From Candidatus Binataceae bacterium (GTDB lineage: Bacteria > Desulfobacterota > Binatia > Binatales > Binataceae): a stretch of 64,000 bases of DNA. This document shows, one piece after another, positions 1 to 64,000 of this stretch (positions within the stretch are counted from its first letter, which is position 1; every line of letters begins with the position of its first letter). The notes beneath the pieces are model-generated. The model saw only the letters and a list, made by a program, of their open reading frames with translations, had not been told where the DNA came from and did no database searches. The position numbers and the translations under genes were made by a program. The DNA lies in the NCBI GenBank assembly GCA_036489375.1, contig DASXFX010000116.1:23364-87363 (forward strand), read 5' to 3'.

Positions 1-589
1 ACTGCCACAAGTGGTTAAGTATATAGATATGCCTCTGCAGCATGCCGATGACGCCGTTTTGAGGGCGATGCGGCGCGAGCGATCCGGAGCGGCTTTGAGC
101 AAATTGCTCGACCGGATCCGGCGCAAAATTCCGGGTGTGGCGCTGCGCACCTCATTCATCGTGGGCTTTCCCGGCGAGGACGACAGCGCCTTCGGCCGGC
201 TGCTGGACTTTGTGCGACAGGAACAATTCGACCGCGTTGGGGTGTTTACCTACTCACGGGAGGAAAATACCGACGCTTTCGCGTTGCCGGGGCAGGTCCC
301 CGAGCGGATCAAACGCGAACGCCGCGCGGCTCTGATGGAAGCGCAGGCGGACATTTCGTTGAACAAAAATCGCGACCTGGTGGGCCGCGAGATCGAGGTA
401 TTGGTCGAGGGGTCGACGTCCGGGCGCGCTACGCGGCTGCGCGGGCGAACTCCGGCACAAGCGCCCGAGATTGACGGCATGGTTATACTTAAGGGAGACG
501 CCCAGCCGGGTGATTTCGTCAGCGCCAAGGTCGAGCGGGCCCTCAGCTACGATCTTCATGCGGTAGTAACGGGTGCGGTGGTAAACTGA
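1..589 (+). CDS. rimO: Ribosomal protein S12 methylthiotransferase RimO, C-terminal part (5' end lies outside the window)
   Basis: Frame is open from base 2. MiaB/RimO-type blocks 'YIDMPLQHADDAVLRAMRR' and 'SFIVGFPGE', plus a C-terminal TRAM-like segment 'GREIEVLVEG...GMVILKG'. Confidence 0.8.
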   Translation, partial: LPQVVKYIDMPLQHADDAVLRAMRRERSGAALSKLLDRIRRKIPGVALRTSFIVGFPGEDDSAFGRLLDFVRQEQFDRVGVFTYSREENTDAFALPGQVPERIKRERRAALMEAQADISLNKNRDLVGREIEVLVEGSTSGRATRLRGRTPAQAPEIDGMVILKGDAQPGDFVSAKVERALSYDLHAVVTGAVVN

Positions 590-603
590 AAGGGTGATCG
601 GCG

Positions 604-1056
604 ATGCCTAAAAAAGCAACGGCGGCAAATCGTAAGAAGTTCCTGGCCGACCTTCGCGAGCATTTGCTCGAGATGAAGACCAAGCTGATTGCAGAGATCG
701 ACTCAGAACTGAGAGCTGAGCGCGAAGGCAACAAGGACGAGGGCATGGATACGTATGACCTCGCCTCGGAGGAGCGCGATCGCGAGATCAACTTCATCCT
801 CTCCGATCGTGAGCGCGTCAAGATCAAGCAGATCGACGACGCCCTCGGCCGCCTCGAAGAGGGCAGCTACGGCGTCTGCGAGTCGTGTGGACTGGAGATC
901 GCTGAGGAGCGGCTCGAAGCGATGCCGTTTACGCGCTTGTGCCGCGATTGCCAGCAAGACCAGGAGCGCGAGGCCAAGTCGCAGCGTCGCTTCGACGACG
1001 AGCGCAACACTTATCGCAAGCTTGGTTCGACCGACGCGGACGAAGACAATATCTAG
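604..1056 (+). CDS. DksA/TraR-family C4 zinc-finger regulator
   Basis: C-terminal 'CESCGLEIAEERLEAMPFTRLCRDCQ' (CxxC-N17-CxxC) preceded by an acidic coiled-coil-like region. 150 aa. Confidence 0.8.
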   Translation: MPKKATAANRKKFLADLREHLLEMKTKLIAEIDSELRAEREGNKDEGMDTYDLASEERDREINFILSDRERVKIKQIDDALGRLEEGSYGVCESCGLEIAEERLEAMPFTRLCRDCQQDQEREAKSQRRFDDERNTYRKLGSTDADEDNI

Positions 1057-1308
1057 CTGCGCTCGCGCCCTGCGGCCTCATACGCAAATCATTCGCGCAT
1101 GATTGCGCGCGCGTTGGACGATCACAGTTCAAATCAGCGTCATAGTTGTTTCGGCTACCGTGCCTCGTCTATGATCAGTGTTTGATAGCTATCGCGTCGC
1201 ACTGGCTTTGCGCGCGGATAGTGAGGGAAATCCTGGGCTAAACGACGTCACCGTTGGGTCGGACTTCGATGCCGACAAGTCTGTCTGGTTCGTGCGCCAT
1301 TAAACGGA

Positions 1309-2232
1309 ATGAGAATTTTCAGGGAAAACGGGGCTGAGGCGGATGCGACCGGTGCGCAACCGGCAGAGGAAATTTCGCTTCTTCGCACCAATTTAGCCGG
1401 CGTCAAATCGGTAGTTGCCGTGGCCAGCGCGAAGGGCGGTGTCGGTAAGAGCGCGTTGACGGCTAATCTCGCCGCGGTGCTCGCGCTTGCAGGGCGTAAG
1501 GTCGCGATTCTCGACGGCGACCTCAATTCGCCCAGCATCGTTGGGATGCTCGGAATGAAGGTTCCACGGCGGTTCCACTCGATCGGCGGAATTGAACCCG
1601 GGGCCGGTCCGTTGGGTCTGCGAATCGCGGCGAGCAACCTCATCCCGGATGGTGACGCGCCTCCCGTAAGCTTCCTCGATGATGAAGCCGCGCCGCCTGA
1701 ACCATCAACCAACGGTCACAGCCCGGTAGAATTGGGCTATACCGCGACCCTGCGACGGCTGCTCACGCAGACCCGTTTCGGTGCGCTCGACCTGCTGCTC
1801 ATCGATCTCGCCCCTGGCATCGATCAGCTCTTTCGAGTTGCTCAAATTGTGCCGTTGAGCGGTGCGCTGATTGTGACACAGCCGTCGGAAATTTCGGTGC
1901 GCGCGTCGCGCTCGGCATTCGAGATGGCGTCATTGTGCTCGACCGCGGTGATTGGCGTAATCGAAAATATGGTGGGCTTCAATTGCGACGGGTGCCATTC
2001 GGTGCGGCCGTTGATGCCGCATGGCGATCTCGCGGCGCTCGCTAATTCAGCCGGGGTTGCCGTTTTGGCCCGCTTGCCGTTCGATCCGCGGCTTGCCGAG
2101 TGTTGCGATCGTGGCGTTATCTTCGTGCGCGAATATGCCGATACCCCGCTTGCGCGCCAACTGATCGCGCTCGCGCAGGCAATCGATGGGGCCGCGGTTC
2201 CCCGCATTCAAGCGGAAACGCCTCGCGCGTAA
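1309..2232 (+). CDS. Mrp/NBP35 (ApbC-like) P-loop ATPase, iron-sulfur cluster carrier family
   Basis: Deviant Walker A 'VASAKGGVGKSALTANLA', followed by 'ILDGDLNSPS' and 'LLIDLAPG', and a Cys pair 'FNCDGCH'. Confidence 0.8.
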   Translation: MRIFRENGAEADATGAQPAEEISLLRTNLAGVKSVVAVASAKGGVGKSALTANLAAVLALAGRKVAILDGDLNSPSIVGMLGMKVPRRFHSIGGIEPGAGPLGLRIAASNLIPDGDAPPVSFLDDEAAPPEPSTNGHSPVELGYTATLRRLLTQTRFGALDLLLIDLAPGIDQLFRVAQIVPLSGALIVTQPSEISVRASRSAFEMASLCSTAVIGVIENMVGFNCDGCHSVRPLMPHGDLAALANSAGVAVLARLPFDPRLAECCDRGVIFVREYADTPLARQLIALAQAIDGAAVPRIQAETPRA

Positions 2233-2325
2233 TCCCGGGCATTCGGCTCTATCCTATTCAGCAGCCGCGACTGCAATTTCCCTGAATCCTGGACACGCCG
2301 GCGGCGATCAGTTCACCGCGCGGAA

Positions 2326-4134
2326 TCAATCTGAATCGGTGTCATCGTCATCATTCGAGGCGTCCGTCGCGCTCGCGATTCGCGAGTATTCGAACATTCC
2401 AGCGCCGGTGGAGTTTCCCAAACGATAGTTAGCGAATCCGATCGAGGTATGGATTCGAGTATGGTCGGGGCCGGGGCGTGAGAGCGTCATGAAGGCATCG
2501 GCGATTCCGTGCAGGATCGCATCGTCGCCTTGCGGGGTAGTTATCGCCGCGGAGAACGGGTCGGGTCGCGCACCCGGAGCGGGGGTCTCAAGTTCAATCG
2601 CGTCGAGCTGGTATTCGCGCCATTCACCGGCGCCGAAAACTCGTGCCGTACGATGAGCTTCGCTCGCTGTAAAAGTCCACGCGCGGGCCTCGAGCGCGGC
2701 TCGCTCGGGCGCGTCAGGAAAGCACGCCCATATCATCCGGCGGGTTTCGAAGCGCTGCGGTTCGAGTCCGGTGAACGATGCACCGATCCTCGCCACGGCG
2801 GCTATTTCCCGGCGAACTCCACCGATAACCATCGTGCCGCGCAGGCGCCCAAACACGGCGCTACGACCGCCGCCGCCCACCCCGCCAATGGTGCGTTCAA
2901 ATAGCGTTTCTACCGTGCCTTCGGTCGAATTCGAAGACTGGGTAGCGGTATCGAGATCGATGGTTGCGGTGACGACCATGTTGCTGTCGAGACTGCTACG
3001 GGCCAAGGCATTCTCGACGCTGAGATAAGCTGCGCCATCGTTAACGATCACCGCTGGCCCACGAAAGCTTAGCCGTCCTCCGCGCGAATCGATCGCAAGC
3101 TCGAGTGGCCCCAGGCGCAGCTCTCCACCATCGCGGGACGGCTTGCCTTCGCCGGTAAACAGCGCGGCGCAACAATCGTCAAACAGCATCATGATGCGCG
3201 CGCCTGCGGCGCCCGAACCAAAATCGAAGCTTGCCATTCCACCAATTCGCGCAGTGGAGTCGTAGAACTCGATTCCGATTCTAACTGGCGGAGGTGTCGC
3301 CGAAACTGCGACTTTGGGCTCGACGGTCGCCCTCGGGGTGCGATCGACCACGATCGTTCCGGCTTGAGCAGAGGCTCCTGGTGGCAATGGAACATTGGCC
3401 GCGCCGCCGAAAACTTCGGTTAGCGCCGCAATGCCGCGGGTGCGCAGACCACCCGCTAATCGCACCGCTACCGACATCTCAAGCTGCAAGGCATCGATTA
3501 CCCGGGTCGCGGCGAGATCGGCGAGACGCCGCAAGGCCTCGATCTCGCTTTGAGCATGGCGCTCGGTGAACGCCTGCAACAAGTTCTGGCTGGCGCCGCC
3601 GGGATAACGCAGGCCGAATGTCGGAATGATGCCGGCCGCGTTGAGGTGTACGAAAAGCGCCGCCACGGGTCCGTTGATAAATTGATCGCTGGCCGAGACG
3701 TGAGCGCCGGCCGGCGGCCGCAACCGGCCGTTGGCGTGACGCAGGCCAAGGCCGAAATCAATGCGCGGCTCGATCACGTTCCAGCCGTGGATCAGCAACA
3801 CGGTCGCGCGACCGTGGCGGTCAACGATCTGGCTGACACGGTCGGCAAGGAGATCGAGCATCCATGGCGCGCGCGCGGCGATCTGCGAAAGCCGGTTGCA
3901 GTCAATCTCGTTGCGATCCATCCCGGCGTTGATAAGCGCGCTGGCGTGAAATCGATGGGCCAGATCGCGGGTAATCGCGGCGGTCTCGAGGTCGTTAACC
4001 TTGGGATGCAGGGTTGCGCGCGCGGCTGGTCCGGCACGGCCTCCATGCGGCGCGATCAGCAAAATGGGCGCGTCGCCCTCGATCACTTCGAGCCATGAAG
4101 CCGAGTCAATCCCGTCGCCGACTGGAACACCCAT
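2326..4134 (-). CDS. Uncharacterised two-domain protein: N-terminal N-formylglutamate-amidohydrolase/PghP-like hydrolase fold plus an unknown C-terminal domain
   Basis: The N-terminus has 'LLIAPHGGR', 'DRNEIDCNR' and 'LLIHGWN', resembling the FGase-family H-x-G / D-x-NR / H blocks. The last ~330 aa matched nothing I recognise. Acidic tail 'SNDDDDTDSD'. Start lies 6 nt after the pcs stop. Confidence 0.4.
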   Translation of the reverse strand: MGVPVGDGIDSASWLEVIEGDAPILLIAPHGGRAGPAARATLHPKVNDLETAAITRDLAHRFHASALINAGMDRNEIDCNRLSQIAARAPWMLDLLADRVSQIVDRHGRATVLLIHGWNVIEPRIDFGLGLRHANGRLRPPAGAHVSASDQFINGPVAALFVHLNAAGIIPTFGLRYPGGASQNLLQAFTERHAQSEIEALRRLADLAATRVIDALQLEMSVAVRLAGGLRTRGIAALTEVFGGAANVPLPPGASAQAGTIVVDRTPRATVEPKVAVSATPPPVRIGIEFYDSTARIGGMASFDFGSGAAGARIMMLFDDCCAALFTGEGKPSRDGGELRLGPLELAIDSRGGRLSFRGPAVIVNDGAAYLSVENALARSSLDSNMVVTATIDLDTATQSSNSTEGTVETLFERTIGGVGGGGRSAVFGRLRGTMVIGGVRREIAAVARIGASFTGLEPQRFETRRMIWACFPDAPERAALEARAWTFTASEAHRTARVFGAGEWREYQLDAIELETPAPGARPDPFSAAITTPQGDDAILHGIADAFMTLSRPGPDHTRIHTSIGFANYRLGNSTGAGMFEYSRIASATDASNDDDDTDSD

Positions 4135-4140
4135 CTCGAA

Positions 4141-4866
4141 TCACAGGTTCCGGCGTGCGGCGACACGGGTCGGATGCACGTGGAGGGCAAATGACATTGC
4201 AAAGTAGTAAACGACGAAGGCGAGCGACGTGTAAAGCAGAATGTCGTGGTGAGCGGGCAGCGTCGGTAGCATCGCGACCGTCGCAACTCCCCAAATCGCC
4301 GCAAGCGAGAGTGTCAGCGGGCGCATTGGTTCCGTCCGATTCGGGTAAATGTATTTGATCGGGATGAATACCATCAGTGCGAGCACCGCGACGATCAATG
4401 CGTTAGTGCGCGGCGTGAGGCCGAGGCAGAACAGGTAGAGCGCGACGAGATTCCAGTACGACGGAAACCCGCGAAAATAGTTGTCATCGGTCTTCGCGTC
4501 AGTCCGGCTGAAGCCGTAAGCGCTCGCGATCATCACGAAGCATGCGATCGCTTGGCCCGCGATTCCTGCCGGGAGTATCCCCGCGCGCAACATCAGAAAC
4601 ACCGGCACCGCGACGTAGGTGAGGTAGTCCACGATATTGTCGAGCAGAGCGCCGTCGAAGTAGGGGATGCGCTCGCGCACGCGCAGGGCGCGCGCCAGTG
4701 GTCCGTCGCTCGCATCGATCGCGATCGCGACCGTCATCATCGAAAACGCCCCGCGCCATTCGCCTCGCGCGGTGTAGTTTAATGCCAGCAGTCCCGCGAC
4801 CGCGCCGAGCGCTGTGTAAAAATGAACCGCCCAGCTACATCCAACCAGCAATCGCGTATTCGCCAT
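4141..4866 (-). CDS. pcs: Phosphatidylcholine synthase (CDP-alcohol phosphatidyltransferase family)
   Basis: 'DASDGPLARALRVRERIPYFDGALLDNIVDYLTYV' carries the D-x2-DG-x2-AR...G-x3-D-x3-D motif. Blocks 'KTDDNYFRGFPSYWN' and 'IYPNRTEPMRPL' match my recollection of rhizobial Pcs. About 240 aa, multi-pass membrane protein. Confidence 0.8.
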   Translation of the reverse strand: MANTRLLVGCSWAVHFYTALGAVAGLLALNYTARGEWRGAFSMMTVAIAIDASDGPLARALRVRERIPYFDGALLDNIVDYLTYVAVPVFLMLRAGILPAGIAGQAIACFVMIASAYGFSRTDAKTDDNYFRGFPSYWNLVALYLFCLGLTPRTNALIVAVLALMVFIPIKYIYPNRTEPMRPLTLSLAAIWGVATVAMLPTLPAHHDILLYTSLAFVVYYFAMSFALHVHPTRVAARRNL

Positions 4867-4893
4867 CGGCGCACCCGTGCGTGGCGCTCAGAT

Positions 4894-5421
4894 CTAGGGC
4901 TTCAGATCGCGCGGACCGAAGTAGTCTTCCAGGATGGTCATGAAAGGACCGCATGAGCGCCGCCGCTTGACGTGAGCGAGAGCCTCGTTGAGCGACATGC
5001 CGCCGTGCGCGCGCAGGTATGCGATTGCCAGCGTGGGTGCGCGATTCAGCCCGGCGTTGCAGTGCAGATAAACGCGTTCATTGGCGCCAACCAATGCGGC
5101 AAGATCGTCCAATCCTGCTCGTAGCCGGTCCGCCATGTCGTCCGCACTGCCGTCCTGAATGGGCGTGCGCACGTACTTGATTCCATGCTGGGCGGAAACT
5201 TCGCGCAGGCGCGCAACATCGAGCGCATTGATGCGCAAGTCTTCGTCGTCCTGGAGATTCAGAATTGCCGTCACGCGATGCTGATCGCGAAGCCATTCAA
5301 GGTCGTGCTCACGTGGATATTCGCCGACCAGCAGGTAATCGGTAATCTCGCTTACGGTCGGCCGCACGTCGCCGCGCGTCGGTCGTGCTCCGTTGTCGCG
5401 TCTTTGGGTCCACCACTCCAT
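4894..5421 (-). CDS. Dual-specificity (Cys-based) phosphatase family protein
   Basis: P-loop 'VYLHCNAGLNRAP' (HCx5R), with an upstream 'ILNLQDDEDL' block like glucan/lipid-type dual-specificity phosphatases. Confidence 0.8.
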   Translation of the reverse strand: MEWWTQRRDNGARPTRGDVRPTVSEITDYLLVGEYPREHDLEWLRDQHRVTAILNLQDDEDLRINALDVARLREVSAQHGIKYVRTPIQDGSADDMADRLRAGLDDLAALVGANERVYLHCNAGLNRAPTLAIAYLRAHGGMSLNEALAHVKRRRSCGPFMTILEDYFGPRDLKP

Positions 5422-5557
5422 GGTCTGACACTTATGCAGGAAGCCCGTCTCTAGACAATAAATTAAGACGGTGCACGGCAGCAGTCACGATCATCCGTAT
5501 AGCGCGCGGGCGAGTCTCGCAGAAATCTATCGCCAAATAGCACTGTCAATTCGAGGG

Positions 5558-6415
5558 CTAGCGCGCGCAATTCGCGGGGCTGCCCGCCTGCTTCCACTCG
5601 TAGAGCCAGATCGATGCGAGCACCGACGCGGCCTGGGCGACCTGCTGCGCTACCATGGCCATTTCGCGCCGCATCAATGCACGATCGAACTCGGGGCCGC
5701 GCTTTTCGCCGGTTTCCGCGCGCGTCGCGCGATCGGCCTCGATTACAGCACCGACTAACGGATTGCCCTGTTTGAGCTCCGCGATCGCCGCCGACCACAC
5801 GGAATCGATCTTTTCGAGATGGACCTGCGGTCGCGCGAGTTCTTCAACTTCGCCCACCGAACGATCGACGGCGCCTTCGAACCGCGCGTGCATCCCCCGG
5901 TCTTGCTGATAGCCGTCGAAATGGATGGTGGTATGCAGCGGCTGCGTCGCGTCGCCGGTGTAATGCGCCAGATATCCGGAGAGCAGAACGACCTGTGCGC
6001 AATCGCCGCTGCGCCACGCTTGTTGAACTCCCTGCGCCATCGCCTCGATCGTCCACGGCAAGGTGCCTGATCGCTGAAGCGTGCTCGCGCCATACTGAAG
6101 TTCCATCGCCGCAATGTCCGGCTTTAGTTCCGCGAAGGGATCGGCGCCAAAATTCTCCAGATCGATGTAATGACGAATCGCCTCGGCCTTGCCGTAACGC
6201 GCGCGCAAGCTTTCGTCGGGTGCGACCGCGTCTTCTTGCAAATCAGTCTCGTGCGCTGCGAGCAAATGCTTGAGCGGCGTATCGGGGAGTACTTCGACTG
6301 CCAAGCGCGCGATGAGCATGTGCGTGCGCGCGTCCCACGCATACCCGCGCATCGGCGTCGCGAATAGCCATATCGAGGCAACCAGGCATGCGAGAACTGA
6401 ACTGGTGCGGGTCAC
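5558..6415 (-). CDS. Secreted zinc-dependent phospholipase C / S1-P1 nuclease superfamily protein
   Basis: A signal peptide ending 'RGYA' would expose an N-terminal Trp ('WDARTHMLIARLAVEVL'), as in zinc PLC and P1 nuclease. 'YLAHYTGDATQPLHTT' is a metal-ligand block. Confidence 0.6.
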   Translation of the reverse strand: MTRTSSVLACLVASIWLFATPMRGYAWDARTHMLIARLAVEVLPDTPLKHLLAAHETDLQEDAVAPDESLRARYGKAEAIRHYIDLENFGADPFAELKPDIAAMELQYGASTLQRSGTLPWTIEAMAQGVQQAWRSGDCAQVVLLSGYLAHYTGDATQPLHTTIHFDGYQQDRGMHARFEGAVDRSVGEVEELARPQVHLEKIDSVWSAAIAELKQGNPLVGAVIEADRATRAETGEKRGPEFDRALMRREMAMVAQQVAQAASVLASIWLYEWKQAGSPANCAR

Positions 6416-6439
6416 GATGAAAGACTCCGCGAGGTGACC

Positions 6440-9400
6440 CTAGCCCTTGGCGTGGCCGCCCGAACGGCGAGTGCGAGGGCGTTCACTTGGCGGCGAATCG
6501 GCGTTAGTTTCGCCTTCGATCAAGAGCGTTGTTGCTGGAAGCGGCGGCGGGATCGCTTGAGTGATAGCCTCGATGCGCGACGCCTGCGGGCTCCTTTGCA
6601 CCATGGCCAAAACCGCGTGGCGAATGCGGTCCGCCAGCTTCCGATACGCTCCAGCACCCTCAGCGTCCCGCGCGACGAGGCGCAGTTCGTCACTCGTTAT
6701 CGCGCGCCCGATTCTGACTTCGACGGCTCCGTGCCGCGGCAGAAGCTTGCCCTTCCCGAGCACCTCGAAGGTGCCGCTGAGATGAATCGGGAGCACGTCG
6801 CAACCCGCATGCAATGCAAGATATCCGACACCGCTCTTGAACTCGTGAATCGATCCGTCCGGCGAGCGAGTACCCTCGGGAAACATCAATACGTTGCGTC
6901 CCGCGGCGAGCTCCGTCAGCGCCTGTTCGAGGGAATCGAGCTGCGCGCGTTCGCGATCGAACGGAATCAGCCGGGTGAAGTTAGTTGCGGCAAATCGACG
7001 CAGCGCGGTGTTGAAAAAATAATCCTTCGCCGCCAGCACCACCAGGTCGCGGCCATTTACGCCGAGCGCGTGAGCGACCAGACCGAAGTCGAGATGGCTT
7101 GCGTGATTCGCGACGACGATAAAATTGCGGTTCGCTGGAATGTTACCGCGCCCCATTACCCGTGGCTTTAGCCACGAGTCGAAGGCCGTCGCGAGCGTCT
7201 TGCGCATCGCGAATTCGCCGAGTCGCCGGATCGGCGCCGGCAACTCCATCGTGTAGGGCTGCGCGAAACGAGCGTACGACGGCAATTTGGGCCGATTCTG
7301 CCCCTCGCTCACGATACGTTGCAGGTCTTCGACGGTCGCGACGTTTGCGAGTTCCTCGGCACTGATGTCGCGCCCGGCTTTGATCGTGATCTGTTCGGCG
7401 AGCTCTGCCAGCGCGAGCGAATCTAGTCCTAAATCCTCGATCAGCCGCGTCGCTGGATTGATATTCGCAGCGCCACTTGCCACCTGCTCGAGCGCTTCGG
7501 CCAGCCACGACTCAACCTCAGTGTTGATCGCGGTCTTCTCCGCGCTGCGGCTTTCCACCATCCGATACAGTGTCGACGCGACTTCGGCGCGCTTGACCTT
7601 GCGCGTTCGTGTCCGCGGTAGCTCGGTGTCGGCGAAGCGCAGGATCCGAATACGGTTGTGAGGATTGAGCGTTGCGCTGACACGCTCGAAATGCGTTCGT
7701 AGCTGGTCTTCGACCGCGCGCCGGCTTTCGCCTTTCGCATAGGCCGGTATCGCGAGCGCCGCGACTTGCTCGCCCAGCCCGACCTTCAACCCCACTACGG
7801 CGAGTTCGCGCAGATACGGTGAGTGTCCGTAGGCCTCTTCAAGCTCGTCGATGTAAATGTTATTACCGCCCGCATCGACGATGACGTCCTTGGCGCGTCC
7901 AACGATATACAGTCGCCCTTCGCTATCGAAACGGCCCAGGTCCCCCGTATGCAGCCAGCCGTCCTTCAGTACCTCGTCGGTGACCGCCTGATTGCGGAAA
8001 TAACCGCTCATCACGTTGGGGCCGCGCGCGATGATTTCGCCGACTTGATCGATCTGATGATCGTGCGGTTCACCTCGGTGATGCGGAGGTTGACCGTCGG
8101 CGCCCGCAAGTCTCAGCTCCACCTTGGAAAGCGGTTTGCCGACCGAACCCGGCCGCAGCGGCTCGTCCGGACGCGCGACGCTCAGCACCGGAGCCGACTC
8201 CGTGAGGCCGTAGCCCTCGAGCAGCTTAATGCCGATGTCGTTAAAAAATTGCGCGACCCGCTGAGGCAGCGCTGCGCCCCCGCTCACGGCCAGCTTGAGC
8301 CGTCCGCCGAGTGCTGCGTGCGCCGGGCGGAATAGCATCGTTCCCAGGTTCAGCCGATAGTCGGCGTCGATCCTGCGATTCAGGTCGCGTAACTGGTCGA
8401 AAGCGGCTTGGAAGAAAGGCCCGCGCGCCTCAACGGTATCGATGATGCGGCGATGAATCGCCTCCCACAACGCGGGCACGCCGACCAGCGCGGTCGGTTG
8501 CACGTCGGCGAGCGTGCGCGACAGGCTCGCTGCATCAACCCCGAGCGGATAAACGATCTGCGCACCGCCCGCGAGCGGTAACATCAGCCCGCAAGTGAAT
8601 TCGAAGGTGTGATGAAGCGGCAGCAGCGAGAGCACGACGTCGTCGGCACCGAGCGCAAAGACTCGCCCGAGCGACGCGATCTGCGCCGTGAAATTCCCGT
8701 GCGACAGCATTACCCCTTTAGGCGTGCCGGTCGTCCCTGAAGTAAACACTATCGACGCCAGCGTGCGGCGTTCAATCTTGACCGGGGCGGCCGGTTGGCC
8801 GCGCAACATAAAGGGTCGCTGCAGGTCGCCGAGCTCCATCTCGACGATGCCGCTCATCGCCTCACCCACCGACTTGCCCAGGCGCTTCGAGCAGGCCGCC
8901 GAGGTCAGCGCCGCGCGCGGTTCAGCAATTCGCGACACCGCCGCCAATTCGTCCGGCGATATGAGATGGTCGAGCGGCACCGCGACCGCACCCGCATACA
9001 GGATTGCGAAATAGGCAATTACCCAGTCGGGCGAGTTCTCGGCGATCAACAACACCCGATCGCCCGGCTTGATCCCGCGCGTGCCGAGGAGCAGTCCCGC
9101 GCGTTGTGCGCGGTCATGCAGTTCGCGATAGCTGATCGAGGTTCGCTGGCCCGACGGCGTACGCGAATCGAGCGCCGGACGCGCGCCATAGCGCTCCGCC
9201 GCCCGGTCAAGCATTTCGACCAGGGTCTTATATCTATATGAGCTACCTGGGCGGGCGCGTGTATGCAGTTCGAGTTGCGGGAAAATGTGCCGGCGCAGTC
9301 CCGGCATATGCACATTCAGCCAATAGTCATTCCAGTCGATGCGCTCGGGATGATACGGATGACGATCGGCGTCGCCTGGTGCGAGCGCTGCGTAAAGGTC

Positions 9401-10885
9401 GCGGATATTCTTTCCGTGAAAGGTGTAAACGAGGTCCTGGATGTACGGCCGATATACTTCCGCGAGGGACCGCACCATCACCGCGCTCTTGCAGATCTTG
9501 TCAACTTGCCGCTCGAATTTGCGCGCCGGCGCGGAATCCTCGCCCATCAAGGTGCGCGCGAGAACCGCCGTCTGCTTGAGCATTGCGGGAATCTGGTTGC
9601 TCACCAACTCGTAGGTATTCTGCGAGACCACGGTTGCGTCCAGATGCGGCGCGAGCTTGCCCATCGGCCCGCCGTGCAACCGATGTTCACGCCGATTCGA
9701 TAGACCCGTCAACTCGACTAGCCGGCGCATCGGAAAAGGATTTACGTCCGAAGTACAGAGCTGGTAGACCTGCTTGTGACGCTTCAACAGAAGCGCCGCG
9801 AGCACCGGAACTATCGCGTGCGCGGCCAGATCGACCGGTATGACATCCAATACCAACGCACCCGTCGCCGGAACAAAGCGGAAGCCGCGCCCAGTCAGGT
9901 AGGTGAGCGGCGCGCTCGTGTTTACCCCCTGGTTCCAACCGGGCATCGGATCGCCGAGCGAACTCTCGATGACCGAAGGGCGCACGACCGTTGCAGTTAT
10001 TTCGTTGTGCGCGGCAAATACTAACTGCTCGCCGAGACTCTTGGTGTAGCTATAGGTATTCGGCCATCCCCAGTTCTGCGCGCGCTCCTTCCCGATCTGT
10101 TTGAAACGATCTTCGAGCCACTGTTTGCGCCGCGATTCGACCGCACGATCGCTATGGTCACCGCTGCTGCCCTCGCCGTGCTCCCCATCGGCAGCGGCGC
10201 GAAACTCGGACTGGCGCGCATGGTCATGGGATTCCGCCTCGACTCGATCGAGGGCTGTCAGCGTATCGCGAATCTCGCGCTGCAGATTGAAGTCGCGTCG
10301 CCCGTTGGGGCACCAGTCGGTCGGAAAGTCGTCTTCGAAGCGTTGGCCGTCCGCGATCCCCGCGACATAGCAGGTCGAAACGTGCACCAGCGAGGCGCCG
10401 TGGGTGCGGCAGAATTCGATTACATTGGCGACCCCGGTGGTATTGATCGCGATCGCCTTTTCCAGCGACGCCTCGAAATTCACCAACCCCGCGCAGTGGA
10501 TGACCGCGTCAATCGGATCGAAATCGAGGCTCGCGTCGCTGCCAATCAGACCAGGCTCGCTGATATCGCCCGGCACTACCGTGACCCGCTCCTCCACGTG
10601 CCGATCGAACTGCGATCCCAGATGTTCACGCACCGGACTGAGCGCCGGCGAATCGAGAATCTCGTTGCGAAACCGCTGCAGGCTGGAGCGCTGGTCGCCA
10701 CGAATTAAAAGCAGGATTTTTCCAATTTCGGGATGCCGGCGCAGCAGGATCGACAGCAGTACCTTGCCGAGGAAGCCGGTGCCCCCCGTAATCAGGATGC
10801 GGCGATTTCGCAGCACCTCTTCAAGCGGCGGCAGCGTCATCGCGCCCGTTGCTTTGCGTGTGCGCACGCCGTTCTTATTGGGCAT
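6440..10885 (-). CDS. Multidomain lipid enzyme: fatty-acyl reductase (SDR-e) / acyl-AMP ligase / acyl carrier domain / 1-acyl-glycerol-3-phosphate acyltransferase (ElbD-like)
   Basis: Reductase: '[12 protein letters not shown]' and 'YSYTKSLGE' (YxxxK). Ligase: '[21 protein letters not shown]', '[10 protein letters not shown]', '[27 protein letters not shown]'. Carrier: '[11 protein letters not shown]'. Acyltransferase: 'VANHASHLD' (HX4D) and '[10 protein letters not shown]'. Approximate domain spans on the + coordinate: acyltransferase 6685-7183, carrier 7300-7528, ligase 7585-9223, reductase 9685-10804. Confidence 0.85.
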   Translation of the reverse strand: [1481 protein letters not shown]

Positions 10886-10922
10886 CGGTGCTACCCATCA
10901 TTGTGGCTATTCGGCGCCGGTC

Positions 10923-12563
10923 CTATTCAACGTCAGCAATGACTATTGGCGGCAAATGCAAGTAGGTGATCGAAGCGGAGCGTCCATGATCTGCTGTCGC
11001 CATCGCGATCGCTTCATCCAGTGTGTCCGCTGCCTCCCAGCCCATCCGCGCCGCAACCTGGGGTTCTTCGCAACCTGCCGCGATTACTCGTCCGACGTGT
11101 TGCCGCGCTGGCTCGCCCCAGTACCACATGTAAAACGGATGAACTCCGTGATACGCATTTCCATAGCGGTACATGTGAGTATAGGTGGGATTGCGCGCAA
11201 ACTCGGCCTCGAACATCTTTGAAAGTTGCACTGCGTCGGTGGTCTCTGCCAGACAGCGATGGAAGAACTCGATGTAACTGGGATGGTGCTCCGGATGGAA
11301 TTCGTCCCGCAGCGGATGACAAATGATCATCGTGCCGCCCGGCTTCACCAACGGCTTGTTGCGGTACATGTTAAATAGGTAACCAAGTCCCATGCACTGC
11401 ACGAGCACCGGATTCATTACCGAATTGACGTTGTACGGACAGATATATGGTACGCCGACGATTAGTATGTCCGACTGCCCTTTTACTGGTACTGCGTATT
11501 GCTGGAATACCCGCGCCAGCGCCTGGTGATGCACCGCTTCAGTCTCACCCGCCCAAACCCCCGTCATCCCGAACGGCGCGGCGTACTGATGAAGTGCTTG
11601 ACGGCGTAGATCATTCGAGAGGTTTCCCAGCGTCCAACGAAAGCCCTTCAATCGCAAGCGATCCCAGTCGTTGAAACTGTCCTCATTCTTCTGCAGGAAA
11701 TCGAGCATGCCGCCATACATCTGAGTGTTGACCGCGGTCTCGATCGAAAAGACATTGACTTGCTGATTGACTATTCGGCCCATGCGGTCGGCCGAGCTAT
11801 GCAGCGCCGAACGAGTCGGATCCATGTAAGAGTGACTATTGCGCAAGGTCGCTGGATTGTGATGATGGCGCAGGCTTTGGTAGGGCGCCAGGCCCACTGC
11901 CACCGACTTGTGACCGCCGTCCATCGGCACCAGGTTGATATTCAGGTAAATCAGCAGGTCGGATTCCGCTGCGCGCCGGGATAGCAATACTTCCTCGCCA
12001 TGAGCGGTCTTGCCCAGCATCGCAATCTCAGCCGGATTCTCGCCATCGAAGTTGTAGAGCCGATCCGGCCAGTATTGCTTGAACGCCCGCTCTCCGACGA
12101 TGCGGCGAATCTCAGTCTCCGTCATTCGCCGATGTAGCGCCGTCGCGATGATAAGGTGGACGTCGTCAACACCGTAGTCTGCCAGCGTCTGTAAAATCTG
12201 GTTGAGCAGCCGCTCGCGAATATCCGGCCGGCGCATCTGCGGCAGCGGCAGGCTCAGGTCGTCGATCGCAATCGTGACCCGCATGTTTGGATTGAGCTGC
12301 GCAAACAACGGGTCCGCGTTGAGCGGGTGCAGCAGCGCATAACGAATGGCAGTGTCGGGATCGGGCAACGCATCCAACGGCGGCGGCGGATAGATCACGC
12401 GCGTTCCCGCGGGCAGTTTCTGCAGCAGGAATTCGTCGCCGTACGGAATAAGCCGCGGTTCGGATTTGCGACTTAATGTCACCACCAAGTCGCGCCGCGC
12501 TCCGACCTCGTGCTTCAACTCGGCCGGTTTAAGTTCTTTGAGCTTAGCCTCGGGCCGCGCCAT
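10923..12563 (-). CDS. LarA-like (lactate racemase N-terminal / DUF2088) domain protein
   Basis: 'VTIAIDDLSLPLP', 'LIIATALHRRMTETEIRRIVGE' and 'PMDGGHKSVAVGLAPYQSLRHHHN' follow the LarA-family block pattern. I chose the ATG at 12563, preceded by GAGAGGA, over the track start at 12596. Confidence 0.7.
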   Translation of the reverse strand: MARPEAKLKELKPAELKHEVGARRDLVVTLSRKSEPRLIPYGDEFLLQKLPAGTRVIYPPPPLDALPDPDTAIRYALLHPLNADPLFAQLNPNMRVTIAIDDLSLPLPQMRRPDIRERLLNQILQTLADYGVDDVHLIIATALHRRMTETEIRRIVGERAFKQYWPDRLYNFDGENPAEIAMLGKTAHGEEVLLSRRAAESDLLIYLNINLVPMDGGHKSVAVGLAPYQSLRHHHNPATLRNSHSYMDPTRSALHSSADRMGRIVNQQVNVFSIETAVNTQMYGGMLDFLQKNEDSFNDWDRLRLKGFRWTLGNLSNDLRRQALHQYAAPFGMTGVWAGETEAVHHQALARVFQQYAVPVKGQSDILIVGVPYICPYNVNSVMNPVLVQCMGLGYLFNMYRNKPLVKPGGTMIICHPLRDEFHPEHHPSYIEFFHRCLAETTDAVQLSKMFEAEFARNPTYTHMYRYGNAYHGVHPFYMWYWGEPARQHVGRVIAAGCEEPQVAARMGWEAADTLDEAIAMATADHGRSASITYLHLPPIVIADVE

Positions 12564-13338
12564 TAGATTTCCTCTCTGACCATTCGCCGACGGCATCCGG
12601 CCCGATTCCTCCTGTCTTGCGCATGCCTGACGCCTTGTCGAAGCGCACGACCGGCCATTGCCGGCTGCGCGCGACCGCGAGTAGCCGCCGGTTCGGGTTC
12701 ACCGCTACCGGATGTCCCAGCGCCGCCAGGAACGGGAGATCGTAATGCGAGTCCGCGTAGCCCCACGACGCGCTCAGCGCAATCCGGTTGGCCGCCGCGT
12801 ACTCCACGCACCAGGCCGCCTTTGCCTCGCCCGCCATCACTGGTTCGCGCAGGCGGCCCGTCGCGAGACCGCGGCTATAGACCAACTCGTTTGCGGCGAA
12901 AGTCTTGATGCCGAGACGTTCTGCCAACGGCGCCACGATAAAGTCCGGCGATCCCGTCACTAGCACCGGTTCAAGGCCTGCTTCGCGATTTGCCGCCACC
13001 ATTTCGATCGCGCGCGGATACATGTTCGCCATCAGTATGCGGTCGCAATACTCCTCGCCCAACATCACCAATCGATCGCGCGAGATTCCCTTGAACATTT
13101 CGAAGAGGGTGACGTTCAGAAGATGGCGATCGCGCCGTTCCGCCAGGTAGAGCATCGGCAACCGCGTCGCCAGTCCCAGCACGTAGCTGACCCGCCCAGT
13201 CCATTCGCCAATGTTGGTGAAGGCGAAGAGCGTACCGTGCACCAGGTTCAGGCCCATCAGGGTGCCGTCGAGATCGTAAAACGCCGCGCCTTTAAGAGCA
13301 CGGCCATTACGTTTGTGATCGTGTTCGTAAACTGACAT
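12544..13338 (-). CDS. HAD-IB family hydrolase (phosphoserine-phosphatase-like)
   Basis: HAD motif I 'FYDLDGTL', motif II 'LVTGS', Lys in 'GEAKA', motif IV 'YADSHYDLP'. The stop overlaps the next gene's start by 20 nt. Confidence 0.8.
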   Translation of the reverse strand: MSVYEHDHKRNGRALKGAAFYDLDGTLMGLNLVHGTLFAFTNIGEWTGRVSYVLGLATRLPMLYLAERRDRHLLNVTLFEMFKGISRDRLVMLGEEYCDRILMANMYPRAIEMVAANREAGLEPVLVTGSPDFIVAPLAERLGIKTFAANELVYSRGLATGRLREPVMAGEAKAAWCVEYAAANRIALSASWGYADSHYDLPFLAALGHPVAVNPNRRLLAVARSRQWPVVRFDKASGMRKTGGIGPDAVGEWSERKSNGAARG

Positions 13339-13339
13339 G

Positions 13340-13999
13340 TCAGTCTAGTTTGGGCCCAATAAAATTGCTTCGTTCGGCCACCCCGCCTTCTTCCAGCAGC
13401 CCGGCCGCCGCCAGTAACTCCGGGCGCGCCACTCCGCGTAAACCAAAGTCCAATATCTCCTCCGCCAGCGCAGCCGCATTTCCGTGCCGATCGAGCGACA
13501 ATTTACCCACCGCTTCCTTCACGCCGCCCAGAATGCAGTACGATACTGCGCGCGTATCGCAGTGCCGGACCAATTTCATCTCAATCCCCAGATCGAGCGA
13601 TCGTTGGATCTGCTCGGCTACGCGTTCATAAAAATCCCGTATCCGTGCGTCAAGTTCCCGATCGAAGCCGGTCGAATGGTTAAGCAGAATATCCGTCAGC
13701 TCACGCTCCGCCAATACGAACGTCAACACTCGCGAGAGGTTGTCGCGCAATTGCTCGACCGGATTCGCTTCGCCCGGCCCGACTCGCAGGCGCTGGATCC
13801 GGTTACGCAGCTCGCGCAATGTCTGCTCTAGCAACTCCTCGAAGATGTCGCGCTTGTTCTGGAAATAGAGGTAGAAAGTACCGCGGGCGATGCGGGCGCG
13901 CGCAATAATATCGGCCACATTCGTGCGATGATAGCCCTTGCGGGCGAAGATTCGCTTGGCGTGACGTAAGACTTGCGCGCGTCGTTCTTGCCGTTCCAT
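13340..13999 (-). CDS. TetR/AcrR-family transcriptional regulator
   Basis: HTH 'RIFARKGYHRTNVADIIARARIARGTFYLYFQNKRDIFEEL'. I used the internal ATG (MERQERR...). The 95-aa N-terminal extension of track ORF 13340..14284 is Arg-rich and overlaps the upstream lipoprotein gene. Confidence 0.8.
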   Translation of the reverse strand: MERQERRAQVLRHAKRIFARKGYHRTNVADIIARARIARGTFYLYFQNKRDIFEELLEQTLRELRNRIQRLRVGPGEANPVEQLRDNLSRVLTFVLAERELTDILLNHSTGFDRELDARIRDFYERVAEQIQRSLDLGIEMKLVRHCDTRAVSYCILGGVKEAVGKLSLDRHGNAAALAEEILDFGLRGVARPELLAAAGLLEEGGVAERSNFIGPKLD

Positions 14000-14231
14000 A
14001 TTGCGTGTACTTTGCCGGACACTAATGGCGTCTGGATTCAGAGTCAAACCGCGAAATTCCTGCAAAACAATCGACAGTCGCCGTTGCCTATGAATGCCCT
14101 CGAATGCGAATCGGCGGGTAGTGATTTGCTCGTCGATTGCGAAGCCACTCGGAACCTTGGCGTCCCGCGGAGACTTCGCGCTCACAGCGGATAGTCTCCA
14201 ATCGCGACGAGCGTTCCATGCACCGGGCCGC

Positions 14232-14852
14232 CTATGGCTGTGACCCTTCCGGCTTCGTTGCCGTTGGCGTGGACTTCGCCGCAACCGCGGGCACCGCTGG
14301 CGATGCTACCGGCGGCGAGGGGCAGGGCGATGTAAAAGGAACAACCCCTACCAGCACGTTTTGCGAGAATCCTCCCACGGAAACGTTGAAGTACGTGCAC
14401 CCCGGTTGAACGCCAATCCACAATCCATTGCCTTGCGAACTATAACTGATGACGCCGGGAAAATTCGCGTTCGGCGCGATCGTGTTCCACTGCGTATTGT
14501 TGGCGTTGGTAATGTCCCGGTATTTCGGATTCGTGGTGTCGCTAGAGAAGCCGAAGATCCCCTGGGCCTGGAATTGCACCGTGTTGCTCCCGACCGCGGT
14601 CCCGACCGAGGTTGCCAGCGCGATCGGCGTGCAGATCGGAGTCGGCGTTGACGTCGGAACGATGCCGTTGGTCGCGGTCGGCTTGGGCGTCGGTATCGGC
14701 GGTGCGCCCGCGCACACGTTGAGCCCGATTAACGCTTCGAAAGAGACTGGCGTCGCGGTGCCTGAGCTCCCGCCGCCGCAACTCATAATCAGCGCCGCCG
14801 CCAGAAAGGACAGCACCGGCACCAGCACTAGACATCGTCGCCGCCAAATCAT
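14232..14852 (-). CDS. Hypothetical lipoprotein, Pro/Thr-rich linkers
   Basis: 'MIWRRRCLVLVPVLSFLAAALIMSCGGG' is a signal peptide with a lipobox-like Cys. No recognisable catalytic motif. The track start at 14891 is an alternative. Confidence 0.55.
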   Translation of the reverse strand: MIWRRRCLVLVPVLSFLAAALIMSCGGGSSGTATPVSFEALIGLNVCAGAPPIPTPKPTATNGIVPTSTPTPICTPIALATSVGTAVGSNTVQFQAQGIFGFSSDTTNPKYRDITNANNTQWNTIAPNANFPGVISYSSQGNGLWIGVQPGCTYFNVSVGGFSQNVLVGVVPFTSPCPSPPVASPAVPAVAAKSTPTATKPEGSQP

Positions 14853-14999
14853 TAAGCCTTGAACGATGACGGCGCATGTCGGCGTTGTCAAGCCAGCGGC
14901 GTCCGCGGTCCGGGCTCATCGACGGCTCCAGTGAGCGGTCTGCTTCTCGCCGAGCTGCGGAGAAACCGTCCCGGTGCTAAGGCATTGAAAGGAAAATAG

Positions 15000-15045
15000 A
15001 AAGGCGGGTCGCCAGGAGGGGGGAGTCTCCAAAGCGCCCGCCTTT
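15000..15045 (-). terminator. Terminator-like stem-loop in a divergent intergenic region
   Basis: AAAGGCGGG ...28 nt... CCCGCCTTT. On the minus strand it is followed by TTTCTATTTTCCTTTC, and on the plus strand by only TTTTGG. Confidence 0.35.
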
Positions 15046-15443
15046 TGGCCGCCCGTCTTGCGACGGACGGTCCCCGACTACAGGGAGGAGGAGTAACCGG
15101 GGGTGCTGCGTCTTACATAACATTCGACGGATCGTGCCGATGAATTATTCATTCTGTTCGAGGGCAAAGTTATTCGGCTCGCAAGTGCACGATCCGAATC
15201 ATTTTGTAAGTGCGTGAATCGAATGGATTTCCGGTTAAAATTCGCGATTGATAAGGCTTTTTGTGGTTACTCCGACGCAACTCTCGTCCGTCCGCAAACC
15301 GGATAAAAAGGACAACCTCCATGCTTGATGACACGGGGGCGCTTGCCGTGCGATCCTGAATCAGTGAGGTAGATAGTGTGTCTGTCGCAGAATGGAACAG
15401 TTGGATTTGTGGCGCCGACCGTGGCTTCGCTATTTGAACGCTT

Positions 15444-16460
15444 GTGAAACTATCTGTAATCGACCAATCGCCGGTGTCCGTCGGATTCACTCCTGCCGAC
15501 GCGCTGCGCAATACGATCGAGCTAGCCCGGCTGACCGATCGGCTCGGGTACCATCGCTACTGGATTGCCGAGCATCACGCGATTCCGGCACTCGCCAGTC
15601 CCGCGCCTGAAATCCTGATCGACCGTGTTGCCGCCGAGACCTCGACGATAAGGGTCGGCTCGGGTGCCGTACTGTTGCCCCATTATAGCCCGCTTAAGGT
15701 TGTCGAGACCTTCCGCGTTCTCCATGCGCTATACCCGGGCCGTATCGATCTCGGGCTCGGCCGCGCGCCCGGCGGCACTCCGCTGGACACCTACGCGCTG
15801 CGGCGCGATCGCGACCGCGAGCGTGACTTGGGCGATGACTTCCCGCGGCAACTGATTGAGCTGCTGACTTTCCTGCGTGGCGGGTTTCCGCCGGATCATC
15901 CATTCAGCCGGATTCATGTTTCGCCGGCTATGCCGGGGGCGCCCGACGTCTGGTTGCTAGGGTCGAGCCTGTGGAGCGCTTCGGCGGCAGCGCAGCTAGG
16001 ACTGCCTTACGCCTTCGCCCATTTCATCGATCAACTACCGACTCGTCCTGCTATCGAGCACTATCGCTCACACTTCATATCGTCCAATGGATCGAAGCCC
16101 GAGATCATCCTGGCGCTAGGAGTGATTTGCGCCGATACCGATGAGGAAGCGGAACGGCTCGCGGGTAGCGCGCGGCTCTTCCGCCGCCGGATCCGGCAAG
16201 GAGACGTGCGCGCGATACCTACGCCCGAGGAAGCGCTGGCGGAGCTGGGACCGCGCAATCTGGAAGCCGCGCCCGAGACGGGTGAGTTCCCGCGCTACGT
16301 TATAGGTGCGCCGGATCGGGTTCGTCCCCAACTTATCGATATGGGAAGCCAGCTTGGGGTTGACGAGATGATGATCGTGACGATCGTGCACGACCATCGC
16401 GCGCGGATGCATTCGTACGAGCTACTGGCCGAGGCCTTTGAACTCGCTCGGCGCGCTTAG
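15444..16460 (+). CDS. LLM-class flavin-dependent oxidoreductase (luciferase-like monooxygenase)
   Basis: 'LGYHRYWIAEHH', 'VGSGAVLLPHYSPLKVVETF' and 'IDLGLGRAPG' are typical of the luciferase-like family. GTG start. Confidence 0.85.
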   Translation: MKLSVIDQSPVSVGFTPADALRNTIELARLTDRLGYHRYWIAEHHAIPALASPAPEILIDRVAAETSTIRVGSGAVLLPHYSPLKVVETFRVLHALYPGRIDLGLGRAPGGTPLDTYALRRDRDRERDLGDDFPRQLIELLTFLRGGFPPDHPFSRIHVSPAMPGAPDVWLLGSSLWSASAAAQLGLPYAFAHFIDQLPTRPAIEHYRSHFISSNGSKPEIILALGVICADTDEEAERLAGSARLFRRRIRQGDVRAIPTPEEALAELGPRNLEAAPETGEFPRYVIGAPDRVRPQLIDMGSQLGVDEMMIVTIVHDHRARMHSYELLAEAFELARRA

Positions 16461-16654
16461 CTGCCGGGCGATCCGTCGGCCGCAGCACCGATCTGTTAGC
16501 TACTGAGCTGAGTGTCTGCCGCAGCACGGATGAATTCGCGAGCGCCAGTCGCAGAGGCGTTCGAGCGTACGCGGCGTGCTTAATCACGGGATCGCTGCGG
16601 TTACTGGTATCGATGCGGTTTACTCGTGATGAACAATTGGGTTCGACCGGTTGG

Positions 16655-16960
16655 CTCGTGATGGGGCAAATAAGTCTCGATCCATTGGCTCGGGCGAAAC
16701 CAACTGGCCTCCGATTTCGTTGTTAGTTATGGAAGCGGTTAGCTTCGGCTTATCGAATCGCGATTAAGCCGATTAGGCTCGAGATTTTGCAAGTCACGAA
16801 AGAAGTCAGCTTCAACGTATCGATTTGCGATTAAGGCCGGATGGCCTAAATTTCGTGGTTGGTTATTAAACCGTTCAGTCCGGACCGATTAACGCATTGT
16901 TAAGTCAGTTAGCCTCGCGTTGTTGACTAATTATGAAAGCAGTTAGCCTTGACTTAGACA
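16655..16960 (+). repeat. Degenerate tandem array, period about 67-69 bp, ending inside the start of the methyltransferase CDS
   Basis: Related units are anchored at about 16661, 16729, 16797, 16865 and 16933. Compare 'cgttgttagttATGGAAGCGGTTAGCTTCGG' (16718) with 'cgttgttgactaattATGAAAGCAGTTAGCCTTGA' (16918). A 'cgattaag' half-unit also recurs. Confidence 0.55.
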
Positions 16961-17733
16961 CGGAAGACCTGGCGCAGCTCTATGAGCGGGTAAGTGCGGA
17001 CCGCCAGTTCAAGGCAGGCCGGCGCCTGATTGAAGAACTAAAAGTAAGTGTTGGCGAGAGCATTCTCGACCTGGGTTGTGGGACCGGCCTGCTCGCGGAG
17101 TACATCGCCGGAATCGTTGGGACGGGCGGTAGCGTGACCGGAATCGATCCTTTGCCATTGCGGATAGAAATCGCGCAAGGCAGGGCGCGGCCCAATCTGA
17201 GTTTCAAAACTGGCAACGCCTACGATCTAAGTGGATTCGCGCCGGCCACCTTCGATGCCGTATGCCTTAATGCGGTCTTTCATTGGCTGCCCGAGAAGAA
17301 GGAACCGCTGCGCCAGATTTATCGCGTGCTGAAGTCCGGCGGCCGTATCGGAATCTCGACCGGCGCAAAGGGCAGTCCCAATCCGTTGCATGAGATCAAG
17401 CAACGGGTGCTTTCACGCGAGTCTTACAAAGAGTATTCGGCGGCCGCGCAAACCGCAGTTCATCGAGTAAGTGCGGAAGAGCTGTCGAGCTTGCTGATAG
17501 AGGCAGGCTTTACGATCCAGGCGCTCGAAGAGCGTCCTAGTCCGCAGCCGCAACTTGCGCCTGAAGCGGCAATCAGGTTTTCCGAGGCGAGCTCATTTGG
17601 GAACTTCCTTGGTCATCTTCCGGCAAAGCTGCGCGAACGAGCGCGGGAAGATCTCAAGCGCGAGTTGGAGCAGACCGATGTGCGCGCTTCGCGCGAACGC
17701 CTGCGCCTGATTGCGATCGCCGTCAAGCCGTAG
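16933..17733 (+). CDS. Class I SAM-dependent methyltransferase
   Basis: Motif I 'ILDLGCGTGLLAEYIA', post-I 'VTGIDP', and 'LKSGGRIGIS'. Confidence 0.85.
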   Translation: MKAVSLDLDTEDLAQLYERVSADRQFKAGRRLIEELKVSVGESILDLGCGTGLLAEYIAGIVGTGGSVTGIDPLPLRIEIAQGRARPNLSFKTGNAYDLSGFAPATFDAVCLNAVFHWLPEKKEPLRQIYRVLKSGGRIGISTGAKGSPNPLHEIKQRVLSRESYKEYSAAAQTAVHRVSAEELSSLLIEAGFTIQALEERPSPQPQLAPEAAIRFSEASSFGNFLGHLPAKLRERAREDLKRELEQTDVRASRERLRLIAIAVKP

Positions 17734-17852
17734 GGCGCTTCCACGCGATTGGAGGCCTCGAGCTTAGGGAGTCGTGAGGTAGGTGGGCCTCGCTCCCAGG
17801 TAGCTTCCGAGCGGCACTTTCTAACCAGTGCGCCATTGCCCGCGGCGATGTC

Positions 17853-18308
17853 TTACTTGTTGAAGGTCGTCAGCGTGGCTCCGTCGGGCGCGACGAACAC
17901 CGCGAGCAGAGTCGCCGTCGTTTCACCAGGGTTGGCGGTCAGCGTGTGTTCCGTGCCGGGCGGTTCGACCCAGCTTTGCCCCACCGCATAGTCAGTAATC
18001 TTGCCGCGATTGAGCTGCGATCGGACCGTACCCGAAAGCACGTAAGCGAAGACGAAGCCCGCATGATGATGCGGTGGGACCTTCGCTCCGGGTGGCAGGG
18101 TGACGACGACAGCGGTAAGCGTGCTACCGGGAGCGTTCGCCAATTTATCGGCACTAATTGCTTTCACGCCAACTGCCGGCGGTGCGGCAGACTGGGCGCG
18201 AGCAGTCGCTATGAGCGACAGGAGCAACATCGTGGCACTTAGCATGAGGGTTAACGAAACCCATGCCCGGCGGCTATTTGCGGATACGCGGCAGGATGAA
18301 CGCTTCAT
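17853..18308 (-). CDS. Secreted cupin-domain protein
   Basis: 'MKRSS...LIATARAQS' signal peptide. Cupin blocks 'GAKVPPHHHAGFVFAYVLSG' and 'PPGTEHTLTANPG'. Start chosen at the ATG preceded by GGGAGG. Confidence 0.75.
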   Translation of the reverse strand: MKRSSCRVSANSRRAWVSLTLMLSATMLLLSLIATARAQSAAPPAVGVKAISADKLANAPGSTLTAVVVTLPPGAKVPPHHHAGFVFAYVLSGTVRSQLNRGKITDYAVGQSWVEPPGTEHTLTANPGETTATLLAVFVAPDGATLTTFNK

Positions 18309-18537
18309 GAGACCTCCCATTCGTCGCGCCACAATATGGCGCATTACAGCTAGTGGGGACAGCTTTCACACCTACCGCATCGAGCGCCACCTTCGTCGCG
18401 GTTCCATCATCAGTACCCACGACATTCAGGTGCGAGAGGGCTTTCACCCGGTGATGGATTTGTCGGCGCCTGTGCTAGACTCGCGACCGTTTTGAAGCCG
18501 GTGCTTCGGAACAGGTCTGAAAACAGGGAGAGGGAAA

Positions 18538-19062
18538 ATGAAAAAGGATAGAAAGCGAGTCGGTGGAACAGTAGGCGCGATGGTCGCAATGGCAGGCTTA
18601 GTGCTCAGCCTAAGTGTCAGTTCCAATGCCATCGCGGCAGGCAACGGCAAGGACAAGCAGGCGATCGAAGATATAGAACACAAGATCATCGCTGCAACCA
18701 GCACGGACGAGGTGATGAAGTACTACGACAAGAACGATATCGACCTATACGATTTCGTTCCGCCCTTGCAGTACGAGGGGGCTACTGCCGTGCATGGCGA
18801 CCTCGACAACTTCTTCAACAACGCCAAGGACGTGAAGGGTAACTTCGTCGTGCTGGTAGTAGAGACGGGCGGCACGATGGGGATGGCGCGCAGTATCCAG
18901 CACTTCACCTGGACCGACGCCGCGGGCAAGCAGCAGGAAGCTACGCTGCGCGTGACCGACGTCTTTCGCAAAGAAGACGGTAAGTGGAGAGTGATTCATT
19001 CGCACGTCTCAGTGCCGGTCGATCCGAAGACCGGACAGGCCCAGATGAACCTGTCGTCATAG
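18538..19062 (+). CDS. Secreted NTF2-like (SnoaL/DUF4440-type) protein
   Basis: Signal peptide, and a C-terminal 'LRVTDVFRKEDGKWRVIHSHVS' typical of the NTF2-like fold. Confidence 0.65.
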   Translation: MKKDRKRVGGTVGAMVAMAGLVLSLSVSSNAIAAGNGKDKQAIEDIEHKIIAATSTDEVMKYYDKNDIDLYDFVPPLQYEGATAVHGDLDNFFNNAKDVKGNFVVLVVETGGTMGMARSIQHFTWTDAAGKQQEATLRVTDVFRKEDGKWRVIHSHVSVPVDPKTGQAQMNLSS

Positions 19063-19740
19063 GAGAGGGTTCACCCCTCAGTCCAGGATTTTGCGGACAT
19101 GGTAGTGGCGCGGTTCGACGCCGCCGACGGCGTCGAATCGCGGCGACGAGGCCGTCGAGAGCGGCGCGCCGAGGGCGGCGTGCGGCGCGCGGCTTTCACA
19201 GCCAGGCTTATGTCTGACTGGTTAAAAAAAATGGCTGTCCTAATGTCGTGAAATACTTCACCCGTGTTAACGGGCGCGCCATGCGGGGATAAGACCATCG
19301 TAGGCGGGCTATTCCAGTCAAATCTGGCCAGAGGGTGAAACATTTCACTCGTCTCGGCTGTGTCAAGGACGAGATTAGAGAGTTATAGATAATTAAAAGA
19401 GCTTAGAGCTAGAACGTCTGATGCGGAGCACCGGCGCAGGCGAAGTCTTAGCGAAGTCTGGGGCAGCGGACAGCCGGATCCGCCCCGCAAAGGGCGCTAC
19501 CGGAGCGCTGTTCGAGCAAACATCGGCCGCTTGAGGCGACGCCCGATCGGCGCGCGCCGAAGGCATCCAGGCGCGGATTACGTTCAAGGACCTCGATGTA
19601 TCATGGAGATGTGTTTCTGCGGACCGAGAAGTCGCAGTGCACCTGCTTGCGACGTAGGAAGCAGATCGTATCGAGCAACGGCAAGTTGGAGTTACGAGGA
19701 GTCTCGATTAGACAAGACACTTTCAGTGGGAGGGGAGCAA

Positions 19741-20433
19741 ATGAATCGATTCGGATATGCGGCAGGGATATCAGCAGTGGCACTCTCGTTGAGCGCAGGC
19801 AGTGCGTTCGCGCAGTCGCAGCTTAACCCGAAAGCGCTCGAAGCGGCGTGCGCGGTTGCGGCGAAAGCCGAGCCGGCGGCATTTCGTCCGGGCGGCAACA
19901 CCAAGATGTGGTGTGCGGTGGTTGACCGCGAGGGCAAATTGCTCGCGATCAGCGCGAGCGACACGGGAGGTACGCCACAGAACCCGGCGGGCTCGGACGC
20001 GTGGCGCGGGAGTATCGAGATAGCGATCGCCAAGGCCTACACGGCGGTGGCCTTCAGCAGCAACGATCTGGCGCTCGATAGCAGGACGATCGGGGTGGTT
20101 ACGCGCCAGGACGGCCCCGGTTCGACGAATCCGGGGGATATCGGAACCGACAACGGGGTCGCGCCGCTGTGGGGCTTGAGCGCGAGCAATCCATATCGCT
20201 CCGAGTTCGGTTTCGGCCTGGGCGGCGATGACGGCCTGGGCGGATACCATCATGGGATCATCACGTTCGCCGGCGGGCAGCCGGTGTACACCAAGGGGCG
20301 TAGCGGATGCGGTGGCGGCGGCGGCAAGCTGATCGGAGCGGTGGGGGTCAGCGGCGACGGCGTGGATCAGGACGACGCGGTGGCGACTAACACGGTGCTC
20401 AACCCGCCGATCAGCCTGTGCACGAAGCCGTAG
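19741..20433 (+). CDS. Secreted GlcG/HbpS-like (DUF336) heme-binding family protein
   Basis: 'MNRFGYAAGISAVALSLSAGSAFAQS' signal, 'IAIAKAYTAVAFSS', 'GAVGVSGDGVDQDDAVA'. The upstream 70 aa of the track ORF look non-coding. Confidence 0.75.
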   Translation: MNRFGYAAGISAVALSLSAGSAFAQSQLNPKALEAACAVAAKAEPAAFRPGGNTKMWCAVVDREGKLLAISASDTGGTPQNPAGSDAWRGSIEIAIAKAYTAVAFSSNDLALDSRTIGVVTRQDGPGSTNPGDIGTDNGVAPLWGLSASNPYRSEFGFGLGGDDGLGGYHHGIITFAGGQPVYTKGRSGCGGGGGKLIGAVGVSGDGVDQDDAVATNTVLNPPISLCTKP

Positions 20434-20464
20434 CGACGGGCGCGGGCGGAGTGTGAATACAGAG

Positions 20465-20498
20465 GCGCTCGACCCGCAACAAGTTGCGGGTCGAGCGC
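20465..20498 (+). terminator. Perfect 16-bp-arm palindrome downstream of the DUF336 gene (terminator or protein-binding site)
   Basis: GCGCTCGACCCGCAAC-AA-GTTGCGGGTCGAGCGC, with no U-tract after it. Confidence 0.4.
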
Positions 20499-20527
20499 TG
20501 AAATCCTGGGGTGGGGGAGTCGTTAGA

Positions 20528-20560
20528 AGCGGGTCAGTTTGAAACTCAAACTGACCCGCT
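20528..20560 (+). promoter_or_regulatory. Perfect 15-bp-arm palindrome about 78 bp upstream of mazE (candidate operator)
   Basis: AGCGGGTCAGTTTGA-AAC-TCAAACTGACCCGCT. It shares the core GACCCGC with the palindrome at 20465. Confidence 0.35.
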
Positions 20561-20637
20561 ACCGGTGGGCGAAAGCAGGGCGCTGCGCGTGGTGCTGGGT
20601 GGTGCGTGCTGCAGGGATATGCTAGGAATATCTCTTA

Positions 20638-20897
20638 TGGCACAAGTGACGATCGGCAAGTGGGGGAAGAACCTGGCCGTGCGCTTGCCCAACGAAATCG
20701 CCAGAGCCAGTGGGCTGAGCGATGGCGAGCGGGTTGAGATCGAAAACAGCGACGACACTATCGTGATCCGTCGCTCAATTCCCCATTTCACGCTGGAGGA
20801 TCTGTTTCAAGGGAAGAATCCGAGGCAGTGGCGCGCGCTGTACGCCGAGGCCTACGAGTGGGGACCGGATGTCGGCCGCGAGCAGATCGAGGAATGA
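20638..20897 (+). CDS. mazE: AbrB/MazE/SpoVT-type antitoxin
   Basis: 'MAQVTIGKWGKNLAVRLPNEIARASGLSDGERVEIENSDDTIVIRR' is a swapped-hairpin AbrB-like domain. Its stop overlaps the toxin start (ATGA). Confidence 0.8.
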
Positions 20898-21235
20898 CGC
20901 GCTATGCGCCCGGGACCGGCGATCTGATCTGGACTGACTTCGATCCGACGAGAGGGCGAGAGCAGGCCGGACGAAGACCGGCGCTGGTGGTTTCGCCGGC
21001 TGCCTTCAGTCGCAACACCGGCTTGGTTATTGTGTGCCCGATCACATCCCATGTCAGGCCATTTCCGACGAGCGTGATCTTGCCGACGGGATTGCCGATC
21101 GCGGGCGAAATATTGATCAGCCATATACGCAGCATCGAGATCGCGGCGCGGCCGATTCGCTACGCCGGGGCGGTGGTGCCGGCGGCGGTCGCGCAACTGG
21201 TGCGCGCGAAACTGAACACCTTCATCACGATCTGA
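20894..21235 (+). CDS. mazF: MazF/PemK-family toxin (mRNA interferase)
   Basis: 'GDLIWTDFDPTRGREQAGRRPALVVSP...LVIVCPITS' is the MazF/PemK signature. 113 aa. Confidence 0.85.
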   Translation: MTRYAPGTGDLIWTDFDPTRGREQAGRRPALVVSPAAFSRNTGLVIVCPITSHVRPFPTSVILPTGLPIAGEILISHIRSIEIAARPIRYAGAVVPAAVAQLVRAKLNTFITI

Positions 21236-21483
21236 AGAGCTGCAGCGTTGCGGTAATGCGAGGAAGTCGGGCTCAGAACTGCGGTCAGCTCCATGAAGAA
21301 GAACCGCGATGCTGGACGAGGATCCGGGTTGGCCTTCGTCGACCACGTAGATATTGCCCGCGGAATCCATCGCTGATTCCACGCGGCTGAGCCAAGCTGC
21401 TGCAATCAGCAAAAAGTGCGACATTTGGCACTGCATCACCAGTGCCGCCGGACCGAAACAACTGGTAGTGTCCTAATTCAGGA

Positions 21484-21831
21484 TCATCCGCGCGTCACGC
21501 GCTCCTCAATGACGTAGGCCCTCGTTCGCGCCCGATTCAGAAATTTCTGTTCGTCCTCTACAATACGTGCGCCAACCCCGGGTTTGGCGAGCTCAGCCAT
21601 CCATGCTTCAAACGCCAGGCGATCGGCAAAAACCAGTTCCGTCATTACATCGAAATCAACCTCGCCACCTTCTGCCGTGAGCCTTTCGCCGACGAGATAT
21701 CTGCGCTTGTAGACAGTGGGAACCGGCGCCAAGCTGCAAATCAGCGGAACGTGGTTGCTCTCGTAGTAGTCGATAAACTCTTGCGTACGGAGACCATCTT
21801 TTTTCGTCAAAAATGCAAATACCGTGAACAT
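21484..21831 (-). CDS. EthD-domain protein
   Basis: 'MFTVFAFLTKKDGLRTQEFIDYYESNHVPLI' is typical of the EthD family. 115 aa. Confidence 0.75.
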   Translation of the reverse strand: MFTVFAFLTKKDGLRTQEFIDYYESNHVPLICSLAPVPTVYKRRYLVGERLTAEGGEVDFDVMTELVFADRLAFEAWMAELAKPGVGARIVEDEQKFLNRARTRAYVIEERVTRG

Positions 21832-22123
21832 CTTCTCGCTGCTATAGAAAACGTCATTCGCTCAGAGCATTTCAAACTCGGACACTTCCAAACAACTCGA
21901 TAGCGTTGACAAAGGCGTCGGTGGTTAGCATCCAGACCGACGGCAGCTTGCGGATGGGAGGATGCCGGGAGGGAGCGGGACGCATAGGCCGCCGAGCGGA
22001 TGCACCGCGGTGACCCTCGACCATGGAGATAGCTCTCGGAGGGAGAATCGGGAGAGGGGGTGGTTGTGCAATCGGGCGGCGCATCTGCTACGGATCAGGC
22101 AAATTGGGAATCAGGAGAACGTC

Positions 22124-23356
22124 ATGAGTGAAGCATGGGTAATCGATTGCATACGGACGCCGCGCGGGCGCGGAAAGAAGGAAACGGGGGCGCTCTATAA
22201 CATTCATCCGCAGGAACTGTTCGCGCAGACGCTCAACGCGCTGGTCGATCGGCATGGGCTGGAGCCGCGCGACGTCGAGGACGTGGTGGTAGGGACGGTC
22301 AGCGAAATCGAGGACCAGGGCGGATGTATCGCGCGGATGTCGGTACTGGCGGCGGGCTGGCCGGCGGAGGCGACGGGGGTGTCGCTCAATCGATTCTGCG
22401 GGTCGGGGCTGCAAGCGGTGAATTTCGCGGCGATGGGCGTGCTTTCGGGTCAGCAGGAGCTGGTGATCGGCGGCGGCGTCGAGAGCATGTCGCGGGTGCC
22501 GCTGGGATCGGACAAGTCGGGACTGGACGGGCACAATCGCCATCTGCGCGAACTGCATCCGCTGGTGCCGCAGGGCGTATCAGCGGACCTGATCGCGACA
22601 ATCGAGGGATTTTCGCGGGAGGATTGCGATCGGTTTGCGCTGGAATCGCAGCGGCGCTGCAACGAGGCGGTGAAGCAGGGCTACTTCAAGAAGAGCCTGG
22701 TGCCGGTGAAGGACCTGGACGGCAAGGTGGTGCTCGATCACGAGGAGTATCCGCGGCCGGAGACGACGCTGGAGGGGCTGGGCAAGCTGGAGCCGTCGTT
22801 TTTGGGGATGGGCGCGTATCGGATGAAGGACGGCCCGCTGACGTTCGATCAGAAGGCCAAGTCGCGTTATCCGCAAATCGAAAGCGTCGATCACGTGCAT
22901 ACGGCGGGTAATTCGAGCGGAATCGTCGATGGCGCGGGGGTGGTGCTGCTGGCGTCGCCGGAGTATGCGAAGAGCCGGGGGTGGAAGCCGCGGGCGCGGA
23001 TAATCGCGACGGCGACCTACGGCGACGAGCCGATTATCATGCTGACCGCGCCGGTGCCGGCGACGCGCCGCTGCCTCAAGAAGGCGGGGATGACGGTCGG
23101 CGATATCGACTTGTTCGAGATCAACGAGGCGTTTTCGGCGGTACCGCTGAAGGTGATGAAGGACCTCGAAATTCCGCACGACAAGGTCAACGTCAACGGT
23201 GGCGCGATCGCGTTGGGACATCCGCTGGGAGCTACGGGCGCGATGCTGGTAGGGACGGTACTGGATGAACTGGAGCGGCGCGACAAGAGCACCGCGCTGG
23301 TGACAATGTGTATCGGCGGAGGGATGGGAATCTCGACGATCCTCGAGCGGATCTGA
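22124..23356 (+). CDS. Acetyl-CoA C-acyltransferase (thiolase)
   Basis: '[10 protein letters not shown]' (active-site Cys), '[18 protein letters not shown]', 'MCIGGGMG'. Start at '[15 protein letters not shown]', not the track's upstream extension. Confidence 0.9.
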
Positions 23357-23441
23357 GACGGAGCGGCAGGCCTCGCGATAGTCACTCGCGGATGCGAGTG
23401 ACTATATAGGTGGGGCGGCCCGCCGATCGCAACGAATACGG

Positions 23442-23475
23442 AGCGGACTTCCGGGATACGGAAGTCCGCTTTTTC
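23442..23475 (+). terminator. Rho-independent terminator of the thiolase gene
   Basis: AGCGGACTTCC-gggatac-GGAAGTCCGCT followed by TTTTC. Confidence 0.7.
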
Positions 23476-23631
23476 ATTCAATGGCGCTCAAGCGGTATTG
23501 AATGATCCGAGCCGCGTTGAAGCGCTCGGGCAAAGATCGCTCAAGTACCAGCTACTTCGCAGGCGCGTATGAGTCCTCGGTCGCGGAGGCCGACACGGTC
23601 GCGGACGAACGTGGGGGCGCGATCTAGGAGA

Positions 23632-23778
23632 TCAAAGCTGTAAGCGTCCCGAGAGCAACATTATGACGAGGATGATCAGCACGATTCCGCCGATGCCTAT
23701 TCCGCCGCGCGGGCCATAGGCGTAGTAACCGCCGCCACCACCAAAGAGTAAGAGCAAAATCAAAATGATAAGTAGCAT
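23632..23778 (-). CDS. Small hydrophobic protein, DUF3309-like (48 aa, below the ORF-track cutoff)
   Basis: My translation is MLLIILILLLLFGGGGGYYAYGPRGGIGIGGIVLIILVIMLLSGRLQL. The ATG is preceded by GGAGGCGCTC. Confidence 0.5.
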   Translation of the reverse strand: MLLIILILLLLFGGGGGYYAYGPRGGIGIGGIVLIILVIMLLSGRLQL

Positions 23779-23829
23779 GAGCGCCTCCGAGCCAGTTCTA
23801 CCAAGTTAGAGCGATTGCGGTTTTGTTTA

Positions 23830-24240
23830 TCAGGCGGGGGCCGTGGTCAACTCATTGTGCACGCCTTTGACACCGTCGGTTTGACCGGTGACCTGTTCCG
23901 CGGTCGTTGAAGCCTCGGAGGACGGCACGGTGCCGGTGAGGGTGACCACGCCTGCGACTGTTTCGACGTGAATATCGCCGGCGTTGGTAACCTTATTGCC
24001 ATGCAAATTGCTTTTGACTTTGGCGGTAATGACGGTATCGGAGACCGCGGTGGCAGTGCCCTCATAAACGTCCTTGACGGCATGGCCTGCTGACGTCGCG
24101 GAGTTGCCGGCAGAGTCTCCCGCCTGGCTCATCGACTGACTAGCCGATCCGGTATTGTCCTGGGCGAAGGCCGGTATCGCGAAGGCCATTCCGAGCGCGA
24201 GCGCCGGTACGACAATTTTCAATCCAAACGCATTCTTCAT
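23830..24240 (-). CDS. BON-domain (OsmY-like) periplasmic protein
   Basis: Signal peptide 'ALALGMAFAIPAFAQD'. 'ITAKVKSNLHGN...IHVETVAGVVTLTGTVPS...VKGVHNEL' is the BON pattern. Confidence 0.8.
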   Translation of the reverse strand: MKNAFGLKIVVPALALGMAFAIPAFAQDNTGSASQSMSQAGDSAGNSATSAGHAVKDVYEGTATAVSDTVITAKVKSNLHGNKVTNAGDIHVETVAGVVTLTGTVPSSEASTTAEQVTGQTDGVKGVHNELTTAPA

Positions 24241-24542
24241 AACAACCTCTTTGCGAGCCGATTAAGGGTCTCGCTGTCTATCTGAGAATTGGTCAGTCAA
24301 TTAGCCACTGCCTATCAATGATTGGCAGCGAGCCCGGTGACTGGCCTGCGGTAGCATGCGCCTGAAAGTAGTATTGCGCCTGAATGCCAATATAGCGCTT
24401 CGAAAGGAATGGCAGCGGGTTTGAGGCATTACGATCAACCGATCTGGTGCTGCAAAGCACACTATGATCCGAATAGAGCATTACTTACTTTGTATCCGCA
24501 TGTCCGCGGTGCGCATGATGGCTGTGAGGAACCAAGTCGATT

Positions 24543-24902
24543 ATGTTCAAGCCGTTGATCAGGGGCGCGCTGTTGGCCGCCGCGCTGATCGGCACACAGG
24601 GATGCTTCTACTCCAGTCCACCTGCCCGGTACGGTGCCGGTCCGTACGGGTCGCATACTATTTGCGATACCAACGGCAATAACTGCCTGGCGTGCGATGG
24701 CGATAATAATAATTGTCAGAGCATCGGGACGCAGAACGGGGCTCAATATGGGGGGCAGTATGGGCCGCAATATGGAACACAGTATGGATCGGGCAGCCAC
24801 ACGGTCTGCAATGATCATGGCTGTCAGAACTGCGATTCGAGTAACAACAATTGCCAACCATTGGCGGGCAGTTCGGGCAGTTCGTGGGGCTTCTTTTTCT
24901 AG
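24543..24902 (+). CDS. Small Cys/Asn/Gly-rich lipoprotein with a C-terminal SSWGFFF
   Basis: Lipobox 'LIGTQGC'. Internal duplication 'GSHTICDTNGNNCLACDGDNNNCQ' / 'GSHTVCNDHGCQNCDSSNNNCQ', 'QYG' repeats, and it ends 'SSWGFFF*'. Confidence 0.6.
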   Translation: MFKPLIRGALLAAALIGTQGCFYSSPPARYGAGPYGSHTICDTNGNNCLACDGDNNNCQSIGTQNGAQYGGQYGPQYGTQYGSGSHTVCNDHGCQNCDSSNNNCQPLAGSSGSSWGFFF

Positions 24903-25010
24903 CGGCGGGCGCGGGTGACGTGGTGGATTGTGAGTAATGAATCGTGCGCGGCGGTTTGCGAGCGACGAATTCCCGTCGATAAAATGAAGTAAGAGGAAGC
25001 AGCTACGCCT

Positions 25011-25181
25011 ATGATCAAATCGATAATGCTCGCGGCAATCGCTTGTGCGATGTTCGGCATGCAAGCGTGTTTTTCGTCCAGCACGACGGAGCAAGCCGCC
25101 GCGCCTGCCGCGTGCGATGCGCAGGGCAATAACTGTCAGGTATCGACGACGAAGAAGAGTTCGTGGGGTTTTTTCTTTTAA
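25011..25181 (+). CDS. Small lipoprotein paralog (56 aa, below the ORF-track cutoff) with a C-terminal SSWGFFF
   Basis: My translation is MIKSIMLAAIACAMFGMQACFSSSTTEQAAAPAACDAQGNNCQVSTTKKSSWGFFF. An AAGAGGAAG element lies upstream of the ATG. It shares 'CD..GNNCQ' and the tail with the upstream gene. Confidence 0.5.
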   Translation: MIKSIMLAAIACAMFGMQACFSSSTTEQAAAPAACDAQGNNCQVSTTKKSSWGFFF

Positions 25182-25600
25182 CGCGCCGTGGGGCGCCGGT
25201 GGGGCTTTTGGCCGGGTGGCGGGTGGGGCGATTGAACGATTGTCTATCGTCAATCTAATGTAGCCGGTGTGCGAACGATAAAGATCGCAGGTATTTCTAT
25301 CATCAAGCGACCACGTCAAGTTCAGTTTGCCGCATAATTCGCCGCCGGGACCAGGCCTCAAGAATGGGGTCGGCACGCCGGTGGTTGCTGGCATTTAAAG
25401 ACCGCGCCCCGGAAATCTCGGCGGCGGGGCTCCCGTTTCCTTTCTACAAGAAAGACAATCGCGCAAGGTTCCAAGTCGCCAGTATAGAGGGCTCGACCGA
25501 CCGTGGCGCGTGCCGAACGTTGTCGCAGGTCGGAGAAGTACGTTCGGGACGTATCGAATGGGACCCCGAAGACGCCTGGATTTTGAGGCTTGACAAAGCA

Positions 25601-25635
25601 TCAACAGTATCGTTGAGTATCAATCAGATCGTTGA
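25601..25635 (+). promoter_or_regulatory. Two tandem 16-bp imperfect palindromes upstream of the ArsR-family gene (candidate operators)
   Basis: TCAACagtatcGTTGA (25601-25616) and TCAATcagatcGTTGA (25620-25635). A TTGACA hexamer sits at 25590-25595. Confidence 0.4.
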
Positions 25636-25682
25636 CTGTCAGACGGCAGTACGACGGGCGGCGAGGCGAGTGCTGCTTTCTT

Positions 25683-26147
25683 ATGCGATGGGGGAATGCA
25701 CCGGTGAATATTGCGGAGGAGAGGGGAGCGCTGGAGGTAATTCCAGGCGAGGAAGACGCGGAGACGCTCGACCGCGTGTTCTCCGCATTGGCGGACCCGG
25801 TACGGCGAAATATCTTGAGGCGCCTGGACGGCGAAGACCTGCTGGTTTCCGAATTGGCCAAGCCCTTTCGGATATCGCTGCAAGCGGTGTCGCGGCATAT
25901 CCAGGTGCTGGTGCGAGCGGGCCTGGTGATGCAGGAGCGGACGGGCCGCATCAGCCGGTGCCGGCTCGACGCCGGGCCGATTTACCAGGCAGCGGTGTGG
26001 GTCAATCGATATAGCAAGTATTGGCGCGAACAGTTCAACTTCATGGCGGTGTGGCTGGACGAAATCGATCGCGAGCGTGCGGTCAGCGCGAAAAAGAGCA
26101 AGTCGTCAAAGCGATTGCGAGGGCGCAGTCACCAATCGAAAAACTGA
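25683..26147 (+). CDS. ArsR/SmtB-family transcriptional regulator
   Basis: 'LADPVRRNILRRLDGEDLLVSELAKPFRISLQAVSRHIQVLVRAGLV' is a winged HTH. The start is uncertain: ATG 25683, GTG 25704, or the track's TTG at 25632. Confidence 0.8.
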   Translation: MRWGNAPVNIAEERGALEVIPGEEDAETLDRVFSALADPVRRNILRRLDGEDLLVSELAKPFRISLQAVSRHIQVLVRAGLVMQERTGRISRCRLDAGPIYQAAVWVNRYSKYWREQFNFMAVWLDEIDRERAVSAKKSKSSKRLRGRSHQSKN

Positions 26148-26162
26148 CGGAGGGTAAGAGCG

Positions 26163-26732
26163 ATGCAGTACCATGAGACCGCGGAGAAACTGACGCAATA
26201 TCGCGAGGAGATCACGGAGCTGCGCAAGCGGATGCGCGAACTGCAGAAATCGGTGCAGCCCGAACGGGTGAAAGACTACGAGTTTGCGACGCTCGACGGC
26301 AGCGTGCGGCTCTCGCAACTCTTTGGCAAGCATGAGTACCTATTCGTAATACATAACATGGGAACGGGATGTGCCTATTGCACGTTGTGGGCGGACGGTT
26401 TCAACGGGGTGCTCAAACATCTGGAAAATCGCGCCGCATTTGTGATCTCGAGTCCGGATGAGCCGGCGAAGCAACAACAATTCAAAGAGTCGCGTGGTTG
26501 GCGCTTTCGCATGGTATCTCATCAGAATAGTCAGTTCGCGGCTGAGATGGGATATCGCAAGGACAATAGCTGGGTGCCGGGCGTTTCGGTTTTCAAGCGC
26601 GACGGCAATGAAATCGTTCGGGTTTCGGACACTCGTTTCGGCCCGTGCGACGATTTCTGTTCGATCTGGCATTTTATGGATATGCTTCCCGAGGGACCGA
26701 ACGGGTGGCAGCCGAAGATGCGTTACGAATAG
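26163..26732 (+). CDS. DUF899 thioredoxin-like protein
   Basis: 'YEFATLDGSVRLSQLFGKHEYLFVIHNMGTGCAYCTLWADGF...ESRGWRFRMVS' follows the DUF899 pattern. Confidence 0.7.
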   Translation: MQYHETAEKLTQYREEITELRKRMRELQKSVQPERVKDYEFATLDGSVRLSQLFGKHEYLFVIHNMGTGCAYCTLWADGFNGVLKHLENRAAFVISSPDEPAKQQQFKESRGWRFRMVSHQNSQFAAEMGYRKDNSWVPGVSVFKRDGNEIVRVSDTRFGPCDDFCSIWHFMDMLPEGPNGWQPKMRYE

Positions 26733-26854
26733 TCATTCGCGGGATGCGGCAAAGGCGTAAGTGAGTAGATGGAGAGAGGTCGAAGTGACTGCCTATTGAC
26801 GAGGCGCACGGTTGCAATGGAGCGTCGCTCGATAAGCGCAAAGCGAGGGGCCAG

Positions 26855-27298
26855 ATGGTAGCATCGGATACGATTCAGCGCGAGGTTACGATCGATGCCG
26901 ACGCCGCGACGGTCTTCGCGTTTTTCACCGATCCCGAACGGCTGATGCGATGGATCGGCGTGACGGCGGAACTGGAACCGCAGCCCGGCGGAATGATGCT
27001 GGTCGAGGTAATCCCGCGGGCTGTCGCGCGTGGGGAGTTCAAGGAAGTCGTTCCGGTTTCGCGGTTAGCGTACACGTGGGGTTGGGAGGGGCGCGAGAAG
27101 GTTCCGCCAGGCTCATCGCTGATCGAAGTCGATCTGACGCCGAAGAATGGCAGTACGATTGTGCGGTTCACGCATAGCGGTCTGCCGCCGGAGGAGGTTC
27201 CGGCCCATCGGGACGGTTGGAATCATTACCTGGACCGTCTCGTGATCGCGGCGGCGGGAGGCGATCCGGGTCCGGACCCGCGCCAAAAGCGCGCGTAA
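26855..27298 (+). CDS. SRPBCC / Aha1-domain protein
   Basis: 'IQREVTIDADAATVFAFFTDPERLMRWIG' and 'LAYTWGWEG' are typical of AHSA1-like SRPBCC proteins. This family is commonly found next to ArsR genes. Confidence 0.8.
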   Translation: MVASDTIQREVTIDADAATVFAFFTDPERLMRWIGVTAELEPQPGGMMLVEVIPRAVARGEFKEVVPVSRLAYTWGWEGREKVPPGSSLIEVDLTPKNGSTIVRFTHSGLPPEEVPAHRDGWNHYLDRLVIAAAGGDPGPDPRQKRA

Positions 27299-27396
27299 AG
27301 ATCCGCGCCGGCGACCCTTTTCAGAAAAGACTGGTGGGCCGGGACTACCGCGCGACCACGGACAACCGATAGCATGGCGGCGGGAGCGAACCCGCC

Positions 27397-28521
27397 ATGC
27401 CGAGTGGAAGCGACAGAGCGCCGGAGCCATCGCATGCGATTGCGTTGCCGCAAACGGCGGCGATCGAATGGCTATTGCGCAGCGCGATCGGAGCCGCTTC
27501 GGCGTCGGCAATGTTGGGCGGACTGTGCAATCGTCTAGCTAATGAAGATGCGCCGATTAGCGGCGCGGTGCTGACGGTGGTGAGCCTCGATCCGATGATC
27601 GCCCGGCGCCGGATACGGTGGCGTCGCAACGATGGGCGCGTTGCCGAAGAAATTCAATTCCACGGGGCGGAAGCAGTTGCTGATGGCGAGGCGGATTCAT
27701 CCAGCCTGAGGCTGAGTCTGCCCGGCACACAACATCAGATCGAATGGCTGGTGGGCGCGCCCGCAGAGCTGAACGCCAAGGCTCGTGAATACCTCGAAGC
27801 AATATCGATAGTGATGGCGGCACCGCTGCAAGCGGTAGTCGAGCGCGGAGTCAGTCGCAGCCTGTTGCAAGCATACCTGGGCAAGCGCAGTGCGGAGCGG
27901 GTGTTGAGCGGGACGACCCGTCGCGGGACTGGCGAGGTGATCGATGCGGTCGTGTGGATTTCGGACTTGCGCAATTTTACGCAACTCTCCGAGATCCTCG
28001 GCGCCGACCGTATGATTACGGCGCTCAACGATTATTGCGGGCGGCTGGTAGGATCGATTCAGCCGTTTGGCGGAGAGGTGCTCAAGTTTATTGGTGACGG
28101 CCTGCTCGCGATTTTTCCGGTTGCGCGGAAGGGTGAGGCGGCGGCTTGCAATGCGGCGCTGGCGGCGGTGCGCGCGGCGCGCGAGGGGATGGCGCGCCTG
28201 GACGCGGAGCGCATAAAGGCGAATCTGCCGCCAATGCCTTTTGGCATCGGGCTGCATCTGGGGCCAGTGGTGTATGGAAATATCGGCGCACCGGATCGGC
28301 TCGACTTCACCGCGATTGGGCCCGCGGTAAACGTCGCGAGCAGAATCGAGGGCTTGTGCCGGGAGCTCGGATGCCCGGTGCTGATCTCGGAGTCGGTAGC
28401 CACGCGATGCGCGTCGCCGCTTGCCGCGGCTGGTAGTCATTCGCTCCGTGGCAGCATCAGTCCAGTCGCGCTTTATACGCTCCCGGAGATTTCCTCGAAA
28501 CAGGATGCAGATAGGCACTGA
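27397..28521 (+). CDS. Class III adenylate/guanylate cyclase with an uncharacterised N-terminal domain
   Basis: 'VVWISDLRNFTQLSE', 'GGEVLKFIGDGLLAIFP', 'GIGLHLGPVVYGNIG', 'NVASRIEGLCRELG'. Confidence 0.8.
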   Translation: MPSGSDRAPEPSHAIALPQTAAIEWLLRSAIGAASASAMLGGLCNRLANEDAPISGAVLTVVSLDPMIARRRIRWRRNDGRVAEEIQFHGAEAVADGEADSSSLRLSLPGTQHQIEWLVGAPAELNAKAREYLEAISIVMAAPLQAVVERGVSRSLLQAYLGKRSAERVLSGTTRRGTGEVIDAVVWISDLRNFTQLSEILGADRMITALNDYCGRLVGSIQPFGGEVLKFIGDGLLAIFPVARKGEAAACNAALAAVRAAREGMARLDAERIKANLPPMPFGIGLHLGPVVYGNIGAPDRLDFTAIGPAVNVASRIEGLCRELGCPVLISESVATRCASPLAAAGSHSLRGSISPVALYTLPEISSKQDADRH

Positions 28522-28647
28522 GTATGCGTGCGTATCGTGAAGTATGGTCTGCGGATATAGGGAATGACCATATCCGTATGCGGTGGAAGATTGTAATGAC
28601 GAGCGTAAATGATAAAGAACGAAGAGCTTTCGCACGGGGGATAAATC

Positions 28648-29115
28648 ATGCTCGGTCGGGTAGCTCACATCGGAATCACGGTACGCGATATGGAGGCGGC
28701 GCTTAAGTTTTACGTCGAGGTCCTGGGTATGGAAAAGATCGGGGAAGAGACCTTTGCCGGTGAAGAAGCGAGCCGATTAACGCAAGTCCCAGGTACGGTC
28801 TTGCGTGCGGCATACTTACGCGGCGGCAAGGAGATCAAGGGTCCGCCGCTCGAATTGCTGCACTTTGTCGAGCCTGCGAGCGAAGGCACCGGGCAAGCGG
28901 TGGAGCTTCGCAACCCCGGGATTACCGAGATTGCGTTTTGGGTTGACGACATCGAGAAGACTTATCGAGAACTGCAGGGCAGGGGCGTCGAATTCTACTC
29001 CCCGCCGCAACTGTTTCAGTTCGCGGGAAATAAGGCGAAGGCAGTTTATTTCCGCGGGCCGGATCGCACTACGCTCGAGCTGGTTCAAAGCGTGCGAGAG
29101 CAACCAACTGAGTAA
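28648..29115 (+). CDS. VOC (glyoxalase/bleomycin-resistance/dioxygenase) family protein
   Basis: 'VAHIGITVRDMEAALKFYVEVLGME' and 'ITEIAFWVDDIEKTYRELQGRGVEF'. Confidence 0.8.
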   Translation: MLGRVAHIGITVRDMEAALKFYVEVLGMEKIGEETFAGEEASRLTQVPGTVLRAAYLRGGKEIKGPPLELLHFVEPASEGTGQAVELRNPGITEIAFWVDDIEKTYRELQGRGVEFYSPPQLFQFAGNKAKAVYFRGPDRTTLELVQSVREQPTE

Positions 29116-29184
29116 TGCCTTAACACGGCCGGCTGACCGCGAACGCGTCGGAATAGTATTAGCAATAGTCATTCGGAATGGAGC

Positions 29185-30591
29185 ATGCGCATGAACGCGG
29201 AAGCAATTTGCTACTTATCGATCCAGGAGCTCGCGACGCAACTTCGCGCAAGCAAGCTCTCGTCGGTTGAGGTCACCCGCTGCGTACTCGACCGGGTACA
29301 TCGAATGAATCCGCGACTGCATGCCTACCTCTCCGTATTGGAGGAGTCGGCGCTGCAGAGCGCAACGCAAGCTGACGCCGAGATTGCTGCGGGCCGTTGG
29401 CGCGGACCGCTGCATGGAGTGCCAGTGGCGGTGAAGGATCTTTGCTTCACGAAGGGAGTAGTGACGACATGCGCGAGCCGCCTGCTGCGCGGCTGGAAAC
29501 CGGATTCGAATGCGACGGTGGTCGAGCGCTTCGAGGCGGCAGGCGCGGTTCTCATCGGCAAGCTCAATCTCACTGAGTTTGCGGTCGCATGGTACCATCC
29601 CGAAATGCCGGTGCCGTTGAATCCCTGGGACGCGAACATCTGGCCGGGAGCTTCGTCGAGCGGATCTGGAATAGCCACTTCGGCGGGTCTTTGCTTCGCT
29701 TCAATAGGAACCGACACGGGAGGATCGATTAGATTTCCGTCGGCGGCGTGCGGCATCGTGGGACTGAAACCGACGTGGGGACGAGTGAGTCGTCACGGCG
29801 TATTCCCGCTGGGTGAATCGTTAGACCATATCGGACCGATGACCAGGAGCGTGGGCGACGCGGCTTTGGTTTTGGCGGTCATCGCCGGACGCGATGAGGC
29901 CGACGACACTTCACTCGCCGCGCCGGTCGAAGATTACGCGGCGGCGCTGGAACGCGGCGTCAAAGGGATCCGGCTCGGCGTGGACGAACGATACATCTCT
30001 GCGGCGGCGTCGTCAGGGGTGGCAGCGGCGGTACTCGATGCGGTTCGTGTAATCGAGCGGCTGGGCGGTACCGTAGTCAAGGTTACACTGCCAGATGTCG
30101 AACCGGGAATGGCCGCGTGGAATACCATCTGTGCGGCGGAGGCGGTTGCGGCCCATGAGCGCACCTATCCGGAGAAAGCGTCGGAATACGGCCCAGGCTT
30201 TCGATCGTTTCTCGAGCTGGGCGCGACGGTTCGCGGACAGGATTACGCGAAGGCGCACATAATAAGGGAAGGATTCGCGAATCGACTCCAGGAGCTATTT
30301 GATCGGGTCGATGTCATCGCGTGTCCGTCGATGGGGACGGCATCGCTGCCGGCAACGGGAATGCCTTCGGATGCGCGTGGGTTGACGGGAGCGAATTCGC
30401 TGCTGCACTTCACGGCGCCATTCAATCTGAGCGGCAATCCGACTTTGTCGCAGCCTTGCGCACAGAGTTCCTCAGGACCGCCAGCGAGCTTGCAGCTCAT
30501 TGGCCGTCATCTTGGTGAAGCAACGTTGATTCAAACGGGGGCAGCCTTTGAGCGTGCTACCGAATGGCACAACCAGCGACCGCCTCAGTAG
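29185..30591 (+). CDS. Amidase (amidase-signature family, GatA-like)
   Basis: 'GASSSGSGIA', 'GTDTGGSIRFPSAACGIVGLKPTWGRVSRHG'. Confidence 0.85.
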   Translation: MRMNAEAICYLSIQELATQLRASKLSSVEVTRCVLDRVHRMNPRLHAYLSVLEESALQSATQADAEIAAGRWRGPLHGVPVAVKDLCFTKGVVTTCASRLLRGWKPDSNATVVERFEAAGAVLIGKLNLTEFAVAWYHPEMPVPLNPWDANIWPGASSSGSGIATSAGLCFASIGTDTGGSIRFPSAACGIVGLKPTWGRVSRHGVFPLGESLDHIGPMTRSVGDAALVLAVIAGRDEADDTSLAAPVEDYAAALERGVKGIRLGVDERYISAAASSGVAAAVLDAVRVIERLGGTVVKVTLPDVEPGMAAWNTICAAEAVAAHERTYPEKASEYGPGFRSFLELGATVRGQDYAKAHIIREGFANRLQELFDRVDVIACPSMGTASLPATGMPSDARGLTGANSLLHFTAPFNLSGNPTLSQPCAQSSSGPPASLQLIGRHLGEATLIQTGAAFERATEWHNQRPPQ

Positions 30592-30708
30592 AGAGATGCC
30601 TCACTTATGCGGTGTCTAATAGTCAGTGCCGCGATGATCCGGGTACTGAGTATTCGTATGGAATGAACGCTGCGCGCATTTGAAGAAATCAGGAAGGAGA
30701 ACCGACGC

Positions 30709-31515
30709 GTGAACCCAGTGTCATTCAACGATTACGCGAATCGTTACGAATGCGTATCGATGGAGCGAGAAGACGGGATTCTCGTACTGACGATTCACGC
30801 CAGAGGTGCGATCGACAAGGCTTGCGTTTGGAGTGCGAAGCCGCATGAGGAATTGTCGTACGCGTTCAACGATATCGCTCGCGATCGCGAAAATCGGTGT
30901 GTGATTATCACGGGGGCCGGCGACGCATTCTGTGCCGAGATGCATCCGTCGATCGCCGGGCTGAAGCGTTTTAGCGAAGGCAATCTCACCCCTGAGATGT
31001 TTGAAAAAATGGACGAGGCGGGCCATGACGGGCGCCATCTGCTGATTAATCATTTGAACATTGAAGTACCGATGATCGCAGCGGTAAACGGGCCGGCCTT
31101 GATCCACGCGGAACTCGCAGTGCTTTGCGATATTGTTCTCGCCTCTGAGGAAGCGGAATTTCAGGATGCGCCACATCTGCTGAGCGGGCTGGTCCCGGGG
31201 GACGGAGTTCACGTGGTATGGCCGCTGATACTTGGTCCCAACCGCGGACGGTATTTCCTGCTGACCGGTCAGAAATTATCGGCGCGCGAGGCGCTGGAAT
31301 TAGGTGTCGTCAACGAGGTCATGCAGCGGGAGAAATTACTGCCGCGAGCTAAAGAGCTGGCGCGCGATATTTGTAAGCGTCCCATGCTGGCGCAGCGTTA
31401 CGCCCGAGTTGCGATGACGCAAATACTCAAGCAGCAGATGCTCGACGGACTGGGATATGGGATCGCACTCGAAAGCCTGTCGATGATGGCGGGGGTTGGC
31501 GTTCGCAAGAGCTAG
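30709..31515 (+). CDS. Enoyl-CoA hydratase/isomerase (crotonase) family protein, copy A
   Basis: 'VIITGAGDAFCAE', '[25 protein letters not shown]'. GTG start. Paralogous to 32696..33511. Confidence 0.8.
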   Translation: MNPVSFNDYANRYECVSMEREDGILVLTIHARGAIDKACVWSAKPHEELSYAFNDIARDRENRCVIITGAGDAFCAEMHPSIAGLKRFSEGNLTPEMFEKMDEAGHDGRHLLINHLNIEVPMIAAVNGPALIHAELAVLCDIVLASEEAEFQDAPHLLSGLVPGDGVHVVWPLILGPNRGRYFLLTGQKLSAREALELGVVNEVMQREKLLPRAKELARDICKRPMLAQRYARVAMTQILKQQMLDGLGYGIALESLSMMAGVGVRKS

Positions 31516-31546
31516 CCGGACGGTCTTCGCGGACGCACATTGCGCA

Positions 31547-31963
31547 CTATGGCGACTGCACGCAACACTTCTGAATTTCGGACTGAGCGTCGTCGATATC
31601 GATAGGATTGAGATGGGGATGACCGGTCATAAGACCCCATACGAATTCCTCTCTGATGTAGTACGCGTGGGGTTCGGCGTCGAACTCGACGGCATCGGCG
31701 GTTTCGGTCTGTACACTGCAGACGACGTGGCCAACCGGGACGATAAAGGCATGGTAACCTCCCGGGCCAATTCGCGCGGTGTCATCGCCGCAGGTCACCG
31801 CGGGACGGAGGAGTGAACTGCCATAGTGATACGGCCGGTAAACGTACACGACCGCATCGGTGGGTGGCGGTGAAGTCTTTTCAAAGGGTAGACCCTGCAC
31901 GGCGCAGCCGGGGACGGCTAGGGCTGCGCAGAATCCGAGTACTAACAAGCAGAATCGCTTCAT
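31547..31963 (-). CDS. Lipoprotein, DUF2846-like
   Basis: 'MKRFCLLVLGFCAALAVPGC' lipobox. 'VVYVYRPYHYG...ARIGPGGYHAFIVPVGHVV' resembles DUF2846. Confidence 0.55.
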   Translation of the reverse strand: MKRFCLLVLGFCAALAVPGCAVQGLPFEKTSPPPTDAVVYVYRPYHYGSSLLRPAVTCGDDTARIGPGGYHAFIVPVGHVVCSVQTETADAVEFDAEPHAYYIREEFVWGLMTGHPHLNPIDIDDAQSEIQKCCVQSP

Positions 31964-32511
31964 TTGGCGGATGGATCGTTGTTGGAAGACGGGGCGCGAG
32001 CGCCGACCGCTCCAACCAGTCGCGAAGCGTCGCTATATAGTTTTTGGTCGATCTTCTCACGCACTGCAGTTCTGGCGGCACGGTCCAATTCCAAGTGAGT
32101 CGGTTCTGAGTAAAGCGAATAGGACTTTGTGACATACGCTTTGGCAGTGTAGTCGCCAAGTATCCGGTCACCATCAATGATCGACAACGACGCGAACGCA
32201 GTTGCACCGTAGTCGCCAAGTGGCGCGCCTATATAAGTGACGGGATCGAACGCAGTGACGATAAGAGGGATATGGTACTCGTCATGCGAGAGTTCCTCGC
32301 GATAAGAAAAAGTGATCGGCGAATCTTTGGACAATGACATCGCGACCGCAGGTGGTAACTCATCCGGATTGCCGTCGATCAGCCGTCCAGTGAATGGCAA
32401 CGGACGCGCTGGCTGCTGTGCCATACGGGGAGGCAGGCTTGGCTGCTGAATGGCGCACGAGCAAGCGAACGTAATGGCGAGAAGTGCTGCGAATACAAAT
32501 CCACGTTTCAT
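31960..32511 (-). CDS. Hypothetical lipoprotein
   Basis: 'MKRGFVFAALLAITFACSC' signal and lipobox. I used the internal ATG at 32511. There is a 4-nt overlap with the downstream lipoprotein gene. Confidence 0.5.
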   Translation of the reverse strand: MKRGFVFAALLAITFACSCAIQQPSLPPRMAQQPARPLPFTGRLIDGNPDELPPAVAMSLSKDSPITFSYREELSHDEYHIPLIVTAFDPVTYIGAPLGDYGATAFASLSIIDGDRILGDYTAKAYVTKSYSLYSEPTHLELDRAARTAVREKIDQKLYSDASRLVGAVGARAPSSNNDPSAK

Positions 32512-32695
32512 GACCTCACCGCCGATCCGCGATGATCGGAGTTTATCAAAGAATTCCGAAGGTTTCGCCATAGGCCAAGAGGGCGAGCCGAACGATCGGT
32601 TTCGTCATAAACGCGGTTCGATAAGGCGCGGAAGTTGTTTTATCCCTCGTTTTATGGAACTTGTCGGGTGAAGTCGGCCAGGAGGTGTTGCGGCA

Positions 32696-33511
32696 ATGGC
32701 GATGATCAGGCTCGAGGATTATTCCAACAGATATAGTTGCATCAAGATGGAACGCCGCGAAGGCATTCTGCAGATGACGCTCAATACAGGCGGCAGCGAT
32801 CTGAAATGGGGAATCGCCGCACATGAGGAACTGTCTTACGCTTTCTACGACGTTGCACGCGATCGCGATAACCGCTGTGTAATTTTGACCGGAGCGGGCG
32901 AGAACTTTTGTGCGGAATTCGAAGGTGGTGGCGGTCCGGGCGGAATCAACATCACGGGACGCGGCGAGCAGCAGCCGGCTGGTTTGAAGTCATCGGCCTG
33001 GGATCACATATATTCGGATGCGAAATATCTGCTGATGAATCACCTGAATATCGAAGTACCGATGATTGCAGCGGTCAACGGACCCGCGTTGATCCATGCC
33101 GAATTGGCGGTACTTTGCGATATCGTGATTGCGGCCGAGCATGCCGAATTCCAGGACGCTCCACACTTTCCCAACGGCATTGTCCCCGGTGACGGCGTGC
33201 ACGTCGTATGGCCGCTGATACTCGGTCCCAACCGAGGGCGTTACTTTCTGCTCACAGGACAAAAACTTTCCGCCGATGAAGCATTAAAACTAGGAGTGGT
33301 AAATGAAGTTTTATCGTCGGCAAAATTGCTAGATCGAGCATGGGAACTGGCACGCCAAATTGTCGTGCGACCTTCGTTGTCGGTGCGCTATGCTCGAGTC
33401 GCGCTTACACAGCAACTCAAACAAATGATGTTGGACAATCTCGGATATGGTCTGGCACTTGAAGGCCTAAGTGCCGGACAATCGTGGCCGGGCGCTCGAG
33501 AGGAGAAATAG
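32696..33511 (+). CDS. Enoyl-CoA hydratase/isomerase (crotonase) family protein, copy B
   Basis: '[13 protein letters not shown]', and the identical run '[30 protein letters not shown]' shared with copy A. Confidence 0.8.
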
Positions 33512-33623
33512 GTGCGATCTGAGACGTTTTCGCGTGTCTAAATCGAGGCAAGGGCCCTTTCAATCGTGAGTGCATAATTCGAATATAAGGCGCTTGGAAC
33601 CGTACGTTACGGAGGAAATAAAA

Positions 33624-34850
33624 TTGGCTACGATCGCTCGCAAACCTCTGCTCGACGGCTACAAAGTTATCGATTTTACCCAGTACGTAGCGGGGCCTAC
33701 AGTTACCAAGTTGATGGCCGAACTGGGTGCCGAGATAATCAAGGTCGAACTCGCTCCGGAAGGCGATCTAAGCCGTAAATTTCCGTATATAAGGGATCAG
33801 CGCAGCGCCTACTTCGTACAGCAGAATCGCGGCAAGATGAGCTTGTGCGTTGACATCAAAACCGCCGCCGGAAAGGCGATCGTGGGCGATCTCATTCCTA
33901 AAGTCGATGTATTGGTGCAGAACTATGCGCCTGGTGTAATTGGGCGAATGGGCTTCGACTACGAAAGCGTCAGCAAGCTCAATCCAAAGATTATCATGTG
34001 CTCGGTCTCGACTTTCGGCCAGACGGGTCCGCTATCCCCGGAACCGGGCTACGATTTTATCGGGCAGTCCTATGCCGGTGTGACGTCTCTCAGCGGGGAA
34101 GACGGTGGTCCGTACTATCCGCCGGCGCTCGCGCTCGGCGACGTATCAACCGGTGTGCATGCGTATGCCGCGGTGGCGACCGCCTTGCTACATCGTGAGC
34201 GCACCGGTGAAGGGCAGCATCTGGACATCTCGCTACTCGACTCGTACTTCCATTATCACGACATGGCCGTATCAATGGTAAGTGCGAGTCACGGTGAAGC
34301 TCGGGTGCGGCGCGTGGGTAATCAGATAGGAGCACTATCTCCGGCAGGTATCTTTACGACAAAAACCGGGTCTCTTTGGATCTTTGCCTTTCAGGACAAC
34401 CATTGGGCGAAGCTGTGTGAAGTGATGGGACGGGAAGATCTCGTGCGCGCAAAGGACTGCATCGACAATACTTCGCGAGTGGCTAATCGGAAGGCAGTCA
34501 ACGAGGCCATCAATTCGTGGCTGGCGACATTGCCGGGCACGGATGCGGCAGTTACGATTTTGCGCGAGGCGCGAATTCCGCACGCACCGGTGCTGACAGT
34601 CGAAGAGGCGATGCAACATCCGCATCTTGTGGAGCGCGGGACCGTGCGGACGGTTCACGATCGCATCCTGGGTGATTTCCAGATTCCAGGACTGCCGTTG
34701 CGCTTCTCGGCCTTTCCTGAACCGCTCGAATTGCAGGCGCCTCTCTTGGGCGAGCATAACCGGAAGATTCTCTCGAATTATTTGGGTTTTTCGAATGATC
34801 GCATCGCTCAACTCGAAAAAGATGGAATCCTGCAGAGCGCGCAGCACTGA
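33624..34850 (+). CDS. Family III CoA-transferase (CaiB/BaiF type)
   Basis: 'LLDGYKVIDFTQYVAGPTVTKLMAELGAEIIKVE', 'LVQNYAPGVIGRMGF'. TTG start at 33624, preceded by GGAGGA. The track start at 33570 is an alternative. Confidence 0.85.
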   Translation: MATIARKPLLDGYKVIDFTQYVAGPTVTKLMAELGAEIIKVELAPEGDLSRKFPYIRDQRSAYFVQQNRGKMSLCVDIKTAAGKAIVGDLIPKVDVLVQNYAPGVIGRMGFDYESVSKLNPKIIMCSVSTFGQTGPLSPEPGYDFIGQSYAGVTSLSGEDGGPYYPPALALGDVSTGVHAYAAVATALLHRERTGEGQHLDISLLDSYFHYHDMAVSMVSASHGEARVRRVGNQIGALSPAGIFTTKTGSLWIFAFQDNHWAKLCEVMGREDLVRAKDCIDNTSRVANRKAVNEAINSWLATLPGTDAAVTILREARIPHAPVLTVEEAMQHPHLVERGTVRTVHDRILGDFQIPGLPLRFSAFPEPLELQAPLLGEHNRKILSNYLGFSNDRIAQLEKDGILQSAQH

Positions 34851-35022
34851 AAGGACTAATTCAGATTAGCGGCCCATCAAATCGCCAGCGACGCGCACCG
34901 TAACTTTTGATTGCCGGAAGAGAATCATTATTTGTAACGAGATCTGTCAGGTTAACGACAGCAATCAAGCGGCGGCCGCGAAATTCTTCACCGCGAGAGA
35001 TGGAATCGAGGCTTAATGAGAT

Positions 35023-35712
35023 ATGGGCGATAGCTTTAAAACTTCGACAAATTCAAGCAGTGAGTGGCGCCAGACGTGCGCGCGCTGGCTATCGATCGTC
35101 CTATTCGCAGCGGGCTTCTATCTATCAGGAAATGCGCGGGAATCGGTAGCTGCGAACGTCCCGCCACCCGGAGTGACCGAAGCGGACGCAGTGCTGGCTG
35201 GCGGTTGCTTCTGGGGTGTCGATGCGGTCTTCAAGCATGTGAAGGGCGTGATCAGCGTGACTTCGGGGTATTCGGGTGGCAGTGAAAAGACGGCTCAATA
35301 CGGAATGGTCAGCACCGGCACGACGGGGCACGCGGAGTCGGTCAAAATTGTTTATGATCCGTCAAGAATTACCTATCAGCAATTGCTGAAGGTGTTCTTT
35401 TTTGTCGCACACAATCCGACCGAATTAAACCGTCAGGGCCCCGACACGGGAACGCAGTATCGCTCGATAATTTTTTATACGGACGGCGAACAGAAGGAGA
35501 TTGCGGAAAGCTATATAGCGAAACTTGATAAAGGCAAGGCGTTTCCGGAACCAATCGTCACCGAGGTTGTCCCGCTGAAACAGTTCTATCCCGCGGAGGA
35601 TTATCATCAAAATTTTCTCGAACAGAACCCGGATAATCCGTACATTGTTTACAACGATTTGCCAAAACTCAAACAGCTCCGCGAGCAATTTCCATCGCTC
35701 TACAATCCGTAA
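35023..35712 (+). CDS. msrA: Peptide-methionine (S)-S-oxide reductase MsrA with an N-terminal membrane/signal segment
   Basis: 'GGCFWGVDAVFKHVKGVISVTSGYSGG', 'GHAESVKIVYDP', 'YHQNFLEQNP'. Confidence 0.9.
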   Translation: MGDSFKTSTNSSSEWRQTCARWLSIVLFAAGFYLSGNARESVAANVPPPGVTEADAVLAGGCFWGVDAVFKHVKGVISVTSGYSGGSEKTAQYGMVSTGTTGHAESVKIVYDPSRITYQQLLKVFFFVAHNPTELNRQGPDTGTQYRSIIFYTDGEQKEIAESYIAKLDKGKAFPEPIVTEVVPLKQFYPAEDYHQNFLEQNPDNPYIVYNDLPKLKQLREQFPSLYNP

Positions 35713-35985
35713 AGAGTTGAGAAATAGAAGCCATCACTGGCAGGGCCGCACACGCCGAAGCGGTGCGCCCTTGCGCCTCCGTCCCCATTCTCAAGTTTCC
35801 CCAGCTCTCTCTCCCGGCCGCGCTCAGTTGACGTATCCGGGTAGCGTCTAGCCCGACATTTTTGTCTCTACCGATCCGGGGCACTCCCTGCTATAAGACC
35901 AGTGCCGAGTTGGGCAGTTTGCAATGACGCACCGCAGCGTAAGGGTTGCGGCAATTTCAAAGAGGAATCGAAAGGATATCGATAA

Positions 35986-38406
35986 ATGGATAGTAGCGGC
36001 CGTAATAATCGGAGCTTCGCTAGATACATTCTCGATTTTCGCAAACCCATCGGTTTACTACTCATCGGCATCACGCTCTTCATGGCCTATTGGGCAATAC
36101 ATTTGCCAATCGCGACTCGCTTTGAAGATTTGTTTCCGGCTAATCATCCAAACACACTCCTGTACCGTCAATTTCGCCGCCAATACGGTGGAGCGCAAAC
36201 GCTAGTATTGATGATACGAGTGAAAAACGGAGATATCTTCAACCTCAAGACGCTACATGATATCCAGGACATCACGGGCGAAGTCGATAAGCTTTACGGG
36301 GTTAACCACAACGAAGTCTTTTCGCTCGCTTCATATCGCCTGCTCTACGCCAGGGCGCTACCCGGCGAGTTGATATCGACGCCGTTCATGTATCCAAAAG
36401 TGCCGCAGAATCAGGCCGAAATAGACGATCTAAAGAATAATGTTCACGCGAATCGCGAACAGTTGGCAGCGTTCGTGACGCCGGACGATAAAGGAGCCCT
36501 AATCGTCGCAAGTTTCAATGAGGAGGGGCTCGATTACAAAACGTTATTCGATGGTGTTCAGGAGATCATTCGCAAACATCAGGATAGCAACACCGAGATC
36601 TACGCAAGCGGTGCGGTTATGTTCTCCGCGTGGGGTTATCATTACCTTCCGCGCATTCAAAAGATTTTTATCCTTTCCGTCACCTTGATGCTGGTGATTC
36701 TTTATCTGAGTCTCGGACATTATGGCGGCTGGTGGGCGCCGATGCTGACCGGGACGCTGTCGGCGATCTGGGGCCTTGGGTTCGTGAGCCTGATGGGATT
36801 CAATTTCGATCCAATCATGCTGGTGATTCCGTTTATCATGACGGCGCGCGATTGGGGTCATGGCATTCAATGGCAAGGTCGCTATTACGATGAACTTCAG
36901 AGAATCGGCGATAAGATAGAGGCGTGCGTCGCGACCGCGGATTCGATGTTAATGCCGGGGATTTTAGCGATCATCGCAAATATCGCGGGTATCATTTTCA
37001 TCACGATTGGTGACATTCCAGTCCTAAGACAGATTGGCATTGGCGGTGCAGTCTGGATGGGTGCAAGCGTCGCGATGGTCTTCGTCTTTCAGCCGATCTT
37101 GATCAGCTATCTCCCGCGTTCGGAAGTTCGAGAAAGAAGCCTGATCAACCGGATAAGAAGATCAGGATTCCTAACCCAGGTTCGTGGTCTTGTGGACGGA
37201 CTGGTAACAGCGACGATCACTCGCGGCTTCGCACGCACAGTGCTCATAAGTATTGGAGTGTTGGTGCTCCTAGTGGGATTTGCGGCTGAACGGAACGTCC
37301 CGATCGGCTACCAGACGGCGGGCACGCCAATATACAGAGCAGACGCGAAGATCAACGAGGATACCGCGGAGATCAGCAAGTTCGTACCAACTAATATCGG
37401 CTGGATCGTCCTCGAGACGCCGGAGTTTCCGAGCTCGCAGTCGGGAGTCGGAATTGACACTCTAAGAATGTCCGACGACCTCGCAAACTACTTGATGAGC
37501 CGAGGAGACGTAGTTGCAGTCCTCGGGTTCAGCGCATTGGCATCGAAGCCGATGAACATGCTCTTACACAACGGCCAGCCGAAGTACTACGCGCTCCCTG
37601 ACAGCAATTCGCTGAGTGCCAGCCTTTGGGGATTCTTCTTCGCGGCGTCCGCTCCGGGCGAAGCAGAGAGCTATTTCGCGATAGCGCAATCGATGAAAAA
37701 CTCCTGCATTCGGGTAATGTTGGCCGATCATACCTACGCGCGACTTGAGCGCCTGCGGGCGGATATCGATCATTTCATAAAGGAACGAGTGACAACAGAT
37801 CCGGCGCTTAATCAAGTCAAGCTTCGATATATCGGGGGCGAAGCGGGCTTGTATCTCGCAACGGATGACGTGATCGGACATCTGAATGTCGTCAATTTGT
37901 CGCTTACCCTGGCGGCGATATGTGTAGCGTGCGCACTATTCTTTCGATCGGTCGTTGCAGGAGTGCTCTTCGGTTTGTCGGGAATTGCGGCAAATTTTGT
38001 TGCCTTCGTTTACATGGACGTTCACAACATTGGACTCACGGTCGATACGCTTCCGGTCATCTCGCTGGGCATAGGTCTAGGCGTGGATTATGGCATTTAT
38101 ACAGTCGCGCGCATCCGGGATGAGGTGGTTAACGGTTTGACGCTCGACCAGGCAGTCACGAAGGGCCTGCGCAGCACCGGAGTTTGGGTGTTCTGCACTT
38201 TTGCAGTAATGGTCGGCGGTATCCTGGCCTGGGTGTTTTCACCGTTATTGTTTCATAGCGAGATGAGCCTGTTGTTGGTCCTACTAATGACTACTAATTT
38301 GATCGCCGGTGTGCTGCTGCTGCCAGCGCTGATAGGATGGAGACGGCCGCGGTTCATCAGTCGTTATGAGCGAAGCGAGATCGCCGCGCACCAGGCTGCG
38401 TCCTAG
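35986..38406 (+). CDS. RND-superfamily / MMPL-type exporter (COG1033-like)
   Basis: 806 aa with two hydrophobic bundles (about aa 225-400 and 640-790) separated by soluble loops. This is an MMPL/HpnN-like layout, and the call rests on architecture rather than a single motif. Confidence 0.7.
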   Translation: MDSSGRNNRSFARYILDFRKPIGLLLIGITLFMAYWAIHLPIATRFEDLFPANHPNTLLYRQFRRQYGGAQTLVLMIRVKNGDIFNLKTLHDIQDITGEVDKLYGVNHNEVFSLASYRLLYARALPGELISTPFMYPKVPQNQAEIDDLKNNVHANREQLAAFVTPDDKGALIVASFNEEGLDYKTLFDGVQEIIRKHQDSNTEIYASGAVMFSAWGYHYLPRIQKIFILSVTLMLVILYLSLGHYGGWWAPMLTGTLSAIWGLGFVSLMGFNFDPIMLVIPFIMTARDWGHGIQWQGRYYDELQRIGDKIEACVATADSMLMPGILAIIANIAGIIFITIGDIPVLRQIGIGGAVWMGASVAMVFVFQPILISYLPRSEVRERSLINRIRRSGFLTQVRGLVDGLVTATITRGFARTVLISIGVLVLLVGFAAERNVPIGYQTAGTPIYRADAKINEDTAEISKFVPTNIGWIVLETPEFPSSQSGVGIDTLRMSDDLANYLMSRGDVVAVLGFSALASKPMNMLLHNGQPKYYALPDSNSLSASLWGFFFAASAPGEAESYFAIAQSMKNSCIRVMLADHTYARLERLRADIDHFIKERVTTDPALNQVKLRYIGGEAGLYLATDDVIGHLNVVNLSLTLAAICVACALFFRSVVAGVLFGLSGIAANFVAFVYMDVHNIGLTVDTLPVISLGIGLGVDYGIYTVARIRDEVVNGLTLDQAVTKGLRSTGVWVFCTFAVMVGGILAWVFSPLLFHSEMSLLLVLLMTTNLIAGVLLLPALIGWRRPRFISRYERSEIAAHQAAS

Positions 38407-38464
38407 TCATCTGTCTCTCAGCATTACTTGAGGAAAAGTCAGGCCGCAGCGAATACCATCAGTT

Positions 38465-40060
38465 ATGTCGTCCCGGCAACTATTGCCTAGTTACGACACG
38501 GTCATAGTAGGAGCGGGATCGACCGGCGCTGTGCTCGCGGCGCGGCTCTCTGAAGACCAATCACGATCGATACTGCTGGTCGAAGCCGGACCGGACTATC
38601 GTGCTGCTGAGACGCCGCGGCAAATACAAATTCTAAATCCGGGACCGGCGATCCTCGGGATGCAGCAGTTCCAGTGGCCGGGGCTCAACGCCTATCGAAC
38701 TGATTATCAGCGTCCAATCATTTATTGGCGCGGTCGCGGGATGGGTGGGAGTTCCGCGATCAATGGTCAGATCGCGATCCGCCCTCCGCTGGAAGATTTT
38801 GACATATGGGCTCGCGCGGGATGTCACGGGTGGTCGGCAAAGGAAGTCCTTCCTGCGTTCATCAAACTCGAAGACGATAGCGCTTTTGGCGATCAGCCAT
38901 ATCATGGCCGCGGTGGTCCGATTCCGATCTATCGGGCTCCTCGGGAAGAGTGGGGAGCGGTCGATCTTGCACTAGACGAGGCATCCAGCGAATTGGGCTA
39001 CGGACACTGCGCCGACCACAATGCACCCAGCGGCACAGGCGCGTCTCCCTATGCGATTAATTGTCGTAATGGCATTCGCGTCTCGACCAATGATGCTTAT
39101 CTTGAAGGCGCTCGTGAGCGGCGAAATCTCACAATTGTTGGCAATGCAATGGTTGATCGGGTCGAATTTCGCGGCTCGCGCGCGGTTGCTTTGCACGTCC
39201 GGATTGGTAGCGACGTATGCAGAATCGAGGCCGGCGAATTCATCCTGAGCGCGGGCGCGATTCATTCGCCCGGGATTCTTATGCGATCAGGCATCGGGCC
39301 CGCAAGCCTGCTTGGCGCGCTCGATATTCCGGTCTGTGTTGACGCGCCGGTCGGAGAAAACTTGTGCGATCATCCGCAACTCTCGGTGCAACTCGAACTC
39401 AAGACCTCAGCGCGCGCCGGGAGCCTCGACCAGCGTCACACGAATTGTTGTGTGCGGTACTCTTCAGGGCTGGAGAGCTCCTCCGCCAACGATATGATCT
39501 TCATCGCCTTTAATCTGCTTGGCGCCTCTCCAGAACATCTTCGCTACGGTTATATCTGGGCATCGGTATATCAGAGCTTCTCTCGCGGGCAATTGAGGAT
39601 CACCTCGCGGCATCCCGAGGCTCATCCTGAAATTCGATTTCGGATGCTTTCGGATTCTCGAGACCTCGTTCGCATGCGCGACGCGATACGCAGGCTGGTT
39701 GAACTTGCCCGGCATCCAGCGTTTAGCGCCATCGCAGACTCGGTACATCTAGGACGCGCCCCCGATTTCTCGAACGGAGACATGCGCAGCGACCATTTCG
39801 CAGCGCCAAGTGATCGCTGGATATTGGAACATTGCTTCGACGTCCAGCACGCTGCCGGCACCTGCAGAATGGGCGCGACAGCCGATCCGCGTTCGGTAAT
39901 CGATCCCGAATGCCGCGTAATCGGCGTCGAAGGCTTACGCGTGATCGATGCGTCGATCATCCCTGAGATGGTGCGGGCGAATACGCATCTGACTGCCGTA
40001 ATGATTGGTGAGCACATGGCAGCGCGGATCCGCGCCGGGCAACGCGACCAAGTCATCTAG
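38465..40060 (+). CDS. GMC-family FAD oxidoreductase (choline-dehydrogenase-like)
   Basis: 'YDTVIVGAGSTGAVLAARLSED', 'GRGMGGSSAINGQ', and a C-terminal 'HAAGTCRMG...VIDASIIP'. Confidence 0.85.
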   Translation: MSSRQLLPSYDTVIVGAGSTGAVLAARLSEDQSRSILLVEAGPDYRAAETPRQIQILNPGPAILGMQQFQWPGLNAYRTDYQRPIIYWRGRGMGGSSAINGQIAIRPPLEDFDIWARAGCHGWSAKEVLPAFIKLEDDSAFGDQPYHGRGGPIPIYRAPREEWGAVDLALDEASSELGYGHCADHNAPSGTGASPYAINCRNGIRVSTNDAYLEGARERRNLTIVGNAMVDRVEFRGSRAVALHVRIGSDVCRIEAGEFILSAGAIHSPGILMRSGIGPASLLGALDIPVCVDAPVGENLCDHPQLSVQLELKTSARAGSLDQRHTNCCVRYSSGLESSSANDMIFIAFNLLGASPEHLRYGYIWASVYQSFSRGQLRITSRHPEAHPEIRFRMLSDSRDLVRMRDAIRRLVELARHPAFSAIADSVHLGRAPDFSNGDMRSDHFAAPSDRWILEHCFDVQHAAGTCRMGATADPRSVIDPECRVIGVEGLRVIDASIIPEMVRANTHLTAVMIGEHMAARIRAGQRDQVI

Positions 40061-41073
40061 TGAAATGCCAGTTCCGCATTGTGTGCGCGTTCCAGGATTG
40101 AGGCTGGAATGCGCGACTGAAGTTTCGGGTTGAGCACCACCTTCACCATCCCATCGCCCATGCCGAATTCGAGCATACCTGGGTGAAAGTTATGTTCTTT
40201 CACCTCGGTCGCGATTCTAAGAAATGCTTTTGCGGTCGAAGTGACGGCACTCGCCAGGATAACATCAGGCGCGATGTCGTTTTGATTGCGGATGGTTCCG
40301 AATGCATAGACGTGAGCTTGTGAAGCTGCCTGAAAAACGCCTAAACCAGCGGCATCGGCATCGTGAATGAGTACATCGGCGCCCTGACTGATTTGTGCGA
40401 GAGCGGCCTCTTTGGCGGCTCCGACATCGTCGAACTTGCCCGTATAGCTGACAAGGAGTCGACCGTAGGGCTGTACGGAAAGGAAGCCGCGCTTGAATCC
40501 ATCGAAAGTGATCTTGATTGACGGCAGTTCGATTCCACCGATGGCCCCTGCCACACCGCTCTTGGATACGCCTCCGGCGATCACGCCTTCCACATAGGCG
40601 GCGTCGTCTATTTTGAATGTCAACGAAGCGACATTCGTCGATGATGCGCTGCCAGAACTGACCACAAAATAGGTATGGGGAAAGTAACGCGCGACGTCGA
40701 TCGCGGAATCAGTATATTCGTAACCATGCGCAAAAATGAGATCAAAGCCGCGAGCCGCAAAGTCGCGGAAGCTGTCTTCAAAATCGGCGGGCGAACGCGT
40801 TTGGACCATGGCAGTCTCCGCTCCCAGCTTAGCTTTGATCAATTGTAAGCCATCGAAAGCGGCAGCATTCCAGCCGGCATCGCTCACAGGCCCGGGAGTT
40901 AGCAATGCGACACGGAAGCGAGAAGCTTCACTGGGAATATCGTGACGAGGAGTGCACGCGGCCAGCATTATTAGTAATGGAAGGAAAGTGAGTCTCAGCC
41001 ACGCTACAGACTGACAAGTGGCGGGGCGAATGATCGATTGCATCTGAGTTGAGTTCCTCTTTAGACCGGCCAT
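40057..41073 (-). CDS. BMP-family (Med/PnrA-like) substrate-binding lipoprotein
   Basis: Lipobox 'LIMLAAC'. 'FRVALLTPGPVSDAGWNAAAFDGL' and 'GFDLIFAHGYEY' follow the BMP pattern. No ABC partner genes are adjacent. Confidence 0.7.
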   Translation of the reverse strand: MAGLKRNSTQMQSIIRPATCQSVAWLRLTFLPLLIMLAACTPRHDIPSEASRFRVALLTPGPVSDAGWNAAAFDGLQLIKAKLGAETAMVQTRSPADFEDSFRDFAARGFDLIFAHGYEYTDSAIDVARYFPHTYFVVSSGSASSTNVASLTFKIDDAAYVEGVIAGGVSKSGVAGAIGGIELPSIKITFDGFKRGFLSVQPYGRLLVSYTGKFDDVGAAKEAALAQISQGADVLIHDADAAGLGVFQAASQAHVYAFGTIRNQNDIAPDVILASAVTSTAKAFLRIATEVKEHNFHPGMLEFGMGDGMVKVVLNPKLQSRIPASILERAHNAELAFH

Positions 41074-41088
41074 CGACCAGAAGAGAAC

Positions 41089-41853
41089 TTACATGGCTTT
41101 TCTGGCGGAGACGATCATACGGCGGGTGCCGATGGAGTATGGTTCGCCATTAAACCCGCCGAACGATCTGAGGTCGTCGAAGCCGACATGGCTTAACATG
41201 CGGCTGATTTCGGTAAGGCTGTACAACCTGATTTTGTGACCAATCGACTCGCGGCGTTCTCCGCCTGGAGTGACGATTGTGAAGTGAACGTGCATGCGGC
41301 TCGTCGCCAGATCTAGGTCGCGGCGCTCGACATAAAGTGTGCCGTCCGGACCGGCATGCCAATCATTTTGGATATAGTTGGCCACGGCCCACTCGCGATT
41401 AAGCATATCGAGGAAAAGGCGCCCTGCGGGTTTAAGCGCAGACGCCATTGATTCCAATACCATCGCGTCGTCGTCTTCGGTCTCGAGGTAACCGAAAGAG
41501 GAATACATATTAAGAATTGCGTCGAAGCGGCGCACGAATGGAATTCTGCGCATGTCAGCCGAAACTGTCTCAAGAGTGATGTCGTGGACGCCGGCGGACC
41601 GCTGCGCGAGGCGAAGATAGGCCGGGTTCAGATCGAGCGCCGTGACGCGATAGCCATGCTCGGCGAGAGGCACGCTGTGCCGCCCCTGACCAGCGCAGAG
41701 ATCAAGCACGCGCGCACCAGGCGAAAGTTCCAACAAGCGTTCAGCGAAGGATACCTCCTGCGCGGCACGTTCTGTCGTGAAAACATGGCCATAAATATTC
41801 AGGTAATCGTCGCCAAAAAAATCTACATACCAAGCGTTATCGTGGGATGCCAT
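41089..41853 (-). CDS. Class I SAM-dependent methyltransferase
   Basis: 'RVLDLCAGQGRHSVPLAEHGYRVTALDLN', 'LKPAGRLFLD'. Confidence 0.8.
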   Translation of the reverse strand: MASHDNAWYVDFFGDDYLNIYGHVFTTERAAQEVSFAERLLELSPGARVLDLCAGQGRHSVPLAEHGYRVTALDLNPAYLRLAQRSAGVHDITLETVSADMRRIPFVRRFDAILNMYSSFGYLETEDDDAMVLESMASALKPAGRLFLDMLNREWAVANYIQNDWHAGPDGTLYVERRDLDLATSRMHVHFTIVTPGGERRESIGHKIRLYSLTEISRMLSHVGFDDLRSFGGFNGEPYSIGTRRMIVSARKAM

Positions 41854-42107
41854 TATGGTCTTTGAACTGATGTCGCAGGAAGATTACGCAGCCATCTGAT
41901 CATATGCCGCGAGAGAATGCCATATTCATCCACGAAGGTCGAGTTGTAGTGGCGGGAGCGCATTCCAAGGTGTACGCTTTTTTGATCAGAATTAGGACGT
42001 GAGTAGAGCGGCCGGGAGTTGAAAGTGGTTTGATCCGCTCTTCGCTTGCTTCTACCCTTGCCGCTTGAAGAGAATAATGGATCATCGGGACGGTTGGGAG
42101 AGATGTT

Positions 42108-42791
42108 GTGAATAGTATCGCGGTTTTAACGAGCGGCGGACTGGATAGCTCCGCATTGTTGGCTGATGAGGCCAAAACAGCACAGGTCTATCCGATTTAT
42201 GTTCGCTGCGGCCTCGCGTGGGAAGAAGAGGAAAAGAAGGCGCTGGATAGATTTTTGAAGGCGCTGAACAGTCCGAACGTGAAGCCGGTGACGACCCTCT
42301 CGGCGCCGGTTGCCCCGATGTACGGCGACCATTGGAGCACTGGAGTGAACGGCGTCCCGGGAGCGGATGAGCCGGATACCTCCGTCTTCTTGCCGGGTCG
42401 AAATATTCTTCTGATCGGGCTCGCCGCGGTGTGGTGCAGCACACATAACGTCTCTTGTATTGGGATTGGATCGCTTGGTGGAAATCCATTCTCGGATGCC
42501 TCGCCTGATTTCTTTACCAAATTTACTTCCGCGCTAAGCGACGGTTTGGGCCATCGTGTCGAAGTCAAAGCGGCGTTTCGAGAATTGCACAAGTGGGAAA
42601 TCATCAAACGGTTCAAGGATCTGCCATTAGAGTTGACACTGACATGCATGGCTCCCGAAGCCGGAAATCATTGTGGAGAGTGTAACAAATGCAGAGAGCG
42701 TCAGGTGGCATTTGATCGTTCCGGAGTACCAGACATCACTACCTACGCGGCGGCGCCAGCGGGTTCGAGTCAGCACAATCTGCGGGTATAG
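42108..42791 (+). CDS. QueC-family PP-loop ATPase (7-cyano-7-deazaguanine synthase-like, divergent)
   Basis: PP-loop 'AVLTSGGLDSS', 'FLPGRNILL', and a C-terminal zinc cluster 'CMAPEAGNHCGECNKCRER'. GTG start. Confidence 0.6.
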   Translation: MNSIAVLTSGGLDSSALLADEAKTAQVYPIYVRCGLAWEEEEKKALDRFLKALNSPNVKPVTTLSAPVAPMYGDHWSTGVNGVPGADEPDTSVFLPGRNILLIGLAAVWCSTHNVSCIGIGSLGGNPFSDASPDFFTKFTSALSDGLGHRVEVKAAFRELHKWEIIKRFKDLPLELTLTCMAPEAGNHCGECNKCRERQVAFDRSGVPDITTYAAAPAGSSQHNLRV

Positions 42792-42844
42792 CTGATTATC
42801 CATATTTTACCGGCGCGTACTTCTACCGAAGTCAGGAGTCTAAG

Positions 42845-43666
42845 ATGGAACTAAAGGCGCTCGGAAATACCGGTGCGTTGATTCCAGAAATTGGCGTGGG
42901 CGTATGGCGGTATGGTGGTGGGACGGACCCATTACGTCACGCGATTACCTTGGGTGCGACGCTGATCGATACCGCGGAAGCCTATGGAACTGAAGCGATT
43001 GTTGGAGAGGCCATCAAAGGATTGCGCGACGAAGTATTTGTTGCGACTAAAGTTTCTGGCAACCATCTGCGTCACGACGAAGTGTTGAAAGCGGCCGAGG
43101 CCAGTCTGCGGCGTCTCGGCATAACCTGCATCGATTTGTACCAGATTCATTGGCCAAATTCGCTGGTTCCCATAGAAGAGACCATTCGTGCGATGGAAGC
43201 GCTGGTCGATCAGGGACTGGTGAAGTATATCGGTGTGAGTAATTTTTCCACCGCAGAACTGCGCTCAGCGCAGGCTGCGGCTAGCAAGTACCCTATCGTC
43301 TCCAATCAGGTGTTGTACAATCTGAATCGCCGGCAGATAGAAGGCGACCTGCTGCCCTATTGTCGCGAGCACCAGGTAACTATCATCGCGTACACCCCAC
43401 TTGATAGTGGACGCCTGGCGAAGCCTTCGACAGCTTCGTCGAATCCCGGCGCAACGAAAGCATTGGAACTGGTCGCTTCGCAGACACAAAAGACTTTAGC
43501 GCAGGTTGCTTTGAATTGGTGTGTCTTCGATCCTGGGATTATCACGATACCAAAATCCGACAAGGCGGCGCGGGTTACTGAGAATTGTGGGGCTTCCGGC
43601 TGGCGAATTTCCGCAGATCAAAAAGCGTTACTGGACAAGGCCTACGCGAGTTCGGATGACGATTAA
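42845..43666 (+). CDS. Aldo/keto reductase
   Basis: 'LIDTAEAYGTE', 'IDLYQIHWP', 'YIGVSNFS', 'VSNQVLYNL'. Confidence 0.85.
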   Translation: MELKALGNTGALIPEIGVGVWRYGGGTDPLRHAITLGATLIDTAEAYGTEAIVGEAIKGLRDEVFVATKVSGNHLRHDEVLKAAEASLRRLGITCIDLYQIHWPNSLVPIEETIRAMEALVDQGLVKYIGVSNFSTAELRSAQAAASKYPIVSNQVLYNLNRRQIEGDLLPYCREHQVTIIAYTPLDSGRLAKPSTASSNPGATKALELVASQTQKTLAQVALNWCVFDPGIITIPKSDKAARVTENCGASGWRISADQKALLDKAYASSDDD

Positions 43667-43690
43667 ATCGGGCAGGTGATCGAATGTTCA

Positions 43691-44866
43691 CTAGATCGCC
43701 TGTCCGGCACACCATCCGCTGGACCAAGCCCATTGGAAGTTGTAGCCGCCCAGCCATCCGGTGACATCAACCGCTTCTCCGATAACGTAAAGTCCCGGCA
43801 CTCGACGCGCTTCCATCGTCTTCGATGAGAGCCCTGCTGTATCGACACCGCCAACGGTCACTTCGGCCTTGGCCCATCCCTCAGATCCAGCAGGGTATAG
43901 CCGCCAGTGCTGTAGCCGCGACGCCATCGTAGTGAGGACGCGGTCCGGTAAGTTTGCCATCTCACCTGCTTCCTCTGCAGTTTCCGCCAGCGCGTGTGCA
44001 AGGCGAGTAGGTAATATTTCTGCGAGTACAGTCTTCAGTTCGGCCTTCGGGCGCCCCCGTTTTCGCTCTCTGAGAAAATCCTCGGCGTTAATCTCTGGCG
44101 TGAGATCAATCGAGATGCTTTCGCCTTCGTGCCAGTATGATGAAATCTGCAGCATTGCGGGACCGGAGAGACCCCTATGCGTGAACAAGATGTTCTCGCG
44201 AAAGGCCCGTTGCGCAGTCGAAACGCGCGCATCTGCTGATACCCCGGACAGCATCTGACATAAGGCCAGCGCTTCGCCCTCCAACGTGAGCGGGACAAGT
44301 CCGGGGCGCGGTTCATGTATGGCTAAGCCGAATCGGCGGGCAACGTCATAAGCGAATCCGGTTGCCCCGAGCTTCGGAATCGAAAGGCCACCGGTTGCCA
44401 GAACGAGTGTTGGAGCACTATAGGTGCCCCGGTCACTCTCGACGCGAAATCGATCACCGTGGGTGACTGAGGTGATCTTGTGCCTGAGCCGCAGATCGAC
44501 CTTTGCCACATCACATTCGGCCAGCAGCATTGTCAGAACTTGACGAGCCGAACCGTCGCAAAACAATTGCCCCAGGGATTTTTCGTGATAAGTGATGCGA
44601 TGCCGTTCAATCAGGTTGATCAAGTCCCATTGCGTGTAACGACTCAACGCAGACTTGCAGAAGTGAGGGTTTCGGGACAGAAAACGTTCCGGCGAAATTT
44701 GAAGGTTGGTAAAGTTGCAGCGTCCGCCTCCCGAGATGAGTATCTTTGCGCCGGCGCTATCCGCGTGATCGAGCAACAACACTCGCCGTCCGCGCTGCCC
44801 GGCGGTTATCGCGCACATCAGACCCGCGGCGCCGGCGCCCAAAATAATGACGTCAAAGAGCTCCAT
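43691..44866 (-). CDS. HI0933/YhiN (BaiN-like) family flavoprotein
   Basis: 'FDVIILGAGAAGLMCA', 'ILISGGGRCNFTN', and a C-terminal 'GEAVDVTGWLGGYNFQWAWSSG'. Confidence 0.8.
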   Translation of the reverse strand: MELFDVIILGAGAAGLMCAITAGQRGRRVLLLDHADSAGAKILISGGGRCNFTNLQISPERFLSRNPHFCKSALSRYTQWDLINLIERHRITYHEKSLGQLFCDGSARQVLTMLLAECDVAKVDLRLRHKITSVTHGDRFRVESDRGTYSAPTLVLATGGLSIPKLGATGFAYDVARRFGLAIHEPRPGLVPLTLEGEALALCQMLSGVSADARVSTAQRAFRENILFTHRGLSGPAMLQISSYWHEGESISIDLTPEINAEDFLRERKRGRPKAELKTVLAEILPTRLAHALAETAEEAGEMANLPDRVLTTMASRLQHWRLYPAGSEGWAKAEVTVGGVDTAGLSSKTMEARRVPGLYVIGEAVDVTGWLGGYNFQWAWSSGWCAGQAI

Positions 44867-45107
44867 CGTTGGTGTAATTAGGCCTTGTGATCATCGCTGG
44901 AGCAAGCCGCAAGCGTACACCTTTTTATGAGTTTGACGGTTGACGTCGTTAGCCCCGTTGAGACGTAATTCACTTCTCCCGCAAAGAGGTAGTAAACTCG
45001 CGTCGGATTGATGGTGCGTGAAGAGCCCCGGCGATCTCGATATGCTTGTGGTTGAGCCGGGATGCGAATCCTGTGGAAGAGTCATTTTCATGAACAGAGG
45101 TGCGTGA

Positions 45108-46706
45108 ATGAAATCGGAAGCCAAATCGGAAATCGCCGCCGCTCATCAGCAGGCCGATGCGGAAGTTCGCATCCTCTCGGCGCTTGGATGGGAAAAGTTG
45201 CTGGCGCAAACGCGCGCACTCGTGCCGGAGGCGTTTGGCTCCGATCGCCGGATTCTCAATCTGATCGGTGGAGATTGGCAGGAACCCGGTTACGAGCGCC
45301 CTTACAAAACCCCGAACGACAGCACGATGCTCGGCGCTCTGCCGTTTATCTCATACGAAGTCGCGCGTAATGCGGTCGAATTTGCTGCCAAAGAGCAGTC
45401 GGCGTGGGCGCAAGTTGATCTGGACGAGCGCAAACGGCGGGTCCAGGAGTGCCTGAACGCCATGAAGCACAACCGCATACTTTTGACTTCCCTCCTGATG
45501 TGGGAGATCGGCAAACCCTTCAAAATTGCGGAGGCTGACGTCGATCGCTGCATCTCTGGGGTAGAATGGTACGTCGACAAGATCGAACAGATGCTGGGCC
45601 GGCGTCAACCGCTCGGAATGGTGTCGAATATCGCCTCGTGGAACTATCCACTTTCGGCGTTATTTCACGCGGTTTTGGTTCAGGTGCTTGCGGGTAACAG
45701 TGCCATCATCAAAATCCCAACCGATGGCGGACTTTACGCCTTGACGATCTCGGCGGCGTTTGCGCGACGGGCGGGGCTGCCCATATCGCTAGTCAGCGGT
45801 CCGGGCGGAGATTTAAGCCGCGCATTGGTGTCAGATCCCGCGGTCTCATGTCTATCCTTTATCGGCGGCAAGGAGACCGGCAACGCAATCGCGGAGCGGA
45901 TGGAAATGCGCGGCGTTCCTTACATGCTGGAGATGGAAGGGATCAACGCCTACGGAGTGTGGGAATTTTCCAATTGGCCCGAACTCGAAAAGCAAATTAA
46001 AAAGGGCTTCGAATACGGCAAACAGCGGTGCACCGCGTATGTCCGTTTCGTCGTGCAACGCAAGCTCTTTCCACGCTTTCTCGATACGTATTTGAAGGTC
46101 GTCAAGTCACTCCGATTCGGTCATCCGGCTGCGGCTCCCACTGGCACCGATGATCCACCATCGTTCGATTTCGGACCATTGATCAGCGCCGGTAAGGCCG
46201 CCGAGCTTCGTGCGGACATTAATGAAGCAGTTCAACGAGGAGCGACCTGTCTGTTCGAGGGCCAGTTCGACGACAATTGCTTCGTGCCCGGACAGGAGCG
46301 CTCAGCCTATTTCGCTCCGGTGGCCCTCCTGGATATACCGCGGCATTGCACGCTCTATCATCTAGAGCCCTTCGGCCCGGTCGATTCTTTTTTGGTAGTC
46401 GATCGCCTGGACGAACTGATTCATGAAATGAATGTCTCCAACGGTTCGCTGGTTTCATCCATTGCTTGCGACGACACCGGCCTGGTGACAAAAATCGCCG
46501 CGCAACTGCGATCGTACAAAGTAGGAATCAACGCGGTGCGCTCGCGCGGCGACCGTGACGAGACCTTTGGCGGCCTCGGACAATCCTGGAAGGGATGTTT
46601 CGTGGGCGGCCGCCTGCTGGTCGAAGCTGTTACCCGACCCGAAATGCCTGACGAGCAGCTCTATGGAAACTTTAGCGCCTACACTCGACTACCCGATCAA
46701 CGGTGA
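45108..46706 (+). CDS. Aldehyde dehydrogenase family protein (divergent)
   Basis: 'SWNYPL', 'LEMEGINA' (position of the catalytic Glu block), 'GKQRCTAYVRFVV' (Cys block), 'EPFGPV'. Confidence 0.75.
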   Translation: MKSEAKSEIAAAHQQADAEVRILSALGWEKLLAQTRALVPEAFGSDRRILNLIGGDWQEPGYERPYKTPNDSTMLGALPFISYEVARNAVEFAAKEQSAWAQVDLDERKRRVQECLNAMKHNRILLTSLLMWEIGKPFKIAEADVDRCISGVEWYVDKIEQMLGRRQPLGMVSNIASWNYPLSALFHAVLVQVLAGNSAIIKIPTDGGLYALTISAAFARRAGLPISLVSGPGGDLSRALVSDPAVSCLSFIGGKETGNAIAERMEMRGVPYMLEMEGINAYGVWEFSNWPELEKQIKKGFEYGKQRCTAYVRFVVQRKLFPRFLDTYLKVVKSLRFGHPAAAPTGTDDPPSFDFGPLISAGKAAELRADINEAVQRGATCLFEGQFDDNCFVPGQERSAYFAPVALLDIPRHCTLYHLEPFGPVDSFLVVDRLDELIHEMNVSNGSLVSSIACDDTGLVTKIAAQLRSYKVGINAVRSRGDRDETFGGLGQSWKGCFVGGRLLVEAVTRPEMPDEQLYGNFSAYTRLPDQR

Positions 46707-46760
46707 CCGGCGAGCGGCGAGCCCCGGGCGCATTCCCTAAGGGAATAGTACGTACATCAG

Positions 46761-46786
46761 CCCGGCGCTCGTCCGGGTTTTTGTTT
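46761..46786 (+). terminator. Short stem-loop plus T-run after the aldehyde dehydrogenase gene
   Basis: CCCGG-cgctcgt-CCGGG followed by TTTTTGTTT. It abuts the stop of the convergent gene. Confidence 0.4.
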
Positions 46787-47207
46787 AGGCGCTGGCGATG
46801 GAGTCGAGGCCAGCTTGCGCGCACTCGATATCCTGATCCACCGAACCGCCACTCACGCCGATACCACCAACGACGACGTTATCAATTTTGATCGGCAAGC
46901 CGCCGCCGAAAACTGCGATACGAGGAATGTGCGGCACCCCCGCGAGCAAGGCCGGGTTGTCTTTTATGCGATTGAAGAAATCCTGCGATGGCGCGCCGAG
47001 CAACGCCGTGTAAGCCTTGTTCTGCGAGACCTCAATGCTGATTAAGGGCGCGCCGTCCATGCGGCAAAAGCCCTTTAGGAGGCCGCTTTCATCGAGGATC
47101 GCCACCACCTGCGGCACTCCGATTGATTTCGCCTTGGCGACTGCAGCCTCGATCATCTTCGCTGCCAATTCGGCACTCACTGTCCGTTTGGTAAAGGTCT
47201 TGTCCAT
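46785..47207 (-). CDS. GlcG/HbpS-like (DUF336) heme-binding family protein
   Basis: 'VVAILDESGLLKGFCRMDGA', 'SQNKAYTALLG', 'GGIGVSGGSVDQDIECAQAG'. Start at MDKTF, preceded by AGGAAGAGGA. Confidence 0.75.
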   Translation of the reverse strand: MDKTFTKRTVSAELAAKMIEAAVAKAKSIGVPQVVAILDESGLLKGFCRMDGAPLISIEVSQNKAYTALLGAPSQDFFNRIKDNPALLAGVPHIPRIAVFGGGLPIKIDNVVVGGIGVSGGSVDQDIECAQAGLDSIASA

Positions 47208-47303
47208 TTTCAGTTCCTCTTCCTGCAATCGCAGGCTCAAAATCCGATCGATGATTGGAATTCCCGTTGCACTAATCTGACAAGAGAGCGCATTGAAAAT
47301 CAG

Positions 47304-48710
47304 CTATCGCATGATCATGTTCAATCCGCTTGGTGTCGAATACCTCGTGAGATCCAAATAATCCTTAGGCACCTGTTCGTTGACATAAAATGGATGACTA
47401 TTGTCGGTCGGATCCGCGACGAACGATGCGTGGTTATTTTGAATATCCCAAAATGCGTAAATCAGGGAACCTGAGTTGTCGATCGGTCCGACGTTGGGAA
47501 CATCGACCGTACGTGGGAAAAGTCCAGCGATCTTCCACAGCTTGCCATCGGGATCGTACAATTCTTCCCATAGCGGCGCATTATCAGTCCTATCGACGTA
47601 CATCACGCGTTTGCCGTAGCAGTATCCTTTGTTTTGAGATGCGAGTTTAGTTGCTCCAATGACGTCCGTATCCCGCACCTGCCATTTTCCCCAGGACGGC
47701 ATCGGCCATCCGAGCGGCATATCATAGCCGTTCGGAAACTTGTTATCCGGCATCTTGGAAAGTATCAGAGCCAATACTTTTCTCTCGCCGGAATACTCGA
47801 CATTGAACTGAGTAATGTTCGAATTGAAGCCGGAACGGTAATCGTCCTGGTTGATGTCCAAGCCGGAATTCTGTCCGCAGCGCGCCGTGGCGGATACTCG
47901 TTGATAGCGCCGTAGTGAAGGAATGAACGCGTAGATGTCCTGCTGACGCGTGAGATCGTTATACGCAATCGTCAGTGAGGCGGTATAGCGATCCTGCTCT
48001 GGTTCCAGAATCATAAACCACTGCGTATAAAACCTGCCTTCCGGGTCGACCGTATTGGTAGTTCCAGGATCGGTGTTGTAGCTCAGTTGCCGATAGACCA
48101 CGTTGCCAGTTGCACAGTTTACGTTACCGGTACTATTGAGCGTGCATCCACTGGCGTGGCTGATGTACGAGAGATGTGGGATGTAGCGGTACCATACATT
48201 CGCTAGAATTTTCCAAGCCTTGTGCGGCTCCTGCGGGTTCGGGAACGGCAAGCCGCCTTGATAGTTGGCCAGCGTCAGGCCGCCATCCGGAAGTTCGACG
48301 ACCTTCACCTGACTCGAATACTTTTCGGTCGCGTCCTGGAAATTTTTCGGCGCCGGATTAAGAACAGTCGGTCCAACTTCGATCGATACATCCGCTGGCA
48401 TCTTCCAATAGTACTTGCCCGAAAAGAGATCGGCGACGCCGTCTGAAAAATACTGCCGGTACTGCTGCCAGTTCTGCATCGTGATTACGGTGCCGACGGG
48501 AATTCCGCCGGTGCCCGCAGTTACACCATCGTTCGACGGTTTTGCGGTGTCGGCCGAACCGGCAGGGGCTGTCCCGGCGCTGCTGCCGCTAATTGTGCTT
48601 GCCGATGTCGCGGGAGTGACGGCGGGCTGTTGCGCATTCGCCAAGCTCGGAGAAATTGCCAGCGCGACGATGAAGACAAACCGATGAACACGCTTCGTTC
48701 GCTGTATCAC
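47304..48710 (-). CDS. DUF1329-family secreted protein (LolA-like fold family)
   Basis: Signal peptide 'VFIVALAISPSLANAQ'. 'YQGGLPFPNPQEPHKAWKILANVWYRY' matches my recollection of the DUF1329 'GG.PFP.P...W N..R' block. Confidence 0.55.
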   Translation of the reverse strand: MIQRTKRVHRFVFIVALAISPSLANAQQPAVTPATSASTISGSSAGTAPAGSADTAKPSNDGVTAGTGGIPVGTVITMQNWQQYRQYFSDGVADLFSGKYYWKMPADVSIEVGPTVLNPAPKNFQDATEKYSSQVKVVELPDGGLTLANYQGGLPFPNPQEPHKAWKILANVWYRYIPHLSYISHASGCTLNSTGNVNCATGNVVYRQLSYNTDPGTTNTVDPEGRFYTQWFMILEPEQDRYTASLTIAYNDLTRQQDIYAFIPSLRRYQRVSATARCGQNSGLDINQDDYRSGFNSNITQFNVEYSGERKVLALILSKMPDNKFPNGYDMPLGWPMPSWGKWQVRDTDVIGATKLASQNKGYCYGKRVMYVDRTDNAPLWEELYDPDGKLWKIAGLFPRTVDVPNVGPIDNSGSLIYAFWDIQNNHASFVADPTDNSHPFYVNEQVPKDYLDLTRYSTPSGLNMIMR

Positions 48711-48974
48711 TAATAATTCCTTTCATTGCATCAACGTTCCGGCGCCTTCGATTTTCGCGAGACCCGCAGTGGCTGCCGATTGTCGTTGGCATATATCGCA
48801 GACGGTCGTCCTTTGCACGTCCATGACGGAGGTTTTCGACCGATCACGATGCCCAACCGCGGCGTGTTCCACAGCGCGAATCGAATGATCGATCTTATTG
48901 CGGCAGTCGTGGCATTGTACTTGTCGTTTGTGCGATTCTTCGCGGGCGCGTATCTCTCGCACGATAGACGGGTT

Positions 48975-50255
48975 ATGCCTCAGGAGATCAGTCTCGACGC
49001 CTTCGATATCGCGGACTTTGTTCGCGCTGGCGATCATATCGTTTGGGGGCAGGGTGCTGGTGAACCGGCGTCGCTGGTTGAGAAGCTACTCGAACAGCGC
49101 CATCGAATCGGCCATGCCAGCGTGTTCCTCGGCGGCGTTCGCTCACGCAGCACGCTCCAGCGCGAACATACCGATGTGCTCACCTTCAGCAGCCTCGGCG
49201 GAATCGGCAGCCTGCGCACTTTTGCTCGCGAAGGACTGCTGCAAATCGTCCCGTGCCACCTTTCGCAGATTCCCGGATATTTCGAACAGGGTATCTTTCG
49301 CGCTGATGTAGTTTTCGTGCAATTGAGCGAACCCGACGACCACGGCGAATACAGTTTTGCGCTCGGTAACGATTTTCAGCGGGCTGCAATGACGCAGGCG
49401 CGCGTCGTTATCGCGGAAGTCAACGATCGGGTGCCCTGGACCTGGTGCGACGGAGGAGTCGATCGGTCGCGTATCGACTATATAGTCAGGACTTCTCGAC
49501 CGCCCTTGGAAATCCGTGCTCAACCGATCGGGCCGGTTGAAGAATCGATCGCCCGCCACGTCGGACGTTATATCGATGACGGCACGACTATTCAGATCGG
49601 AGTCGGCGCGATTCCTGACGCGGTACTCGCGAGTGTCGGCGATCGACGCGATCTCGGATTTCATTCGGGCTTGATCAGCGACCGCACTGCCGACCTGATG
49701 GAGCAGGGCGCGATGACCAACGCACGCAAGCCGATCGACACGGGTTTCTCCACTGCGGGATGTCTGGTCGGAACGCGGCGTCTGCATAATTTCGCGCACC
49801 GAAACTCAGCCATTCGACTGTTCACGCCGGCGCATACGCATAGTCCGATGGTACTTAGCCGGTTGGGCAAAATCATCGCGCTAAACTCGGCGATTGAAGT
49901 CGATCTCACAGGACAGGTCAACGCGGAAGTCGCGGCGGGCGCTTATATGGGCGCTGTAGGCGGACAAGTCGATTTTGTGCGCGGTGTCCAGTTGTCGCCT
50001 GCCGGCCGCTCGGTTATCGCGTTGCCGGCAACCGCGCGAGACGATTCAATCACGCGAATCGTGGCGCGGCTGGAAGGCGGCGTCGTCACAACTGCTCGCA
50101 GTGACGCCGATATCATCGTGACGGAATATGGAGCCGCAGAATTGCGCGGACAAACGCTTGCCGAACGGGCTCGGCGAATGATCGCGATTAGTCATCCGGC
50201 TTTTCGCGAGACGCTCGAGCGCGAAGCCCATGAAATCGTCCGGCGCGGTGGATGA
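48975..50255 (+). CDS. Acetyl-CoA hydrolase/transferase family protein (4-hydroxybutyrate CoA-transferase-like)
   Basis: 'IQIGVGAIPDAVL', 'EVDLTGQVNAE', 'GGQVDFVRG'. Start at the internal ATG (MPQEISL...). The 83-aa upstream extension looks non-coding. Confidence 0.75.
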   Translation: MPQEISLDAFDIADFVRAGDHIVWGQGAGEPASLVEKLLEQRHRIGHASVFLGGVRSRSTLQREHTDVLTFSSLGGIGSLRTFAREGLLQIVPCHLSQIPGYFEQGIFRADVVFVQLSEPDDHGEYSFALGNDFQRAAMTQARVVIAEVNDRVPWTWCDGGVDRSRIDYIVRTSRPPLEIRAQPIGPVEESIARHVGRYIDDGTTIQIGVGAIPDAVLASVGDRRDLGFHSGLISDRTADLMEQGAMTNARKPIDTGFSTAGCLVGTRRLHNFAHRNSAIRLFTPAHTHSPMVLSRLGKIIALNSAIEVDLTGQVNAEVAAGAYMGAVGGQVDFVRGVQLSPAGRSVIALPATARDDSITRIVARLEGGVVTTARSDADIIVTEYGAAELRGQTLAERARRMIAISHPAFRETLEREAHEIVRRGG

Positions 50256-50306
50256 GAGAGCGCGTGCAGAGTGTTCTGCAGCCAACCGTCGTTAGGAGTG
50301 CCGTCG

Positions 50307-51752
50307 TCAGACGGAGGCCAGGCCGTCGATAATCCGTTCCATTGCTATACCGCGCGAACCTTTTACCAGCAGTACGTCGCCCGGTCGTATGAGGTCGCGC
50401 ACGATGCTGGCTGCAGCGATACTGTCGCCGGCTAGCTCAACCACAGATGGCCGGGCGACGTCGTCTGCGCCGACCTCGTGAACCGCCGCGGCGATTTCGG
50501 GACCCACCGCGACGCACGCGTCGGGCCTCGCGCGATATAGGTCGCGAACCGCCTCGACATGCATGGCATGAGAGAGTGATCCCAGTTCGAGCATGTCCCC
50601 TAAGGCCACGATCAGCCGCGTGCGGAGCCCGTCCGCAGTTTCCCGCGCCGCCGCGATCGCGACCCTTACCGAGCGGGGATTGGCATTATAGCTATCGTCG
50701 ATAACGATCACGTCAGAGACTTCGCGGGTAGCCAGGCGGCCCGGAACCGGCTGGACTGTCGCCAGCGCGCGGGATACCGCGGCCAGATCATTGCGTAGTA
50801 GCGGACGCCCAAGGGCAGCGCTCACTGCTGCCAATCCGGCCACCGCATTCATTGCCGAAGCAGCCCCGATCAATCCGAGATTGGCTTCGACTGCGGCATC
50901 GACTCCTTCAGCGGTAATCCATCGCGCCAACGCAATCGCGATCCGTTGACGGCCCGGCGATACGATGACACGGCTCGCAAGGCGCAGATCCGCTTCGGCC
51001 CCCGCGCCGAATTTTATCGTGCGCATCGACTCCGGAATCCGCGCGAGAAGCATCGACTCCGTCGTGCCGGCGATCGCGATGCGCGCGGTTTTGAAGAGTT
51101 CCGCCTCCTCATCGGCGACGCCTTCGAGAGATCCCAGGCCTTCGGTGTGTTCCACGTCCACGTTGAGCACGAGCGCGACGTCCGGCGCCACGATCGCGGC
51201 CAGCTGTGCAATTTCGCCGCGTTGATTGGTGCCGCACTCGAGTACCGCCGCATGGTGCGAATCCGTGAGTGTCAGGAGCGTCATCGGCAATCCGATCAGG
51301 TTGTTGAGATTGCCGGGCGTGGCCAGGATTTCGCCGAATAGCGCTCGCGCCATTGCGGCGGTCAACTCCTTGGTGGTGGTTTTGCCGGCTGCGCCACCGA
51401 TCGCGATCGTCGGAAGAGAATGATGCGCGCGTACGCGATTCAAATGAAACCGCGCCAGTGACCCGAGCGCTTTCAGGGTGTCGTCAACCTCAAAGCAAGC
51501 GAGTAGCGGATTGCCCCGGCCACGTTCGACCAACGCCCCCGCAGCGCCACGAGTTGCCGCGGCGTTCAGGAATTCGTGCCCATCGCGAACACCCTGGAGC
51601 GCGATGAACAAGTTGCCCGGTTCAATCGATCGCGAGTCGAGGCCGACGCCATCGAAGATCATCCTTTGCGCTCCGGTAAAGGTTGCGCCGGTCGCACGGA
51701 TGACGTCTGCCGCGCTGAAGTGGCATCGATTGACGGGGATGGGCGTCGCCAT
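50307..51752 (-). CDS. murF: UDP-N-acetylmuramoyl-tripeptide--D-alanyl-D-alanine ligase
   Basis: 'IGGAAGKTTTKEL' P-loop, 'ECGTNQRGEI', 'IDDSYNANPRS'. Confidence 0.8.
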   Translation of the reverse strand: MATPIPVNRCHFSAADVIRATGATFTGAQRMIFDGVGLDSRSIEPGNLFIALQGVRDGHEFLNAAATRGAAGALVERGRGNPLLACFEVDDTLKALGSLARFHLNRVRAHHSLPTIAIGGAAGKTTTKELTAAMARALFGEILATPGNLNNLIGLPMTLLTLTDSHHAAVLECGTNQRGEIAQLAAIVAPDVALVLNVDVEHTEGLGSLEGVADEEAELFKTARIAIAGTTESMLLARIPESMRTIKFGAGAEADLRLASRVIVSPGRQRIAIALARWITAEGVDAAVEANLGLIGAASAMNAVAGLAAVSAALGRPLLRNDLAAVSRALATVQPVPGRLATREVSDVIVIDDSYNANPRSVRVAIAAARETADGLRTRLIVALGDMLELGSLSHAMHVEAVRDLYRARPDACVAVGPEIAAAVHEVGADDVARPSVVELAGDSIAAASIVRDLIRPGDVLLVKGSRGIAMERIIDGLASV

Positions 51753-51875
51753 TCAAGAATTCTCCAGGGTTCTCTGATCTCGCCGACTATACAGCTCGGA
51801 TCATACCGCTTGACAATGCCGCTGCGGCACAGCAGCCTCCTTCGATTATAGCAACCGTAATGGAGGTGGCGTGCG

Positions 51876-52370
51876 ATGGCTTCAGCGGAATCACCGCTGG
51901 TAGGCGTGATCATGGGGAGCAAGAGCGACTGGGAGTATATGTCCGCGGCAGCCGAGGTCATGAGCGAACTCAAAGTAGCGCATGAATTGCGTGTGCTGTC
52001 GGCGCATCGTACGCCGGATCTGACGCTCGAGTATGCGGCGAATGCGGCTGCGCGGGGCTTGCGTGCGATCATCGCAGGTGCCGGCGGGGCCGCTCATCTC
52101 GCCGGCGTAGTCGCCGCAAAGACGCTCTTGCCGGTGATCGGCGTGCCGATGCCGACGACGAGTCTCAATGGCATGGATTCGCTCTTATCGATCGTTCAGA
52201 TGCCGAAAGGGGTGCCGGTCGCGACGATGGCAATTGGAAAGCCGGGCGCGGCCAATGCGGGCTTGTTCGCGTCAGCGATTATCGCACTCGGCGATGCCGA
52301 ACTGAGTGAGCGATTGAGAAAGTGGCGGGCCGCTCGTGTGCAGGAGTTGCTCGACCAGAAGCTGCCCTGA
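51876..52370 (+). CDS. purE: 5-(carboxyamino)imidazole ribonucleotide mutase
   Basis: 'VGVIMGSKSDWEYM', 'SAHRTPD', 'IIAGAGGAAHLAGVVAA', 'PVIGVP'. Confidence 0.9.
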   Translation: MASAESPLVGVIMGSKSDWEYMSAAAEVMSELKVAHELRVLSAHRTPDLTLEYAANAAARGLRAIIAGAGGAAHLAGVVAAKTLLPVIGVPMPTTSLNGMDSLLSIVQMPKGVPVATMAIGKPGAANAGLFASAIIALGDAELSERLRKWRAARVQELLDQKLP

Positions 52371-52418
52371 CGAAACCCGAGTTGCGTTCATGTTCCTGGC
52401 GGAATCTAATCGATAATT

Positions 52419-53207
52419 ATGCTGCGTCCGTTGATCACATTCACATTGATCGCCGCGTGCGCACTCGTCCTGATGCCGTCGCGAGCCTCGGCGCTGGAGG
52501 TTCGCAAGGCCGGCAAAATCAGTGTTCCCGCGAATGCGCAGGTGGTTCCATTCTCGACCGATGCGGTCGTGGCCGATGTGCTCCGCCAGGATTTCGACGC
52601 CGAGCATCGCGGAGCGGACGCGAATGCGTCGTCACCGGTTACACTGTCGGTCGCCGTGACCGAGGAGCCCTTGAGGCCGGGCGTTTCGCTACAGGATCTC
52701 GCCCCCGGAGACCCGGACGTCGAGGCGCTGCTGAAGTCGGCCGGGGCGACTCCACCTCCAGTTGGTGATACGGGTACGGACGTCGATGAAGTCGCACTCG
52801 CTCGAGCCCGCGCCGAGAATCACATGTTGCCGCCGGGCGCCACTCCGATGCAGAACATAATGAACCAGATCCAGACTCACAGTGAGCTCGGTCCACCTGC
52901 CGCGGATCCCTCCGGATGCCTTCCCGGAGCGCCCTGCACTGGACCCGGGATCGCTCCTGCGCCCGCACCCGGTACCCCCGGCTATACCGGCGACACCCAG
53001 GACTATATGTCGCAAGGCTACGAAGGTGCGGCGCGTCGCGCAAAGCGCATGCAGGCAAATCAGTTCGACAACGTTATCGTCGCACGAGTGTCAATCAGCG
53101 GATCGCCCGACGAGATGACCGTCGTCGCCGTGTTTCATCCGGGGGAGGATGAGCATGAAGCGAAGAAGATGATTGCCGAGGAAATCGTGAACGCCGCTCT
53201 CCATTGA
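52419..53207 (+). CDS. Hypothetical secreted protein
   Basis: Signal peptide 'FTLIAACALVLMPSRASA'. Pro/Gly-rich middle section. No recognisable domain. Confidence 0.5.
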   Translation: MLRPLITFTLIAACALVLMPSRASALEVRKAGKISVPANAQVVPFSTDAVVADVLRQDFDAEHRGADANASSPVTLSVAVTEEPLRPGVSLQDLAPGDPDVEALLKSAGATPPPVGDTGTDVDEVALARARAENHMLPPGATPMQNIMNQIQTHSELGPPAADPSGCLPGAPCTGPGIAPAPAPGTPGYTGDTQDYMSQGYEGAARRAKRMQANQFDNVIVARVSISGSPDEMTVVAVFHPGEDEHEAKKMIAEEIVNAALH

Positions 53208-53264
53208 TCTGCGGCGAAGGTCCTGTCGATTTCCCGCCCGAAGAAGTCCGACTGGCGGCCCAGC

Positions 53265-54383
53265 TCAGATTCGGTAGAAGTCCCGCCCGTTCTTACAGAG
53301 AATCTTCTCGATCGATGATGCGGGTAACATCGCCAGTTGCTCGCGCGCCTTAGCCACCGGATGGACGAAGCCTTCGGCGTGCGGATAATCCGAGCCGATG
53401 AAGAATTTATCGTCACCCGCGAACTGCACGATGTATTTGAACATTTTTTCTTCGGGATCGGCGCTGACCCAGATATTGCGCGCGAAGTATTCCGCCGCCG
53501 TCCGCTTCATTTGCGACGTATGACCCATGTAGCTGTAGCGATAGTCGATGCGTTCCAGCCATTCGCCGACCCATCCGACCATCGCCTCGACCGTCGCCAC
53601 ACGCAGCCTCGGAAAACGCTCGAACACCCCGTCGATAACCATTGTAGTCAGCGCCTGGCGCGGGTCCTGAATTAGATTCATGCTGAAGTACATCATTCCC
53701 GGCTTCGGGTTCTTGTACCACGCGCTTCCCGTGTAATTGCGGTGCGACACAAGGTGCAGGCCGATCGAAATATCGAGACCTTGCGCCGCCGCCCACACAG
53801 GATCGTAATCCGGATGACCGAAGCTGCGTCCGTTGATCGGTGCCGCCGATACGAAGGCCGTGCGGCATCCTAATTTCGCGACGCGATTGAGCTCGGCGAT
53901 CGCCAGTTCCGAATTCCGCAACGAGATATGCGCGGCCGGAAAGAGCCGTCCACGATTACCCGCGACGAGTTCGAATGCCCAGCGGTTGTACGCTCGGCAC
54001 AACGCGTCGGCCAGCATTGGATCCTCCAGCTCCCCCTCCCAGATGATGCCGAGGCTGGGATAGATGACCTGGAACTCGATTTCCTCGGCATCCAGGAAGC
54101 GTACGCGCGCGTCCATGTCCTGCCATTGTGCGCTGTAGGCCGTGTAGCGATCGAAGCTCGCCATATTGGCGCCTTCTTCCTTCTGTCCGTATCCGGAGAG
54201 CAGGCCCAGGACCTCGTCGATGTCGCGCAGCTTCAACGCACGATTGTCGCAAAGGAGTGCGCGCCTTCCGCTCACCGGGTCGTGAGCGACCTTGACCGCG
54301 CGATCACGCAGAGCCGGGTCGATATAGCGCTCGTACAAATCCAGCGGCTCCATGAAATGACTATCGCCGTCAACGATGTTCAT
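53265..54383 (-). CDS. Amidohydrolase-2 family metal-dependent hydrolase (ACMSD-like)
   Basis: 'MNIVDGDSHFMEP', 'FFIGSDYPHAEG'. Confidence 0.8.
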   Translation of the reverse strand: MNIVDGDSHFMEPLDLYERYIDPALRDRAVKVAHDPVSGRRALLCDNRALKLRDIDEVLGLLSGYGQKEEGANMASFDRYTAYSAQWQDMDARVRFLDAEEIEFQVIYPSLGIIWEGELEDPMLADALCRAYNRWAFELVAGNRGRLFPAAHISLRNSELAIAELNRVAKLGCRTAFVSAAPINGRSFGHPDYDPVWAAAQGLDISIGLHLVSHRNYTGSAWYKNPKPGMMYFSMNLIQDPRQALTTMVIDGVFERFPRLRVATVEAMVGWVGEWLERIDYRYSYMGHTSQMKRTAAEYFARNIWVSADPEEKMFKYIVQFAGDDKFFIGSDYPHAEGFVHPVAKAREQLAMLPASSIEKILCKNGRDFYRI

Positions 54384-54444
54384 TCCCGTACCCCCTTAGT
54401 TGCTAACTCTCTGCACGAGCGTCTTCTTGATTGACAGGTGCGGG

Positions 54445-54984
54445 TTAAGGATTGCGGCGCGTCCGTTTTCCGCCGCTCACCGCGGTCAGCAGCGGACCCT
54501 TGCCCTTGGCGCCGAAAATTCGAGTCGCCACGTATCCGGCGATTATATAGAAGGCCGCGAAGCCCAATTCCATCGCGCTGATTCTCGGATCGGTGCGCCA
54601 GCGCGTGGCCGCAAGAAATGCCGCTCCGAGCACCAGAAACGCGGTTAACTTCGGAATGAAGGCAGGCAGCGGCGAATTCGGATTTTCAGAAGCGCGAGCT
54701 GCCAACACCACCCACAACATCGCAACGCAGAAGGACGAGTCCAGCAAGATGATACCGAGCAGTGCGGTGCCGCCGTCGTTGAGCCACAGCGCGAGAAAAA
54801 ACAACGCCGTCGCGAGCGGGCCCAATACGAACGCGCGCCAGCTCAGCTTGATTTCGTCGCCGCGAGCACCGTCATCCATGCGCCTCAGTATCCGCAAGCC
54901 GCCCGGCTTTCCGCAAGCGCCGCGCCCATCCCCAAGTCCCACTCGGCCGTGGATGCAACACCCGGGAAGGTCGCGCGCATACAA
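54445..54984 (-). CDS. Hypothetical membrane protein (about 4 TM segments)
   Basis: Hydrophobic runs such as 'FVLGPLATALFFLALWL', 'LLGIILLDSSFCVAMLWVVLAA', 'LTAFLVLGAAFLAA', 'LGFAAFYIIAGYVA'. The start is uncertain (an ATG at 54879 is possible). Confidence 0.45.
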   Translation of the reverse strand: MYARDLPGCCIHGRVGLGDGRGACGKPGGLRILRRMDDGARGDEIKLSWRAFVLGPLATALFFLALWLNDGGTALLGIILLDSSFCVAMLWVVLAARASENPNSPLPAFIPKLTAFLVLGAAFLAATRWRTDPRISAMELGFAAFYIIAGYVATRIFGAKGKGPLLTAVSGGKRTRRNP

Positions 54985-55085
54985 TAGATAGACAAGTTCG
55001 TTCCGCGATGGCAGGCTCCTCGAAAATAAAGCGTGTCGCTAGTACGTCGGCGCACCAATCATCACTCAATGCTGCGGAGGCTACC

Positions 55086-55865
55086 ATGTATCAATCATTC
55101 GAATATTCACTCACCGACGGCATCGCTTTGGTGCGGCTCAATCGCCCCAACAAGCTCAACGCGATCGACAACGTTATGGTCCGCGAGTTCGGTGAGCTCG
55201 CCGCCAACGTCAAGGCGGACAAGAACGTGCGGGTCGTCGTATTCACCGGCAACGGTCGCGCCTTCTGCGCCGGCGCCGATATCGCGAGCCTCAACAGTAT
55301 CGAGAACGGCGGCGACTTCATGGTCCACATCGAGACCATCCAGAAGACCTTCAACGCGCTCGACGATCTCGATCGACCGACGATCGCGGCGATCAACGGT
55401 ATCGCCTTCGGTGGCGGCTGCGAGCTCTCATTGGTCTGCGACTTTCGTATCATGGCCGAGGAGGCATTGATCGGTGTTCCGGAAATCTTGATTGGCGTCT
55501 TGCCCGGGGCCGGCGGTACTCAGCGGCTGTCGAAAATGTTGCCGCCCGCAATCGCGAAACAAATGATTTACCTGGGCGAACCGCTCAAAGCGGCGCAAGC
55601 GCTGCACTTCGGTCTTGTGAACCAGGTCGTGCCCGCTGCACAGGTGCTCGATACCGCGATGGATCTCGCACGTCGCTTGTTGAAGATGCCGCCACTGGGC
55701 GTCCGCTGCGCAAAGCTCCTCGTGCACACCGGGATGAACGCGGACCTCAAGACCGGTATCGAGGCCGAGCGTCAGGCGATGGCGTTTTTGTTTGGCACCG
55801 AGGACCGCGTCGAGGGCATGGGCGCATTTCTTGCCAAACGACAAGCGGCCTTTAAGGGGCGCTGA
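55086..55865 (+). CDS. Enoyl-CoA hydratase
   Basis: 'LVRLNRPNKLNAI', 'VVFTGNGRAFCAGADI', 'AAINGIAFGGGCELSLVCDFRI'. Start at MYQSFEY. Confidence 0.85.
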   Translation: MYQSFEYSLTDGIALVRLNRPNKLNAIDNVMVREFGELAANVKADKNVRVVVFTGNGRAFCAGADIASLNSIENGGDFMVHIETIQKTFNALDDLDRPTIAAINGIAFGGGCELSLVCDFRIMAEEALIGVPEILIGVLPGAGGTQRLSKMLPPAIAKQMIYLGEPLKAAQALHFGLVNQVVPAAQVLDTAMDLARRLLKMPPLGVRCAKLLVHTGMNADLKTGIEAERQAMAFLFGTEDRVEGMGAFLAKRQAAFKGR

Positions 55866-55940
55866 ACCTGACCTACACCGAGCGGAAATTGAAGGAATAG
55901 CTCGTGGACCGCGATGATGTTCGACCCTGCGTAGCCGGAT

Positions 55941-56666
55941 CTAATCGGAGTCACTGCGGGAGGCTGACGCGTGATTGTGATTGGAACGCGATTTTGCGGC
56001 TGCGGTCGGCCGAAATCCCAGTAGCGCGGAGATCCTCTCCCGGACGAAATCATGCCACGCCGAATCGCCGATCAATTGCGGTTCGAGCGTCTCCATATGG
56101 CAGAGGCCCATGATCATTACGAGGAACAGGCGGGCGGCAAAATCAGCGTTGAGGGACGCGTCGAATAGCCCGCTCTTCTGAGCGGCGGCGATGCTCCGGG
56201 AGGTTGCTTGCGCGGCTTCCTCATTGACCTTAGCCAGCAGTTTCATCACGTTCTGCTCACGGCTGCCGGCCGAGTGAATCTCCAATCCAAGCTGACGAAT
56301 CAACTTGTGCCCGGGACTGGTGTAGCTGGCTGCAAATCCCGGTAGTTCGCTAGCGTCGATTTTCGCCGGTTCGAGTACTCGCACACTTGTCGGTAAAGTC
56401 TCTAACGCGTAGCGGACCACCGCGATCAGAAGTTCCGCCTTGCTCTCGAAGTGTCGATAAATCGCCCCGGGCGTGATGCCGCTGCGTTTCGCGATCGCCG
56501 GCATCGACGTGTTCTCGAAGCCAAGCGTGGCAAATAAATGCGTGGCTGACCTGACGATGCGATCGCTGGTCGAGGTCTGCGGGAAAACTGCACCCGGACC
56601 TTTCTCTTCCCCGGAAAGGTCACGCCCGGGCTTCGCTCCCTTGGCCTTTGGCAACGCTTTTTTCAC
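55941..56666 (-). CDS. TetR/AcrR-family transcriptional regulator
   Basis: 'IVRSATHLFATLGFENTSMPAIAKRSGITPGAIYRHFESKAELL'. Confidence 0.8.
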   Translation of the reverse strand: MKKALPKAKGAKPGRDLSGEEKGPGAVFPQTSTSDRIVRSATHLFATLGFENTSMPAIAKRSGITPGAIYRHFESKAELLIAVVRYALETLPTSVRVLEPAKIDASELPGFAASYTSPGHKLIRQLGLEIHSAGSREQNVMKLLAKVNEEAAQATSRSIAAAQKSGLFDASLNADFAARLFLVMIMGLCHMETLEPQLIGDSAWHDFVRERISALLGFRPTAAAKSRSNHNHASASRSDSD

Positions 56667-56801
56667 TGCTTGTCAGCCTTTCCGAAACCCCTCCTTGATT
56701 CAAGTCGTTAGGCCCGCACTAGCCTGCGCTGGCATAAGTTGGCTTTGAATTGGCACGCCGTTGGTTCTTTTATCGTCGGCCGAATTATTTTGCGATTCCG
56801 T

Positions 56802-56830
56802 TTGACAAGTAAATGATCATTTACTAGCTT
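56802..56830 (+). promoter_or_regulatory. TTGACA box overlapping a perfect 18-bp palindrome (candidate TetR operator/promoter)
   Basis: TTGACA (56802-56807) is directly followed by AGTAAATGA|TCATTTACT (56808-56825). TAGCTT sits at the -10 distance. The site lies between the divergent TetR and amidohydrolase genes. Confidence 0.45.
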
Positions 56831-57151
56831 ACGGGTCGGGAAGTTTTGGGGAAACGCGAGCCGGCAGTTATTGCGCAGGGGACGCCAATGACTGAGGCCA
56901 AACAAAGTTTTCGCGCTTAGGATCGATGGGTTGCTGGGTCAGCCGGTGGACTCAATCCGGCGGCCGCCGTGACGCGCTTGCGTTAGTGTTCGTTTCCGGA
57001 GCATAGGTATAAGTAATGCTGTTGGGGTGTATTAGCATTTCAGGCTTGGGAGCTTAGCGCTGGGGTTCAACAAATTCACGTACCGGGATAACCGGGGAAC
57101 TGGGCGACACGCTGGCTTTTGACTACCGCGGTCGCGCCAAAGGAGATCCAA

Positions 57152-58867
57152 ATGGCAGAATTTGACGTTATTATCAGTGGTGGAATGGTGGTCGATGGTA
57201 CGCGGTTGCCGCGCTACCAGGCCGACGTCGGCATCAAGGACGGCAAGATTGCCAAACTTGGCAACCTGAAAAGCCATTCGGCGGACAAGCGGATCGACGC
57301 GACCGGCAAGATCGTGGCTCCGGGCTTCGTCGATCTGCATACGCATTATGATGCGCAGCTTTTCTGGGATCCTTACTGCTCAATTTCGAGCTGGCACGGC
57401 GTGACTTCGCTGGTGATCGGGAATTGCGGCTTCGGCTTCGCGCCGGTCAAGCCCGATTTCCGTGACCGCGCAATGCTCACGATGACGCGGACCGAGGCGA
57501 TTCCCTATGTATCGATGAAGGCGGGTCTGCCGTGGGACTGGGTCACTTATCCGGAGTTCCTCGACAGCATCGATCGCCGCCCGAAGGGCGTCAACCTGTT
57601 GCCTTTCGTGCCGATGGCGCCCGTCATGGTGTGGGTGATGGGACTGGAGGACGCGAAGTCGGGTCGTATGCCCACCGAGGCTGAAACCGCTGAGATGAAG
57701 CGCATTGTCCACGAGGCGATGGATCATGGCGCCTGTGGATGGTCGGCACAGCGCTTCGGCCAGAACAGCGTTCAGGCGGATTACGACGGCACTCCGATGG
57801 TGACCGATCTGATGCACGACGAGACCGCAATCGAACTCGCGAAAGTCCTCGGCGAGCGCAACGAGGGCTTCATCCAGATGTCCTACATCCCGGATGCGAG
57901 CAAGTACGAAGGCGACATGCAGACGCATTCCGAGAAGCATTACGAGGAACTGGCCCTAACCTCGGGCCGGCCGATTCTCTACAATGCAATCGCAGTCAAC
58001 GATATGTATCCGGAGCGCTACAAGCGCCAGCTCGCATGGCTGGAAAGCTGCACCGAGCGCGGCATCCGCGTACTGGGGCAGAGCGCGACGCTCGAACTCA
58101 ATTTCGCGTTCACCTTCAAGGACTGGAACCTGTGGGACGATATGCCAGCGTGGCGTGAGTGCACAGTCGGACCGATCGAAGACCGCCTGATGAAGCTCTC
58201 GGATCCGGAGCGCCGTCCCGAACTGCGCAAAGTCGAGCAGACCGGACTCATCACCAACAAGATCGACGAGATCATCGTGCTCGAATGCAAGCGCGAAGAT
58301 CTGAAGAAGTACGAGAACATGACCGTCGGCGAGATCGCGAAGGCCGAGGGCAAACACGTCGTCGATGCGATGCTCGATATCGCATGCGCGGACGGCCTCA
58401 ACACGGACTTCTACACTCCGCCGGTCAACATGAACGTCAAGAACATGTCGGAGATGATTCACTCGAATTCGCAGCCGATTTTCGGCGTTTCCGACGGCGG
58501 CGCGCATACCAAGTTCTTCACCGGTGGCCGTTATCCGACCGAGGCGTTGATCAAGTTCGTGCGTGAGAACCAGGTGATGTCGCTCGAAGAGGCGCATTTC
58601 CGCCTGAGCGCCCAGCCTGCGATGTGTGCCGGCTTCAAGAATCGCGGCACCCTGGTCGAAGGCGCGGCTGCCGATGTCGTCGTGTACGACTTCGACAACC
58701 TGAAAATTCTGCCGATGGAAATCGTTCACGATTTCCCCGGTGGTGAATGGCGCCGCGTGCAGCGTGCCGAAGGCTACAAGGCCGTGATGGTCAACGGCGA
58801 GGCGATCATCGAGGACGATAAGGAGACCGGCGCAGTCCCGGGCCGCCTCCTGCGCCACGGTGGCTGA
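57152..58867 (+). CDS. N-acyl-D-amino-acid deacylase / D-aminoacylase-type amidohydrolase
   Basis: 'FDVIISGGMVVDG', 'DVGIKDGKIAKLG', 'APGFVDLHTHYD', 'GVSDGGAH'. ATG preceded by AGGAGA. Confidence 0.8.
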   Translation: MAEFDVIISGGMVVDGTRLPRYQADVGIKDGKIAKLGNLKSHSADKRIDATGKIVAPGFVDLHTHYDAQLFWDPYCSISSWHGVTSLVIGNCGFGFAPVKPDFRDRAMLTMTRTEAIPYVSMKAGLPWDWVTYPEFLDSIDRRPKGVNLLPFVPMAPVMVWVMGLEDAKSGRMPTEAETAEMKRIVHEAMDHGACGWSAQRFGQNSVQADYDGTPMVTDLMHDETAIELAKVLGERNEGFIQMSYIPDASKYEGDMQTHSEKHYEELALTSGRPILYNAIAVNDMYPERYKRQLAWLESCTERGIRVLGQSATLELNFAFTFKDWNLWDDMPAWRECTVGPIEDRLMKLSDPERRPELRKVEQTGLITNKIDEIIVLECKREDLKKYENMTVGEIAKAEGKHVVDAMLDIACADGLNTDFYTPPVNMNVKNMSEMIHSNSQPIFGVSDGGAHTKFFTGGRYPTEALIKFVRENQVMSLEEAHFRLSAQPAMCAGFKNRGTLVEGAAADVVVYDFDNLKILPMEIVHDFPGGEWRRVQRAEGYKAVMVNGEAIIEDDKETGAVPGRLLRHGG

Positions 58868-58952
58868 GTTTCATTGCGCAGGCTGCGCAGTCTTGAACCG
58901 CGCAGCCTGCATTACTCAACGGATATGATCCGTCGCTGACGGATCATCGACA

Positions 58953-58989
58953 GGAGCGGGCCGGCAATTTGCCGGCCCGCTCCATTTTT
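58953..58989 (+). terminator. Rho-independent terminator
   Basis: GGAGCGGGCCGGC-aattt-GCCGGCCCGCTCC followed by ATTTTT. Confidence 0.7.
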
Positions 58990-59189
58990 CCGCGCGATGC
59001 CGCAGTCCTCGGATGCTATTCAGCATCCGAGGACCGCGGCCCGAGTAGTAGCGAAGGCCGGCTGACGCCGGCCTTCGCCGTTTAGCTCCTCGCTATGGGG
59101 TTCCCTACCGGCGCTATTCGCTTTTGGGCGGCAATCGCGAGCGGAGGAGTCGGCGGCAAGCCGCCAACTCCTCCGCCCCCCGACTCAGA

Positions 59190-60278
59190 TTACGACGGCT
59201 GTTTCGCCGGCAGCGACTCGAACCACGGCAACACCAGCCGCTCGTTAATCGAGTACGGTATCGCATGGCCCCAGTCCGGTAGTTCCTCGTATTTCACGTT
59301 GTAACCGATCTGTTTCAGCAATTGGTTAGTCTGCCGCGTGAACGCCACCGGAAAGATAAAGTCGTGGACCCCGTGAATGACAAAAATCGGAGTGTCCTTC
59401 CCGCGGCCTTCGCGCAGCATTTGATCGACCACCAGATGGAGCGCGCCCGCGATCGGCGCAAGTCCGCGAAACAGTTCGCTCCGCTCGAGCCCGAGTATGT
59501 AGGTGAAGATGCCGCCATCGGACAGGCCGGTCAGAAACACGCGTTCGCGATCGATCGAGTATTCACGCGTCACTTCGTCGAACATCCGCCCGACCGATTG
59601 CGTATCGCGGCTCGGCACCGTCATGTCCCAGGTATTTCCGAGCGACTTCGGCGCCAGGATCGCATAGCCGCGGCTCCGCGCCGGCCGCAGCCACGTCCAC
59701 ACGTATTCGGAGCCTTGCCCGTAGCCGCCATGGAGCGCGACGATCAACGTCAGTGGTTTGTCGGGCGAATAATCCTCCGGGATGTAGAGCGTATAATCCG
59801 AACGCTCGTCGTTGCGCTTGTGCTGGATGAATCCGGTCGGCGCGCCGCCGGGCACGGCCGTTGCCGGCGCGGTCGCACCGGGCATCACGAAATGTTCGGC
59901 GATTATCGGAAGCCGGTCGCGCAGCTCGTAGAGCTGGTAAAGTCCGCGGCAAAAATCACGGCGGCTGTACAGAAAGGCGAGCGTCCAATCCCGGCTCGGC
60001 TTGGTCATGAAGACGTTGCACGCTTTGCCCAATTCGGTAATCGCCGCGCACAGCGGCCCATGCAGATCAGCCATCGACTCCGGCGGCGTCAATGGCGCGA
60101 ACGTCGCGTCGAAGCGCCGGAACGTATCGCCAACGGCCGCGACCAGTTGCGCCTGCATCTCCGCGACCGCCCCGAGCCGCAAATCTTCCTGGATCGTCTC
60201 GAAGGTGCGCAGGAAATTCACTATCTCATGCTGAAGCGTCGTCAGCGTGGCCGTGTAGCCGTCGTCGTCTCGTGCCAT
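59190..60278 (-). CDS. Alpha/beta-hydrolase esterase (phospholipase/carboxylesterase or PHB-depolymerase-type) with an unknown N-terminal domain
   Basis: 'LIVALHGGYGQGSEY', nucleophile elbow 'LTGLSDGG', 'IFVIHGVHDFIFP', 'DWGHAIP'. Start at MARDDDG, preceded by GAGGAA. The track start is 60386. Confidence 0.7.
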   Translation of the reverse strand: MARDDDGYTATLTTLQHEIVNFLRTFETIQEDLRLGAVAEMQAQLVAAVGDTFRRFDATFAPLTPPESMADLHGPLCAAITELGKACNVFMTKPSRDWTLAFLYSRRDFCRGLYQLYELRDRLPIIAEHFVMPGATAPATAVPGGAPTGFIQHKRNDERSDYTLYIPEDYSPDKPLTLIVALHGGYGQGSEYVWTWLRPARSRGYAILAPKSLGNTWDMTVPSRDTQSVGRMFDEVTREYSIDRERVFLTGLSDGGIFTYILGLERSELFRGLAPIAGALHLVVDQMLREGRGKDTPIFVIHGVHDFIFPVAFTRQTNQLLKQIGYNVKYEELPDWGHAIPYSINERLVLPWFESLPAKQPS

Positions 60279-60496
60279 TGCCGGTTCCTCGTGCCGCGAC
60301 AATAGCCGATTTGCCGCGCGATGCCATAGGAAAGCACGCTCGCGGAAATGCGGCGTCAGAGAGCTTACTTCTTCGCGTTGCCTCACGCCGGATCGACCGC
60401 CTATTGAGCGCGAACGCGCGCCGCGCCAAAGTGTTTAATACCAGTGGTACTCAGGCGTTGCGAAAACGCGAACTTGAACTACTCCATTCGAATCCC

Positions 60497-60543
60497 TTGA
60501 CAGCATCGCGCGAGTTTCATATAAAACAAGCAATCGTTTGCTT
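60497..60543 (+). promoter_or_regulatory. Near-consensus sigma-70-type promoter plus a downstream inverted repeat
   Basis: TTGACA (60497-60502), a 17-nt spacer, then TATAAA (60520-60525), followed by AAGCAA-tcgt-TTGCTT (60528-60543). It lies about 65 nt upstream of the di-iron protein start. Confidence 0.5.
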
Positions 60544-60607
60544 TAGACCGAAGCCCAACCCTTGAACGCGAGCGGTGGCAGCGGTACTAACATCTCAGGA
60601 GATTAAA

Positions 60608-61618
60608 ATGGCCGAGACCGAACATCTGGTTCAAAGCGAATTCGAGACCCTCTACCAGCGCGAATATGCCGTCCTCGCGCCCGACATGCGCCGGCTCTAT
60701 GAGAACGCCAAGCGCGACCAGTGGAACGTCTCGAAGGACATCGATTGGGCGCAACCGGTCGATCTCGAGAAAGGCATCTTCGCCGATGGCATGATCGACG
60801 GCTTCGGCAGCCCGCTCTACGAGAAGCTCGACGACAAAACCAAGCGCGAGCTCAACATCGAGTTTTCCTGCTGGCGCCTCTCGCAACTCCTCCACGGCGA
60901 GGAGGGTGCGATGCTTGCCTGCAGCCAGTTGGTTGACATGGTCCCCAGCAACGACGCGAAGTTCTTCCAGAGCACGCAGGTCGTTGACGAAGCGCGCCAC
61001 ACCGAAGTCCTGAGCCGCTACCTCATGGAAAAGTGCGACGGCCGCATCTATCCGATGAGTGCGAACATCAAGCAACTTTTCGACTACCTGCTCGGACAGG
61101 GTAAATGGTTCATCAAGACTGCCGGCCTGCAGTTGGTCGCCGAGACCTTCGCGGTCGGGCTCTTCCGGATGCTCGCAGAAACTTCGCAGGATCCGCTGCT
61201 CAAGACCATCAGCAAGAAAATCCTGCTCGACGAATCGCGCCACATGGGCTTCTCGGTAATCGGCTTGCCCGACATGATCGCGAGCCTCAGCCCGGCCGAC
61301 TTTGCCGAACTCGAAGATTTCACTGCCGAGGCCTGCCGCCTGGTGTTGCGCGGACAATTCCCGCGCCCCGCGTTCGAGAAGGTTGGCTTCAACCAGACTG
61401 AGATCGACGAGATCCAGCGCTATCGCGTCGAGAATGCGAAGAGCAACGACTACGTCTATTTTCGCCAAATCTTCCGTCGCGAAATGTACACGCAGGTCGT
61501 TTCCAACATGAAGAAGGTCGGACTGATGAGTGACCGCACGAAGGCCAACTTGCTCAAGCTCGGCATCGATCCGAATATCGACGGGCGCAACGCGACTCTG
61601 GAGCAACCCGCGGCCTGA
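60608..61618 (+). CDS. Ferritin-like di-iron carboxylate protein (AurF-like di-iron oxygenase family)
   Basis: Two ExxH motifs, 'VVDEARHTEV' and 'LLDESRHMGF', with partner Glu residues in 'HGEEGAMLA' and 'LVAETFAV'. ATG preceded by GGAGA. Confidence 0.7.
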   Translation: MAETEHLVQSEFETLYQREYAVLAPDMRRLYENAKRDQWNVSKDIDWAQPVDLEKGIFADGMIDGFGSPLYEKLDDKTKRELNIEFSCWRLSQLLHGEEGAMLACSQLVDMVPSNDAKFFQSTQVVDEARHTEVLSRYLMEKCDGRIYPMSANIKQLFDYLLGQGKWFIKTAGLQLVAETFAVGLFRMLAETSQDPLLKTISKKILLDESRHMGFSVIGLPDMIASLSPADFAELEDFTAEACRLVLRGQFPRPAFEKVGFNQTEIDEIQRYRVENAKSNDYVYFRQIFRREMYTQVVSNMKKVGLMSDRTKANLLKLGIDPNIDGRNATLEQPAA

Positions 61619-61676
61619 CGCATTCACGTTGCTGGTCGGTGCCCGTTTGATCCGAGGAGTCTCGATTCGTTAGCAG

Positions 61677-62273
61677 ATGCCCGCTTCGTCAGCTCAAGCT
61701 ATCAGCCGCACTCCGCGGCAGGATAACCGCCGCGTCCAATTGATGGACGCGGCGGCGCGTCTTTTCCGCGAGCGTGGGTTCCATGCGACCTCGATGCGCG
61801 ATATCGCCAAGGCGGTCGGCATGCTCTCGGGCTCGATTTACTATCACTTCCAGTCCAAGGAAGAGATGCTGGTCGCCGTCTATGATGAGGGCAAGCGGCG
61901 CGTCGCCGAGGCCGTGGACGCTGCCGTTGCCGCTGAGACCGACCCCTGGCGCCGGCTCGAAGCGGCTTGTGCCGCACACTTGGGCGCGCTCATCCGCAAT
62001 CGCGATTTTACTCAGGTGATGATCCAGACCTTGCCGCATGAGGCGGGCGCCGCCGAAGGCCGCATTCGTGAACTGCGCCGCGACTATGAGCAGCGCTTTC
62101 GCCGCCTCATCGAGGATCTCAACCTGCCGCCCGAGATCGACCGGCGCTATCTCCGATTGCTGCTGTTCGGCGCGCTGAACTGGTCCCACGTTTGGTATCG
62201 CACCAGCGGCGATTCCCCCGAGATCGTCGCGCGGCGCTTCCTCGATACCCTGCGCAAACAACTCGAAATCTAG
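61677..62273 (+). CDS. TetR/AcrR-family transcriptional regulator
   Basis: 'LMDAAARLFRERGFHATSMRDIAKAVGMLSGSIYYHFQSKEEML'. Confidence 0.8.
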   Translation: MPASSAQAISRTPRQDNRRVQLMDAAARLFRERGFHATSMRDIAKAVGMLSGSIYYHFQSKEEMLVAVYDEGKRRVAEAVDAAVAAETDPWRRLEAACAAHLGALIRNRDFTQVMIQTLPHEAGAAEGRIRELRRDYEQRFRRLIEDLNLPPEIDRRYLRLLLFGALNWSHVWYRTSGDSPEIVARRFLDTLRKQLEI

Positions 62274-62321
62274 TCCAGCGCGGCGGCTGCAGCACCGCAC
62301 GCCTGATCCGCGTCGCGGCGT

Positions 62322-62729
62322 TTATGCCTTGGGCTTTTCCATCTCGATCGGGCCGCCGGCTTCCTTCCACGCGCGAAAGCCTCCCTCAATGTGGCACACC
62401 GGTTCGAGCCCCATGTTCTGTACCGTCTGTGCCGCCAGGGCCGATCGCAGGCCGCCCGCGCAAAAGAACACGAACTTTTTCCCGCTGCCGAAGATTTCCT
62501 TGTAATACGGGCTCTCCGGATCGACCCAGAATTCCAGCATCCCGCGCGGCGCGTGGAGTGCCCCCGGGATGCGGCCGTCGCGCTGCAGCTCGCGGATATC
62601 GCGCAGGTCAACCAGCAACACGTTCGAATCGTCTTTGAGCTTGAGCGCCTCCGGTACCTTGACCGTTTCGATCTCCGCGTAGGCCTCCGCGACCAGTTCT
62701 TTGATGCCCTTCTTTAGTTTCAGCGCCAT
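62322..62729 (-). CDS. Rhodanese-domain sulfurtransferase
   Basis: Active-site loop 'VFFCAGGLRSALAA' (CxGGxRS). 135 aa, single domain. Confidence 0.85.
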   Translation of the reverse strand: MALKLKKGIKELVAEAYAEIETVKVPEALKLKDDSNVLLVDLRDIRELQRDGRIPGALHAPRGMLEFWVDPESPYYKEIFGSGKKFVFFCAGGLRSALAAQTVQNMGLEPVCHIEGGFRAWKEAGGPIEMEKPKA

Positions 62730-62797
62730 GGCCGTTTATCCTCTGCCCGTTGTGAAAGCGTTAGACGATCACTGTCGTCCGCGACCTCGTGCCTCTT

Positions 62798-63604
62798 TTA
62801 GCGTCCCGTGTAAGTGGGTTTCCGCTTCTCCATAAATGCTCGCGGGCCTTCGCGCGCGTCCTCCGATGAAAAAACCTCGCGCGCAATTTCGTTCTCGATT
62901 TTGAAGCCCTCATCCAGCGGCCGTCCGGAACAGCGCAGCACTGCTTCCTTAATCTTGCGCACCGCGAGCGGCCCGTTTGCCACGATCGTGGTCGCGAGTT
63001 CCTCCGCCTTGGCCATCACCTGCGCCGCCGGCACCACATAGTTGATCAAGCCCAGGCGCCACGCCTTCTCCGCGTCGATCCGATTCCCCGTCAGCAGGAT
63101 TTCCATCGCCTCGCAAAACGGCATCTGCCGCGGCAGTCGCGGCAACGATCCGCCCGCCGGTATCAACGCCCACTTTACTTCCTGCAAACCGAAGCTCGAA
63201 TGTTCCGCCGCGACGCGCATGTCGGTCGCCAGCATCAGTTCCATTCCGCCCGCGATGCAAAACCCGTTTACCGCGGCGATTACTGGCTTGTACACATCGT
63301 AGCCGCGCAGCAATGCCGCACCCGCGTAATGCTTTTTGGCGAGGATCTTCTCGTCCCATTCGTCTTCTGCCGGGCGCGCACCGGTCGTCAACGGGATCAG
63401 CCGCCCCAGATCCGCACCTGCGCAAAATGCCTTCTCGCCGGCCCCTGTGACGATCGCAATCCGAATGTCGTCGTCGGCGTTCACGCGCTCCCACGCCTCC
63501 GCCAGTTGGACCATCAATTCCGGATTGATCGAGTTATGAACTTGCGGACGATTCAGCGTCATGTACGCGATATGCTTGCGAACTTCAAAGAGCAGCGCGG
63601 GCAT
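62798..63604 (-). CDS. Enoyl-CoA hydratase / carnitinyl-CoA dehydratase-like crotonase
   Basis: 'YMTLNRPQVHNSI', 'IVTGAGEKAFCAGADL', 'AAVNGFCIAGGMELMLATDMRV'. Confidence 0.85.
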   Translation of the reverse strand: MPALLFEVRKHIAYMTLNRPQVHNSINPELMVQLAEAWERVNADDDIRIAIVTGAGEKAFCAGADLGRLIPLTTGARPAEDEWDEKILAKKHYAGAALLRGYDVYKPVIAAVNGFCIAGGMELMLATDMRVAAEHSSFGLQEVKWALIPAGGSLPRLPRQMPFCEAMEILLTGNRIDAEKAWRLGLINYVVPAAQVMAKAEELATTIVANGPLAVRKIKEAVLRCSGRPLDEGFKIENEIAREVFSSEDAREGPRAFMEKRKPTYTGR

Positions 63605-63809
63605 CGTGGGAACTCCAGCGGTCGGATGATGATTCCCTGACAGCTAGCGAAGTCCCCGCGCCCTTGCAACGCCATCCGCTCAGCCATCAACGCCAAAAGG
63701 CTTCGCCGCGCCGATTCTCAATAATCGACTTTGTGCGCTATAGTCCGCGCCAGTGCTTGCTGATGAAGCGATCCTCGTTCGCATGCGAACCCTTTAAGGA
63801 GCTACCAAG

Positions 63810-64000
63810 TTGCCCAACCCTGCGTTGAACGATTTGCGGGTGATCGAGTTCGCCGAGATGGTCTCGGGCCCGATGTGCGGCAAAATGTTCGCCGACATGG
63901 GCGCCGAGGTCATCAAGATCGAGCCGCCGGGCCGCGGCGATGAGGCCCGCAGTCATCCGCCGTATCCGGGCGATGTCCCCCATCCCGAAAAGAGCGGCTT
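63810..64000 (+). CDS. Family III CoA-transferase (CaiB/BaiF type), N-terminal part, running off the window end
   Basis: My translation from the TTG at 63810 (AAGGAG lies upstream) is 'LPNPALNDLRVIEFAEMVSGPMCGKMFADMGAEVIKIEPPGRGDEAR'. It is not in the ORF track because no stop is reached. Confidence 0.75.
   Translation, partial: MPNPALNDLRVIEFAEMVSGPMCGKMFADMGAEVIKIEPPGRGDEARSHPPYPGDVPHPEKSG

Follow-up and report, generated by a model that had tools for sequence, protein, structure and literature searches.

A probable TetR-headed membrane-lipid locus in an uncultured Binataceae bacterium joins elbB, elbC and elbD homologues to a phosphatidylcholine synthase-centred gene set

Eight co-directional minus-strand genes occupy positions 2326-13999 of a 64-kb stretch of DNA (the window) from an uncultured soil bacterium of the family Binataceae. 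The locus raises the question of whether these genes encode a single undescribed lipid pathway, as in the original prediction, or a combination of separable parts. We consider it most probable (roughly 0.55) that this is a TetR-headed composite membrane-lipid locus of uncultured Binataceae (phylum Binatota) made up of two evolutionarily separable modules, A and B. Lipids are not discussed in one genomic survey of this uncultured phylum.

Gene arrangement and transcription signals

In the order of transcription, the genes are as follows.

13340..13999, minus strand: TetR-family regulator, 219 aa, ATG at 13999 (Pfam TetR_N 3e-15, TetR_C_24 1.5e-6)
12544..13338, minus strand: HAD-IB phosphatase, ElbB homologue, 264 aa (Pfam HAD 2e-29)
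10923..12563, minus strand: LarA-type (Lar_N) protein, ElbC homologue, 546 aa (Pfam Lar_N 1e-34)
6440..10885, minus strand: ElbD-type fusion, 1481 aa, with FAR-type reductase, fatty-acid adenylating ligase, carrier domain and PlsC-type acyltransferase
5558..6415, minus strand: secreted tri-zinc phosphoesterase of the Zn-PLC / S1-P1 superfamily (PLC-like), 285 aa, optional in module B
4894..5421, minus strand: Cys-based dual-specificity-type phosphatase (DSP), 175 aa (Pfam DSPc 3e-16)
4141..4866, minus strand: phosphatidylcholine-synthase-type CDP-alcohol phosphatidyltransferase (Pcs), 241 aa (Pfam CDP-OH_P_transf 2e-4)
2326..4134, minus strand: two-domain orphan, 602 aa, with N-terminal FGase fold, C-terminal AttH/CrtC-like double beta-barrel and acidic tail

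The tight packing that had been described was reproduced exactly by the ORF coordinates: the TetR and HAD genes are 1 nt apart, the HAD and LarA-like genes overlap by 20 nt, and the other gaps are 37 nt (LarA-like to ElbD fusion), 24 nt (fusion to PLC-like), 136 nt (PLC-like to phosphatase), 27 nt (phosphatase to pcs) and 6 nt (pcs to orphan). All of the earlier domain calls were backed by Pfam and NCBIfam, and the FGase-like call of the orphan by structure. No intrinsic terminator was found between the genes on the minus strand, the sole minus-strand match lying inside the orphan coding sequence. The gene order is conserved in Binataceae relatives, recurring in seven ElbD-anchored and 31 orphan-anchored loci; therefore, the arrangement is not due to chance. 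Two non-coding features accompany the genes.

14019..14047, minus strand: promoter-like element upstream of TetR, TTGACT (14047-14042), 17-nt spacer, TAGTGT (14024-14019)
5422..5458, minus strand: conserved non-coding block within the 136-nt gap, immediately before the start codon of the phosphatase gene

The first is promoter-like by its resemblance to the consensus. Each of the 22 Binataceae loci compared, those without elbBCD included, has TTGAC(A/T), 17-18 nt and TA(G/C)NNT about 55 nt before the ATG of TetR. The second is a possible internal promoter or leader: TTG(G/T)(A/C)TAG...TTCCTGCATAAGTGTCAGACC-ATG before the phosphatase is common to the window and loci L001, L085, L089, L090, L086 and L087, and the main clade has another conserved block at this position, whether ElbD, PLC or TetR lies upstream. 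We infer that both modules are probably co-transcribed here from the conserved promoter-like element before TetR, with a second transcription start probably located before the phosphatase gene.

Module A and known elb operons

Leaving TetR aside, the first three genes are homologues of elbB, elbC and elbD, in the same order as in the ether-lipid operon of Myxococcus xanthus. There, elbB encodes a HAD protein, elbC a protein of unknown function, elbD a FAR-ACS-ACP-AGPAT protein and elbE an NAD epimerase. Without elbD, M. xanthus makes no alkyl or vinyl ether lipids; ACS and ACP activities have been shown in vitro for ElbD, and full ether-lipid levels require elbE (PMC9131029). The FAR and acyltransferase activities of ElbD have never been demonstrated, M. 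xanthus included (PMC9131029).

The HAD-IB phosphatase scored 107.8 bits against the NCBIfam model TIGR01490 (cut-off 98.3) and carries the DxDGT motif. In loci of Myxococcota and Acidobacteriota, homologues with 36-41% identity lie upstream of LarA-ElbD. The start of the ElbC homologue was placed at the second ATG, which gives the 546 aa of its homologues (the first ATG is at 12596); this protein matched NF052592, the LarAH14/15/16 family of NCBIfam, with 832 bits (cut-off 740), and among solved structures it is closest to 9q2u and 9q3j, which are single-histidine LarA homologues. The window and 13 orthologous loci, 14 sequences from three phyla, all have His144, Lys219 and His235, the counterparts of residues with which LarA enzymes bind and use the nickel-pincer cofactor. 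ElbC homologues are found directly upstream of ElbD with 50-58% identity across phyla. ElbC is the best-conserved protein.

The resemblance of the fusion to ElbD, already recognized from the sequence, was upheld: it has the same four domains in the same order, namely NAD_binding_4 (3e-51, residues 32-358), AMP-binding (1e-83, 559-963), PP-binding (2e-5, 1127-1188) and Acyltransferase (2e-24, 1242-1369) in Pfam, with intact catalytic motifs (TGGTGFLG, YxxxK, TSGTTGTPKG, GYGLTE, DSL, NHASHLD and FPEGTRS). Full-length relatives with 37-41% identity occur in Myxococcota and Acidobacteriota. By homology, ElbD would adenylate a long-chain fatty acid and load its own carrier domain, the N-terminal FAR-type domain would convert the thioester to an aldehyde or alcohol, and the PlsC-type domain would act on a glycerol-phosphate backbone; ElbC and ElbB may then process the intermediate by a redox-neutral step and dephosphorylation. 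These three proteins make up module A, the known elb ether-lipid core.

The description of the operon as undescribed is not supported, given the published M. xanthus operon (PMC9131029) and the elb-like clusters noted in sponge symbionts beside CDP-alcohol phosphatidyltransferases and a phosphatase (bioRxiv 10.64898/2026.06.23.733905). Since the known elbB-elbC-elbD genes precede a lineage-specific pcs-centred set, we regard the locus as a variant of a known lipid cluster rather than an undescribed pathway.

The M. xanthus operon contains elbE, whereas the gene is absent from this locus, the 64-kb window and all Binataceae loci compared. Loci of Polyangiaceae, Kofleriaceae, Myxococcales, Bradymonadaceae, Pyrinomonadaceae and other Acidobacteriota have the order HAD, LarA-type, ElbD, epimerase, the elbE-type epimerase coming after ElbD in Myxococcota and Acidobacteriota. 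In Binataceae the pcs module occupies this position, so that it could replace a late step. This would suit the pathway first proposed, in which the eight proteins act in sequence as one dedicated, self-contained route to alkyl-ether phosphatidylcholine, with ElbD making the alkyl-glycerol backbone, intermediates being trimmed by the phosphatases and the PLC-like protein, and choline being installed by Pcs. The tight packing with one gene overlap is consistent with such a route, as are the phosphocholine-headed ether lipids reported from Acidobacteria subdivision 4. However, even profile HMM searches (E <= 1) detected no pcs, phosphatase, PLC-like or FGase-like homologue within 10 kb of ElbD in 15 non-Binataceae loci, including one Pyrinomonadaceae (subdivision 4) locus. 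The missing elbE also runs counter to the first interpretation.

The Pcs-centred module B

Module B is a separate, Binataceae-specific set, predicted to be a head-group unit, and comprises the optional secreted phosphoesterase, a cytoplasmic Cys-phosphatase, the Pcs-type transferase at its centre and the FGase/AttH protein. The earlier assignment of Pcs was supported, in that it matched five phosphatidylcholine-synthase NCBIfam models (1.6e-59 to 2e-40, versus 2e-8 for pssA), with scores under the genus-level/equivalog cut-offs. The annotated pcs of S. meliloti, Legionella and P. aeruginosa show 28-38% identity to this protein and share D51xxD54G55xxA58R59-x12-G72xxxD76xxxD80 and other invariant residues with it. 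Pcs would form phosphatidylcholine from choline and a CDP-activated glycerolipid.

The PLC-like protein matched Zn_dep_PLPC (2e-8) and S1-P1_nuclease (5e-7), both over the Pfam cut-off, and its HYxGDxxQPxH...H..E ligands line up with B. cereus PC-PLC. Residues W27, H32, D67, H82, H151, D155, H161, H176 and E180 are invariant. The signal-peptide cleavage predicted from the sequence, between A-x-A and W, would expose an N-terminal Trp, which is a zinc ligand in this superfamily. The Cys-phosphatase has the P-loop HCNAGLNR and no signal peptide, the solved proteins closest to it are LSF2 (7e-19) and SEX4, both glucan phosphatases of plants, and it adjoins pcs in every related locus. The orphan gave only sub-threshold Pfam matches (FGase 0.0035, DUF7064 8e-4), DUF7064 being matched by 19 and FGase by 8 of 28 family members; its named matches are all 'hypothetical protein' from Binataceae or 'Deltaproteobacteria bacterium' MAGs. 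Foldseek with its AF2 model (mean pLDDT 78.7, pTM 0.78) retrieved AttH 2ich (4e-9), Fsa2/Phm7, 25-phosphosteroid lyase 9g4c (2e-8), kievitone hydratase 7a0t (6e-7) and FGase 2q7s (6e-5). Our guesses are that the phosphoesterase and Cys-phosphatase may supply or recycle the head-group alcohol, and that the orphan is probably a lipid-binding hydrolase.

Alternatively, the transferase might not act on choline. It would then work with the Cys-phosphatase, a CDP-lipid and a phosphorylated alcohol first being converted to a phosphorylated lipid and this being dephosphorylated; the resulting new head group would be deacylated further by the FGase-fold domain. PgsA with PGP phosphatase and PIP synthase with PIP phosphatase are precedents for such two-step systems, and PTPMT1, a PGP phosphatase, is a DSP-fold enzyme. 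The Cys-phosphatase, pcs and orphan are linked in all 62 orphan-anchored loci long enough to judge, and the obligatory FGase-fold partner suggests further head-group modification. The closest solved relatives of the phosphatase act on phospho-sugars rather than proteins, and the sub-cut-off Pcs scores also fit. However, the only strong NCBIfam matches are to Pcs models, PgsA and PIP-synthase models gave none at E <= 0.01, the motif with its 12-residue spacer is that of annotated pcs, and PTPMT1 was not among the best 60 of 76 solved matches. We consider this the least probable explanation.

Distribution of the two modules in Binataceae

Of the 49 determinable loci, 31 have ElbD directly upstream of module B, 6 have TetR alone, 2 have HAD alone and 10 have none of these. 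The DSP-pcs-orphan genes are directly downstream of ElbD in all seven distinct ElbD-anchored Binataceae loci. Given their presence without ElbD in 18 of 49 loci, these three genes constitute an autonomous module, and since module B persists without module A in about one-third of loci, it is independent of ElbD in cis. A tree of the orphan protein scatters the loci without ElbD over at least four separate positions, a pattern consistent with an ancestral locus of eight genes from which module A was lost repeatedly, apparently at least four separate times. TetR orthologues (70-90% identity) head the locus in relatives, including those where HAD-LarA-ElbD is absent; the top NCBIfam match of TetR is the Bacillus-type FadR (1e-16, under its cut-off).

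A single eight-protein pathway would account for the invariable position of the pcs module after ElbD, and retention of TetR with it after elbBCD loss is what one regulon would predict. However, the 18 ElbD-less loci speak against self-containment, and the PLC-like gene occurs in 20 of 49 determinable loci, thus missing from more than half. Moreover, the PLC-like protein, having a signal peptide, cannot act on cytoplasmic intermediates, and Pcs enzymes draw CDP-diacylglycerol from the general pool. The dedicated pathway thus seems unlikely.

Conserved order within one family can reflect descent alone, and somewhat less probable again is that the two halves are functionally unrelated neighbours kept together in this way. 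An ether-lipid (or fatty-alcohol) module would then lie beside a choline-salvage and phosphatidylcholine module, in which the PLC-like protein frees extracellular phosphocholine, the phosphatase frees choline and Pcs uses it, resembling PlcH, PchP and Pcs of Pseudomonas aeruginosa. The autonomy of module B, which without ElbD always adjoins the same convergent Mrp/ParA gene, agrees with this, as do the block before DSP, suggestive of its own promoter, and the lack of a cross-phylum association with ElbD. The flanking convergent housekeeping block downstream (Mrp/ParA-DksA-MiaB-LolA-FtsK) is also conserved as strongly as the lipid locus. However, ElbD without module B was seen in none of the seven sampled Binataceae loci, TetR heads both arrangements, and the modules lie close together (24 nt from ElbD to the PLC-like gene, or 50-106 nt from ElbD to DSP in called genes of L002, L168 and L170, which lack that gene). 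In addition, the phosphatase lacks a signal peptide and, unlike the Pseudomonas phosphocholine phosphatase, does not belong to the HAD type, and simple choline salvage would leave no role for the FGase/AttH protein.

For the composite locus that we favour, ether-linked phosphatidylcholine is a plausible product of module convergence rather than of a dedicated eight-step pathway, and its formation would require ElbD-derived alkyl-acyl-glycerol phosphate to enter the CDP-diacylglycerol pool. Points against the composite reading are the absence of elbE, the persistence of module B without module A, the sub-cut-off Pcs scores and the possibility that order within the family reflects descent alone. 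One further gene may precede TetR.

14232..14891, minus strand: ORF of 219 aa resembling a lipoprotein, with a lipobox-like IMSC motif; possible ninth gene

It had no Pfam match, and its membership in the unit is uncertain, with a 232-nt gap to TetR; in loci L001, L086, L097 and L171, the gene directly upstream of TetR or HAD is a homologue with 37-68% identity.

Gene layout and the ElbB-ElbC-ElbD core

The locus is an elb cluster without elbE, headed by a TetR gene and joined to a Binataceae-specific Pcs module (Cys-phosphatase, pcs and FGase/AttH genes, optionally with a PLC-like gene) that is able to stand alone. Its eight minus-strand reading frames lie between 2326 and 13999 in the ORF listing, and the junctions from TetR to the terminal FGase/AttH gene (the orphan) are a 1-nt gap, a 20-nt overlap and gaps of 37, 24, 136, 27 and 6 nt. 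These values assume the TetR ATG at 13999 and a LarA-type start at 12563, which gives 546 aa, the length of all homologues; recomputation from the ORF listing reproduced the eight co-directional genes and the junction sizes of the original prediction. A consensus scan of the coding strand revealed no intrinsic terminator between the genes. Rfam gave zero matches over the whole window at gathering thresholds, so that the gaps hold no known riboswitch or leader.

Features of the locus and its flanks (coordinates in the window, strand, description)
11-2232, convergent Mrp/ParA-DksA-MiaB block, flank
2326-4134, minus, FGase/AttH protein (orphan), 602 aa
4141-4866, minus, pcs
5458-5422, minus, conserved non-coding block before the phosphatase start, in the 136-nt gap, common to the window and its six closest relatives
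5558-6415, minus, PLC-like protein
6440-10885, minus, ElbD, 1481 aa
10923-12563, minus, ElbC (LarA-type)
14047-14019, minus, conserved promoter-like element 5' of TetR: TTGACT, 17 nt, TAGTGT
14232-14891, minus, lipoprotein-like ORF, forming the upstream flank together with a divergent luciferase-like monooxygenase gene

The lipoprotein-like ORF encodes 219 aa with a lipobox-like IMSC motif and had no Pfam match. Four related loci have a homologue directly 5' of TetR or HAD, and the unit may include it as a ninth gene. The remaining window encodes ordinary metabolism (thiolase, enoyl-CoA hydratases, CoA transferases, amidase, MurF and others), with no choline transporter, elbE or lar genes. Its G+C content falls to 0.52-0.57 at 32001-48000, compared with about 0.60 elsewhere in the window, and this stretch encodes an enoyl-CoA hydratase, a CoA transferase, MsrA, an MMPL protein, a GMC oxidoreductase and methyltransferases.

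From N- to C-terminus, the 1481-aa fusion matched the Pfam families NAD_binding_4, AMP-binding, PP-binding and PlsC-type Acyltransferase. Its catalytic motifs are all intact, and it aligned over its full length with ElbD-type proteins of Myxococcota and Acidobacteriota; the predicted ElbD-like four-domain fusion was thereby borne out. Pfam and NCBIfam profiles also confirmed the TetR, HAD-IB and LarA-like calls, the HAD-IB hydrolase scoring above the cut-off of TIGR01490. The HAD gene (elbB) and elbC lie directly 5' of elbD in the same direction. In Myxococcus xanthus, the elb operon consists of elbA (NAD epimerase), elbB (HAD), elbC (unknown function), elbD (FAR-ACS-ACP-AGPAT) and elbE (NAD epimerase); alkyl and vinyl ether lipids require elbD, whose ligase and carrier activities have been shown in vitro (PMC9131029).

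We used an alignment of diverse ElbD proteins to search genomes, one for each species; this provides a sample rather than a census. Full-length ElbD was found at no fewer than 15 loci outside the Binatia, and no Binatia were among the matches listed. The order HAD, LarA-type, ElbD occurs in nine of the 15 other-phyla loci listed (from Bradymonadaceae, Polyangiaceae, Myxococcales, Kofleriaceae, Pyrinomonadaceae and other Acidobacteriota), and two further loci of the 15 have the LarA-type and ElbD genes only. An elbE gene (NAD-dependent epimerase/dehydratase) follows ElbD as the next gene in all eight other-phyla loci tested, including the Kofleriaceae genome L172, in which the precomputed Pfam labels read HAD, Lar_N, ElbD, epimerase. 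No elbE homologue was found in the window or in any Binataceae locus compared. Given the shared gene order, the HAD, LarA-like and fusion genes here are elbB-elbC-elbD, a known cluster; the locus had been called undescribed, and for these genes that description fails, because the same core is the one reported from M. xanthus (PMC9131029) and recurs in other phyla. That elbC of M. xanthus is itself of the LarA type we infer from its position, since a search with a myxobacterial ElbC profile gave no named Myxococcus xanthus protein among the 120 matches listed.

The window thus has the order HAD, LarA-type, four-domain fusion in common with the M. xanthus cluster (ElbD MXAN_1528; MIBiG BGC0000871). 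However, it belongs to a Binatota host, lacks both elbA and elbE, carries TetR at its head, and has the PLC-like, phosphatase, pcs and FGase/AttH genes in the position of elbE. A TetR_N domain also lies directly 5' of the LarA-type gene at 565-2685 of the Myxococcales locus L009, where HAD was not detected, so Binataceae may not be alone in having TetR beside elb.

Clusters resembling elb, with variable lipid genes, have been described from sponge symbionts of the Poribacteria and Acidobacteriota; in the available part of that account, clades 1 and 2 have CDP-alcohol phosphatidyltransferases, and clade 3 has a phosphatase (bioRxiv 10.64898/2026.06.23.733905). As far as this text description allows comparison, they share elbD and elbB homologues with the window, but belong to other phyla, have a transferase of unspecified type, and come with no mention, in that part, of LarA-type, Cys-phosphatase, Zn-PLC or FGase/AttH genes. 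The eukaryotic route through AGPS (FAR1, GNPAT, AGPS and alkyl-DHAP reductase) likewise activates and reduces fatty acids and transfers acyl groups to a backbone derived from glycerol phosphate, and its FAR and acyltransferase families are also those of ElbD. The locus differs in having no AGPS homologue and in fusing the activities with a carrier domain in one protein.

A divergent ElbD type (28-31% identity) was observed in two Acidobacteriota loci and one Phycisphaerae locus (L013, 10001-16197; L014, 10647-16806; L047, 10004-15350). In these, ElbD is followed by HAD, with no LarA-type gene in the flanks examined; a zinc alcohol dehydrogenase gene comes next after HAD in L013 and L014, and ElbD is in two pieces in L047. 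This arrangement may represent a second architecture of the pathway.

ElbC as a LarA-type protein

The Lar_N protein scored 832 bits against the cut-off of 740 for NF052592 (LarAH14/15/16). We compared the window protein (10923-12563, minus strand) with those of the related loci L002, L004, L005, L007, L009-L012, L015, L016, L018 and L020, and found ElbC to be the most conserved protein of the cluster: identity was 84-92% within Binataceae, as against 64-83% for ElbD, and 50-58% across three phyla, as against 37-41%. The closest solved structures are single-histidine LarA homologues (LarA_Sp and LarA_Bw; PDB 9q2u and 9q3j). His144, Lys219 and His235 are invariant in all 14 sequences from the three phyla. 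When aligned to 9q2u, His144 and His235 correspond to the first catalytic His and the nickel-binding His of LarA, respectively (roles from PMC12611868). Lys219 corresponds to the cofactor-binding Lys of LarA. At or near the position of the second catalytic His (His174 in L. plantarum LarA), the ElbC alignments contain no His, and Asn208 and Asn210 are invariant around it. The second catalytic His of LarA is needed for racemisation, and with it missing ElbC is unlikely to be a classical racemase. LarAH groups 14-16 likewise do without this residue (PMC12611868); LarAH15 is a gluconate 2-epimerase, and LarAH14 was inactive on the substrates tried. ElbC therefore resembles LarAH14/15/16 and the single-histidine LarA proteins (PMC12611868) in its Lar_N domain, in keeping the catalytic His, the Lys and the nickel-binding His, and in having lost the second His, whereas its context is lipid biosynthesis and theirs is carbohydrate or 2-hydroxy-acid metabolism.

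No larB, larC or larE was found among the window ORFs scanned, and none of LarB, LarC and LarE among the ORFs covered 5' of elb at six other-phyla loci. The idea of lar cofactor genes beside elb in other phyla was dropped; the ORFs covered there encode prolyl oligopeptidase, EF-G, TonB/HEAT, CheR/CheB, cNMP-binding and UPF0182 proteins. A literature search found no link between LarA/DUF2088 and elbC.

The conserved residues suggest that a nickel-pincer enzyme may take part in bacterial ether-lipid synthesis. A bolder proposal, which we put forward tentatively and consider unlikely as it stands, is that ElbC is a nickel-pincer-cofactor enzyme carrying out the missing key step of the ElbD route. 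Speculatively, ElbC would borrow a hydride from the C2 hydroxyl of acyl-glycerol-phosphate; a transient keto intermediate would let the alkyl group replace the acyl group, following the logic of AGPS; and ElbC would then give the hydride back. If this is true, aerobic ether-lipid synthesis would be nickel-dependent in Myxococcota, Acidobacteriota and Binatota, and in Binataceae the product would feed the phosphatase/Pcs/FGase-AttH head-group module and yield ether phosphatidylcholine. The observation bears on a step long missing from the ElbD pathway, namely how the ether bond forms; given that ElbC is the best-conserved protein and keeps the cofactor-binding residues, this question becomes testable.

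Distribution and transcription signals of the Pcs module

None of the 15 other-phyla ElbD loci listed has homologues of pcs, the phosphatase, the PLC-like gene or the orphan within 10 kb of ElbD, as judged by tblastn and by profile HMMs from 25-86 Binataceae sequences at E ≤ 1. Within Binataceae, the module lies directly 3' of ElbD in seven of seven distinct ElbD-anchored loci. Thus, the expectation that ElbD-like fusions recurrently sit next to pcs holds for Binataceae (7/7) but not for the other phyla (0/15 listed, 10 kb). We also scanned metagenomes with the orphan as anchor. The scan gave 80 loci, some of them near-duplicates from related samples; 62 had enough upstream sequence, and 49 could be judged further upstream. 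The phosphatase, pcs and the orphan occur in that order in all 62.

Genes directly upstream of the Pcs module in 49 orphan-anchored loci
ElbD and PLC-like gene, 15
ElbD, without PLC-like gene, 16
TetR only, no HAD-LarA-ElbD, 6
HAD only, no LarA-ElbD, 2
None of ElbD, TetR and HAD, 10

One locus in the last class sits on a 1.2-Mb contig, with unrelated genes on the opposite strand upstream. The eight genes had been read as a self-contained pathway, a claim that is not supported, the module occurring without ElbD in 18 of the 49 loci. A pathway dedicated to ether-phosphatidylcholine would suit the constant adjacency in the ElbD-anchored Binataceae loci, and ether-linked phosphatidylcholine-type lipids have been reported from Acidobacteria subdivision 4. 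However, the autonomy of the module counts against a dedicated eight-step pathway, which we regard as improbable; in the single locus examined from subdivision 4 (Pyrinomonadaceae), no pcs was found within 10 kb of elbD.

A neighbour-joining tree built from the orphan places the ElbD-less loci at four or more separate points, each nested within ElbD-linked branches. The leftover TetR and HAD genes look like scars, and the tree would fit an ancestor with all eight genes, from which elbBCD was repeatedly lost or relocated. Another reading, that the two halves are unrelated neighbours kept together by descent, we consider distinctly improbable. The reading we prefer is an elb cluster joined to a Pcs module.

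The closest relatives in metagenomes share 64-95% identity in ElbD and 51-100% in the orphan, and the named ones are MAGs labelled ‘Candidatus Binataceae bacterium’ or, in older usage, ‘Deltaproteobacteria bacterium’. Two close relatives, L086 (6023-11824) and L087, with orphans 73-74% identical, have the order lipoprotein, HAD, PLC-like, phosphatase, pcs, orphan, and are without TetR, LarA-type and ElbD genes; this layout could reflect two deletions, or the locus may have been put together differently. In the closest long contig, L001, a frameshift interrupts each of the LarA-type, pcs and orphan genes (8304-9943, 16028-16713 and 16720-18523). Errors of long-read assembly are the probable cause, rather than pseudogene formation, since both pieces of each gene remain 72-97% identical to the window protein.

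The promoter-like element about 55 nt 5' of the TetR start, TTGAC(A/T), 17-18 nt, TA(G/C)NNT, is present in 22 of 22 loci, including those without elbBCD. At the place of the block before the phosphatase, the main clade has a different one (GACGCTGGAATACTTGCCCGCCGGATGGTTACATTTGAAT), whatever gene lies upstream. Judged from this conservation, the block could be an internal promoter, operator or leader. Taken together, these elements are consistent with one regulated locus that would start at TetR, in which phosphatase-pcs-orphan has a probable second start. A sigma-54 reading of the blocks before the phosphatase was rejected because the GG-to-GC spacing did not fit by hand count, and a sigma-70-like reading is weak. 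An inverted repeat at 14169-14199, 5' of TetR, was rejected as a candidate operator, being missing from all 21 related loci.

Proteins of the Pcs module and proposed working

The 285-aa PLC-like protein scored above both Pfam cut-offs, Zn_dep_PLPC and S1-P1_nuclease (35.1 and 30.2 bits), and carries a signal peptide. Nine zinc-ligand positions are kept in all seven homologues aligned, the last ligand being Glu, as in PLC. An A-x-A|W site, predicted by eye, would leave an N-terminal Trp, one of the nine ligands, exposed, and the Trp1-His6 spacing is presumably that of P1 nuclease. The phosphatase has a DSPc fold with an HCx5R P-loop (HCNAGLNR), and among solved structures it is closest to the plant glucan phosphatases LSF2 and SEX4.

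The 241-aa membrane protein matched five NCBIfam phosphatidylcholine-synthase models (1.6e-59 to 2e-40), all below their genus-level cut-offs, with 201.5 bits against 440 for the Legionella model and 138.6 against 300 for the Pseudomonas model; the next family, pssA, reached only 34 bits. Because these models are genus-level equivalogs, the missed cut-offs weaken the Pcs call and do not exclude it. Identity to the annotated pcs of S. meliloti, Legionella and P. aeruginosa is 28-38%, and all four proteins have the motif DxxDGxxAR-x12-GxxxDxxxD, with D51, D54, G55, A58, R59, G72, D76 and D80 invariant. The x12 spacing is presumably diagnostic of Pcs; a statement of this motif was not found in the published literature examined. 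The missed cut-offs would agree with a two-step head-group system that does not use choline, and the shared motif speaks for Pcs; we hold such a system to be very improbable. The Binataceae protein is treated here as Pcs. It resembles its counterparts in Sinorhizobium meliloti, Legionella and Pseudomonas aeruginosa in length, in the modified CDP-alcohol motif and in other invariant residues, but whereas pcs is solitary in those species, here it is always flanked by the Cys-phosphatase and the FGase/AttH protein.

From these assignments, we propose that ElbD would activate a fatty acid, hold the acyl group on its own carrier domain, reduce it and acylate a glycerol-phosphate backbone, and that ElbC and ElbB would act on the ElbD intermediate. 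Pcs would convert a CDP-activated glycerolipid and choline to phosphatidylcholine, and the secreted tri-zinc enzyme and the cytoplasmic Cys-phosphatase may supply or recycle the head-group alcohol. Ether-linked phosphatidylcholine would arise if ElbD products join the CDP-diacylglycerol pool. The division into two modules shows ElbB, ElbC and ElbD to be the ether-lipid core of three phyla and the other genes to be additions of the lineage. Elsewhere in bacteria Pcs is solitary, and its strict grouping here with the Cys-phosphatase and the FGase/AttH protein is unexplained.

Binatota, an uncultured phylum, occur widely in soils and sediments, and we know of no lipid data from them. Lipids are not discussed in the one genomic survey of the phylum that was consulted. 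The locus predicts that many Binatota make both ether lipids and phosphatidylcholine, a prediction that bears on the reading of environmental ether-lipid biomarkers and offers concrete genes to express.

The 602-aa orphan had only sub-threshold Pfam matches. In an AlphaFold model made with 28 relatives (pLDDT 78.7), the N-terminal half matches an FGase structure (2q7s, E 6e-5, TM 0.56 on the target). PF05013 reached 18 bits against a cut-off of 28.9, with E ≤ 0.01 in eight of the 28 relatives. Since this score is below the cut-off and the structural match is real, the orphan is predicted to have the FGase fold without being a family member, so that the FGase-like assignment made earlier holds for the fold. 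The C-terminal half of the model matches AttH (2ich, 4e-9), 25-phosphosteroid lyase (9g4c, 2e-8) and kievitone hydratase (7a0t, 6e-7), with TM on the target of 0.46-0.54, and also Fsa2/Phm7, and 19 of the 28 relatives match DUF7064. These matches suggest that the orphan joins a metal-amidohydrolase fold to a double barrel of the type that takes lipophilic substrates. It is probably a lipid-binding hydrolase, and an AttH/CrtC-like fold in a model is not one from which function is inferable. Its C-terminus (2326-2370, minus strand) is enriched in Asp, Glu and Ser (SNDDDDTDSD), and a similar acidic tail, disordered in the model, is found in most of its relatives.

Follow-up and report, generated by a model that had tools for sequence, protein, structure and literature searches.

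Two adjacent short genes on the plus strand of a 64,000-nucleotide stretch of DNA (the window) from a Candidatus Binataceae bacterium appear to encode the long and the minimal form of one modular, lineage-specific lipoprotein family. From sequence comparison we hold five statements, taken jointly, to be very probably correct, i.e., that both ORFs are genuine genes under purifying selection, that they are two forms of the same family, that every member combines the lipobox, Cys loops and an end motif placed at the very C-terminus, that most family copies carry a conserved upstream unit of their own made of a palindrome and -35/-10-like boxes, and that family members recur next to osmotic or general stress genes. 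Both proteins end in the same aromatic tail, SSWGFFF. The features of the locus are as follows.

23632..23778, minus strand: ORF of a 48-codon Gly/Tyr-rich two-helix membrane protein, downstream of the BON gene
23830..24240, minus strand: gene of a BON-domain (OsmY-like) exported protein, divergent from gene 1 (Pfam BON, E 5e-19)
24447..24460, no strand assigned: perfect palindrome GTGCT-GCAA-AGCAC, putative operator, 83 nt before the ATG of gene 1 and conserved in homologues
24488..24519, plus strand: promoter-like block CTTTGTATCCGC-N-GTGCGCATGAT, conserved among members with only ~50% protein identity
24543..24902, plus strand: gene 1, predicted 119-aa prolipoprotein, two-module form (ORF, homologues and dN/dS)
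24543..24605, plus strand: predicted signal peptide and lipobox IGTQG-C21 of gene 1, then Phe22; G17, Q19, C21 and F22 invariant
24651..24719, plus strand: module A, SHTICDTNGNNCLACDGDNNNCQ, residues S37-Q59 (Cys41, 48, 51, 58); all four Cys, D42, G45 and N47 invariant
24720..24794, plus strand: low-complexity linker of QYG repeats between the modules; its length differs among near-identical relatives
24795..24857, plus strand: module B, SHTVCNDHGCQNCDSSNNNCQ, residues S85-Q105 (Cys89, 94, 97, 104); all four Cys invariant
24879..24902, plus strand: gene 1 tail SSWGFFF and stop codon; S113, W115, G116, F117 and F119 invariant
24956..24985, plus strand: sigma-70-like promoter candidate of gene 2, TTGCGA-18-TAAAAT; the only promoter-like match in 24200-25700, conserved in locus L037
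24992-24999, plus strand: Shine-Dalgarno-like element AGAGGAAG, read upstream of the gene 2 start
25011..25181, plus strand: gene 2, predicted 56-aa prolipoprotein, minimal form (ORF, homologues and dN/dS)

Two genes of one modular family

The ORF listing placed both genes on the plus strand with a spacing of 108 nt between the gene 1 stop codon and the gene 2 start. The pair thus stood as an earlier, sequence-only reading had described it, with its coordinates, lipoboxes, modules, common SSWGFFF end and gap. In the plus frames dN/dS was 0.05–0.3 overall, with 0.10–0.19 for gene 1 against its relatives and 0.05–0.18 for gene 2. Homologues of gene 1 were 45–97% identical to it. An antisense 310-aa ORF, named in that reading as a possible refutation, was rejected as an artefact: it is open in the closest, near-identical relatives only, it spans the intergenic spacer, and purifying selection in the plus frames contradicts it. 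We therefore consider it highly improbable that the two ORFs are non-genes with the antisense ORF as the real one, or that they are RiPP/bacteriocin-type precursors of modified peptides. Their shortness, richness in Cys and leader-like N-termini would suit such precursors, as would a B12 radical-SAM gene 5.6 kb from the L007 family member, but the proteins begin with a canonical, lipobox-bearing signal peptide, and neighbour clustering at 34 loci found no recurrent maturase, protease or exporter.

Among 5.8 billion proteins we found 8 homologue clusters for gene 1 and 13 for gene 2, the latter with proteins of 55–58 aa that all keep the SSWGFFF end unchanged. An exhaustive profile search yielded 39 clusters, and 32 metagenome loci were found. 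Among genomes the family is confined to Binataceae, where it is patchy, with six genomes of the genus carrying it and seven without it; it is present also in soil metagenomes. Its layout consists of a signal peptide with the lipobox G-x-Q-[GA]-C-F, a linker of Ser, Pro, Gln and Tyr, the Cys module or modules, and the C-terminal tail. The number of four-Cys modules per member is a half, one or two, and the members form a continuum of 2, 4 or 8 Cys between the same ends. Their Cys loops, one to four of them, are of the type C-x4-6-C and rich in Asn, Asp and Gly. The view of gene 1 and gene 2 as two separate, divergent families was abandoned on these grounds. The suspicion of a previously unnamed family proved right, and the homologue and profile searches suggested with it showed that the family exists and keeps its tail at the extreme C-terminus. 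At E<=10, scans with the two proteins brought up nothing but noise in Pfam (Zn_clus, E 0.24; DUF6215, E 0.087) and no match in NCBIfam, a PDB profile search found no sequence relative, and the string WGFFF was absent from the relevant literature. Neither gene matched the profiles of named small lipoproteins including entericidin (PF08085), with no Pfam match under E 0.08.

In gene 1, module A has the spacing C-x6-C-x2-C-x6-C, and AlphaFold predicted short strands there at low confidence. Module B is spaced C-x4-C-x2-C-x6-C, its first loop being two residues shorter than in most homologues. The QYG linker is 8 residues shorter in P0002 and L037 and nearly gone in other members. Gene 2 combines the lipobox FGMQA-C20 with a single CDAQGNNC loop (C35-x6-C42) and the tail S50-F56. 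AlphaFold2 with family alignments reached pLDDT values of 48 (gene 1) and 56 (gene 2), i.e., no confident fold, and the mature part of gene 2 was predicted as coil. Thrombospondin type-3 repeats and Asp/Asn calcium loops resemble the modules in their short Asp/Asn/Gly-rich loops between Cys, whereas spacing and consensus differ; for thrombospondin type-3 and Excalibur calcium repeats (D-x-D-x-D-G) there was no Pfam match at E<=10 and no PDB relative.

Lipobox variant and aromatic C-terminal tail

Lipoprotein status was assigned with PROSITE rule PS51257, applied by regular expression as [LIVMFWSTAG](2)-[LIVMFYSTAGCQ]-[AGS]-C, with the Cys at residues 15–35, a basic N-terminal region and a hydrophobic core. 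Both genes conform to this pattern (K3, R7 and IGTQG-C21 in gene 1; K3 and FGMQA-C20 in gene 2) and the lipobox Cys is invariant in the family alignments, so that the lipoboxes claimed for both genes were confirmed. The genome encodes signal peptidase II (LspA; Peptidase_A8 match on contig C103, E 8e-42). We infer that gene 1 and gene 2 encode predicted lipoproteins that would be substrates of Lgt and LspA. Their lipobox has an unusual composition: Gln occupies position -2 in 57 of 64 tail-bearing members compared with 9 of 197 lipobox ORFs of the genome, and Phe follows at +2 in 56/64 compared with 8/197, where the 197 ORFs come from a crude survey.

The tail follows the consensus [KR]-S-x-W-G-F-Φ-F, lies exactly at the C-terminus and is kept in 64 of 75 distinct sequences. 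Of the 11 exceptions, six are apparently truncated or frameshifted gene calls, three have variant aromatic ends, one is tailless and one has residues after an intact tail. WGFFF is found in 43 of the 64 tails; the other 21 vary, all ending in an aromatic or hydrophobic residue. The tails are encoded by 28 distinct DNA versions in which all four Gly codons, both Phe codons and all three stop codons are used. Between gene 1 and gene 2 there are four synonymous differences and a different stop codon, and in the 3.97-Mb genome these are the only two ORFs with an end of the type W-[GA]-F-x-[FYW]. The synonymous differences, the restriction of such ends to these two ORFs and the retention of the tail in homologues indicate that the common tail is neither a product of chance nor a recent DNA copy. 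Its conservation at the extreme C-terminus, as first suspected from the two sequences, is thus borne out by its frequency and its synonymous codon variation.

A five-residue tail with a charged carboxylate end is by itself a weak membrane anchor.

PEP-CTERM, GlyGly-CTERM and MYXO-CTERM tags and the C-terminal Lys of Braun lipoprotein are comparable with the tail as short conserved ends of exported proteins, which in their case set the final attachment. In contrast to the family motif, which makes up the last 5–7 residues, CTERM tags have a cognate sortase, comprise a transmembrane helix followed by basic residues in a cluster, and undergo cleavage. Neither a helix nor a basic cluster follows the motif here, and there was no NCBIfam CTERM match.

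Upstream unit and gene neighbourhoods

The palindrome GTGCT-N4-AGCAC stands upstream of at least 16 of 31 family genes examined, with fixed half-sites and a varying centre of 4 nt. We take it for a putative operator of a dimeric regulator. The promoter-like block contains a -35-like TTGTAT (24490-24495), an 18-nt spacer and a -10-like CATGAT (24514-24519), and the distance from palindrome to boxes varies by ~11 nt among members. Since both hexamers are weak and lie below the threshold of a simple promoter scan, the promoter assignment is a tentative one. A profile of the whole upstream unit had its sole match in the genome at the gene 1 site (E 1.6e-19); the next-best site was found upstream of an LTXXQ gene (E 0.14), and this search demonstrated no regulon. 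Gene 2 does not have the palindrome unit. A sigma-54 promoter (TGGTGC-N-AGCA) was rejected, since its GG-to-GC spacing lacks one base and the sequence reads as a perfect palindrome. A structured RNA 5' leader was rejected as well: RNAalifold gave no consensus fold, and the covariation of two hand-drawn hairpins was not above that of shuffled controls; we hence prefer the reading as DNA operator and promoter. An Rfam scan of 23500-26000 found nothing.

The divergent arrangement of a BON gene and a lipoprotein gene seen in the window also occurs in L037, L062, L065, L067 and L073 (6 loci in total). L065 additionally has a 46-aa ORF near-identical to the small two-helix membrane protein encoded at 23632..23778, whose copy in the window is without a Pfam match at E<=0.01. 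At other loci a Pfam DUF3309 gene adjoins the family gene (L004–L006 homologues), CsbD lies immediately upstream of it (L007/L008, L057/L059, L071), a giant cyclic-glucan-synthase-like GH94 is present (L053, L055, L069), or a GH15/trehalase-like gene (L051, L068); a gene for a Phage_holin_3_6 (holin-X) family membrane protein is also among the neighbours. In L013, L070 and L071 a Crp/Fnr-type regulator is encoded close to the family gene. Clustering of neighbours at the 34 loci showed that they vary, that many are stress-related and that none is universal, so the link to stress is an association across mixed contexts only. An ArsR gene adjoins the pair in the window and in L036, L037 and L045 only, and not in the congeneric genome G010 or at other loci. 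The caution with which the sequence-only reading had treated ArsR was justified, as the ArsR-DUF899-SRPBCC order is syntenic in close relatives only and absent beside the pair in G010. ArsR as regulator of the lipoprotein genes was accordingly rejected, the adjacency being synteny only.

The tandem pair EcnA/EcnB (entericidin), OsmB and OsmE are small stress-induced lipoproteins of Proteobacteria. They are like the present family in being very small, sometimes tandem and set among osmotic or stationary-phase genes such as osmY (BON), here with BON, CsbD and DUF3309 as neighbours. They have no sequence relationship to it, and they lack Cys loops and a conserved aromatic C-terminus.

Proposed function and alternatives

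We propose that gene 1 and gene 2 encode stress-linked envelope lipoproteins with disulfide-closed loops, in which the tail would provide a second anchoring or docking point. Lgt and LspA would process the precursors to lipoproteins of 99 and 37 residues, respectively, which would have no hydrophobic core and would be largely unstructured. Each Cys pair may close a small polar Asn/Asp loop via a disulfide. The hydrophobic parts would then lie only at the two ends, i.e., lipid-Cys-Phe-Tyr at the N-terminus and Trp-Gly-Phe-Phe-Phe at the C-terminus, which is why we assign the tail the role of a second hydrophobic attachment point. It could wedge into the membrane interface or dock in a hydrophobic groove of a partner, and either mode would hold the polar loops at the membrane surface. 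Expression would be controlled by the dimeric regulator on the palindrome, within an envelope response to osmotic or desiccation stress. As a whole, mechanism included, we regard this model as tentative, its probability falling somewhat short of even. RcsF and NlpE are small Cys-containing lipoproteins of envelope stress with a disordered linker and paired Cys. They differ from the family in having folded domains, whereas the family shows no confident fold and no homology to them.

For the Cys modules, metal binding has to be weighed against disulfides; the proteins would then be periplasmic, membrane-tethered, metallothionein-like metal buffers or chaperones using Cys (and His), with the tail secondary. 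Module A has a CxxC within C-x6-C-x2-C-x6-C, mostly with a conserved His before it, and its spacing weakly resembles that of the fungal Zn2Cys6 cluster (E 0.24). None of the 13 genomes of the genus has DsbB or VKOR, so that reduced Cys that bind metal are conceivable. Moreover, an LTXXQ (Spy/ZraP-type) gene lies within the L009-type operon, and in the window's genome an identical palindrome occurs 194 nt upstream of an LTXXQ gene. Yet many members have Arg or Gln in place of the His, loop 1 varies from 4 to 6 residues and the minimal form has two Cys only. Even Cys counts are favoured among the exported proteins of the genome (122:87 vs 1107:1258; Fisher p 0.0009), a bias typical of disulfide-forming organisms, and DsbA-like proteins with a CPYC motif are encoded, which are probably exported or membrane-anchored because of their N-terminal hydrophobic segment. 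The ArsR adjacency is not conserved, no metallothionein family was matched in Pfam or NCBIfam, and the pairing of an SmtA metallothionein with ArsR/SmtB found neither a profile match nor a conserved regulator pairing here. We therefore judge metal binding unlikely.

The tail itself allows readings other than a second anchor. Its Trp, Gly and Phe stay fixed, and such near-invariance suggests specific protein recognition rather than generic hydrophobicity. The tail might thus imitate the C-terminal strand of outer membrane proteins (OMPs) and serve as a peptide ligand, either by beta-augmentation onto BamA or another barrel, or by binding to the PDZ domain of a protease of the DegS, DegP or Prc type. 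The lipoprotein would then regulate outer-membrane biogenesis or envelope-stress signalling, or take part in it as a decoy or substrate. DegS is known to be activated by Y-x-F C-termini, and an ECF sigma/anti-sigma pair adjoins the L007/L008 family member. Two barrel proteins of the genome end in VKLDF and VVYAF, a comparison with the genome's own OMP termini that is limited to n=2. The beta-signal consensus is polar-x-G-x-x-[aromatic/hydrophobic]-x-[aromatic/hydrophobic], and beta-signal peptides inhibit BAM (PMC10945584). The tail ends in a free Phe and has aromatic or hydrophobic residues at -1, -3 and -5, which fits the end of this consensus, the minimal triad recognised by BamA (PMC10945584); F occupies both -1 and -3 in the two genes and in 43/64 tails. 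In contrast to the consensus, Gly stands at -4 and not at -6, position -2 is also hydrophobic, and the mature proteins are lipoproteins of 37–99 residues with no predicted barrel. Genes for a PDZ protease, BamA or another barrel do not recur near the family genes, and we consider OMP mimicry rather unlikely.

Even less probable to us is that a dedicated Lol/MacB-type ABC system handles the lipoproteins as cargo or uses them as accessories, with the tail or the Q-x-C-F lipobox as extraction, sorting or export signal. In L009/L010/L011, L013, L014 and L063 the family gene lies between two FtsX/MacB permease genes and an ABC ATPase gene, with a LolA-like TP_0789 gene upstream, and L066 keeps the adjacency to an ABC ATPase gene; the near-invariant Gln at -2 and Phe at +2 would also suit a sorting signal. 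The operon is missing at most family loci, however, and tblastn with the L009 permeases and the LolA-like protein found no match at E<=1e-10 in the window's genome, which keeps both lipoprotein genes. Within these operons the family gene has its own palindrome and promoter unit and thus looks like an inserted cassette. In the most far-reaching version, S-x-W-G-F-Φ-F-COOH and the Q-x-C-F lipobox would form a new, two-ended address label, with the C-terminal peptide read by a specific machine of the envelope, be it BamA or a barrel partner, a PDZ protease or a Lol/MacB-like transporter. This machine would place a class of Binataceae stress lipoproteins, expose them or time their destruction. This is a speculation that we do not expect to hold.

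Compared with these alternatives, we keep to stress-linked lipoproteins with a second hydrophobic attachment point. Most small proteins of uncultured soil phyla have no annotation, gene 2 is shorter than the ORF length cut-offs in common use, and to our knowledge Binatia have no cultured member. The family is defined by four features: the lipobox variant, countable Cys-loop modules, the seven-residue C-terminal tag, and a dedicated operator and promoter. If the tail is merely a hydrophobic wedge, it would be one more lineage-specific stress lipoprotein family. If the tag is a recognition signal, it would represent a new kind of C-terminal address in lipoprotein biology and would offer a handle on envelope stress responses in Binatia.

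Two genes of one modular lipoprotein family

Gene 1 and gene 2, the two adjacent small lipoprotein genes of the window, belong to a real, undescribed, lineage-restricted and modular family. The family is marked by a lipobox variant that does not change, by Cys residues in pairs and by a conserved aromatic tag at the C-terminus; an upstream unit of its own and recurring neighbours of the stress type go with it. Sequence and ORF list bore out both reading frames with the coordinates, tails and loops described in the sequence-only reading.

Elements of the gene pair in the window
24447–24460: palindrome GTGCT-N4-AGCAC, putative operator
24490–24495: −35-like hexamer
24514–24519: −10-like hexamer
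24543–24902, + strand: gene 1, 119 aa
24720–24794: gene 1 linker with QYG repeats, whose number differs between near-identical relatives
24956–24985: sigma-70-like candidate promoter of gene 2
25011–25181, + strand: gene 2, 56 aa, 108 nt downstream of gene 1

Gene 1 starts with MFKPLIRGALLAAALIGTQG-C21-FY... and carries two four-Cys modules (residues 37–59 and 85–105) separated by the QYG repeats. Gene 2 has a ribosome-binding-like element of its own, AGAGGAAG, starts with MIKSIMLAAIACAMFGMQA-C20-FSS... and contains a single CDAQGNNC loop. Both end in SSWGFFF and are the only ORFs with a W-[GA]-F-x-aromatic end in the 3.97-Mb assembly. Their tail DNA differs by four synonymous changes and the stop codon; hence tail identity is kept at the protein level.

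Homologues of gene 1 were 45–97% identical, those of gene 2 formed 13 clusters of 55–58 aa, and pairwise dN/dS in the + frames was 0.05–0.3 wherever synonymous divergence was measurable. The antisense 310-aa ORF, earlier considered as the possible real gene, is a shadow ORF of GC-rich DNA; we rejected it as it is open in near-identical relatives only and crosses the intergenic spacer. The linker of gene 1 is eight residues shorter in the protein homologue P0002 and in homologue locus L037, and a further homologue, P0001, lacks SSG ahead of the tail. The linker variation resembles repeat slippage, in a stretch that is probably under little constraint.

A metagenome scan yielded 32 loci and an exhaustive profile search 39 clusters at E ≤ 0.001. 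Combined, they describe a continuum of architectures, with a constant N-terminus (signal peptide and lipobox G-[LM]-Q-[AG]-C-F, followed by a Ser/Pro/Gln/Tyr linker), a Cys part consisting of a single C-x6-C loop (gene 2 type), one four-Cys module or two (gene 1 type), and a common C-terminus [KR]-S-x-W-G-F-Φ-F. The two genes, previously read as short, divergent paralogues with an identical C-terminus, are thus forms of one family. The tail was present in 64 of 75 unique lipobox-bearing sequences, most often as WGFFF (43 times), then as WGFIF, WGFLF, WGFWW, WAFLW, WWFLW and others. Eleven sequences deviate: six of them are apparently truncated or frameshifted gene calls, one has residues beyond an intact tail, one lacks the tail, and three have variant aromatic ends (WGFW, FFGIF, LFVW). 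The tail was encoded by 28 distinct DNA versions using all four Gly codons, both Phe codons and each of the three stops. The lipid Cys is followed by 2, 4 or 8 further Cys in 60 of the 64 members with the tail. Searches of Pfam, NCBIfam and PDB found no relative, in line with the first impression of an unrecognised family, and a literature search for the tail motif found no paper containing it.

The upstream unit

At least 16 of 31 family genes examined are preceded by the same unit, i.e., TCTGGTGCT-N4-AGCAC, a spacer of 19–31 nt, CTTTGTATCCGC, about 12 nt, GGCGCGCAT[GC]AT and a ribosome-binding site. It was found in the window (24447–24519) and in homologue loci L004–L006, L012–L014, L046, L049–L054, L062, L063, L065, L068, L069, L072 and L073; gene 2 of the window is without it. 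A profile search found the unit to be unique in the genome. The half-sites of the palindrome are fixed and the four central bases vary, neither covariation nor a consensus fold of an RNA structure was found in the unit, and the spacer length shifts by roughly one helical turn between family genes. With these features, the unit would suit an operator bound by a dimeric activator, 5' of a weak promoter. Genes for Crp/Fnr-type regulators were seen near the family gene in L013, L070 and L071.

Distribution and genomic neighbours

Among 61 relatives, the family occurred in the window's genus only (6 of 13 genomes); a sample of 401 genomes from the phylum contained it only in the window's genome and one other genus of the same taxonomic family. 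The window, L037 and genome G010 (L073) carry the long and short forms in tandem; in genome G004, the two forms are on separate contigs. In L039, a decayed long-form remnant (316–582, + strand, ...VCDDHWLPGFDSRNNNCQSLVRGAGSSWRFFF*) lies directly 5' of an intact short-form gene; a tandem pair hence once existed there, and its long copy is being lost.

No neighbour was universal across the family loci, and several recurred.

Recurrent neighbours of family genes
Window, L037, L062, L065, L067, L073: divergent, adjoining BON/OsmY-like gene
L007/L008, L057/L059, L071: CsbD gene, directly upstream on the same strand
Window, L065, L004-type loci: tiny DUF3309-type membrane protein
Recurrent: Phage_holin_3_6 (holin-X) family membrane protein gene
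L053 6712–12210, L055 1350–3440, L069 3–7778: giant GH94/glucoamylase-domain protein, same strand as the family member, with a domain set like cyclic beta-1,2-glucan synthases
L051, L068: GH15/trehalase-like gene

The ArsR-DUF899-SRPBCC genes downstream are syntenic in close relatives only, which justifies the earlier caution about a regulatory role of ArsR. In a subclade (L009–L011, L013, L014, L063), the family gene lies inside an operon of LolA-like, two FtsX/MacB and ABC-ATPase genes, and even there it is accompanied by its own operator unit. In this operon (about 2500–7300 in L009), the LolA-like (TP_0789) gene comes first, the family gene is located between the second FtsX/MacB-type permease and the ABC ATPase genes, and an LTXXQ gene follows in L009 and L013. 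All that L066 retains of this arrangement is the family gene beside the ATPase gene. A tblastn search of the window's genome (E ≤ 1e-10) found no counterpart of the L009 permeases or of the LolA-like protein. On contig C95 of this genome, outside the window (48926–49666), the exact palindrome, GTGCTGCGGAGCAC, was observed at a distance of 194 nt ahead of a gene for a periplasmic LTXXQ protein (Spy/CpxP/ZraP-type), as a weak match to the unit profile (E 0.14). Together with the LTXXQ genes after the operon, it may indicate shared regulation.

Predicted lipid anchor, cysteine loops and aromatic tail

Both products match the PS51257 lipobox rule, in line with the lipoboxes noted initially, and the genome encodes signal peptidase II. 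Nearly every family member has Gln at −2 and Phe at +2, yet these residues occurred in only 9 and 8, respectively, of the genome's lipobox ORFs in a crude survey (n = 197; like the exported-protein set and the neighbour ORFs, obtained with simple heuristics of our own). They are therefore a family feature and not a lineage habit. Another small lipoprotein in genome G006 (L074, contig C23, 7846–8118, − strand) has the same MQACF lipobox and a wholly different mature part, which is Gly/Tyr/Trp/Asn-rich, contains zero Cys and ends in DDDDD; this suggests reuse of the signal peptide and lipobox cassette in the genus.

AlphaFold2 gave no confident fold for either product; the gene 1 product was predicted with short hairpins in its modules (pLDDT 48) and the mature gene 2 product as a coil (pLDDT 56). 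Hydrophobic residues that could build a core are absent from the mature proteins, whose two ends are the sole hydrophobic elements. None of the 13 genomes in the genus yielded a DsbB or VKOR homologue. Even Cys counts were favoured in crudely predicted exported proteins (122:87 versus 1107:1258, p 0.0009). Moreover, the genome encodes DsbA-like CPYC proteins (C69:4593–5069, C68:24037–24489), which are probably exported or membrane-anchored because of their N-terminal hydrophobic segment. The Cys bias and these proteins argue for disulfide-closed loops as the favoured reading, and the minimal form, C-x6-C, suggests that consecutive Cys would pair. Metal binding by the modules is a live rival, and we consider it weaker, as we do the readings as Lol/MacB cargo or RiPP.

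For the tail, we keep alive the alternative of a BamA or PDZ ligand. W-G-F is near-invariant, and the last three alternate positions match the minimal end of the beta-signal used for comparison (PMC10945584); however, Gly at −6 and a barrel are both lacking, and no such partner recurs among the neighbours. We propose that the tail would be a second hydrophobic attachment point, acting as a membrane-interface wedge or as a docking peptide, and that the family members would be envelope lipoproteins displaying small disulfide-closed Asn/Asp loops.
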